The notes under the pieces: model-generated
What the model was told of the DNA's origin: nothing
What the model saw: only the letters and a program-made list of their open reading frames with translations
Database searches by the model: none
Shown: positions 1 through 32,000 of the stretch, one piece after another
Layout: every line of letters begins with the position of its first letter
Numbering within the stretch: position 1 is the stretch's first letter
Position numbers and translations under genes: made by a program
DNA from: Trichodesmium erythraeum IMS101
GTDB lineage: Bacteria; Cyanobacteriota; Cyanobacteriia; Cyanobacteriales; Microcoleaceae
Length of the DNA stretch: 32,000 nt
Direction of reading: 5' to 3'
NCBI RefSeq assembly: GCF_000014265.1
Contig: NC_008312.1
Coordinates: 6,090,001 to 6,122,000 of the forward strand

Positions 1-377
1 TCGTTAATCAAACTATCCGTCAAATACACCATACCAGTCAGAGAGTCAAAACCCCCCGCCGCACCGTTCATCAGCTCTACTGGCACAATATTTATCTGTG
101 GCAAGTTCTCACCCTTTGCCAAAGTATCAACAATAGTTTTTCCCAGATCAACTTTCCCCGACTCCCCAAAGACATTTAACATATCCGCCTCAAAAGTCTC
201 AGAAGCAGCAAAGTTCGTTAAATTTTCCTGAAATTGAGCTAACCCCTCTTCAATTATCTCCACCGCTGGCAATACTTCCACAGATACTTGCCCCAGAAAA
301 GTTATAGGAGGAATATTGTTGATGTGTTTGAGCTCCAAGTCGGACATTATATCAAGGAATTCACTATCGTCTGTCAT
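1..377 (-). CDS. hypothetical protein, N-terminal 125 codons (gene continues past the window start)
   Basis: Reverse-strand ATG at 375-377, open to position 1. It is absent from the ORF track because it is truncated. Translation: MTDDSEFLDIMSDLELKHINNIPPITFLGQVSVEVLPAVEIIEEGLAQFQENL...VPVELMNGAAGGFDSLTGMVYLTDSLIN. The ...NGAxGxF...YL... stretch recalls N-termini of large secreted cyanobacterial proteins (memory only, unverified). Confidence 0.5.
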   Translation of the reverse strand, partial: MTDDSEFLDIMSDLELKHINNIPPITFLGQVSVEVLPAVEIIEEGLAQFQENLTNFAASETFEADMLNVFGESGKVDLGKTIVDTLAKGENLPQINIVPVELMNGAAGGFDSLTGMVYLTDSLIN

Positions 378-525
378 GGTTTTTTTCTAAGAAATTTATA
401 CTTATGAAATTATAGCGCTTTGATGATCTTACGTCAACGGTTTCACTGTAAAATTCAATGTCAAACTGTCAAATATTATAGGTGCATGGGAAGAGCCTCA
501 AGAGTAACCCAAACAAAATAAAATC

Positions 526-541
526 TGTGTTCAGTTTCACC
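526..541. promoter_or_regulatory. CRP/NtcA-family-like palindrome (copy 1 of 3)
   Basis: TGTGT-TCAGTT-TCACC versus the CRP-type consensus TGTGA-N6-TCACA (8/10 match). Also fits a GTG-N8-CAC version of the NtcA GTA-N8-TAC pattern. Confidence 0.25.
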
Positions 542-651
542 TGTTTCTACCCAACCTACAGTTATTACTGATAACTCAAATTCCGGTTAAACTGTCAAAT
601 ATTATAGGTACAGAGGAAGAACCTCAAGAGTAACCCAACCAAAATAAATTC

Positions 652-667
652 TGTGTTAGGTTTCACC
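652..667. promoter_or_regulatory. CRP/NtcA-family-like palindrome (copy 2 of 3)
   Basis: TGTGT-TAGGTT-TCACC, exactly 126 bp after copy 1. Confidence 0.25.
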
Positions 668-777
668 TGTTTCTACCCAACCTACAGTTATTACTGATAA
701 CTCAAATTCCGGTTAAACTGTCAAATATTATAGGTACAGAGGAAGAACCTCAAGAGTAACCCAACCAAAATAAAGTC

Positions 778-793
778 TGTGTTCGGTTTCACT
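778..793. promoter_or_regulatory. CRP/NtcA-family-like palindrome (copy 3 of 3)
   Basis: TGTGT-TCGGTT-TCACT, exactly 126 bp after copy 2. Its centre lies about 50 bp upstream of the ATG at 836. Confidence 0.25.
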
Positions 794-835
794 TAGTTCT
801 ACCCAACCTACACTTATTACTGATAACTCAAATTT

Positions 836-3529
836 ATGACTGCCCAAGAAAAAAAACAACCCAATATTAATCATATTCTCACCCTAGCTATCCTGTGGTC
901 ATTAGGGGCCGTGAGCGATCGCCTCTGGTTTACCTTCGATAAATCAGTTCCAGCTTGGGATCAGGCCGACTATCTCACAAGTTCCCTAACCTACTGGCGT
1001 GCTTTGCAAAACCTACAATTATTCTCTGGAGAATGGTGGAAAAACCTTTGGCAGCTTTCCCCAAAAGTACCCCCCTTAACTTATATTCTTGCAGTTCCCT
1101 TTCAAAATATTTTTGGTAGAGGAGCTGACCAAGCCACCTTAGTACATCTATTATTTAGTGCTATTTTACTAACCTCAGTTTACAGTTTAGGCAGCAAACT
1201 ATTTAATCAAAAAGTAGGTTTTTGGGCAGCAGTATTATGTATATTATTTCCAGGGTTATATAGATATCGTTTACAATTTTTACTCGACTATCCCCTAACA
1301 GCAATAGTAACCTTAAGCTTCACTTGTTTAACACTTTGGTATTTTTCAAAACCGAATCATAAACAGGAAATAGACAACAGCGAAAAGACAACAAAAAAAA
1401 CCGAAAAAAAAGCAATTAACTTAGACTTAGAAAAAACCAACCTTACCAAAACCAACATCACAAAAATATCTCCTCAAATAGATCAACTATCTCAATCCAA
1501 AAATCTCAAAAATTGGCTATTAGCAACTGCTTTTGGCTTAACTTTTGGCCTAGCAATTTTAGTTAAGCAAACCACAATATTTTTTCTGTTTTTTCCCTTA
1601 CTTTGGGTAACTATAAATATTCTCAAAAAAAAGCAATGGAACCAACTAATTCAACTCACTTACTCTCTATGCTTATCCATCACAATTTTTTACCCTTGGG
1701 CAAGAACAAATTGGCTATTAATGTTAACCTCCGGTAAACGAGCAACAATAGACTCTGCCATAGCCGAAGGAGACCCCAACCTATTAAGTTTAGATGCTTG
1801 GATTTATTATGGAAAACTACTCCCCAACCATATTTCCTTACCTCTATTAATCATTCCAATTAGTGGATTAATTTTTTACTTAATCCGGCTCAATAAAAAA
1901 CAAAAAAACCTTTCCACTCAGCTCCATTCTTTTCAATGGCTATCCATATTTTTAATCGGCGGATATCTAATTTGCTCCCTCAACATCAACAAAGACTTTC
2001 GTTACACCTTACCATTATTGCCAACCTTATCAATTTTATTAGCCTTTGGTTTAATGCAATTTCCAAGAAAAGTAGGAAAACAAATTCGCTATCTTACTAT
2101 TAGTTTAGCAATTATTTTAATGCTATTAAATATCTGGTCTGTAGGTGGAAACTTCCCCAGAAAAATCACCGCTTGGTTAAGTCCTGGTGCAGCTTATTCT
2201 GCTCATTTAGGCAAAGAATGGCCCCATAAACAAATAATTGCTGAAATCATCAAAACTAACCCCTATTTACGGTCAACCTTAGGAGTTTTACCTTCCACTC
2301 CAGAAATTAATCAACATAACTTAAATTATTACGGTGCTCTGCAAAACTTACAAGTCTATGGTCGGCAAGTAGGAACCAACTTCAAACAAGTAGAACAAGA
2401 TGCGCGATCGCTATCTTGGTTTATCACAAAAACCGATGAACAAGGTTCTGTCAAAAGAATCAAAAAAGCTCAAGCTGCTATTGTTAACCTCATCGAAAAA
2501 CACCCAAACTTTCAACTACAAAAAAGCTGGCAGTTACCAGATAATAGTAACTTAAATCTATATCATAATCAGTTTTTACCAGTAGAAGTTCATCCCCTGA
2601 CCAAACCACAAAAAAAAGTGAAACTAGACTATATAATTTTATCCCCAAAAATTCGCTCAGGAACAACCATACCTATTACCTACAAATGGTCCGGTTCTTG
2701 GCAAAAACTACAGTCAGGTTTAGTCTTATTAACCTATCGCCGAGAAAATATTAATCAAACAGAACTTCAGCCATTAACTTCTAACAATAATGCATCAGAA
2801 AAACCTCTTACCAAATTCATTCACGACCACGGTATCGGCATGGGCAGTTTACACCCTAGTCTACTTCAAGCAAATAAGTCTGAAGTCGGGTTCGAAATTA
2901 TTGAACGAACAGGAATGTTACTCCCATCTAACATTGTACCGGGAACTTATATATTAGAAGCCACCTATCTTAACCGAGAAACCGGGGAAAATTATCCCAT
3001 TTCTGTAGAACCAACCCTGCGAGTACAGGTTGAACCCCAAGCACAAGCGTTACCAGCACCAGAACTAGATCTAGTAACCCAGTTGCGGACGTGGGGCCAA
3101 AAGTTACCCCAGGGAATAAAAGGTTTGGAAACCATATTTGCGGAAGTAGCGCGAGTTAACCAATACGATCCAGTTCAAGACTATACTCAGCAAGCAGAAA
3201 AAACTTTAACCTATCGTTTGCAACAGGAACCAGATAATTTAGAGTGGCTCTATAGTTTAGCTTTAGCCCAAGTTTTACAAAAAGATGCCCAGGGAGCGAT
3301 CGCTACCTTAACTAGAGTAACTAAACTAGATGCTCAAAACGCCTTTGCTCATGCTTATTTAGCTTTTGTCTATTTATACGATCTTAATCCTGGAGCAGCG
3401 AAAATAGCATTAAAGTCAGCTTTAGAAATTGATCCCCATCAACCAGAAATTAGGTCATTAAATGGTATTGCTGCTTTAATGCAAGGAAATTTTATTCAAG
3501 CATGGCATAACTTGATAACTCAAAAATAA
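836..3529 (+). CDS. membrane glycosyltransferase of the GT-C fold (PMT_2/ArnT-like, GT39/GT83 type) with C-terminal TPR repeats
   Basis: 897-aa ORF. The N-terminal ~560 aa contain many hydrophobic helices and the early loop motif PAWDQADYL typical of ArnT/PMT-like enzymes. A Lys/Thr-rich low-complexity insert is present (KTTKKTEKKAINLDLEKTNLTKTN). The C-terminus is TPR-like (AHAYLAFVYLYDLNPGAAKIALKSALEIDPHQPE). Three HIP1 sites lie inside (915, 2404, 3296). Confidence 0.85.
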   Translation: MTAQEKKQPNINHILTLAILWSLGAVSDRLWFTFDKSVPAWDQADYLTSSLTYWRALQNLQLFSGEWWKNLWQLSPKVPPLTYILAVPFQNIFGRGADQATLVHLLFSAILLTSVYSLGSKLFNQKVGFWAAVLCILFPGLYRYRLQFLLDYPLTAIVTLSFTCLTLWYFSKPNHKQEIDNSEKTTKKTEKKAINLDLEKTNLTKTNITKISPQIDQLSQSKNLKNWLLATAFGLTFGLAILVKQTTIFFLFFPLLWVTINILKKKQWNQLIQLTYSLCLSITIFYPWARTNWLLMLTSGKRATIDSAIAEGDPNLLSLDAWIYYGKLLPNHISLPLLIIPISGLIFYLIRLNKKQKNLSTQLHSFQWLSIFLIGGYLICSLNINKDFRYTLPLLPTLSILLAFGLMQFPRKVGKQIRYLTISLAIILMLLNIWSVGGNFPRKITAWLSPGAAYSAHLGKEWPHKQIIAEIIKTNPYLRSTLGVLPSTPEINQHNLNYYGALQNLQVYGRQVGTNFKQVEQDARSLSWFITKTDEQGSVKRIKKAQAAIVNLIEKHPNFQLQKSWQLPDNSNLNLYHNQFLPVEVHPLTKPQKKVKLDYIILSPKIRSGTTIPITYKWSGSWQKLQSGLVLLTYRRENINQTELQPLTSNNNASEKPLTKFIHDHGIGMGSLHPSLLQANKSEVGFEIIERTGMLLPSNIVPGTYILEATYLNRETGENYPISVEPTLRVQVEPQAQALPAPELDLVTQLRTWGQKLPQGIKGLETIFAEVARVNQYDPVQDYTQQAEKTLTYRLQQEPDNLEWLYSLALAQVLQKDAQGAIATLTRVTKLDAQNAFAHAYLAFVYLYDLNPGAAKIALKSALEIDPHQPEIRSLNGIAALMQGNFIQAWHNLITQK

Positions 3530-4068
3530 ACCCCTGCTTACAGCCTATCCCCGAGCCCTAACCTCTGAAAACCTTGTGGATATTAGAAGAAAAGAGAGAA
3601 AGAGTATTGTCGTCTTAAAAAAAATATCTTTTTCAATACACTTTTTCTCCCGAAACACCCTCTTAAAACACCTACCCATAACTTTTATATTTTTTTTCAA
3701 ACTTGATATTAGGAAAAATATTTATAAAAATATTTATAAAGCATAGCTTTCAGGGGGTGAACTCAAAAATTAAAACTAATTCTAGTAATTCTAGTGTAGC
3801 TCTAGAAATACACTTGTAATTACCACTTCAAGCAAGCTATCTCTAAAAGCTTCTTATTGCTTCCTCTTACCTCACTTCAGTATGACTTACATTAAAAAAA
3901 AATTTTACTTACATCATATCATAATTTAACATTTATATCAAGTCTTAACAGGTATAAATTTTCATAGCTTTTTATCTGGTTTTCCACACAAGCATAAACT
4001 AGACACTCCAAGCAAGAATTTGTTACATTTATTTACAGTAAAGTTAATAAATATAAACAAAATAAATT

Positions 4069-4296
4069 ATGGTTATCGTTATTTCACTATTTGTAATTGC
4101 TTGGTTAGCTGCTGCAGTAATAGGAAGTCAAGCTTACTTCTTAGGTGAGCAAACAAAGCCTATCCACGAGCGTAACTGGAATTCTCAATCTTTTGAAAGC
4201 TTATCTGAATCTTTTACAGGCAATAGATTAGACTACAACAAGCGGGTACCCGCATATAGTATGGATGCCTATGCAAGTCAGAGTTTTAATAGTTGA
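4069..4296 (+). CDS. small hypothetical membrane protein (75 aa, single N-terminal TM helix)
   Basis: ORF MVIVISLFVIAWLAAAVIGSQAYFLGEQTKPIHERNWNSQ...SMDAYASQSFNS. It has a hydrophobic N-terminus and a polar tail. Local G+C is visibly higher than the flanks. No clear SD. Its last 37 nt (4260-4296) form the first cassette of the downstream array. Confidence 0.5.
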   Translation: MVIVISLFVIAWLAAAVIGSQAYFLGEQTKPIHERNWNSQSFESLSESFTGNRLDYNKRVPAYSMDAYASQSFNS

Positions 4297-5240
4297 AATG
4301 TTTAGTTAATAGTCATTTCAGTTATCAATTATCAATTATCACCTACCCTTATCTAGACTTTTTCTCTTGTTTCTGAAAGCTTGAATTATTTGACATTAAC
4401 TATGGATGCCTATGTAAGTCAGAGTTTTAATAGTTGAAATGCTTAGTTAATAGTCATTTCAGTTATCAATTATCAATTATCAACTACCCTTATCTAGACT
4501 TTTTTTTTGTTTCTGAAAGCTTAAATTATTTGACATTAACTATGGATGCCTATGCAAGTCAGAGTTTTAATAGTTGAAATGCTTAGTTAATAGTCATTTC
4601 AGTTATCAATTATCAATTATCAACTACCCTTATCTAGACTTTTTTTTTGTTTCTGAAAGCTTAAATTATTTGACATTAACTATGGATGCCTATGCAAGTC
4701 AGAGTTTTAATAGTTGAAATGCTTAGTTAATAGTCATTTCAGTTATCAATTATCAATTATCAACTACCCTTATCTAGACTTTTTCTTTTGTTTCTGAAAG
4801 CTTGAATTATTTGACATTAACTATGGATGCCTATGCAAGTCAGAGTTTTAATAGTTGAAATGCTTAGTTAATAGTCATTTCAGTTATCAATTATCAATTA
4901 TCAACTAACCTTATCTAGACTTTTTCTTTTGTTTCTGAAAGCTTAAATTATTTGACATTAACTATGGATGCCTATGCAAGTCAGAGTTTTAATAGTTGAA
5001 GTGCTTAGTTAATAGTCATTTCAGTTATCAATTATCAATTATCAACTAACCTTATCTAGACTTTTTCTTTTGTTTCTGAAAGCTTAAATTATTTGACATT
5101 AACTATGGATGCCTATGCAAGTCAGAGTTTTAATAGTTGAAATGCTTATTTAATAGTCATTTCAGTTATCAATTATCAATTATCAACTACCCTTATCTAG
5201 ACTTTTTCTCTTGTTTCTGGAAGCTTAAATTATTTGACAT
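4260..5240 (+). repeat. array block 1: seven A-type units (ORF-tail cassette, no terminator)
   Basis: Each unit carries TATGGATGCCTATGCAAGTCAGAGTTTTAATAGTTGA, which reads MDAYASQSFNS* like the end of the 4069-4296 ORF. The core variant is TTTCTGAAAGCTT. Confidence 0.95.
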
Positions 5241-5242
5241 TA

Positions 5243-5280
5243 GCTCTAGCAGATATATTCTGTTAGAGCCATTTTTTTTT
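5243..5280 (+). terminator. intrinsic terminator-like hairpin + T9 (B cassette 1 of 14)
   Basis: GCTCTAGCAGA-TATAT-TCTGTTAGAGC forms an 11-bp stem with one G-U pair and a 5-nt loop. It is followed by CA and then nine T (5272-5280). Confidence 0.7.
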
Positions 5281-5383
5281 AATTCAATAAAGCATAGTCA
5301 TTTCATTTATCAATTATCAATTATCAACTACCCTTATCTAGACTTTTTCTCTTGTTTTTGGAAGCTTAAATTATTTGACATTA

Positions 5384-5421
5384 GCTCTAGCAGATATATT
5401 CTGTTAGAGCCATTTTTTTTT
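5384..5421 (+). terminator. intrinsic terminator-like hairpin + T9 (B cassette 2)
   Basis: Sequence identical to 5243-5280, in 141-bp phase. Confidence 0.7.
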
Positions 5422-5665
5422 AATTCAATAAAGCATAGTCATTTCATTTATCAATTATCAATTATCAACTACCCTTATCTAGACTTTTTCTCTTGTTTTT
5501 GGAAGCTTAAATTATTTGACATTAGCTATGGATGCTTATGCAAGTCAGAGTGTTAATGATTGAAATGCTTAGTTAATAGTCATTTCAGTTATCAATTATC
5601 AATTATCAACTACCCTTATCTAGACTTTTTCTCTTGTTTCTGGAAGCTTAAATTATTTGACATTA

Positions 5666-5703
5666 GCTCTAGCAGATATATTCTGTTAGAGCCATTTTTT
5701 TTT
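5666..5703 (+). terminator. intrinsic terminator-like hairpin + T9 (B cassette 3)
   Basis: Sequence identical to 5243-5280, in 141-bp phase. Confidence 0.7.
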
Positions 5704-5806
5704 AATTCAATAAAGCATAGTCATTTCATTTATCAATTATCAATTATCAACTACCCTTATCTAGACTTTTTCTCTTGTTTCTGGAAGCTTAAATTATTTG
5801 ACATTA

Positions 5807-5844
5807 GCTCTAGCAGATATATTCTGTTAGAGCCATTTTTTTTT
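5807..5844 (+). terminator. intrinsic terminator-like hairpin + T9 (B cassette 4)
   Basis: Sequence identical to 5243-5280, in 141-bp phase. Confidence 0.7.
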
Positions 5845-5947
5845 AATTCAATAAAGCATAGTCATTTCATTTATCAATTATCAATTATCAACTACCCTTA
5901 TCTAGACTTTTTCTCTTGTTTTTGGAAGCTTAAATTATTTGAAATTA

Positions 5948-5985
5948 GCTCTAGCAGATATATTCTGTTAGAGCCATTTTTTTTT
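5948..5985 (+). terminator. intrinsic terminator-like hairpin + T9 (B cassette 5)
   Basis: Sequence identical to 5243-5280, in 141-bp phase. Confidence 0.7.
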
Positions 5986-6088
5986 AATTCAATAAAGCAT
6001 AGTCATTTCATTTATCAATTATCAATTATCAACTACCCTTATCTAGACTTTTTCTCTTGTTTTTGGAAGCTTAAATTATTTGACATTA

Positions 6089-6126
6089 GCTCTAGCAGAT
6101 ATATTCTGTTAGAGCCATTTTTTTTT
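6089..6126 (+). terminator. intrinsic terminator-like hairpin + T9 (B cassette 6)
   Basis: Sequence identical to 5243-5280, in 141-bp phase. Confidence 0.7.
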
Positions 6127-6229
6127 AATTCAATAAAGCATAGTCATTTCATTTATCAATTATCAATTATCAACTACCCTTATCTAGACTTTTTCTCTTG
6201 TTTTTGGAAGCTTAAATTATTTGACATTA

Positions 6230-6267
6230 GCTCTAGCAGATATATTCTGTTAGAGCCATTTTTTTTT
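6230..6267 (+). terminator. intrinsic terminator-like hairpin + T9 (B cassette 7)
   Basis: Sequence identical to 5243-5280, in 141-bp phase. Confidence 0.7.
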
Positions 6268-6511
6268 AATTCAATAAAGCATAGTCATTTCATTTATCAA
6301 TTATCAATTATTAACTACCCTTATCTAGACTTTTTCTCTTGTTTCTGGAAGCTTAAATTATTTGACATTAGCTATGGATGCTTATGCAAGTCAGAGTGTT
6401 AATGATTGAAATGCTTAGTTAATAGTCATTTCATTTATCAATTATCCATTATCAACTACCCTTATCTAGACTTTTTCTCTTGTTTCTGGAAGCTTAAATT
6501 ATTTGAAATTA

Positions 6512-6549
6512 GCTCTAGCAGATATATTCTGTTAGAGCCATTTTTTTTT
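6512..6549 (+). terminator. intrinsic terminator-like hairpin + T9 (B cassette 8)
   Basis: Sequence identical to 5243-5280, in 141-bp phase. Confidence 0.7.
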
Positions 6550-6652
6550 AATTCAATAAAGCATAGTCATTTCATTTATCAATTATCAATTATTAACTAC
6601 CCTTATCTAGACTTTTTCTCTTGTTTCTGGAAGCTTAAATTATTTGACATTA

Positions 6653-6690
6653 GCTCTAGCAGATATATTCTGTTAGAGCCATTTTTTTTT
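6653..6690 (+). terminator. intrinsic terminator-like hairpin + T9 (B cassette 9)
   Basis: Sequence identical to 5243-5280, in 141-bp phase. Confidence 0.7.
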
Positions 6691-6793
6691 AATTCAATAA
6701 AGCATAGTCATTTCATTTATCAATTATCAATTATTAACTACCCTTATCTAGACTTTTTCTCTTGTTTTTGGAAGCTTAAATTATTTGAAATTA

Positions 6794-6831
6794 GCTCTAG
6801 CAGATATATTCTGTTAGAGCCATTTTTTTTT
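6794..6831 (+). terminator. intrinsic terminator-like hairpin + T9 (B cassette 10)
   Basis: Sequence identical to 5243-5280, in 141-bp phase. Confidence 0.7.
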
Positions 6832-6934
6832 AATTCAATAAAGCATAGTCATTTCATTTATCAATTATCAATTATCAACTACCCTTATCTAGACTTTTTC
6901 TCTTGTTTTTGGAAGCTTAAATTATTTGACATTA

Positions 6935-6972
6935 GCTCTAGCAGATATATTCTGTTAGAGCCATTTTTTTTT
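6935..6972 (+). terminator. intrinsic terminator-like hairpin + T9 (B cassette 11)
   Basis: Sequence identical to 5243-5280, in 141-bp phase. Confidence 0.7.
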
Positions 6973-7075
6973 AATTCAATAAAGCATAGTCATTTCATTT
7001 ATCAATTATCAATTATCAACTACCCTTATCTAGACTTTTTCTCTTGTTTCTGGAAGCTTAAATTATTTGAAATTA

Positions 7076-7113
7076 GCTCTAGCAGATATATTCTGTTAGA
7101 GCCATTTTTTTTT
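7076..7113 (+). terminator. intrinsic terminator-like hairpin + T9 (B cassette 12)
   Basis: Sequence identical to 5243-5280, in 141-bp phase. Confidence 0.7.
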
Positions 7114-7216
7114 AATTCAATAAAGCATAGTCATTTCATTTATCAATTATCAATTATCAACTACCCTTATCTAGACTTTTTCTCTTGTTTCTGGAAGCTT
7201 AAATTATTTGAAATTA

Positions 7217-7254
7217 GCTCTAGCAGATATATTCTGTTAGAGCCATTTTTTTTT
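7217..7254 (+). terminator. intrinsic terminator-like hairpin + T9 (B cassette 13)
   Basis: Sequence identical to 5243-5280, in 141-bp phase. Confidence 0.7.
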
Positions 7255-7773
7255 AATTCAATAAAGCATAGTCATTTCATTTATCAATTATCAATTATCA
7301 ACTACCCTTATCTAGACTTTTTCTCTTGTTTCTGGAAGCTTAAATTATTTGACATTAGCTATGGATGCTTATGCAAGTCAGAGTGTTAATGATTGAAATG
7401 CTTAGTTAATAGTCATTTCAGTTATCAATTATCAACTACCCTTATCTAGACTTTTTCTTTTGTTTCTGAAAGCTTGAATTATTTGACATTAGCTATGGAT
7501 GCTTATGCAAGTCAGAGTGTTAATGATTGAAATGCTTAGTTAATAGTCATTTCAGTTATCAATTATCAATTATCAACTACCCTTATCTAGACTTTTTCTC
7601 TTGTTTCTGGAAGCTTAAATTATTTGACATTAGCTATGGATGCTTATGCAAGTCAGAGTGTTAATGATTGAAATGCTTAGTTAATAGTCATTTCAGTTAT
7701 CAATTATCAATTATCAACTACCCTTATCTAGACTTTTTCTCTTGTTTTTGGAAGCTTAAATTATTTGACATTA

Positions 7774-7811
7774 GCTCTAGCAGATATATTCTGTTAGAGC
7801 CATTTTTTTTT
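7774..7811 (+). terminator. intrinsic terminator-like hairpin + T9 (B cassette 14, terminal unit of the array)
   Basis: Sequence identical to 5243-5280. The array breaks off about 13 bp after its T tract. Confidence 0.7.
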
Positions 7812-8234
7812 AATTCAATAAAGCTTGGATAAATACAATTTAGTTATTAGTTATGCCTTATTTTTTATCCCTTATCAGTACCTCCAATGTTAGCCAGAAG
7901 CTTGAGACCTTATTCCTCCTTAATACAGCCCTTTTCAAATTGATGAACTACATCGCCATAACCAAAACCTTGCTGTAGTCTAGCAACATTAAAACTGCTG
8001 TAAGCCAGCCCTATAGATGTAATACTCAAACTTCTATCAGGGGATATAGCTACCGTACTCACTCCCCATGGGCAGATCCCAGAGCAAATAAAACAAATTA
8101 TTCAATTATGAAACTAATTCTTTCTAGTAATAACTTATCAATCATAGTTTGAGTTTTATCATTCTTGAACTTTTTCTAATTATAAGAAACAAATTATATT
8201 ACCGTTCTGAAAAACATAAGATTATCTAAATGAA

Positions 8235-8408
8235 CCTTTAATTTTTATCTAAATAATTAGTTCCATTCCTAGTTCACCCTAGCATGATCAGCGTTATCCA
8301 GTTTCCCCGGCAAAAATTAATTATCCTTTGATTTTTATCTAAATAATTAGTTCCATTCCTAGTTCACCCTAGCATGATCAGCATTATCCAGTTTCCCCGG
8401 CAAAAATT
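8235..8408. repeat. tandem duplication, 2 x ~84 bp with a 90-bp period
   Basis: CCTTTrATTTTTATCTAAATAATTAGTTCCATTCCTAGTTCACCCTAGCATGATCAGCrTTATCCAGTTTCCCCGGCAAAAATT occurs at 8235-8318 and 8325-8408. An inverted 11-mer GAACTAGGAAT at 8412-8422 is complementary to ATTCCTAGTTC at 8355-8365. Confidence 0.9.
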
Positions 8409-8861
8409 TCGGAACTAGGAATTAAAATTAATAGCTAAACTTAACACTAAATTCAAGTGTTTATCACAACTAAAACCACATTATTCACATCTCTAAACAA
8501 GTTCTGAGCAAAATAGAAAATGCTTGACATTACTCTAAAAGCTAGGGCATGTTAATTCATAATTTGACATATTTTCAGCTTTTTCTTTACTATAGTAAAT
8601 AGTAAATAATAAATGCTAAAACTACTAGTATCTCAATCTGAAATTTACTAAGGTAAACTAATAGTACCTCTGTCGCCTAAAAATTTATATTACCATTAGT
8701 ATAATTTTTAGAACTGCTTGACCTTATCCAAGCTAAATTCAATCACATTATCTTTTACTCTAGCTAATATTTCTCAGTACTATTTTCCCAAAACACTAGT
8801 AAAATTATCGTAAGGCTTAATTTTTTATCAAGAACAGCAACCTCTATATACTTAGGATAAA

Positions 8862-9791
8862 ATGAGCATAAATCAACCATTGAAAATTGTTTCTCTAATT
8901 CCTAGCGCTACAGAAACTATTGCAGCATTAGGATTAACTAAAGCTATTGTTGGTAGAAGTCACGAATGTAACTATCCTCCAGAAATTCAAAACTTGCCCG
9001 TTTGTACTAAACCTAAATTTAACCCTGATGGTAATAGTCGGGAAATTCACGAACGCGCTACGGAGTTATTACAGTCTGCTTTAAGTGTCTACCTTGTGGA
9101 ATTAGAAACATTAGAAAAATTACAACCTACTCATATTATTACTCAAGCTCAATGTGATGTTTGTGCCGTTAGTTTGGCAGATGTAGAAACAGCCGTCAAA
9201 AGTTTAACAAAAACCAATCCTCAAGTTATCTCTTTAGAGCCTAATTTATTAGCAGAAGTTTGGGCAGATATGGAACGAGTAGCAAATATTTTAGGAGTGA
9301 ATGGGAATGAAGTAATTTCTCAGTTGAAAAAAAGGGTAGCAGCTTGTGCAGAAAAAACGCAAAATTTAGCAACTAATAACATTCCAAAAGTAGCTTGTAT
9401 TGAGTGGAGTAACCCACTAATGGCAGCCGGAAACTGGATACCTGAATTAGTACAAATTGCTGGTGGAAATTCATTATTTGGAGAGTTGGGAAAACATTCT
9501 CCATGGTTAAAATTTGAGGAGTTATTAACTGCTAATCCAGATGTTATAATTTTTATGCCTTGTGGCTTTGATTTAGAACGTACTCGCCAAGATACTTTAG
9601 ACTTAATTAAAAGCTCAGAATGGCAAGATTTACCTGTAGTTAAATCAGGAAAAGTTTATATTACTGATGGTAATTCTTATTTCAATCGTCCGGGACCAAG
9701 ATTAGTAGATTCTTTAGAAATTTTAGCAGAAATTTTACACCCAGAATTGTTTAATTTTGGTTATCAAGGGATAGGCTGGGTGAAGTTATAG
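8862..9791 (+). CDS. periplasmic-binding-protein fold, BtuF-like cobalamin/iron-complex binding protein
   Basis: 309-aa ORF. KIVSLIPSATETIAALGL at the N-terminus and ...YFNRPGPRLVDSLEILAEILHP at the C-terminus are characteristic of the PF01497-type (BtuF/FhuD-like) family. No obvious signal peptide. Confidence 0.75.
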   Translation: MSINQPLKIVSLIPSATETIAALGLTKAIVGRSHECNYPPEIQNLPVCTKPKFNPDGNSREIHERATELLQSALSVYLVELETLEKLQPTHIITQAQCDVCAVSLADVETAVKSLTKTNPQVISLEPNLLAEVWADMERVANILGVNGNEVISQLKKRVAACAEKTQNLATNNIPKVACIEWSNPLMAAGNWIPELVQIAGGNSLFGELGKHSPWLKFEELLTANPDVIIFMPCGFDLERTRQDTLDLIKSSEWQDLPVVKSGKVYITDGNSYFNRPGPRLVDSLEILAEILHPELFNFGYQGIGWVKL

Positions 9792-10240
9792 TAATCCTAT
9801 TTTAGTTGTAATATTTATTTTGGTAGTAGCTAAATAAGATTTGTAGAAAAAAGTTTTATAAGTCAGATTAAAACTCAGAATTTATAACTTAGGAGAAATA
9901 ATAATTAATTAGGATATCCTTGATATCCTTCTTCAAAATAGCAATCAAAAATACCAAACTTGGTAAACATAGCAAGGATTTGAAAAACAATTATTAAGAC
10001 TTTTAATTCGTTTTTATAAATTTTAATTTACTCATACTTTATCTTGCTACTACATCTAAAGTAAAATCATTATTTTTTTAAATAAAAATACGACTATATT
10101 AAAGATTTTTTTTACACTTATCAAAGTATGGAAAGCTTATAATTATAGTTTAATACCTAAAAATTTTTGCTATTATATCAACTATATTGCCCGATAATTC
10201 ATCTGTGTAATCTTAATCTCAAAAAATCAGATAATTTATT

Positions 10241-11284
10241 ATGTATAGCCAACAAGTACAACAAATAAATCAACCCCAAAAAAATTCAGATATTCAATTA
10301 ATAAATATGTGGTTACAACAAATTCATCCCATACAGCAAAATTCTCATTTATATATAGCTCAAATGTTTCTAAAATTTATCAAAAAACCACTAAAAAAAG
10401 TAACTTCAGCAGATGTTATAGCATTTGCAAATGTGTATGGTGTTCGCTCTCATAACTCCCATTCCAATCAACAAAAACGAATAGAAACTATTAATTCCCT
10501 GCTAAAATTTGGTCAAGAAGCTGGCATACTTCCTAGAAATCAAAAAAAAACATTCTCTCCAAATACCACAAACTTCAAAACATCAGTTTATTCTCAAAAT
10601 AAAATTAAGAATTACCGAACTACTGGGAAACAGCAAAAAAAGCCATTAAACTGGTCCCAATTATTTAACCTACAGCTAGCTTCCTCCGTATTAATTGTTT
10701 TCATATTACTTATGGCAATCTTACAACTATTTCGACAAGTGAGTGGAAGTACAAATGCTAATCAAAATAAGTCAGTAACATCAGTAGTTATGCCTAAAAT
10801 AGATCCAACCAAAAATTGGGCTTATCCAGTAAATGTTCCTAGGATCAGAGCTTTTCTAGATACGATCGCTGTTACAGAAGGGACAACAGGACCGAAAGGT
10901 TATTATCGTCAATATACAGGTAGTCATTTCTTAAGCTTTGAAGACCATCCTAGAGAACTTAAATGTGCCAATAGTAATGGCAAGAAACTTTGTTCTGATG
11001 CAGCTGGTAGATATCAGTTTTTGAGTACTTCCTGGGATAGGTTTGCTCCTGTGGTCAAAGCTCAGAACTTTAGTCCTACCTATCAAGACCGTGTAGCTAT
11101 AGAATTAATTCGAGACAAAAATGCTCTGAAAGATATTGAAGAAGGGAGAGTAAAAGAAGCTTTTCAAAAGTTATATATGGTCTGGCCTTCATTTGGAGAA
11201 ACTGAAACAGATGTGGAACAACTCATGCCTAAACTTGTAGGAACTTATGAACAGAAATTAGCTCTTTATCAAATCAAAAATTAG
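10241..11284 (+). CDS. GH104 (phage lambda R-type) lysozyme / lytic transglycosylase domain protein with a TM helix and an N-terminal integrase-SAM-like region
   Basis: The C-terminal ~150 aa (FLDTIAVTEGT...YRQYTG...FEDHPRE...AAGRYQFLSTSWD...FSPTYQDRVAIELIRDKNAL) align by eye with lambda R lysozyme (FLDMLAWSEGT...DHPRK...GAGRYQLLSRWWD...FSPKSQDAVALQQI). A TM helix sits at LASSVLIVFILLMAILQLF. The N-terminal ~100 aa resemble a phage-integrase N-terminal SAM-like domain (weak). Confidence 0.85.
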   Translation: MYSQQVQQINQPQKNSDIQLINMWLQQIHPIQQNSHLYIAQMFLKFIKKPLKKVTSADVIAFANVYGVRSHNSHSNQQKRIETINSLLKFGQEAGILPRNQKKTFSPNTTNFKTSVYSQNKIKNYRTTGKQQKKPLNWSQLFNLQLASSVLIVFILLMAILQLFRQVSGSTNANQNKSVTSVVMPKIDPTKNWAYPVNVPRIRAFLDTIAVTEGTTGPKGYYRQYTGSHFLSFEDHPRELKCANSNGKKLCSDAAGRYQFLSTSWDRFAPVVKAQNFSPTYQDRVAIELIRDKNALKDIEEGRVKEAFQKLYMVWPSFGETETDVEQLMPKLVGTYEQKLALYQIKN

Positions 11285-11504
11285 AATTAATTTCTGGGAA
11301 ATCAAAAGTTATAAGTAATCTCTAACTAAATTTGATCATCTATAAATATCTAAGCCCTATCTGGGAATCAAAAGTCAATCTCCATCTTATATAAAATCCA
11401 GTTGAATAGTTATTGTTTTGTTGGGGTTAAGAAGTAAGAGACCTAACCCTAACTACTACCACCAATAGGAGTAGATAAAATTGAAATTAATGATATATAA
11501 ACCG

Positions 11505-11580
11505 ATAGCTAGATGAGACCTCGGGAGAAACTTACCAAAAGTTCAAATAGCTAGATGAGACCTCGGGAGAAACTTACCAA
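11505..11580. repeat. 34-bp direct repeat x2 (period 42 bp)
   Basis: ATAGCTAGATGAGACCTCGGGAGAAACTTACCAA at 11505-11538 and 11547-11580. Confidence 0.9.
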
Positions 11581-11869
11581 CAGTGCAAAACAAAAAATTA
11601 TCAAATTTATCCCACAATCATTTGAGTACATTAATTAACTATCAGTAATATGATCTTTTCTCATCAAAAATTACACTCAGCTTTTAACTACAATTCTCCT
11701 CCCAATCTTATAAACTTAGTTATATTTTCTGATTTTTCATCCTCCAGCCCCGTTATAGAAGAAGAAAATACCTGAGAGAATTTGAATCTTTATAAATTTA
11801 AAATTCCCCCCCTACTTGCGTAGCGTTATAGAATATTTGTTTTTACTAATTTTAATTAACAAAAAAATT

Positions 11870-12787
11870 ATGTTATGCCCTATTTGCGGTACAGAATACC
11901 TTGAAACAGTGCCAGAATCTTGCTCTATTTGTGAATGGAATTTAACATCTGAATCTGCTTTCTTTGCTACGGCAGAAATTTACCAAAAAAAAGAACAAGC
12001 ACAGTTGAACTGGGCTAGAAAAACTTGGCAAATGCTACAAGCCAAAGAACATTCTAGCCATCATAATCACAATTCTGGTTTACCAAATGTAGCAGCAGAT
12101 AAAATAAATGACAAACAGAATTACTTAGCCATTCAAAAACAACTAGATCAAATACAAGCTCAATTACATCAGGCAACAATAGAACGCCTTCAACTTCATT
12201 CTCAACTAGAATGGGTACTTTATCATCTCGAACAACTTAACTCAGAGACTTTAGCACAAACCCTATATCGTATTGATGAAAAGTTGCATTCCATACCAAC
12301 TCCAGAACCGCCAATGTCAGAAGTGGGGATAAACTATAACCCGTTAATAAATCTTTTGGCTGCTAGAAAATGGCGAAAAGCAGATGAACTTACTTGGGAA
12401 CTGCTGCTGCAAGCTACTTTGAGAGAGGAAGAAGGTTGGCTACACTTAGCAGACATTGAGAATTTTCCTTGCACAGACCTTTGTACTATTAATTGGCTTT
12501 GGGAATATTATAGTGATGGATTGTTTGGCTTAAATACGCAACAACGTATATGGGAAAGTGTGAGTGGGCAATATGAAGATTTTTGCGATCGCTTGGGATG
12601 GCGAGATGGAGAAAATTGGAAATATTATGATGAACTCTCTTTTAACCTGGAAGCTCCAGAAGGTCACTTACCTATAATTATATGGCGACGACGTGCTTGT
12701 TATGGGGTAGGTCAAATGATGGCTGGAGAAACTTTTTTGGCTTTGAGAAGACGGGTGACAACTTGTACTGGTATGACTACGGACTAA
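11870..12787 (+). CDS. zinc-ribbon / coiled-coil / GUN4-domain protein
   Basis: The track ORF opens at TTG 11816; the in-frame ATG at 11870 (MLCPICGTEY...CSICEW, a Cys4 zinc ribbon) is the more plausible start. The C-terminus (RKWRKADELTWELLLQ...GWLHLADIENFPCTDLCTINWLWEYYSDGLFGLNTQQRIWESV...LGWR...LSFNLEAPEGHLP) matches the GUN4 domain pattern. A HIP1 site lies at 12585. Confidence 0.85.
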   Translation: MLCPICGTEYLETVPESCSICEWNLTSESAFFATAEIYQKKEQAQLNWARKTWQMLQAKEHSSHHNHNSGLPNVAADKINDKQNYLAIQKQLDQIQAQLHQATIERLQLHSQLEWVLYHLEQLNSETLAQTLYRIDEKLHSIPTPEPPMSEVGINYNPLINLLAARKWRKADELTWELLLQATLREEEGWLHLADIENFPCTDLCTINWLWEYYSDGLFGLNTQQRIWESVSGQYEDFCDRLGWRDGENWKYYDELSFNLEAPEGHLPIIIWRRRACYGVGQMMAGETFLALRRRVTTCTGMTTD

Positions 12788-13788
12788 ATTTCAAATAGAT
12801 GAGAATTTTTTAATAGTAATAGTGACTACTATTTGTTACTTATATAAGCAAAATAAATATTTATGAAAGAATAATTTTAAAATTTCCATGTTAAGCAAAT
12901 TATGAACAAATGTAAAAATAGAGGGTTTATTGACACTATTCTCAATTATTTTACGACTTTACTTGATTTGGAGTCTATGATATGATTTTCTAAATTCACA
13001 GGCTTGGTTTGACTAACTTATTAAAAAAAAGCTGCAAACTATCTTAAATTGGTATAATGTTAAGCAATATTAAATATAATCTCGGGACGAAAAAAACAAA
13101 TTTTCCAGAAACAACTTAACATATAGAAGCCCAAAATTTGACAAAAACATATACTTATGCATACATAATTTTGCTAAACCAACGTTTTTTGTAATAAGCC
13201 ATCAATTTTTTTTGGAGGGATGAGCTATAATAAAAAATATTCACTCCTTAGCATTACCATTTATTTCTGTTCTTACCAAGAACGAACTACTTCCTCAAAA
13301 ATTAGATTTTTTTTCCACTTGAGTGATAAAAATCAACTAGTAAAGTCAATATTAGGGTTAGTTAACTTTGAGTGATTTGATGATATTTTTTTGATATAAA
13401 TCTATATATACTTAAGAGTACAAAGTTAAGTTCTCCTAAAAAAACTATTAGCCTTAAAAGCTGAAAGTATTATAGGAAAAGGCTTACCGTATTTATCGTT
13501 ACTTTGAGAAAGTGTCTCACCTTGAGATAGCTATAAGCCAAAGCTCGCAATAGTTATTCCCAGAACTTCCCACTGTCTAGTACATATACTTATACAGCTA
13601 TAACTTATCAAACTTAACTGATTGATTGTGGTTAAATTAGACCAAAAGAGTAATTTGTGGTGTAGACTCAACCCACCGCCTAACCAGATTTCTGATAAAT
13701 TGCCTAACTGCAAGACTTTGTAATTAAAACTTCTATGAGCGCCAACCCACCTAAGCGACATATAGTTATTTTAAATAAAACTGAGACA

Positions 13789-14641
13789 CTATTTGGCACA
13801 ATAATTACGAATAACTTCATCAAGAGATGTCTTGATAGGTGAATAAATTCTAGCTCTTTTTAATGCACTAAAATCATGTTCTTAGTCATTTAAATCAGGA
13901 GAGTATTTTGGCAAAAATAGTAATTGGTGACCCCCTGCTTCTACTAATTCTCTAATAACGTTTTTTCGTAATTAATAGGTGAATTATCCGTGCAGCAGTA
14001 CACTGGGAATTTTTAATAATGGTAATAAATGTTTATCTAACCATTGTTCAAATCCCGCGACATTTATACTTCCTTTGAATATAATTGGTGCTATTAAATC
14101 TTTTTCCTTTTTTCTTCTCCCGGCTACTAAATTTTCTCTTTTACCTCGTTTTCCCTCTTGCTCACCATAAACTTTTTTCTCTTTTTTTGACCAGGCATAA
14201 ATACAGTCTTAATTATCTTTAAATCCTGATTCATCAATAAATACAAGGCTTTTACTTCCAAATTTTTTTATCAAATTTCGTAGTTTCTGATAATATTTTA
14301 TCCTTTCTTCTATATTTCTTTCTCTATAACAAAGTTGTTGATTTTTTCAAGGAAAATTCATTTTTTTTAAAGCATAAAATATAGCTGGTTGATTAACTCC
14401 AAATTTTTTAGCTCTGTCTGACAATAAGCAACTCTAGATTTGCTGTTACAACTTTTTCTAATTCTTTCCAATCTAATTTTATTTGACAACTTTTTACCTT
14501 AGTTGCTGACAATTTTGGCCTAAATAAACATCTATATATCGAAGCTATTCCTATCACAAATGTATGAGCTGCTTTAGTAATTGTACCGCCATTTTCTACA
14601 AAATTTATTACTTTTTATCTGAAGCCTAAACTGTCAGGCAT
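13789..14641 (-). pseudogene. IS630-family (Tc1/mariner-like DDE) transposase relic with multiple stops and frameshifts
   Basis: Reverse-strand reading from ATG 14639-14641: MPDSLGFR*KVINFVENGGTITKAAHTFVIGIASIYRC... then ...LVAGRRKKEKDLIAPIIFKGSINVAGFEQWLDKHLLPLLK... and ...LLFLPKYSPDLND*EHDFSALKRA...EVIRNYCAK*. The YSPDLNPIE-type motif is the IS630 hallmark. At least 8 in-frame stops or frame changes. Confidence 0.7.
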
Positions 14642-15663
14642 AGTTCAAAATATTTTCTAGTTGACTTAATTTTATTATACCCAATTCTTGTTTCAATCTT
14701 AATTAAAACTACTATAAATGTTTAAAAGCAAAGACTTTCTTGTTGGCATTAGGAGATACCCCATAGTAATTTAATCTTACTGTCCATTGTTCACAATCAT
14801 TAGCACTAATAGTATTGGCTACTCATTGTTGTATCAGTAATAGCAGCTTCAGTTACTGAAAGACAAGTAGCAACAAAGCTATTATCAAAGGAAAGAAATA
14901 ACAGACATAAATCTACCTTGTGGTTATTACTATTTTTGCCAATGCTGCCTTGACGGAAGAAGATTTCATAAAGTTAATCATAGATTTTTTTTGCTTAATC
15001 ATCGAAAAACTTTTATGTCCAAAAGAAACTATATGGCTTTAAGATTTGACTCAAACGATGGGTAAAACGAAAAAACATAATGTTGGTTTAATTTGTAGAG
15101 AAGATTCAACAAGTATGAATAGAGAAATGCTACTAGAGAATAGTCCCCAGAAATAAATTTTTTATACCATCCTCTAACATTATCTACACTTTTGTTCGGC
15201 TTCCCTCACAGTTATAGGAATCGCCATTACTATATAATTAAACATATGGGGGTTAATAATTAACTCTCAAAGTCTTTCATTATATTGGCTAAAGCCTTTT
15301 GCTTTTGCTAATCGAAAAAAGAGCCAAAGGGAAGGATAAAATCAGTTCATAATTATAGGATTAATGAGGCAGAATAATTCTGAAGGCTTTAAGGGACAAA
15401 TGCATCCCACTACCTCCTTCATTTCCCGTTTCGTCCTAATGCTCTTAAATGCAACGTCCGTAGAAAATGTGAATAATTTATATCCTCCATGGGTGCGGTT
15501 GGAGCAAAAAAGCTGTTAGTTCATTTCTTAATAGTTGCAATTTCACATAAGCATAGTATTATTTTTTCCTTCTTTACTATAAGGAGGGAGGGTTTGCTCC
15601 TAACTTCAGCTATAATCCAACTTATTGTATAAATAAATAGTATCTTAGATAGATTTTTGAGCA

Positions 15664-16587
15664 ATGAAAATAGCTATTACAGGAGCAACAGGGTTTGTAG
15701 GGACTCGCTTAGTGGAGCGTCTACATTCAGAGGGAGAAAAAATATTAGTATTAACCCGCAACCTAGAAAAAGGAAAACGCATTTTTCCATCTTCAGCATA
15801 TCCTAATCTAGAGGTAATAGGTTACGAACCACAAAAGTCTGGTGCTTGGCAAAAATCTATAGATGGCTGTGACGGTGTCGTTAATCTAGCGGGTGCTAGT
15901 ATTGCCGATGAACGTTGGAGTGCCAGTCGCAAGAAAGAGATTATGGGTAGTCGCAAGGTAACTACAGAAAAATTGGTCGAGGCGATCGCTCAATCTAATT
16001 CTAAACCATCAGTATTAGTAAGTGGTTCAGCTATTGGTTATTATGGCATGAGCGAAACGGCAACTTTTGACGAACAGAGCAATAGTGGGAATGATTTTTT
16101 GGCAGAAGTTTGTCAGAAATGGGAAGCTGCTGCTCAACCTGTAAAGAATGTAGGAGTAAGACTAGTTATTTTACGGATCGGTATTGTATTGGGTTTAGGA
16201 GGCACTATCTCAAAAATGCTTGCTCCGTTTAAATTATTCGCTGGTGGTCCTATTGGTAATGGCAGGCAATGGTTTTCTTGGGTACATATTGACGACCTAG
16301 TTGGTTTAATTCTGCATTCTCTACGCAACCCAGAAATGCAAGGAGTATTCAATGCTACTTCTCCTAATCCTGTACGAATGGAAGAATTTTGTCAAGGTTT
16401 AGGAGAAGCTTTAAATCGACCCTCTTGGTTACCCGTACCTGATTTTGCCATTGAATTGTTGTTGGGAGATGGTGCAGTAGTTGTATTGGAAGGTCAAAAA
16501 GTTTTACCGAAGCAGACTCAAGCTTCTGGATTTGAGTATCAATATCCTACTGTTAAACCTGCCCTAAAAAATATTTTAGCTCCTTGA
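15664..16587 (+). CDS. TIGR01777/YfcH-type NAD-dependent epimerase family protein (SDR39U1-like, C-terminal DUF1731)
   Basis: 307-aa ORF. It has the Rossmann motif MKIAITGATGFVG and family-typical GSAIGYYG...RIGIVLG...GNGRQWFSWVHIDDL. A HIP1 site lies at 15982. Confidence 0.85.
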   Translation: MKIAITGATGFVGTRLVERLHSEGEKILVLTRNLEKGKRIFPSSAYPNLEVIGYEPQKSGAWQKSIDGCDGVVNLAGASIADERWSASRKKEIMGSRKVTTEKLVEAIAQSNSKPSVLVSGSAIGYYGMSETATFDEQSNSGNDFLAEVCQKWEAAAQPVKNVGVRLVILRIGIVLGLGGTISKMLAPFKLFAGGPIGNGRQWFSWVHIDDLVGLILHSLRNPEMQGVFNATSPNPVRMEEFCQGLGEALNRPSWLPVPDFAIELLLGDGAVVVLEGQKVLPKQTQASGFEYQYPTVKPALKNILAP

Positions 16588-16595
16588 ATTTTGTC

Positions 16596-16652
16596 AAAAA
16601 AAACAAGCTGCCATTATTTAATTTGCAAGGCAGCTTGCCCAAATCATTTTTT
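16596..16652. terminator. bidirectional intrinsic terminator between convergent genes
   Basis: Perfect 9-bp stem CAAGCTGCC (16604-16612) / GGCAGCTTG (16629-16637). An A8 run sits just upstream, which is a T8 tract immediately after the stem on the minus strand and serves the 16686-16904 gene. On the plus strand a T6 run follows 9 nt after the stem. Confidence 0.7.
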
Positions 16653-16685
16653 AATCTCAAGATAGTTTCAAAAACCTTTATTCCT

Positions 16686-16904
16686 TTATTTATAAAGGGT
16701 TGCTGATTCTTCCATTAATTCTTTTGTTTCTTTTAAGTTATCTGGATCTACATAATGACATACTGCATCATCTAGACAGATTAAAGCCCAACCAGATTCA
16801 TCTATACTCATTAGTTTATAATCACCTTCCTGAATAAAAAATCCTTTGTGGTTACGAGTTTCCGGCTTAACATTAACGTCATTAAGATCATTATTAAATG
16901 TCAT
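16686..16904 (-). CDS. small hypothetical protein (72 aa)
   Basis: ORF with a good SD (AAGGAG, 10 nt before the ATG) and a strong terminator downstream. No family recognised. Confidence 0.6.
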   Translation of the reverse strand: MTFNNDLNDVNVKPETRNHKGFFIQEGDYKLMSIDESGWALICLDDAVCHYVDPDNLKETKELMEESATLYK

Positions 16905-17559
16905 GGTATTTCAACTCCTTAGCATTATTCAAAAAACGGTTTTAGTGTCTTCAAGCTTATATCATTTCGATACTTGATATTACTTCGTCTTCGGTGGTAA
17001 TCTAAATACAAACGTCACCTCATAAGAAACGTTTTTAACTGATAAGTCGATTGTTAACTTACTTTTTCTTCTTCCCTACTCATTTTTTTTGACTGTGAGC
17101 AATTTTTTGATATTCTCATACTATCTTTACCTATAATTATGACAATAATTTCCCTTAACTATAATCACTTCGTAGAATATTGATTGAATTATTAACTTCT
17201 AAGTTTTATACTTAGATTTAAGTTTTGTCAATCATCTTCTTTAAGCTTGAACTTGAAATTTGAAGCCTAAACTAGCATTTTTCAAGTTTTTGATCAATTA
17301 TGATCGAGGTACTCACGGTAAGCCATAAGCCTTTAGGAATTTTCTACTTTTATGATTGATGATTAAGTAATCTCTGAAGTTATAAAGATAATAACATAAC
17401 TCCTTCAGTTTGTTCGTAAAGTTTTTATATTAATCATTAAGTTTTTTAAATATTATATCTTTCTCATCCTACCCTAGTTATTATTAGTACCTTTGGGTAA
17501 ATCAGGACTCTTAAAAGCTTATTTATGTTTTAACTATTTAATTTAGTAAAAAAATCAGC

Positions 17560-17982
17560 TTAAATATCAAATAACCATTGTTTAATTCGAGCCAGTGCTG
17601 GCCATTCACCTCTTCTATCAAAACCATCCTTAATATTATTTTTAATTTCTTTGAGCCAATCTTCATCAGCCATAATCAATTGTTGGGCTTTCTCTACATG
17701 AGGTCTAACACCCTTTTTTTCTATTTCTAACATTGCTAAAGCCAAATTAATTCTCCCCTGTGGATCGTCTGGGTTAAGCTTAAATCCTTCCTTAGCTGCT
17801 TTATGAGCTGATTTAGGTTTTTTCTCTAATAAATATAACCACGATAAACTAATCCAACTACTACTACTTTTAGGAGAGCGATCTGTAATTTCTTTAAATA
17901 GTGGAATTAAAGTACCTGCCTTTTCTCCAGCTTTATATCTTTCTAGCCCTTCTTTATATAGTTCTTCTGGTGTCTTAGTCAT
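17560..17982 (-). CDS. TPR-like repeat protein (140 aa)
   Basis: ORF with TPR-like helices (ELYKEGLERYKAGEKAGTLIPLFKEI..., ...AHKAAKEGFKLNPDDPQGRINLALAMLEIEKKG). Confidence 0.65.
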   Translation of the reverse strand: MTKTPEELYKEGLERYKAGEKAGTLIPLFKEITDRSPKSSSSWISLSWLYLLEKKPKSAHKAAKEGFKLNPDDPQGRINLALAMLEIEKKGVRPHVEKAQQLIMADEDWLKEIKNNIKDGFDRRGEWPALARIKQWLFDI

Positions 17983-18568
17983 AATAATATTTTTCGAGGT
18001 TTTCTAATTTAGAAAATTATAACACGTTTGATTTCACCCAGGTAAAGTACAAGGGGGCAAGATGCGTATTCTATATATTTTTTTAGGATTAATAGTGATA
18101 TCTCATATCACCCTCCCTTTACCGGTCGAGTTTCTTAAGTTAAAAGGTTTATGGGAGCTAAATATTAGTATTAGTATGAGCATTTAATACTTTTCAATGA
18201 ATAATATATTTTGGAGTTGTTGGCTGTAAAAAAAATAAACTTTTCAAAAGCTTGCTCTATAATGGTTTCATTATTTTCATCCTTGAAAACGCTTAAACAT
18301 GAATTTATTTTGAGTTGAAGCTATTTTTTCGGCTTAATTCCCGACAACTCTTTTATTTCTACTTTATTTCTACCAAAATCACCAAATTTGATCTCACATA
18401 CAAGGAATATACTATAATTGCTATACCAAAATTTACTTCATAATCAGGGGAACAGTATTATTTGCTCCCCCAATATTGATTTTTCTATGCTCCTATATAT
18501 AATTCCAGAAGACACAGAAAATACAAAACCTAGATCTTCTCAGAAACTAGATTTTTTTGAAATTAATT

Positions 18569-18925
18569 TTAAGCAGAAAAGGAATTACCACAACCACAGG
18601 TTTGAGTTGCATTAGGATTAGTAAATTGGAACCCACCGCCAATTAAAGCATCACTATAATCAAGCATCAAACCATAAAGATAAAGGATACTCTTGCGATC
18701 GCAAACCACCTTAAATCCATCATAATCAAAAACTTCATCATCCTCTCTAATTGTGCTAGGGTCGGCAAAATCCATCATATAAGACATTCCAGAACATCCG
18801 CCTTGACGTACCCCTACTCGTAGGCAAAGGTCTTTTCCTTGTTTATCTCTCAAGGATAGAACCTGCTTTACAGCAGTTTCGCTCATCATAATTCCTTTTT
18901 GTTGAGACTGAGTAGTTTTTGTCAT
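18569..18925 (-). CDS. iscA: HesB/IscA-family iron-sulfur cluster insertion protein
   Basis: [19 protein letters not shown]... and the C-terminal ...[10 protein letters not shown] are the family's conserved Cys motifs. An AAGGAG SD lies 10 nt upstream of ATG 18925. A HIP1 site lies at 18694. Confidence 0.85.
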
Positions 18926-19799
18926 TTGTTTTTAGCTCCTTATATTGTTATAGCTGTCGAATAATAATTTGTAACTACTTAGATATATTACTTCTTATGT
19001 TATCCTGAAAACTGAAATTTTAACTACCTTAAATAATTGTTATCAATCAAAAATATTTTTTCAATGGTCTGCATTTAAAACTGAATTGTAACTCTTACCT
19101 GATGTTATGTAAGATATACTTTAGTTAGGATTTAGCTTAAAAATGTGTAATTAATTTTATACAGTGCCTTATACTTAATTTCCCTTTAATACTATTCAAT
19201 TCTTAAATATTATACCTCTGATAATAATACTGATTTGGGAATTATTGATAAAAGTTTGAGAACCTTTTCTTGTGAGGTCTATTAAGAACAATAGCAAGAA
19301 CTAGAAATGATAATGGATATAAACATTTAGGGTTTACACCAAAAAGTTGAAGAGTGAGTTCAGGGAATGGGGTATGGGCAATCAAGCGTTAAACTTTTAA
19401 ACGGCGTATTGTAAATTTCAAAAAAAACAGTATATTTTTTACTCTACAGCACTTTTGCTGGAATTAGCTGTTGTTATAGTAAGTAATCTAAATGTTTAAA
19501 ACCTTAGTTGCAGCAGATTAATTTTTCTACATTTTTATTCTTTAGGTCAAGGAACACCCGAAGTACCACAATTATTATTTGCTTATTTTTTTTTGCACTT
19601 TTCTGACAATAAGTCACTACCAACAGTTATGTATCATTAAGACTATAACAGTCTGTATATTGGTTTTGGCAAAATTCCATACTGAAAAAGTTTGGGAAAG
19701 TCAAATATTTGACCATAGCACAAAAAAACTGACAGCAGTTACCGTTACTAGTAAGGTACACCAAGTGCAAGCAAAATGATTGTAATAGAATGCTTTCAC

Positions 19800-20662
19800 C
19801 ATTTATACTGTACTTCATTTTCTTGCTTATCCGCTCTCTATAGCCACTCTACTATTTTAAAATAACTGCAAAGACGATCAAGTTGTCTTCTGAAATTTTG
19901 GGATTTTCACATAATATCTTCAACGAGGTTTTGCTCAGGGGCATTCAGAGGGATTTTTGTACAATTTATCCACCATTCTGATTCGGGTTTTTCAGTATTA
20001 ATTTTAATTAAATATTCTCGAAATTATCTCAAATTATGAGCAGTGACTCTATCTCCAAATATTACTCATCTTTTTGCCTACTTTTGTGGCTATAAATAGT
20101 TAAATAAATTCCATAGTTTTTTCAGTATTTATACTTCTTTTTAAGGTCAACAAATTATTGGCTTTTATCATCTAGGTCACCAGAATAAGCAGGCCTTTAT
20201 TTTTCATTTTTATTCTTTATCTTTGTTCTTTTGTCGCCATAAAATCAAAGATAAATACATAGGATATGACACTACTAAATCCTAAACAATTCCTACTTCA
20301 TGGGTTATCTTTGTAGTTTCTCTTTTGCTAATTTATTCTCTATAACTTTTTTCTGCTTTCACTAGTTCATCATTTTTAGTAGTATTGTGTTTACAAGTTT
20401 TTTCTAAAACTCCTAACCCCTTTTTTTAGTATCTTTATAATAACTTTGATTAGATTCAAAAACTACACTATATTGTGTTGATAAATAATTTTATCAGTCT
20501 GATAGTCTTAGATAATCTTGTGCTCCATACCCAGAAATTGTATTCTCTTTTTATACTGGCATTAATGTGGCATATTCATCCTTGAGAGTTGAAGCCTGAA
20601 ACTTTCTACGCCTAAAAAAAGTTCTGAGTCTTTCAACTTCAAATCTGGAAACTTTGAGACAC
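19800..20662 (-). mobile_element. second, more decayed IS630-family element relic (boundaries approximate)
   Basis: Reverse-strand reading of 19905-20035 gives HNLR*FREYLIKINTEKPESEWWINCTKIPLNAPEQNLVEDIM*. This matches the ...AxxHxSxxVxxYL...LPxYxPExNPxEdiW C-terminal DDE region of IS630-type transposases. The 5' region shares TGAAGCCT(G)AAACT with the relic at 14621-14634. Confidence 0.5.
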
Positions 20663-21253
20663 CTTAAATCATTCTTTGTATTTCTATTTTAGTTTTTTTG
20701 ACTAAATCATTTTTGCCCCTTTGCCCCCAAGTCTCTTGTTACTTATTTGGCCTCTTTTGTCTGAAGCAGAAAATTATCTAGTTCATTTATAATATTTATT
20801 CTTTATCTTTTAAGTCGGGATATTATTTTTACTATTATATCTGTTAGGGCTTATTTGAGATTGCTATATTGAGATTGCCATATATATATATTGATTTATT
20901 CAGAATATAAATATTTAGTCCAATCTTGCATTTCTACATCTTGGAATCCACCAATAGCAATGGTCGGTATATATATAACTAATGGCGATTTGTACTCTCT
21001 ATTGACAAGTACCACGCACTTTTCAAATTTAGTGATGGATAGGGTTACCTTTGAATTTTTAGTTATAACTAGTTAATGTCATACAGTGATGAATAAATAC
21101 TCATTTATACTTTTTTGGCAAATAACATTAACTACTGTATGGTATAATTATATAAAATAAAATATATATATAAATTATATAGTAAGTTTGAATACTTTCG
21201 TATGATTATATTGCTTAATTGTTCCTAGTAATTGTTTAGATAGTCAAATAGAC

Positions 21254-21307
21254 AATTCTTCTCATGCTGGCAAGGCCGTTAATTCTTCTCATGCTAGCAA
21301 GGCCGTT
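21254..21307. repeat. 27-bp tandem duplication
   Basis: AATTCTTCTCATGCTrGCAAGGCCGTT x2 (21254-21280, 21281-21307), about 100 bp upstream of the ATG at 21405. Confidence 0.9.
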
Positions 21308-21404
21308 AGAGAAAAATGTATATAAAAATACATTAATCAAAATATGGTTTAAGGTTAAGAGAAAAAAATATCCCGCAATTGCTTCACTTTCACAGGCTTA
21401 ATTT

Positions 21405-23033
21405 ATGGTAGCTCTCAATCCTTCAACAGTTCGTAGGTTACAAAAATTACAACAAATTCCAAGTGTGTGGGAGGGCGATCGCCGTCCTATATCTTCAGAC
21501 TCTAGCTCGAACCCAGAATTAGAGTCAGAAACAACAAACGAATGTATTATCTGGGTAGATGGCTCCCATGGCATGGTCAGAGCAATGGATATGGTAATGC
21601 CAGATACAGGCCCGGAAGCAATTGTAAGGACATTACTGCGAGCTATGGAAAATCCTCAAAGTCCAGCTCCAGCAATTAGGCCACAAAAGATAGTAGTTAA
21701 AGACCGAGAAATTCAATTTTTTCTCAGGGGTGTGTTACAAAATTTAGGAATTACAATTGATTATGTACCAGATTTACCTCTAATTGACGAAATATTTCGG
21801 GGACTACAGGAAGTATCAGATAATCGCCCGCCTCAGTTACCTCCTGAATATGCAGAAGCTTTAGTAGAAAAAGCAGATCAAATTTGGGATGATGCACCTT
21901 GGGAAATATTAGGAGAGCATCAAATAATTTCTATAGAGCTGAAGCAATGGGATATTGAAAATTTATATGTCTGTGTTTTGGGTAAATTGGGTATGGACTA
22001 TGGAATTTTGTTGTATCGTTCTCTAGATTCTCTTAAAAGGTTCAGAGAAAGAGTAGCTTATGAAAAATCTTATGAAAATTTAGAGGAAGCTTTTTTAGGA
22101 CAAGATTGCCTTTTCATTACCTATGATAGTTATCAGGAAGAAGATAATCAGAATAAGGAAAAAAACCTAGAAAATTTATCAGTATCTGAAATTCAGGCCA
22201 ATTTTGGTAATTTACATCCTTTAGAAGGTTTAAGGTCTATTCTTTATGAAGAGGAAGCAGTAACAACATTAGTTACTTTAGAAGCACTGCATCGCTTTTT
22301 GCGAGCATCCCGCAAGAAAATGAAAGGTGATAAATTCCCTAGTATTAGTAGTCGCTACCGCATTCCTATACCTCAATTAAATGAGGTGGCCTCAATTAAA
22401 GTAGCAACTATGCCAGAAGTAGCAAAAGAATTATATGAAATGGCTGCGGAGGCTGATGTACAGGATGATGAAGAAGTGGAAATTGAAATGCCTATGCTCA
22501 AGGATGATTTAGTACCGCCAAATTCTTTTTTAAGTTTGGGGGTAGTTCCTTGGGATACAGTAGCATACTTGCGGGATAATACTAAACGCCATCAAGCAGC
22601 AGAAGAAGATCTTGAAATATCAGGAGAGGGTTTACCAGTTATTTTAATTCAAACTTCTTTGCCGAAAGCAACTAAGTTGATCAAAGATTTGGAAGAAGCT
22701 CAGGGACTTCATGGTATAGGATTTAATCTAGGGCAAGACCCTATGGAAGAAAAAAATTATGATTTGGGCATATTAAAAACTTATGATGGTGTACTACATT
22801 TATTTGGTGAGTTTATGCAAAATGACCCTGTACACCAGGAAGCTAGAGAAAAATGGGATGAGCGTTGCATTGCTACTCATGGTTGGTGTGGTTTGATTAT
22901 TGCTAGAGGTATTACAGGTGCTTCCCGTGGTCAACCTGAATTTAAGGATATGATGGCTTTGTTTGAGGTCCGATCCCTTTCATCTCAAGACTTAGGGGTT
23001 GGGCCGTTAAAGTTGGTGCCAGTATCTTTTTGA
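21405..23033 (+). CDS. conserved-looking hypothetical protein (542 aa, acidic)
   Basis: Long ORF with native-like composition and a HIP1 site at 21475. No domain recognised from the sequence. Confidence 0.75.
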   Translation: MVALNPSTVRRLQKLQQIPSVWEGDRRPISSDSSSNPELESETTNECIIWVDGSHGMVRAMDMVMPDTGPEAIVRTLLRAMENPQSPAPAIRPQKIVVKDREIQFFLRGVLQNLGITIDYVPDLPLIDEIFRGLQEVSDNRPPQLPPEYAEALVEKADQIWDDAPWEILGEHQIISIELKQWDIENLYVCVLGKLGMDYGILLYRSLDSLKRFRERVAYEKSYENLEEAFLGQDCLFITYDSYQEEDNQNKEKNLENLSVSEIQANFGNLHPLEGLRSILYEEEAVTTLVTLEALHRFLRASRKKMKGDKFPSISSRYRIPIPQLNEVASIKVATMPEVAKELYEMAAEADVQDDEEVEIEMPMLKDDLVPPNSFLSLGVVPWDTVAYLRDNTKRHQAAEEDLEISGEGLPVILIQTSLPKATKLIKDLEEAQGLHGIGFNLGQDPMEEKNYDLGILKTYDGVLHLFGEFMQNDPVHQEAREKWDERCIATHGWCGLIIARGITGASRGQPEFKDMMALFEVRSLSSQDLGVGPLKLVPVSF

Positions 23034-23740
23034 AAAAGAGAATAGAGAAGAAAAGACGACTGAAGTGAGTTAGGAATTAAGGTTTTTATCGTCGCCTTCT
23101 CCACCCCCCCCTGGCTAACCCAGAGTCTCTAATATGATAAAAATTTTGTATCCTTTGAAATTTTGTACATCTTGCTAGAATTAATTAACCAAAAAGATAG
23201 GATTGTAAATATTTTTGCTAGGAAAAATAATTAGCTGTGCTGCTAGCCACCTTTTGACAAGGGCTGTATCTAAAAATAATGGTGTTAGGGATTTTTGGAA
23301 AATGTATCTAGGCCAGAGTTAAAATTATACAAAAATACAACTAAATTTACTGATATTTGGAGGATGATTTTGATAAAAGCCTGAGTGTAATTTCTTATGA
23401 ATGAATTAAAATAATTGTGGGATAAATTTAGTGATTTTTCGTTTTCACACTTTGGAGAAATTTATCTCAAGAATCTGTATGTAAATTAGTTATTTGAGAT
23501 TTTTGAAACCGAAAATGGAGCATTACCTACTCATATCCTCGTCTCCACAGCTCCCCATATTTCTTTGAAAATAAATGTTACAGCCCTGCCCTTTGATACT
23601 CTCCTTGATCAATAGATTAGAGCACATAAAATTTGACAAAGTACACAAATTATAATAGGTATATTTGTGAAATAAAAAAAGTATTCTTATACATTTTTTC
23701 AATTGGACTGAAAAGAGTTTTGTCTCGCTACTATACTCTT

Positions 23741-23794
23741 TCTTCCTGCTCCCCTACATTTTTTCAATTTTCTTCCTGCTCCCTACATTTTTTC
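23741..23794. repeat. ~25-bp direct repeat x2 (period 30 bp) upstream of crtQ
   Basis: TCTTCCTGCTCCCCTACATTTTTTC (23741-23765) and TCTTCCTGCTCCCTACATTTTTTC (23771-23794). Confidence 0.85.
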
Positions 23795-23980
23795 TTCAGT
23801 TCCCCTTCTACCCTCGGGGTTAAAGGTATCCACAAGGTTTGACTGAAGTTTCTACTCCCGGATAGCATTTAATAAGAGGAAATAAAAGGTGGGATGGAAA
23901 AGGTGAGATGGATGAGTGACAATAAATTTGGTAGAATTATTAATTAATATTTGTAAAAAAACTGAGTAAGGACATAAAGA

Positions 23981-25432
23981 ATGCGAGTTGCGATCGCAGG
24001 TGCAGGATTAGCAGGAATGGCCACAGCAGTTGAATTGGCTGATGCTGGACATCAAGTGGAAATATTTGAATCTCGCCCCTTTGTTGGAGGTAAAGTAGGT
24101 AGTTGGGTAGATAAGAATGGAAACCATGTAGAAATGGGTTTGCACGTTTTCTTTGGCTGTTACTATCAACTTTTTGAGTTAATGAAAAAAGTAGGGGCCT
24201 TTAAAAACCTCCGCCTCAAAGAACATAGTCATAATTTTATTAATAAAGGGGGCAAAACAGGTGCTCTAGATTTTCGCTTCCTCACGGGAGCGCCTTTTAA
24301 TGGATTAAAAGCTTTTTTTACCACATCCCAGCTGTCTGCGCAAGACAAACTACAAAATGCAATAGCCCTCGGCACCAGTCCTATAGTCAGAGGGTTGATA
24401 GATTTTGATGGGGCAATGAAAACTATCCGAGATTTGGATAAAGTTAGTTTTGGAGAGTGGTTCCGTCGCCAAGGTGGGAGTAATGGAAGTATCAAAAGAA
24501 TGTGGAACCCTATTGCTTATGCTTTGGGTTTCATTGATGCAGATAATATTTCTGCCCGATGTATGTTGACAATATTCCAGTTTTTTGCTGCTAAAACAGA
24601 AGCATCTGTATTGCGGATGTTGAATGGTTCTCCTTATGAATATCTCCACAAACCTATTGTTGATTATTTGGAGGCACGGGGCACTAAAATCTATACTAGA
24701 AAAAAAGTTAGGCAAATACAATTTTTAGAGAATGATGGAGAAACTCGTGTTAGTGGAATAGTTATAGCTAATGGGGATACTGAAGTTACTATTACTGCTG
24801 ATGCTTATGTTTTTGCCTGCGATGTACCAGGTATTCAGCGTATTCTACCTGAAGCTTGGCGAAAATGGCCAGAGTTTGACAATATCTATAAATTAGATGC
24901 AGTACCAGTTGCTACAGTACAGTTAAGATTTGATGGTTGGGTAACCGAACTACATAATAAAAACCAACGTCAACAATTAGATCATGCTGCTGGTATTGAT
25001 AATTTACTTTATACTCCAGATGCTGATTTTTCCTGTTTTGCTGATTTGGCATTAACAAGTCCAGAAGATTATTATCGGCAAGGAGAAGGTTCTTTATTAC
25101 AGTTGGTATTAACACCAGGAGATCCTTTTATTAAAGAAAATAATGAGGCGATCGCTCACCATGTTTTAAAACAAGTCCATGAATTATTTCCTTCATCACG
25201 GGAGTTAAATATGACTTGGTATAGTGTGGTGAAATTAGCTCAGTCTTTATATCGGGAAGCTCCAGGTATGGATCCATATCGTCCGAACCAAAAAACACCA
25301 GTGCCTAACTTTTTTCTGGCAGGTAGCTATACTCAACAAGATTATATTGATAGTATGGAGGGGGCAACTATTTCTGGGAAACAAGCTGCTCAGATAATTT
25401 TGACAAATGTGGAAAAGATTTTGGGGCAATAG
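23981..25432 (+). CDS. crtQ: zeta-carotene desaturase (9,9'-di-cis-zeta-carotene desaturase, ZDS)
   Basis: The 483-aa ORF is near-colinear by eye with cyanobacterial CrtQ/ZDS ([62 protein letters not shown]...[21 protein letters not shown]...[12 protein letters not shown]...[20 protein letters not shown]). It differs clearly from Pds/CrtP. HIP1 sites lie at 23990 and 25148. Confidence 0.92.
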
Positions 25433-26880
25433 TATAATTTATCAAGTCAAGTTTATGGCTTTACTAAGTTGGATAAAAATTTCAATTTAATTGAAGCTAA
25501 AACTTTAGAATTTACACACTTTCTTTTAGAACCAGGTTTATTACCCTAATTTAATGCTTAATACTATAAACTTTAGTTCATAAACCCGGTTTTTAAGTTT
25601 TTATCCTATAATACATAATACAAATTTAGTTATTATAAGCTAATTATAGGGTTTTCCCCAATCAAAAGAATTCAAAAAGATTCTGTATTATTTGAACCAT
25701 GCATCGTGGATGAAAAATTTGTCAATTGGGAGATAACCCCGAAGCAGGTTAATTTTCCTTTGCATTATTAAAGATTGCGAGCATACTCATTGTATTAGAA
25801 TAACTATAGATATCTATAACTCAGCTTTTTACTCATCAGATTTGGTATAAAGTTTCGTCAATGACTTCGCTAAAGTGCTATAGTAATGATATCTTTACGT
25901 TGTCCAAAATCTATCTGCATTTTTAAGCATAAGGAAGAGGAGTTAGGTCAAAAAACAAGATTTTCGGAGTTTATTTCTAGCTTTTGAATTTTTACGACCA
26001 GGGAAATTGGATTGCTATATAATTTATAAGTCTTTGAGGTTCTTAGTATTTAAGACTGCTCTATCTACTAAAAAATTTAAAGGTTAATGTAGCAATATTT
26101 TTTGAAGTTTCTACTAAACAATAGTTTTGATCAATTCCATTGTTGACTAGATAACTAATTATCTACATATTGTCTAAATTTGTTTAGGTTTAGTTAGTAG
26201 AAAGTTCAAGTATATTTTTCCCGTTTTCCTGGCTATATATATTCTTGATTCTTTAACTTACAATAATTAGGGTTTGCTGATTAATTCTCAAAGCATTGAC
26301 ACAAATTATCCTCCTAGCAAAATTTTGAATGGGCGAAAAGTACGATGATTTCGGTCATACCGGCAGCAGAAAAATCAGGGAAAAATTCTTACTGCACCGG
26401 AGCTGGTGACTTTACTATTTATCAGTGCTTCTTTGCTGCCGTCCAACAATTATCAGGTTATTGGACAATAGATATGAGCAACCTTATTAGATTTGACTTT
26501 CTAAGTAGTTTGTAAGTAGGTTGATTCATTGGTCTACCTAACTATGTAGAGTTAGTAGGGGGGTGAGTAGGAAGGTTGTATGAAACCTCTCTAAAAGCTG
26601 AAAATTTATAAAAGAGGTAGTTGGATATGTAGTTGGATATATTTATACTAGCTGCTTTCTGCTATGAGAGCGCCTAAAATACTAATTTTTGAAGCTGGAA
26701 GGGCGGAAAGCTTGGCACAATTTTAAGAGTTCAAAAAGGCTAAAACCAATATTATTCGATGCTTTGATATTTAATCAGCTAACCTTAATTAAATAGGGCT
26801 GGCTCAGTAAACGTATAATCGTGATCATGCATCAGTTTAAGTGGTGCTTTGACTATTAAGTGATGTTTTGCCTATTAAAA

Positions 26881-26928
26881 TTTGCCAAAAAATTTGCCAA
26901 AAAATTTGCCAAAAAATTTGCCAAAAAA
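26881..26928. repeat. 12-nt microsatellite, 4 exact copies
   Basis: TTTGCCAAAAAA x4. It generates the IFWQ x4 repeat in the spurious ORF 26837-27025. Confidence 0.95.
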
Positions 26929-27290
26929 TTACTAAATGAATATTCCCTCCCTTGTAATTTTCGCTTAATGTGAGTGGGAAAAATACGGAAAAATATACAT
27001 ACTGCAAATATTGCTGATATGCCATTGTCTATAGCTCATTCCTTGCTCTCAATAACAGACTTTTTGAGCAAACATAAATAATGAGACTTACAAAATACAG
27101 TAACAGAAAATCTCCAAATAGAAACAAACACAGGTTTTTATGTCAAAAAAGTATAAATCCTTAATAATCAAGGGTTTTAGCCGTTTTTCTGTCGTTAACG
27201 TAATTCTCCTGTCTAGACTGACTGTCAAGGGTTTTTTATTCCAGAAAATATTTAAGTACTAATAATTATAATCAATTAATTAATAATTTT

Positions 27291-27749
27291 ATGAGTAATT
27301 GGCTAGAACATAGTGTACAGATAGAGGTAGATGCTCCAATTGATTTAGTATGGAATCTTTGGTCTGACTTAGAACAAATGCCACAATGGATGAAGTGGAT
27401 TAAATCTGTTGAAGTTCTTCAGGATAATCCGGAATTATCAAGGTGGAAGTTAGCTAGTGGTAATTTTGAGTTTAGCTGGCTTTCCCGGATTAAGAAAATA
27501 GTTACCCATCAAATTATTCAGTGGGAGTCTGTAGATGGTTTACCTAACCGAGGTGCCATCCGTTTTTATGATCGTTATGATAGTAGTATTATTAAGTTAA
27601 CTGTAGCTTATGGAGCTCCTGGGTGGTTAATTAAGATTATGGATAATTTATTTTTAGGTAGGATAGTAGAATCTACTTTGATGGCAGATATGGAAAGATT
27701 TCGTCAATATGTTATTGGTCTAAAACAGAAGGAAAACGAAGAAAGTTAA
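27291..27749 (+). CDS. SRPBCC-superfamily (cyclase/dehydrase, START-like) protein
   Basis: 152-aa ORF. VQIEVDAPIDLVWNLWSDLEQMPQWMKWIKSVEV... is the typical N-terminus of this family. As far as I recall, a homologous gene lies next to zds in Synechocystis. Confidence 0.8.
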   Translation: MSNWLEHSVQIEVDAPIDLVWNLWSDLEQMPQWMKWIKSVEVLQDNPELSRWKLASGNFEFSWLSRIKKIVTHQIIQWESVDGLPNRGAIRFYDRYDSSIIKLTVAYGAPGWLIKIMDNLFLGRIVESTLMADMERFRQYVIGLKQKENEES

Positions 27750-27786
27750 TTATTAAAGCTCCAAAAGCATGCATTGTGCCTCTAAA

Positions 27787-28020
27787 TTACCAGTCTACGT
27801 CTACAGATAGGTTAATGGTCATTTCTTTTTCTCCAGGAGGAATGGCTGTAATACAAGCACAAATAATTTGACCATCATTAAGTTCTACTTCGCAAGCATG
27901 ACAAGAACCCATTAAGCAACCTGTTGGAATATTTACTCCAGCATCTTCGGCTACTTCTAGAAGTGGTGTTCCTGCCTCTGCATCAATAGTAATATTATCT
28001 GGCAAAAAAAGTATTTTCAT
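27787..28020 (-). CDS. 2Fe-2S ferredoxin-like protein (77 aa)
   Basis: ...GVNIPTGCLMGSCHACEVELNDGQIICACITA... carries a plant-type ferredoxin Cys pattern in a short beta-grasp-length ORF. Confidence 0.8.
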   Translation of the reverse strand: MKILFLPDNITIDAEAGTPLLEVAEDAGVNIPTGCLMGSCHACEVELNDGQIICACITAIPPGEKEMTINLSVDVDW

Positions 28021-28250
28021 CTTTGTCTGATTTGAACTTGTGATTTACTTGATAATTTTCTGGCGATCGCTTGATTAATGGATATCTATTCAAGCCTTTA
28101 ATCTTAAATATACCACTTCTTTGAGTTTGATTCATTCCATTATTAATAGTATTAATAACTTTTTATCTAAAATTGCAGCTATAAGAAGTAGACGTAATCT
28201 TTCCTAGATAATTTTTCGAGAATTATTTCTTAATATGTGCTTCAATTACT

Positions 28251-28289
28251 ATAACTAATAACTGATAACTGATAACTAATAAATAACTG
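28251..28289. repeat. heptanucleotide (STRR-like) repeat ATAACTR x4-5
   Basis: ATAACTA ATAACTG ATAACTG ATAACTA ATAAATAACTG, immediately downstream of the cobQ stop. Confidence 0.85.
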
Positions 28290-28317
28290 GTTTGACGTTT
28301 ATTGTAATTGTCAAATT

Positions 28318-29784
28318 TTATGTTAAAACTGGTTTTAAATCTAGATGCTCATTAACTTTATCTGCGATTGAATCTAAAATAATTTCTCGTTGTTCTCTAT
28401 AATTAGAAATACTAGTTGGTAAACTGTTTAATCCCCGTTTGTGACGTAGGATATTTAACCAAGAACGACGCCAAGAACCATTATCAAATATTCCATGTAA
28501 ATAGTTTCCCCAGATAGAATCATAACTATCGACAAAACCCAAATCATAGTCATTAAATAAAGGCTTAACTATATCTGGTTTTGTAACTATAGTTCTACCT
28601 TGATGAATTTCATAACCTATGACTGGTAAATTTCCTAAGGGATAATTAGCAATAACTTGTCGCTGACTGGCAATTTTTTTAGGAGTAATTGTAGTTATTA
28701 AGGGTAGTAATTCTAATCCTTTATATTCTCCTTGTTTTCCTTCTAAACCTTGAGAGTCAATTAAAACTTCACCAAGCATTTGAAATCCACCACAAATTCC
28801 CATTACTATACCACCAGAACTTTGGTAAGATTTGATGGCTTCTGCCATACCACTTTTTTGTAATACTAATAAATCGTTTATAGTAGTTTTAGTACCAGGG
28901 ATAATTATGGCATCAGGATCACCCAAACTATCATTAGGATGAATATATTTAATTTTGACACTAGACTCTGCTTCTAAAGGTTCAAAATCAGTAAAATTAG
29001 AAATTCTTGGTAATCTAATGATAGCAATTGTAATATCAGTTGTATGTTTATTATAACGTTGTTCTAAAATACTCAAAGAATCTTCTGCGGGAAAGGCTTC
29101 ATTAATCCAAGGAATGACACCTATTACAGGAATATTAGTTTTTTTTTCTAACCAGTGAATACCTGAGTCTAAGAGAGATCTTTGTCCTCTAAATTTGTTA
29201 ATTACTATTCCTTTGATTAAATTTCTTTCTTCTGGTTCTAGTAATTCTAATGTACCAATAATATGAGCAAAAGCACCTCCTCGGTCAATATCAACTACTA
29301 AAATTGTAGAGGCATTCAAATGTTTGGCGACTCGCATATTAGTTAGATCTCGGTGCTTCAGATTTATTTCTGCTGGACTACCGGCTCCTTCACAAACTAT
29401 CATGTTAAACTCTTGAGATAAAGTTTCTAAAGATTCTTGGATGGCATTCCAACCAATATCAAAATACTGCTGATAATAATCTACAGCTCCTACAGTACCA
29501 CTAGCTTTTCCTTTAATAATAACTTGAGAAGTCATATCTCCTTGAGGCTTTAATAAAATTGGGTTCATTTCTATTGCAGGAGTTACACCTGCGGCCCAAG
29601 CTTGTACTGCTTGAGCATGACCCATTTCTCCACCGGTAGATGTGACATAGGAGTTCAAAGCCATATTTTGTCCTTTGAAGGGGGTGACTTTCCAACCACG
29701 ACGTGATAAAATTCTACAGATGGCTGTAGTAATTAGAGATTTTCCGGCATGGGAAGTAGTTCCCACTACCATAATTGCTTTCAT
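28318..29784 (-). CDS. cobQ: cobyric acid synthase
   Basis: 488-aa ORF. MVVGTTSHAGKSLITTAICRIL...FKGQNMALNSYVT..GGEMGHAQAVQAWAAGV...MNPILLKP plus a C-terminal GATase1-like domain (CGGFQMLG) match CobQ/CbiP. Confidence 0.92.
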   Translation of the reverse strand: MKAIMVVGTTSHAGKSLITTAICRILSRRGWKVTPFKGQNMALNSYVTSTGGEMGHAQAVQAWAAGVTPAIEMNPILLKPQGDMTSQVIIKGKASGTVGAVDYYQQYFDIGWNAIQESLETLSQEFNMIVCEGAGSPAEINLKHRDLTNMRVAKHLNASTILVVDIDRGGAFAHIIGTLELLEPEERNLIKGIVINKFRGQRSLLDSGIHWLEKKTNIPVIGVIPWINEAFPAEDSLSILEQRYNKHTTDITIAIIRLPRISNFTDFEPLEAESSVKIKYIHPNDSLGDPDAIIIPGTKTTINDLLVLQKSGMAEAIKSYQSSGGIVMGICGGFQMLGEVLIDSQGLEGKQGEYKGLELLPLITTITPKKIASQRQVIANYPLGNLPVIGYEIHQGRTIVTKPDIVKPLFNDYDLGFVDSYDSIWGNYLHGIFDNGSWRRSWLNILRHKRGLNSLPTSISNYREQREIILDSIADKVNEHLDLKPVLT

Positions 29785-29867
29785 AGTTTTTTTTAGTTCT
29801 GTTTGATAGGGAGAGAGTTTAAAGAGGAATTCTAAACCAAGGAGCTATGAATTTATTCAGGCGATCG

Positions 29868-30251
29868 CTAATTGAAGGTTGAGGCTAGTTTCCAATTGAG
29901 AGTGTATTTTTTAACTAATTGATGACCCATAGGAGTTAGACGAAAACTGTCTGTAATTCCTTGTCTATCAACTTCCTTTCTTAGTACGCCTACCTGAATT
30001 AGCCATAAAAGATAATTTTCACTTTTCGAGTTCTGATCAAGGGAAATTTATGTAGGAATTTTTAAGCTAATTTCAGAGATTTTTGATTTTAATCCCACAC
30101 TTTGAACCCCCATTGTGACAAATAAGTTAATTTGAAATAGACTACAACTCAGTGCTTTTTCTGCCCTTTTTACAGTACAAGTTGGATATTGAAGTGAAAT
30201 TAGATTGGGACATTCTACAGAGGCCATGTTAATTTTATATATCAAGAACAT
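29868..30251 (-). pseudogene. possible gene with an in-frame TAA (67 + 59 codons in one frame)
   Basis: The track ORF 30048-30251 ends at TAA 30048-30050. The same frame then stays open for 59 more codons (ISLDQNSKSENYLLWLIQVGVLRKEVDRQGITDSFRLTPMGHQLVKKYTLNWKLASTFN*). That stretch has no usable start codon of its own, looks like a winged-helix segment, and ends in a HIP1 site (29861-29868). Confidence 0.3.
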
Positions 30252-30620
30252 TTATATTTTTAAGTTAACAAAAATTATAGTTTAAGGTCTCAAATCAAGG
30301 ATTTTGAGCTCATATCATATATATAAATTATTTGATGTTATTTTAAATACAAAAAAGGAATTGACTATAAATTAAAAATTTATTTTTGCTAATCATTATT
30401 TTTTCTAATAATATAGATCAGAAAATACAGCATCGGATAAGACAAATCATTTACCAGGTATGAATAGTAAAACTCTTGTAGTGTAGTTATTTTGCTTACT
30501 AGGTGTATATTTCTGAGCAGGGGGAAGTTCTGTTTAAAATAGATTTGGAAGTAACAAGTTTTCAAGAATCCCAGAATACCCTAGAGTAATAATAGTTTTT
30601 AAAGATAAAAGAAGGATTCT

Positions 30621-31061
30621 ATGGCACTATCTGTTGGCACTAAAGCACCTGAATTCACAGTAAAAGATACTAACGGCAAGACTGTTTCCTTATCTGATTT
30701 TGCTGGTAAAACAGTGGTTATGTATTTTTACCCTAAAGATGATACCCCTGGTTGCACCAAGGAAGCTCAAAGTTTCCGAGACAACTACGCTGAATATCAA
30801 GGTAAAGATATGGTTGTTCTTGGTGTAAGTATGGATGATGAAGCTTCTCACAAAGCTTTTACTGAGAAATATGGTTTACCATTCCAATTATTAGCAGATG
30901 TTGATGGTGCTATCACTAAAGCTTATGATGTTGAGGGTGGTGGATATCCTAAGCGTGTTACTTATATTATTGACGCTGAAGGAAACATTTCTCACGTTGA
31001 TCAAAATGTGAAAACGGGTAGTCATGCCCAAGATATTTTAGAGGTCATTGGTAAAAAATAA
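30621..31061 (+). CDS. bcp: peroxiredoxin, Bcp/PrxQ type (thioredoxin-dependent thiol peroxidase)
   Basis: 146-aa ORF with the active-site motif FYPKDDTPGCTKEA and family-typical VLGVSMDD...HKAF..KYGLPFQLLAD. Confidence 0.92.
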   Translation: MALSVGTKAPEFTVKDTNGKTVSLSDFAGKTVVMYFYPKDDTPGCTKEAQSFRDNYAEYQGKDMVVLGVSMDDEASHKAFTEKYGLPFQLLADVDGAITKAYDVEGGGYPKRVTYIIDAEGNISHVDQNVKTGSHAQDILEVIGKK

Positions 31062-31246
31062 TGTTGTCCTAATTAGGAATTGCTGATTAACTCTCAAGGT
31101 ATTAACTGATTTTGGCAAGTTTCTTTTTGTCTTGAAAAAAGTGCAAGTTTTTCAGTCTAGAAAACTGACGGATATTAGTACTTTGGGCTGACCATAGTAG
31201 AGGACGGCAAGGGGCAAATATATCTAATTAATTTCCATTTCGACTT

Positions 31247-31270
31247 AGGGACGTTGCATACAACGTCCCT
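31247..31270. repeat. isolated GC-rich perfect palindrome / hairpin
   Basis: AGGGACGTTG-CATA-CAACGTCCCT forms a 10-bp perfect stem with a 4-nt loop. No following T tract. Confidence 0.8.
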
Positions 31271-31336
31271 GTCTACTCCTGAGTTCTGAGTTATACGCGG
31301 ATCCATGTATGCTTTTTTAGCAAGCTCTGATTTTTT

Positions 31337-31722
31337 ATGAGTAGGATGGGCTTCAACTGTCGCACTGGATAAAAACGGTCAAATTTAGGTGACAAAATAG
31401 GAAGATGCTGTAGGTCACAATCAATTTTGATGATTATCGGTACCGCAAAAGGAGAAAGGTTAATGCAGCTTGATTTTAGTTGTGGTATTCATGAAAAAGT
31501 TTTTGCCCCTAATAAATAGTTTAGGAACAGTCGGAAAAATTGTTAGTGAGGTCTGAGATACTTTAATTGAATGGGAACCTCGTATTAATATTTTAGATGT
31601 TGATACTACTCAAGAGCCACAGAAACCTAAAGAAACCTAATTTCATTTCCATTCTGGTAAATTATCAAGTCTGTGCTGCGAATAATATTTTTAACTTAGT
31701 TTATCTTTTTTATTTACAGTAA
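31337..31722 (+). pseudogene. decayed gp25/GPW-family baseplate wedge protein gene (phage tail / contractile injection system relic)
   Basis: Pieces in shifting frames: QSILMIIGTAKGERLMQLDFSCGIHEKVFAPNK* (compare the family pattern ...IL.T..GER.M.PDFGCGIHDLVFAPN), then VSEV*DTLIEWEPRINILDVDT (WEPRI motif), then PNFISILVNYQVCAANNIFNLVYLFYLQ* (compare NLVYPFYL at the C-terminus). At least 3 stops and 2 frameshifts. Overall length (~128 codons) fits the family. Confidence 0.55.
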
Positions 31723-31825
31723 TTTATGATGACTTCTTTATCTCCCAAAATTGACCAGGGCAGAAAAAAAGAAAAAAACAGAATTACATCTGTGTTGATT
31801 TTCAAAGAAAGTTTTTTAGACTGTG

Positions 31826-32000
31826 ATCAAACCAAAGAAGCTATTGTGATGAGCTAAAACATGAATGTCTACTTATGTATTTTCATGGTATAGGTTTGAG
31901 GGCAATTGGAAGAGTTAAAGGTATAAGTATTCATAATAGTAAGTTTTCAGTAAGACCGTCGACTAAAAACCTACAAAAAAAGCTATCCTTAAAGGGGAAT
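31826..32000 (+). mobile_element. IS1-family-like transposase fragment (HTH region), runs off the window end
   Basis: The frame open from 31826 to the window end reads SNQRSYCDELKHECLLMYFHGIGLRAIGRVKGISIHNSKF... This resembles the Y..E.K..CL.MY..G.GFRAIER..GV.H.T region of cyanobacterial IS1-type InsA/transposases (memory-based). Confidence 0.4.

Follow-up and report, generated by a model that had tools for sequence, protein, structure and literature searches.

Structure of the repeat array

The window, the 32,000-nucleotide stretch of the genome of the marine cyanobacterium Trichodesmium erythraeum IMS101 analysed here, contains on its forward strand a psb35-related gene (4069..4296), small and concerned with photosystem II assembly, whose 3' end runs into a tandem repeat array (4260..7824). 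The 75-aa product of the gene has one N-terminal hydrophobic helix, matches NCBIfam NF047380 ("photosystem II protein, Psb35-related") with 140 bits against a cut-off of 80, also has a precomputed PF26637 match, and is identical to ABG52969.1 of T. erythraeum IMS101. Upstream of it a consensus scan found a promoter-like site on the + strand, TAGACA-18-TACATT (4000..4029, 9 of 12 matches), with TG preceding the second hexamer, which is the putative start of a transcription unit running into the array.

The array runs head-to-tail with a period of 141 bp, each of its 25 cores standing between two of 26 cassettes. Tandem Repeats Finder reports it as a single array (4309-7824, period 141, 25.0 copies, 91% matches, score 4549), and cores and cassettes were delimited by cutting it at the anchor TAGTCATTTCA. 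All 26 cassettes are exactly 50 bp long. The cores measure 91 bp in 22 cases, 90 bp in two (units 2 and 3, where a T9 run replaces TTTTTCTCTT/TTTTTCTTTT) and 84 bp in one (7410-7493), in which one TTATCAA heptad is missing. Period, cassette lengths and cassette order agree with the initial annotation, which needs a minor correction only for the short unit, placed there at 7356-7489. Its view that the array is neither a CRISPR nor a MITE cluster was judged correct as well.

Along the array the cassettes follow each other as A x7, B x2, A', B x5, A', B x6, A' x3 and a terminal B. Parsing thus gives, all on the + strand, an A block of seven cassette A + core units (4260..5244; 50-bp cassettes starting at 4260, 4401, 4541, 4681, 4822, 4963 and 5104), a B block of 13 internal B cassettes with beta-type cores (5245..7359; parsing together with the table of core variants), broken by A' cassettes at 5527-5576 and 6373-6422, and an A' block of three A' + core units (7360..7775; cassettes starting at 7360, 7494 and 7635), inside which the 84-bp core with its two heptads instead of three is found. 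The terminal B cassette follows at 7776..7824 (+ strand). The 14 B cassettes are identical except for the final base of the terminal copy, the five A' cassettes are identical to each other, and A cassettes show four singleton changes. Core position 12 is G behind A or A' and T behind B, with one exception, and position 90 is A ahead of cassette A and G ahead of A' or B. The mosaic distribution of core polymorphisms described earlier holds, with all four allele combinations present in 6 of 28 informative-site pairs of the 25 aligned cores (four-gamete test). These violations bear out the earlier proposal that the array is a recombination substrate, as do wild contigs in which one cassette is an A/A' hybrid and one core has four heptads.

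Counterparts of the repeat parts in related genomes

The first A cassette consists of the final 37 nt of ORF 4069-4296, the psb35-related gene, and 13 further nucleotides, which confirms that the array begins within the 3' end of an ORF for a small membrane protein. Outgroup states G26 and G32 are retained in A' and lost from the present psb35 tail. Wild Psb35 variants terminate in ...SFND, as in the hybrid cassette, or in ...SINS.

The core has two halves of different nature. The 5' half (for example 5295..5342, + strand) reads TAGTCATTTCA(G/T)-(TTATCAA)x3-CTACCCTTATCTAGAC, and its leader, heptad run and tail recur at seven more places, in Okeania and P01_H01 loci, by which it is identified as an instance of a dispersed STRR-like heptamer element. 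STRRs are reportedly short tandemly repeated repetitive heptanucleotide sequences of filamentous cyanobacteria. The run of two to four TTATCAA heptamers resembles them, as does the intergenic and dispersed occurrence of the element, with variable copy number, in the Okeania/Dapis/Trichodesmium clade; its heptamer is, however, unlike STRR1-3, and the 141-bp array is a higher-order repeat with one heptamer element per unit. The earlier statement that the repeat is unlike STRR was therefore half right, failing for the 5' core half. The 3' half (for example 5343..5385, + strand), TTTTTCTCTTGTTT(C/T)TGGAAGCTTAAATTATTTGACATTAGC, contains the block CTCTTGTTTCTGAAAGCTTGAATTATTT, which is conserved in the alignment with Dapis, Okeania and the loci L017, L095 and L099. 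As aligned, this half corresponds to the conserved element found ahead of the terminator in the psb35 3'UTR of relatives.

Cassette B is predicted to be a strong intrinsic terminator. Its hairpin has an 11-pair stem, GCTCTAGCAGA/TCTGTTAGAGC, and a TATAT loop, is followed by CA and T9, and is the centroid structure at about -17.5 kcal/mol. The terminator scan found 14 sites compared with 1.0 expected in shuffles, the first at 5243..5279 (+ strand) and none before 5243. No structure other than this hairpin was predicted within a unit, A+core RNA is not more structured than shuffles (z = +0.65), and an Rfam search of the repeat matched no family.

This analysis identified a psb35 3'UTR and terminator present as one copy in Dapis, Okeania and other Trichodesmium-like genomes. 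A homologue of the 3' core half and B, with the same right flank, is present once after psb35 in Dapis (L012-L014), in Okeania (L016, L020-L025) and in loci L017, L022 and L095-L099. These relatives show the same order of gene tail, CTCTTGTTTCTGAAAGCTTGAATTATTT, hairpin GCTCTAGCAG...CTGTTAGAGC, T-run and flank as is found here, and compensatory changes are present at three of nine pairs of the B hairpin; they differ in that their psb35 3' element is single, and most have a longer middle section of the 3'UTR, unrelated in sequence. Okeania KiyG1 is fully collinear, with the stop, CATTTCAG-(TTATCAG)x4-TACCTCTATC, the conserved element and the terminator, so that its heptamer element lies directly behind the psb35 stop and matches the position here. 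In Trichodesmium MAG_R03 and MAG_R04 the element behind psb35 is entirely lost. The right flank of the terminal B cassette (TTGGATAAATACAATTT...) is collinear with the flank of the relatives' single-copy terminator, and by this alignment the terminal B is identified as the original psb35 terminator.

As A, core and B are each identified as parts of the psb35 3' region, A-core-B corresponds to one ancestral psb35 3' end. The initial annotation had described two cassettes swapped within a fixed scaffold; this is not supported, neither cassette being a foreign module: A is the gene's own 3' end, B its conserved terminator and the core the 3'UTR that lies between these parts in single-copy relatives.

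Origin of the array

The array is probably a tandem DNA amplification (macrosatellite) of the 3' end of the psb35-related transcription unit in T. erythraeum. Most likely it arose as a side product when DNA was duplicated and does not represent a new genetic system, and we judge it to be mostly neutral, no function beyond side-effects being needed to explain it. The ancestral single copy would have consisted of the gene tail (A), the heptamer STRR-like element and the conserved element of ~40 nt (core), and the intrinsic terminator (B). Two illegitimate duplications would have produced two novel junctions, core to A, formed at CATTAG/CATATAG microhomology, and B to core, and with these junctions two repeat registers, A+core and core+B, which share the 141-bp period since either cassette type is 50 bp long. 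The registers would have expanded and mixed through unequal crossing-over and gene conversion between the 91-bp cores, and heptad slippage would alter core length.

Several observations speak against the amplification. An equal period from two independent illegitimate junctions is a coincidence of about 1 in 50-100, which hints at constraint. The 14 B cassettes are identical while the intervening cores vary at five sites (p about 0.11, not significant), and in the B-type units four out of five variable sites are third codon positions in an open + strand frame (p about 0.045). A good sigma-70-like site was found by consensus scan in every B-type unit, and other repeat arrays of IMS101 are very highly transcribed (PMC4143802).

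A precedent for the amplification is known from the same genome. An array of more than 6 kb (ncf104733 and following; Pfreundt et al. 2014, PMC4143802) has seven tandem repeats, the units more than 96% identical and each with a duplicate of the neighbouring gene's 3' portion. Unit length there is 736-973 bp compared with 141 bp here, most of the unit sequence is without known origin whereas the unit of the psb35 array is fully accounted for, and the gene fragments are antisense to the transcripts. Start sites in every unit and very high expression were demonstrated for that array.

Alternative explanations

It is rather unlikely that the array is a many-copy small-RNA locus similar to NsiR1, with its own promoter in each B-type unit; a multi-unit ncRNA locus was among the candidates of the initial annotation, as was a protein-binding array. 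The promoter would be formed by TTGACA at the core end and, after a spacer of 16 nt, by TATTCT across the loop and 3' arm of the hairpin in B. Transcription would begin within this 3' arm, so that the hairpin would not form, and transcripts of ~145 nt would reach the terminator of the next unit, giving up to 14 near-identical RNAs with the conserved psb35 3'UTR element. The consensus scan scores TTGACA-16-TATTCT with 10 of 12 matches in nine units and TTGAAA-16-TATTCT with 9 of 12 in five, T. erythraeum alone has the perfect -35 hexamer (relatives have TTGATT, TTTTAT or TTTAAT there), and a strong predicted terminator closes each promoter-bearing unit. Heavy transcription of repeat arrays is moreover known from IMS101, where 26.7% of the start sites lead to non-coding RNA (PMC4143802, PMC6596454). 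However, a site as good or better is present in 13% of dinucleotide-shuffled units on either strand and in 7% on the + strand, and the predicted transcript would start just ahead of a U9 tract. The missing Rfam match and the terminator as sole predicted structure do not favor a small RNA, and the 11 A/A' units possess neither such a promoter nor a terminator. Among the top-20 transcripts in the main text of PMC4143802 there is no RNA of ~25 near-identical units, which is weak evidence as the window was not mapped to those coordinates.

NsiR1 is a possible model for the working of B-type units. According to PMC6596454, its array in heterocystous cyanobacteria (Ionescu et al. 2010) lies upstream of hetF and has a demonstrated NtcA/HetR-dependent promoter in each repeat, and it shares with the psb35 array direct tandem repeats in a filamentous cyanobacterium and a Rho-independent terminator at unit ends. 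The psb35 array differs in showing no match to NsiR1 in sequence or structure (Rfam) and no promoter above chance, in being derived from a 3'UTR and in having 11 of 25 units without a terminator.

Selection for a cis-regulatory 3'UTR is quite improbable. In that case psb35 mRNA stability or translation would be adjusted by how many A+core units are present, the terminator stack would insulate, and A/A' would be a reservoir of alternative Psb35 C-termini. Conservation across genera is indeed seen for the element directly upstream of the terminator, the remainder of the 3'UTR being freely replaced, C-terminal residues of wild gene variants match array cassettes, and populations differ in array composition. 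Nevertheless, conservation in the Psb35 family is lowest anyway at the final 3-4 residues, the core has no complementarity to the psb35 5' region (duplex -8.5 kcal/mol vs a shuffle mean of -14.7), a single terminator is enough in every relative, and MAG_R03 and MAG_R04 manage without the element.

The BIME/REP clusters at enterobacterial gene 3' ends resemble the array as mosaic extragenic repeats behind stop codons, with a constant hairpin-bearing module, alternative linkers and an effect on mRNA 3' ends. They are dispersed families of inverted REP units, whereas the psb35 array is one locus of direct repeats with local origin.

It is very improbable that the IMS101 assembly shows the array over-expanded or in the wrong order. 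The units share more than 95% identity and are shorter than a Sanger read, short-read assemblies fail to pass the array, and the exact copy number comes from the IMS101 assembly only. Unit-specific variants, on the other hand, give a unique path through that assembly, and the independent T. erythraeum assembly GCA_018457135.1 (L003) shows at least five consecutive A-type units with the marker bases of units 1 and 2. In short-read assemblies from wild populations of the T. erythraeum clade the first units and the four types of junction are all found again, every junction type recurring in Tara and ALOHA contigs, and the sequence then breaks off or collapses within the array: eight of ten contigs with an identical psb35 gene end 39-597 bp past the gene and the remaining two traverse the array collapsed to three units. 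As these independent assemblies show the same units and junctions, the repeat is not an artefact of one assembly. Array composition varies among populations.

Translation of three long ORFs that cross the B-type units on the + strand (5137-5556, 5560-6402 and 6406-7389, 47 codons per unit) into peptides such as YQLSIINYPYLDFFSCFWK is scarcely credible: the frame is open over up to six units, 141 is divisible by 3 and three of the four third-position changes are synonymous, but the ORFs start with TTG only and never ATG, cross 2 to 6 strong predicted terminators and T9 runs, are homologous to the relatives' non-coding 3'UTR and terminator, have no match at E <= 0.001 in a collection of 5.8 billion protein sequences and FliW as sole family match (30.7 bits vs a cut-off of 169), and an open 47-codon frame in at least one of six is expected, by our estimate, in ~15% of units at 33% G+C.

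Probable consequences for psb35

Polymerase coming from psb35 would transcribe the seven terminator-free A+core units (~1 kb) and halt at the first of the 14 identical terminators. As no terminator is predicted within the A block, this block would be a repetitive 3'UTR of psb35, long and AU-rich, and the first B terminator would form the 3' end of the psb35 mRNA. A repetitive psb35 3'UTR of roughly 1 kb, ending at that terminator, is the most likely outcome, and the btuF-like gene downstream would be insulated. Since the first cassette is psb35's own tail, recombination in A-type units may replace the last Psb35 codons with array copies.

Architecture of the array

Tandem Repeats Finder, which the initial annotation had suggested as a check, reported one array with a period of 141, 25.0 copies and a score of 4549 at 4309-7824, and its register was confirmed by a separate repeat finder. 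Cutting at the invariant anchor TAGTCATTTCA parsed the array into 25 cores and 26 cassettes; past the first units, their copy number and order come from the IMS101 assembly. Of the cores, 22 measure 91 bp, two 90 bp and one 84 bp, this last core (7410-7493) being short of one TTATCAA heptad, and the cassettes are exactly 50 bp in 26/26 cases. Their order is A x7, B x2, A', B x5, A', B x6, A' x3 and a terminal B, which reproduces exactly the order read in the initial annotation. All 14 B cassettes are identical to each other, as are all five A' cassettes. A mosaic distribution of core polymorphisms had also been proposed and was recovered: all four allele combinations are present in 6 of the 28 pairs of informative sites, which points either to units recombining with one another or to recurrent mutation. 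As a macrosatellite, the array is real and unusually tidy.

The array and the psb35 3' end

The 75-aa ORF at the left edge of the array (4069-4296, plus strand) is identical to ABG52969.1 of T. erythraeum IMS101, and two further proteins of the window are identical to ABG52972.1 and ABG52981.1 of the same strain. The ORF matches NF047380, "photosystem II protein, Psb35-related", with 140 bits against a cut-off of 80 and over profile positions 1-74 of 75, and its 334 homologues across cyanobacteria all carry PF26637. Matched along the whole protein of about 75 aa, it belongs to the Psb35-related family (NF047380/PF26637). In Synechocystis, Psb35 (ssl2148) is associated with the module from which CP47 is assembled and with the Hlip partners of this module, and it stabilises them (PMC9145668). 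The accession gap between ABG52969 (psb35-related) and ABG52972 (btuF-like) places two annotated "proteins" at 4296-8862 of the window, and these are probably spurious ORFs on the array or its flank.

The first A cassette (4260-4309) consists of the final 37 nt of the psb35 ORF, TGA stop included, and the following 13 nt, and the same 37 + 13 nt are copied in 12 of the 26 cassettes (A and A'). Cassettes A and A' differ at four sites. At two of these, G26 and G32, A' retains the outgroup state, which has been lost from the present gene tail, so that either the duplication predates part of the divergence of the last codons or cassettes and gene tail have exchanged sequence.

On the gene strand, cassette B forms an intrinsic terminator made of an 11-pair stem (five G-C pairs), a 5-nt loop, CA and T9. 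The terminator scan found 14 such sites against 1.0 expected in shuffles. The hairpin is the centroid structure at about -17.5 kcal/mol and the sole stable element of the unit folded as RNA; A+core folds no better than shuffles (z = +0.65). A hairpin lies 3' of psb35 in 13 related loci, its pairing kept by two-sided changes at 3 of 9 pairs, so B has both the hairpin and T-run of a terminator on the gene strand and a conserved orthologous position with compensatory changes.

We compared psb35 loci from 80 species genomes and from metagenomic contigs with close variants. The gene is followed by one single-copy 3'UTR of 100-260 nt in Dapis (L013, L014), MAG P01_H01 (L012), Okeania (L016, L020-L025), a Microcoleaceae MAG (L022), a Trichodesmium-like MAG (L017) and the closest non-erythraeum variants (L095-L099). 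In the alignment of psb35 3' ends (A1) the UTR of these relatives ends with CTCTTGTTTCTGAAAGCTTGAATTATTTGA..., the B-homologous hairpin, a T-run and then GATTCAATTTGGC...ATAAATACAA, and the right edge of the array (AATTCAATAAAGCTTGGATAAATACAA) matches this terminal flank. Single-copy homologues, a shared flank and kept hairpin pairing together identify the 3' half of the core plus B as the conserved 3'-terminal element of the psb35 unit. Trichodesmium MAG_R03 and MAG_R04 have neither array nor B terminator, and about 350 bp separate their psb35 from the same btuF-like gene.

The 5' half of the core, TCATTTCAG-(TTATCAA)3-CTACCCTTATC, is by its sequence an instance of a dispersed, STRR-like heptamer element. 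This element, CATTTCAG-(TTATCAG)n-TAyCTC, was found at seven further places in four loci from Okeania and P01_H01 (L012, L021, L024, L025), and in Okeania KiyG1 it occupies the identical place, between the psb35 stop, which it directly follows, and the conserved element with the terminator. Its position there, together with the 3' ends of the relatives, indicates that A-core-B is one ordinary psb35 3' end and that the array is its repetition; the modular look of the array is explained by its origin from psb35 tail, 3'UTR and terminator. Units hold 2, 3 or 4 heptads, across units and strains. Elsewhere in the window, at 28251-28286, there is a heptamer microsatellite (ATAACTA x5) just past the stop of a cobQ-like gene (28318-29784, minus strand); on the minus strand its positions 28262-28275 read as TTATCAG x2 flanked by TTATTAG, a degenerate copy of the heptamer family of the core 5' half. 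On the minus strand the heptad of the core reads TGATAAT, which we take to resemble a Fur-box half-site; this resemblance was dropped because of the 7-bp direct-repeat spacing and because relatives have TTATCAG.

Repeats and duplications are also seen at the psb35 locus of other genera. Three Okeania genomes have two tandem copies of the gene (L020 at 10001/10749, L021 at 9381/10001 and L025 at 8419/9058), spaced 620-750 bp apart and with 79-81% DNA identity to the query, so the psb35 locus seems to be prone to tandem duplication in this clade. In many Microcoleus genomes (L031, L037, L043, L046, L067, L076, L077, L080, L088) 3 to 5.5 tandem double-hairpin units of 76-77 bp lie directly behind the gene, about 20-70 nt after the psb35 stop. 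Each consists of ACAGGCAnnnTGCCTGT and CCACAAn..TTTGTGG, and the hairpin motif also occurs in arrays of other period elsewhere in those loci. These repeats have zero sequence in common with the Trichodesmium array and were rejected as the same phenomenon; they are probably an unrelated, or at most an analogous, case.

A possible route of assembly

Building the array from such a 3' end would take two novel junctions, core|A and B|core, both of which are absent from the single-copy layout. The first reads ...GACATTAGC|TATGGATGC where the gene has ...CGCATATAG|TATGGATGC, and comparison of the two sequences before TATGGATGC gives CATTAG/CATATAG as microhomology. The second reads ...CAATAAAGC|ATAGTCATTTCA. 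One junction would generate the A+core register and the other the core+B register, and unequal crossing-over and gene conversion between the 91-bp cores would then expand and interleave both. The variants of the core fit such a two-register build-up by recombination: alpha-type cores (G12, CTGAAAGC, ATTAAC) go with A, beta-type cores (T12, CTGGAAGC, ATTAGC) go with B, and recombinant cores are located at the transitions between blocks. Outgroup states (GAAAGC, plus TTGAATT in some units) are found in alpha cores, and beta cores carry derived changes.

Both cassettes being exactly 50 bp, the two registers have one 141-bp period in common. The shared length is odd, since the junctions that define the two registers look independent, and coincidence was estimated at 1 in 50-100. 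Ungapped alignment of A and B shows GTyAGAG common to both at positions 18-24. The equal lengths could be due to chance, to a template-switching bias in which arrays are registered by their paired cores, or to a spacing constraint.

The array in natural populations

Eight of the ten contigs with the identical gene end 39-597 bp past psb35, within the array; L001 and L002 cross it but show it collapsed, with three units. A second, independent T. erythraeum assembly (L003, GCA_018457135.1) has a run of at least five A-type units together with the bases that mark units 1 and 2 of IMS101. Logan contigs L100 and L101 end about 55 bp past the gene, just inside the array. On the loci compared, the array is a feature of the T. 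erythraeum clade. Three contigs (L091-L093) have a 98-bp core with four heptads, which suggests that heptad slippage is ongoing. Wild Psb35 proteins that are 99% identical to the IMS101 protein have C-termini ...SFND or ...SINS, not ...SFNS, and in contigs from ALOHA and elsewhere (L091-L093) the second cassette is a hybrid that encodes ...SFND. These wild variants support an exchange between cassettes and gene tail. The 1-kb spacer that separates the array from the btuF-like gene holds another duplication, two tandem 90-bp units with 96% identity at 8229-8408, which wild contigs L001, L002 and L091 share.

Transcription and alternative readings

Seven terminator-free A+core units (4260-5244) lie between the stop codon and the first terminator (5243-5279), beyond which there are 13 more terminators. 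The psb35 mRNA is accordingly predicted to have a 3'UTR of about 1 kb that is repetitive, AU-rich and unstructured. Little transcription would be expected past the first few B units, and the downstream btuF-like gene (8862) is presumably well insulated.

The array could instead be a newborn family of sRNA genes arising from the psb35 3'UTR, a joint reading that we regard as improbable. The conserved terminal element of psb35 would have gained a perfect -35 (TTGACA), with the -10 inside the preceding terminator hairpin, and would have been amplified to 14 units with promoter and terminator, each releasing an RNA of about 145 nt; the exact 141-bp register would be constrained, serving the overlap of terminator and promoter or a heptad-bound protein. 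The best promoter-like site is on the plus strand and in B-type units only, its -10 falling in the B hairpin, on the loop and the 3' arm. The site reads TTGACA-16-TATTCT (10/12) in nine units and TTGAAA-16-TATTCT in five, and in alignment A1 the perfect -35 is seen in T. erythraeum only, relatives being without it. If active, this candidate promoter would give unit-length RNAs stopping at the next terminator. The site is not above chance, since an equally good one occurs in 13% of dinucleotide-shuffled units. Searches for RNA families gave no match to Rfam at gathering thresholds in the whole window, chance-level matches only in E-value mode at 3900-5800 (e.g. snoRNA snR57 at E = 0.8 or worse), and no tRNA or tmRNA in the dedicated scan. 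Pairing of the core with the 5'UTR and start region of psb35 is weaker than in shuffles. An exact 30-mer of the core had 0 matches in GTDB species genomes, where IMS101 itself is seemingly masked or absent, and an exact 21-mer had 0 matches in JGI metagenomes. The literature search returned no description of the array and nothing specific on nearby locus tags.

Three long plus-strand ORFs run across B-type units, with 4 of 5 variable sites at third codon positions (p ~0.045), and a repeat-protein gene was rejected because these ORFs have TTG starts only and 2-6 strong terminators inside each, their orthologous DNA in relatives is 3'UTR, zero homologues were found in a set of 5.8 billion proteins, and NCBIfam gave a below-threshold FliW match and nothing else.

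Comparison with known repeat systems

The nearest precedent lies within IMS101 itself. Its most highly expressed RNAs derive from an array of >6 kb with seven repeats of 736-973 bp; each repeat holds a duplicate of the 3' part of the neighbouring gene Tery_0080 and yields an abundant transcript from an internal start site (PMC4143802). The psb35 array likewise has copies of the 3' end of the adjacent gene in its repeats. It is smaller than the Tery_0080 array and fully explicable, the entire unit deriving from the 3' end of the neighbour, in two registers; its B-type units copy the terminator of the gene instead of the gene tail.

The NsiR1 array of heterocystous cyanobacteria (PMC6596454) would be a model for the B-type units if these had promoters. 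Every NsiR1 repeat has its own promoter and a terminator; of the units here, 14 of 25 have a terminator and the A and A' units are without; the array differs from NsiR1 also in homology, with no Rfam match, and in location. STRR sequences are tandem heptanucleotides scattered over many intergenic sites of a genome or clade, and the likeness to them is limited to the 5' half of the core, whose heptads, (TTATCAr)n with the leader CATTTCAG, recur at the seven further places. The initial annotation was right that this is not a CRISPR: the "spacers" are three sequences (A, A' and B), each present 5-14 times, the "repeat" is 91 bp long, and the window has no match to a CRISPR family of Rfam.

Other repeats of the window

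Three tandem 126-bp units, 88-93% identical, are located at 460-837, the last ending at the ATG (836) that starts an 897-aa PMT-like glycosyltransferase/TPR gene. They look like a tandem amplification of promoter and 5'UTR of this gene, a mirror image of the psb35 array. Two tandem 42-bp units (11505-11588) lie about 230 bp upstream of a GUN4-domain gene (11816-12787), after which nearly 2.9 kb (12788-15663) are without an ORF of at least 100 aa on either strand, as is usual for the large non-coding share of this genome. A 347-aa ORF at 10241-11284 is conserved in wild contigs; its N-terminus weakly matches a phage-integrase SAM-like domain, below the cut-off with E = 0.0013, and it matches no other family.

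Significance

Non-coding DNA makes up about 40% of the T. erythraeum genome, a share far above that of other cyanobacteria, and the source of this DNA is an open question (PMC4143802). At the psb35 locus, one route to non-coding DNA is fully resolved: a 3.6-kb non-coding block can be traced base by base to local amplification of a gene tail, 3'UTR and terminator of about 190 bp, and sister genera still display the ancestor in single copy. Its 14 identical stacked terminators are natural experimental material, and the 3'UTR differs in length by whole units between strains, allowing tests of 3'UTR length and terminator dosage against expression. To our knowledge, T. erythraeum lacks Rho. The satellite can also overwrite the C-terminal codons of an assembly factor of photosystem II and, if its units are individually transcribed, the locus would show a path from a 3'UTR to a multi-copy sRNA locus.

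Follow-up and report, generated by a model that had tools for sequence, protein, structure and literature searches.

Bacterial minisatellites (VNTRs) such as the mycobacterial MIRU are intergenic head-to-tail repeats of 40-150 bp located at gene ends, and they are mosaic and variable among strains. REP/BIME and MITE-type repeats are extragenic hairpins at gene 3' ends, which are sometimes clustered and are dispersed over many loci. In tandem double terminators (rrnB T1-T2 and engineered ones), two or three different intrinsic terminators stand in series on one strand. In cyanobacteria, Rho is absent, canonical terminators are scarce and most 3' ends are non-canonical (PMC12642595). Specifically, canonical terminators are found at only ~22% of transcription-unit ends in S. 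elongatus (PMC12642595), so that terminator function should not be assumed in every cyanobacterium. Trichodesmium erythraeum IMS101, in which 26.7% of all TSS are non-coding, has a tandem array of 7 repeats with units of 736-973 bp, and this array contributes 44.7% of primary reads and has a very strong TSS in each repeat (Pfreundt et al. 2014, PMC4143802).

We analysed one stretch of DNA of 32,000 nt (hereafter the window), which matches Trichodesmium erythraeum and whose proteins have cluster mates named Trichodesmium; in it, a tandem array with a 141-bp unit directly follows a gene for a Psb35-related photosystem II protein. The array resembles the 7-repeat array in the organism, in the long intergenic tandem layout and in the near-identical units, and the 7-repeat array also carries a duplicated 3' part of the adjacent gene in each unit (PMC4143802). 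On the other hand, the units of the 7-repeat array are ~6 times longer, carry the gene-derived part on the opposite strand, and have a mapped TSS and a ~260-nt RNA each (PMC4143802). Furthermore, the 141-bp unit is built around the terminator of the gene. The locus shares with minisatellites such as MIRU the head-to-tail intergenic repeats adjoining a gene end and the mosaic units, and may share the differences among strains, but the 25 copies and the inclusion of a complete terminator together with the last codons are unusual for this class, and there is no sequence relationship. The array has serial same-strand terminators in common with rrnB T1-T2, but those found here are 14 identical ones from repeat expansion. 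In contrast to REP/BIME and MITE-type repeats, the hairpin was seen only at the psb35-related locus, here and in relatives. We consider that the terminator of the psb35-related gene was probably multiplied as a passenger when the 3' end of the gene expanded into the array. The features of the locus other than the terminator copies are as follows (coordinates are positions in the window).

4000..4029, + strand: promoter-like site TAGACA-18-TACATT, ~40 nt upstream of the psb35-related gene (consensus match only)
4069..4296, + strand: gene for the Psb35-related photosystem II protein, 75 aa (PF26637/DUF8210), with 334 homologues at E values down to 1e-41
4258..4308, + strand: the gene's own A cassette, comprising TGA with the 11 codons before it and the 12 nt after it, where the repeat truly begins on the left
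4309..7824, + strand: tandem array of 25 units of 141 bp, each unit being a 90-nt core plus a 51-nt cassette
4309..5152, + strand: A block of six units with the gene 3' end (MDAYASQSFNS*), without hairpin, presumed to be a long 3' UTR
5435..5575, + strand: A' unit without hairpin, whose cassette ATGGATGCTTATGCAAGTCAGAGTGTTAATGATTGA encodes MDAYASQSVND*, an older-looking gene end
6281..6421, + strand: A' unit without hairpin
7268..7683, + strand: three A' units in a row (7268, 7409, 7543), without hairpin
8862..9791, + strand: gene for a periplasmic (cobalamin-)binding protein, the next co-oriented gene, after ~1 kb more spacer

Homologues of the ORF at 4069-4296 are named "photosystem II protein, Psb35-related", and judging from them the ORF is a real gene conserved across cyanobacteria. 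The segment just 5' of its ATG (TTTACAGTAAAGTTAA) is also conserved in relatives. The gene's own A cassette has the same sequence as the A cassettes of units 1-6, and the whole repeat including it extends over ~4258-7824. Units are 141 bp long except for two of 140 bp and one of 134 bp, and the head-to-tail period of 141 gave 91% matches across cassette types. Three types of 51-nt cassette were distinguished, namely A (the last 11 codons of the gene plus the stop), A' (an older version of it) and B (hairpin plus T9). Their order is A x6, B B A' B x5, A' B x6, A' A' A' B, with the five hairpin-free A' units (5435, 6281, 7268, 7409 and 7543) scattered among the B units. Each core contains three direct TTATCAA heptamers, and the array 75; the three heptamers per core resemble the STRR heptamers of filamentous cyanobacteria, but the sequence differs, and here they form just one element within the 141-bp unit. 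In unit 7409-7542, one heptamer is missing, which makes it 134 bp long. Folding showed no significant secondary structure in the A block (z = +1.46) and little excess of structure in the unit outside the hairpin.

Every B cassette contains GCTCTAGCAGA-TATAT-TCTGTTAGAGC followed by CA and T9, in 14 exact co-oriented copies. An exact-word search of the window with the 27-mer GCTCTAGCAGATATATTCTGTTAGAGC gave 14 matches, all on the + strand and with 0 mismatches, as the original prediction had claimed for its terminator modules. There were no extra copies in the window at up to 3 mismatches, where shuffles expect 0. CA and T9 were present directly 3' of every 27-mer copy, which places the end of the last module at 7811, in agreement with the prediction. 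The copies are given below, the first coordinate of each being the start of the 27-mer; copies 2 to 14 were each obtained as a 27-mer match and in the terminator scan.

5243..5280, + strand: terminator copy 1 (hairpin, CA, T9), 946 nt past the stop and the first met by a psb35-related transcript
5384..5421, + strand: terminator copy 2
5666..5703, + strand: terminator copy 3
5807..5844, + strand: terminator copy 4
5948..5985, + strand: terminator copy 5
6089..6126, + strand: terminator copy 6
6230..6267, + strand: terminator copy 7
6512..6549, + strand: terminator copy 8
6653..6690, + strand: terminator copy 9
6794..6831, + strand: terminator copy 10
6935..6972, + strand: terminator copy 11
7076..7113, + strand: terminator copy 12
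7217..7254, + strand: terminator copy 13
7774..7811, + strand: terminator copy 14, in the last unit

The hairpin folded with 11 pairs (5 G-C and one G-U) and a 5-nt loop at -17.5 kcal/mol (z = -5.4), which agrees with the stem, loop, CA and T9 described in the prediction. Both the stem and the loop fall within the ranges for Rho-independent terminators (5-14 bp and 3-8 nt, respectively), and the U tract begins 2 nt past the stem, within the 0-2 nt of such terminators, on the + strand only. The minus-strand hairpin was weaker (-14.7) with an internal mismatch, and its homopolymer lies 5' of the hairpin, not 3'. The terminator scan detected 14 sites versus 1.6 expected, all on the + strand and none on the - strand. 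Terminator-like sites elsewhere in the window were at the chance level, and none was detected between the stop codon (4296) and 5243. Folding and terminator scoring had been proposed as checks of the prediction, and its claim of a canonical intrinsic terminator acting on the plus strand only is supported by both, as well as by the orthologous hairpin and T-tract and by pairing-preserving substitutions. The A block was likewise free of the hairpin as predicted, and a transcript of the small ORF, suggested to run ~1 kb and to stop at 5280, would cross a terminator-free region of ~950 nt before the copy at 5243-5280. In addition to the 11-bp stem, the 5-nt loop and the U9 located 2 nt past the stem, the module shares with canonical Rho-independent terminators the co-oriented position 3' of a gene and the pairing kept across orthologues. 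What differs from these terminators is the presence of 14 copies in 2.6 kb.

To place the hairpin among relatives, synteny was obtained via protein homologues and exact-protein look-ups. The hairpin with a T6-T9 tract was found as one copy in each of six related sequences, 90-170 nt past the orthologous stop, whereas the first copy in the array is ~950 nt past the stop. Relatives with the hairpin, namely L019/L020 (Dapis), L021, L024/L027, L029/L034 and L040 (Microcoleaceae), represent five distinct lineages. Their hairpin is preceded by CTCTTGTTTCTGAAAGCTTGAATTATTTGA, which is the 3' part of the array core. As examined with 7 sequences, 97.4% of the cells in the stem were paired, compared with 40-48% when the partners were slid, and 22 of 500 shuffles reached the observed value, which for this number of sequences gives modest support. 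Two stem pairs showed compensatory changes (U-A/U-G/C-G and A-U/G-C), three showed one-sided wobble changes, and RNAalifold recovered the same helix. In L040, the loop differs (TGAGT) and the stem and T-tract are kept. The hairpin and T-tract after the orthologous stop, together with the pairing-preserving changes in the stem, indicate on comparative grounds that the B cassette is the native intrinsic terminator of the psb35-related gene. Note that heptamer repeats near the terminator are also present in relatives, as GTTATCA x2 and, in Dapis, as GGAGACA x4.6.

The array itself was specific to T. erythraeum. Every T. erythraeum-type contig enters the array directly after the psb35-related gene, and each array component is single-copy in Dapis, L021, L024, L029 and L040. 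In those other Trichodesmium lineages where the gene order is the same, the binding-protein gene begins only ~300 nt after the psb35-related gene, and these ~300 nt contain neither the array nor this hairpin. The unique flank 3' of copy 14 (ATAAATACAATTT) aligns with sequence downstream of the relatives' single-copy terminator. Furthermore, L029 and L021 have a match to the 5' core part (GTCATTTCAGTTATCAATTATCAA) downstream of their single-copy terminator, as expected for the product of a tandem duplication centred on the terminator. We infer that a ~141-bp segment around the terminator, from ~45 nt upstream to ~35-45 nt downstream of it, was tandemly duplicated in the T. erythraeum lineage, and that unequal recombination and gene conversion would then have enlarged and rearranged the array. 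The last 11 codons of the gene may have been recruited as an alternative cassette equal in length to B, and the equal 51-nt length of the A and B cassettes would follow from a model of in-register exchange.

Recombination between units was indicated by core sites 65/86 and 32/65, where all four variant combinations are present in violation of the four-gamete condition, and by unit 23 (7409-7542), which is chimeric and therefore recombinant as it combines an A-type core with an A' cassette. The C-terminal 11 codons of the psb35-related gene are also part of the array and appear to have been exchanged with array copies, as suggested by the SQSFNS, SQSFND and SQSVND variants. The first units differ among environmental contigs; short-read assemblies give no copy number, and the A-B-B form in L001/L002 may be collapsed.

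The original prediction had also emphasised that the modules are base-for-base identical although the surrounding cores are polymorphic. The 14 copies are indeed identical, the invariant part being the whole 51-nt B cassette beyond the hairpin alone, but this is not significantly different from the core: there are 5 variable sites in the 90-nt core and 0 in the 51-nt B cassette, and (90/141)^5 is 0.11. Moreover, the terminator-free A' cassettes are as identical to each other as the B copies are. We therefore rejected the identity of the B copies as a sign of selection; it may rather reflect recent amplification and concerted evolution than selection on each copy.

If the terminator was multiplied as a passenger, RNA polymerase starting upstream of 4069 would read through the six terminator-free A units, producing a 3' UTR of ~1 kb, and would leave the template at the first hairpin with its U9 (5243-5280). 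The remaining 13 copies would meet at most residual read-through and would be redundant by-products without a separate role. A stack of terminators built for a purpose, as envisaged in the prediction, is not borne out, the multiplicity being derived from a 3'-end amplification that is specific to T. erythraeum and absent in sister lineages. A selected fail-safe stack or insulator that shields the binding-protein gene (8862) from leaky read-through of a highly expressed photosystem gene would be consistent with every copy being intact and co-oriented with both genes, with terminator-like sites reaching only the chance level elsewhere in the window, and with the absence of Rho and the scarcity of canonical terminators in cyanobacteria (PMC12642595). 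However, we regard it as distinctly improbable: one copy suffices in relatives, other Trichodesmium lineages with the same gene order manage without the hairpin in ~300 nt between the genes, and ~1 kb of further spacer follows the array. In addition, the hairpin-free A and A' units have been amplified equally, and the B identity is statistically indistinguishable from drift plus homogenisation.

It is also conceivable, although unlikely, that each B unit is an autonomous transcription unit, yielding up to 14 near-identical ~140-nt RNAs. The promoter would be TTGACA-16-TATTCT, with its -10 box spanning the loop and 3' arm of a hairpin, and the RNA would begin in that 3' arm, run past T9 and through the core of 90 nt, and terminate at the hairpin of the next unit; since an RNA starting inside the 3' arm cannot form the hairpin, it would escape termination. 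A B unit would then be a mini-gene whose promoter overlaps the terminator of the unit before it, where upstream transcripts would stop, which we consider doubtful. The sigma-70-like match is 10/12 in 9 of the 14 B units, with a perfect TTGACA 16 nt 5' of a TAnnnT hexamer, and 9/12 (TTGAAA) in 5, and the 7-repeat array of IMS101 with its duplicated gene 3' end has its own TSS in each repeat (PMC4143802). However, 10/12 matches occurred at the background level (90 found versus 84.6 expected in 20 kb), and the -10-like hexamer, which lies within the conserved hairpin, is lost in L040, where the structure is kept. A separate promoter for each B unit, one of the two options in the prediction, amounts to a consensus match. 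Relatives carry TTGATT instead of TTGACA, A units have the same TTGACA but no usable -10, and the 141-nt unit has no structure beyond the terminator. The top transcripts of Table 1 in the previous study include no RNA named as array-derived, and one entry, 'ncr3647195, in between repeats', may or may not belong to this locus (PMC4143802). If the units were individually transcribed, they would be a second repeat-derived abundant ncRNA in Trichodesmium, arising from a recycled terminator, and the locus would be of greater interest. Heptamer tandem repeats (STRR) occur widely as neutral elements in the genomes of filamentous cyanobacteria, and this counts against a role at the DNA level, in which the 75 TTATCAA would form a multi-site protein platform, or the array a recombinogenic or structural element, the hairpins being incidental. 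Such a role seems very improbable, as no candidate binding protein is encoded nearby and the array is absent from sister lineages, although there are three direct TTATCAA per core and heptamer repeats near the terminator in relatives too. Finally, the array could be real with an unreliable copy number and unit order due to partial misassembly, given that short-read assemblies end just past the gene or reduce the array to A-B-B. We judged this highly unlikely because the window lies in a 7.75-Mb contig, the distinguishing variants occur in a non-periodic order that would not arise from collapse and expansion, and independent contigs show the same edges and the same change from A to B.

Other classes of element were considered and rejected. 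A CRISPR array does not fit, since the sequence between the hairpins is itself repeated with 97-100% identity. A REP/BIME or MITE element was rejected as the window has no copy of the hairpin outside the array and, apart from chance matches, the metagenomes searched have it at the orthologous locus only. The array frame is open across the B units, but only because 141 = 3 x 47; a repeat-protein gene was rejected on the grounds that the ORFs begin at TTG, the product is rich in F/I/L/S, the A' units break the frame and no gene call is on record. Furthermore, the DNA homologous to the array in relatives is 3' UTR, which argues against a coding reading. There was no Rfam match at gathering thresholds and no tRNA in the window, nor did the hairpin and core occur elsewhere in its 32,000 nt. 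A 19-nt core word gave two chance matches in unrelated bacteria in a genome collection that evidently lacks the copy of the source genome, and a scan of viral contigs found nothing related. On the other hand, a degenerate hairpin pattern searched in metagenomes added one orthologue (L029) besides three chance matches.

What appeared to be an unprecedented 2.5-kb terminator stack is, on our preferred explanation of a passenger terminator, a terminator that a lineage-specific tandem repeat captured along with the final codons of its gene. The statement that no precedent can be named holds in part: our literature search found no relevant natural arrays of tandem terminators, but an array with a duplicated gene 3' end has been described in IMS101 itself (PMC4143802). 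In parallel with that array, the locus would be a documented example of how the unusually large non-coding fraction of Trichodesmium grows by local amplification of gene ends. It also has a coding consequence, namely that the last 11 codons of a photosystem II accessory protein lie within the array. Given 14 identical canonical terminators and few others in the region, the array would be a handy natural system in which to test how efficient a terminator is, and how much it is read through, in a phylum that lacks Rho. Note that the 100% identity of the 14 copies over 51 nt and the TTGACA in 9 of the 14 B units would also fit active transcription units.

The psb35-related gene (ORF 4069-4296, + strand) is followed by an ordinary, conserved terminator that lies within an unusual, lineage-specific tandem amplification; both kinds of element, intrinsic terminator and bacterial tandem repeat, are already known. 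The gene encodes a 75-aa protein with one transmembrane helix, whose 334 homologues are spread over cyanobacteria and annotated as 'photosystem II protein, Psb35-related' (PF26637), and the neighbouring genes are cyanobacterial (GUN4-like protein, carotene desaturase-type oxidase, CobQ and cobalamin-binding periplasmic protein). Proteins of the window fall into 90% clusters with proteins named Trichodesmium spp., T. erythraeum among them. The true start of the repeat, at 4258, is located within the gene, so that its last 11 codons (4258-4296) are part of the repeat. Each unit consists of a 90-nt core and a 51-nt cassette, and the A and A' cassettes are copies of these codons and the stop codon.

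4309-7824 (by TRF), + strand: tandem array, 25 units, period 141 bp
Units 1-6, plus the psb35-related gene's own end: A cassette
Units starting at 5435, 6281, 7268, 7409 and 7543: five units with an A' cassette
5525-5575, 6371-6421, 7358-7408, 7492-7542 and 7633-7683: the A' cassettes proper
14 units: B cassette, carrying the hairpin and T9

The heptamer TTATCAA occurs three times per core (e.g., at 4326-4346); unit 23 (7409-7542) has two and is therefore only 134 bp long. Heptamer direct repeats here and in relatives, such as GGAGACA (x4.6) and TTAATAA (x5.4) near the Dapis terminator (L019 6505-6536), are reminiscent of cyanobacterial STRR sequences.

We searched the window for the hairpin of the B cassette. 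The 27-mer GCTCTAGCAGATATATTCTGTTAGAGC was found in exactly 14 copies, all on the + strand with 0 mismatches, where none was expected by chance, and no additional copies were detected in the window at up to 3 mismatches. CA and T9 directly follow every copy (14/14). Folded as RNA, the 27-mer forms an 11-bp stem including one G-U pair and a 5-nt loop (−17.5 kcal/mol, z = −5.4), and a terminator scan returned 14 sites vs. 1.6 expected, all of them on the + strand. The minus-strand version of the hairpin is less stable and has the homopolymer on its 5' side, not its 3' side. The original prediction of 14 identical, co-oriented hairpins with a T-tract, acting as terminators on the plus strand only, was thus correct in every detail of its description, and the A block is indeed terminator-free, as it had also claimed, since the scan gave no site between the psb35-related stop codon and 5243. 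Terminator-like sites elsewhere (window 8000-27999) were all weak and at chance level (10 found vs. 10.4 expected). The psb35-related terminator is the sole clearly canonical one in the window, in agreement with reports that most cyanobacterial transcription units end without a canonical intrinsic terminator (PMC12642595). Cyanobacteria have no Rho.

The hairpin with a T6-T9 tract is also present, once each, 3' of the orthologous gene in Dapis sp. (contigs L019 and L020), other relatives (L021 = L032, L024/L027 and L029 = L034) and a Microcoleaceae MAG (L040). In these relatives it is positioned 90-170 nt past the stop codon and is preceded by CTCTTGTTTCTGAAAGCTTGAATTATTTGA, which makes up the 3' portion of the core in the array. 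In an alignment of seven sequences, pairing is kept in 97.4% of stem cells, vs. 40-48% after sliding of the 3' partners; compensatory changes affect two pairs (U-A/U-G/C-G and A-U/G-C), one-sided wobble changes affect three pairs, and RNAalifold recovered the same helix. Column shuffles reached the observed stem values in only 22 of 500 cases. From seven related sequences, conservation of pairing has modest but consistent support. Furthermore, GTCATTTCAGTTATCAATTATCAA, the 5' part of the core, matches sequence that in L029 and L021 lies 3' of the single terminator copy. The 141-bp unit is thus the terminator's neighbourhood in circularly permuted form, which is what tandem duplication centred on the terminator should produce.

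The loop in L040 is TGAGT instead of TATAT, with stem and T-tract retained, indicating that the structure is conserved and not the −10-like hexamer that overlaps it. This hexamer belongs to a promoter-like match, TTGACA-16-TATTCT (10/12), from which every unit could be transcribed into its own RNA; nine B units carry the match, which overlaps the hairpin, and another five have TTGAAA instead of TTGACA. In IMS101, each repeat of a 7-repeat array has a very strong TSS, and that array, like the 141-bp one, includes a duplicate of a gene's 3' end (PMC4143802). However, promoter matches in 20 kb of the window outside the array occur at the frequency of shuffled sequence (90 vs. 84.6 expected), relatives have TTGATT in place of TTGACA, and L040 lacks the −10-like hexamer; we consider such per-unit RNAs improbable. 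A protein-coding array was rejected because the frame is open through the B units only because 141 = 3 × 47, the product would be F/I/L/S-rich, and there is no recorded gene call. A dispersed element was likewise rejected, as the hairpin and core are absent from the rest of the window, the genome collection, metagenomes and viral contigs, save for the orthologous locus and chance matches. Rfam and tRNA scans gave no match, and no significant structure other than the hairpin was found in the 141-bp unit.

With the terminator reading, the psb35-related transcript would pass six hairpin-free A units and stop at 5272-5280, giving a predicted 3' UTR of ~1 kb vs. 100-200 nt in relatives. The original interpretation, in which later B units form a fail-safe stack or have their own promoters, was supported only as to the terminator, which is conserved; the other 13 copies would be redundant passengers of repeat expansion. 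That the copies are base-for-base identical despite polymorphic cores is true, but is no evidence for selection: the 14 B units have five variable sites in the 90-nt core and zero in the 51-nt cassette, the probability that five random sites all miss the cassette is ~0.11 [(90/141)^5], and the five terminator-free A' cassettes are also mutually identical.

The array units bear marks of recombination with one another. All four combinations of variants are present at core sites 65/86 and 32/65, and in unit 23 the core is A-type but the cassette is A'. Cassettes of the A/A' and B types are each exactly 51 nt and identical at 22/51 ungapped positions, and their counterparts in single-copy relatives are separate segments with 90-170 nt between them. 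In-register exchange, with the cores paired at an offset of one period, may account for the equal length. The Psb35-related protein currently ends in SQSFNS. The A' cassette codes for ...SQSVND, nearer to the C-termini of relatives (SQCIND, SQRVNG and SQRING), and a natural protein variant (P0001) ends in SQSFND, which together suggest that the gene's terminal codons exchange with array copies.

All contigs with the T. erythraeum-type protein enter the array directly after the gene, and most short-read assemblies break at the array or collapse it to A-B-B. One environmental contig (L002 4420-4480) has a hybrid cassette, ATGAATGCC...GTTAGAGTTTTAATGATTGA, in which A, A' and B-like bases are combined; either this unit is a true recombinant or short-read assembly has created a chimera. 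In other Trichodesmium lineages the genes for the glycosyltransferase, the Psb35-related protein and the cobalamin-binding protein come in the same order, with only ~300 nt between the latter two, and neither the array nor the conserved hairpin is present in these spacers:

L013 5221-5523: ~300-nt spacer, lineage with 88-89% identical protein
L017 4184-4503: ~300-nt spacer, likewise

The L017 spacer has a GC-rich insert of ~180 nt (CCTCCCCGGCCTAAAGGCACGGGG...) and is otherwise AT-rich. In Okeania sp. (L028 4692-5113), an unrelated 224-bp x1.9 tandem repeat (98% matches) with GC-rich GGGGCGGG motifs begins 20 nt past the orthologous gene's stop codon, indicating independent tandem duplication of this gene's 3' flank in another genus.

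Two further tandem repeats were observed in the window. A 90-bp x1.9 repeat (8235-8408), in the ~1-kb spacer from the array to the cobalamin-binding protein gene, is shared with environmental contigs L001 and L002, and the entire spacer is missing in other Trichodesmium lineages. The second gene-end-associated repeat, 126 bp x3 (463-834, 94% matches), abuts the ATG (836) of an 897-aa PMT-family glycosyltransferase, so that the upstream region of this gene is triplicated.
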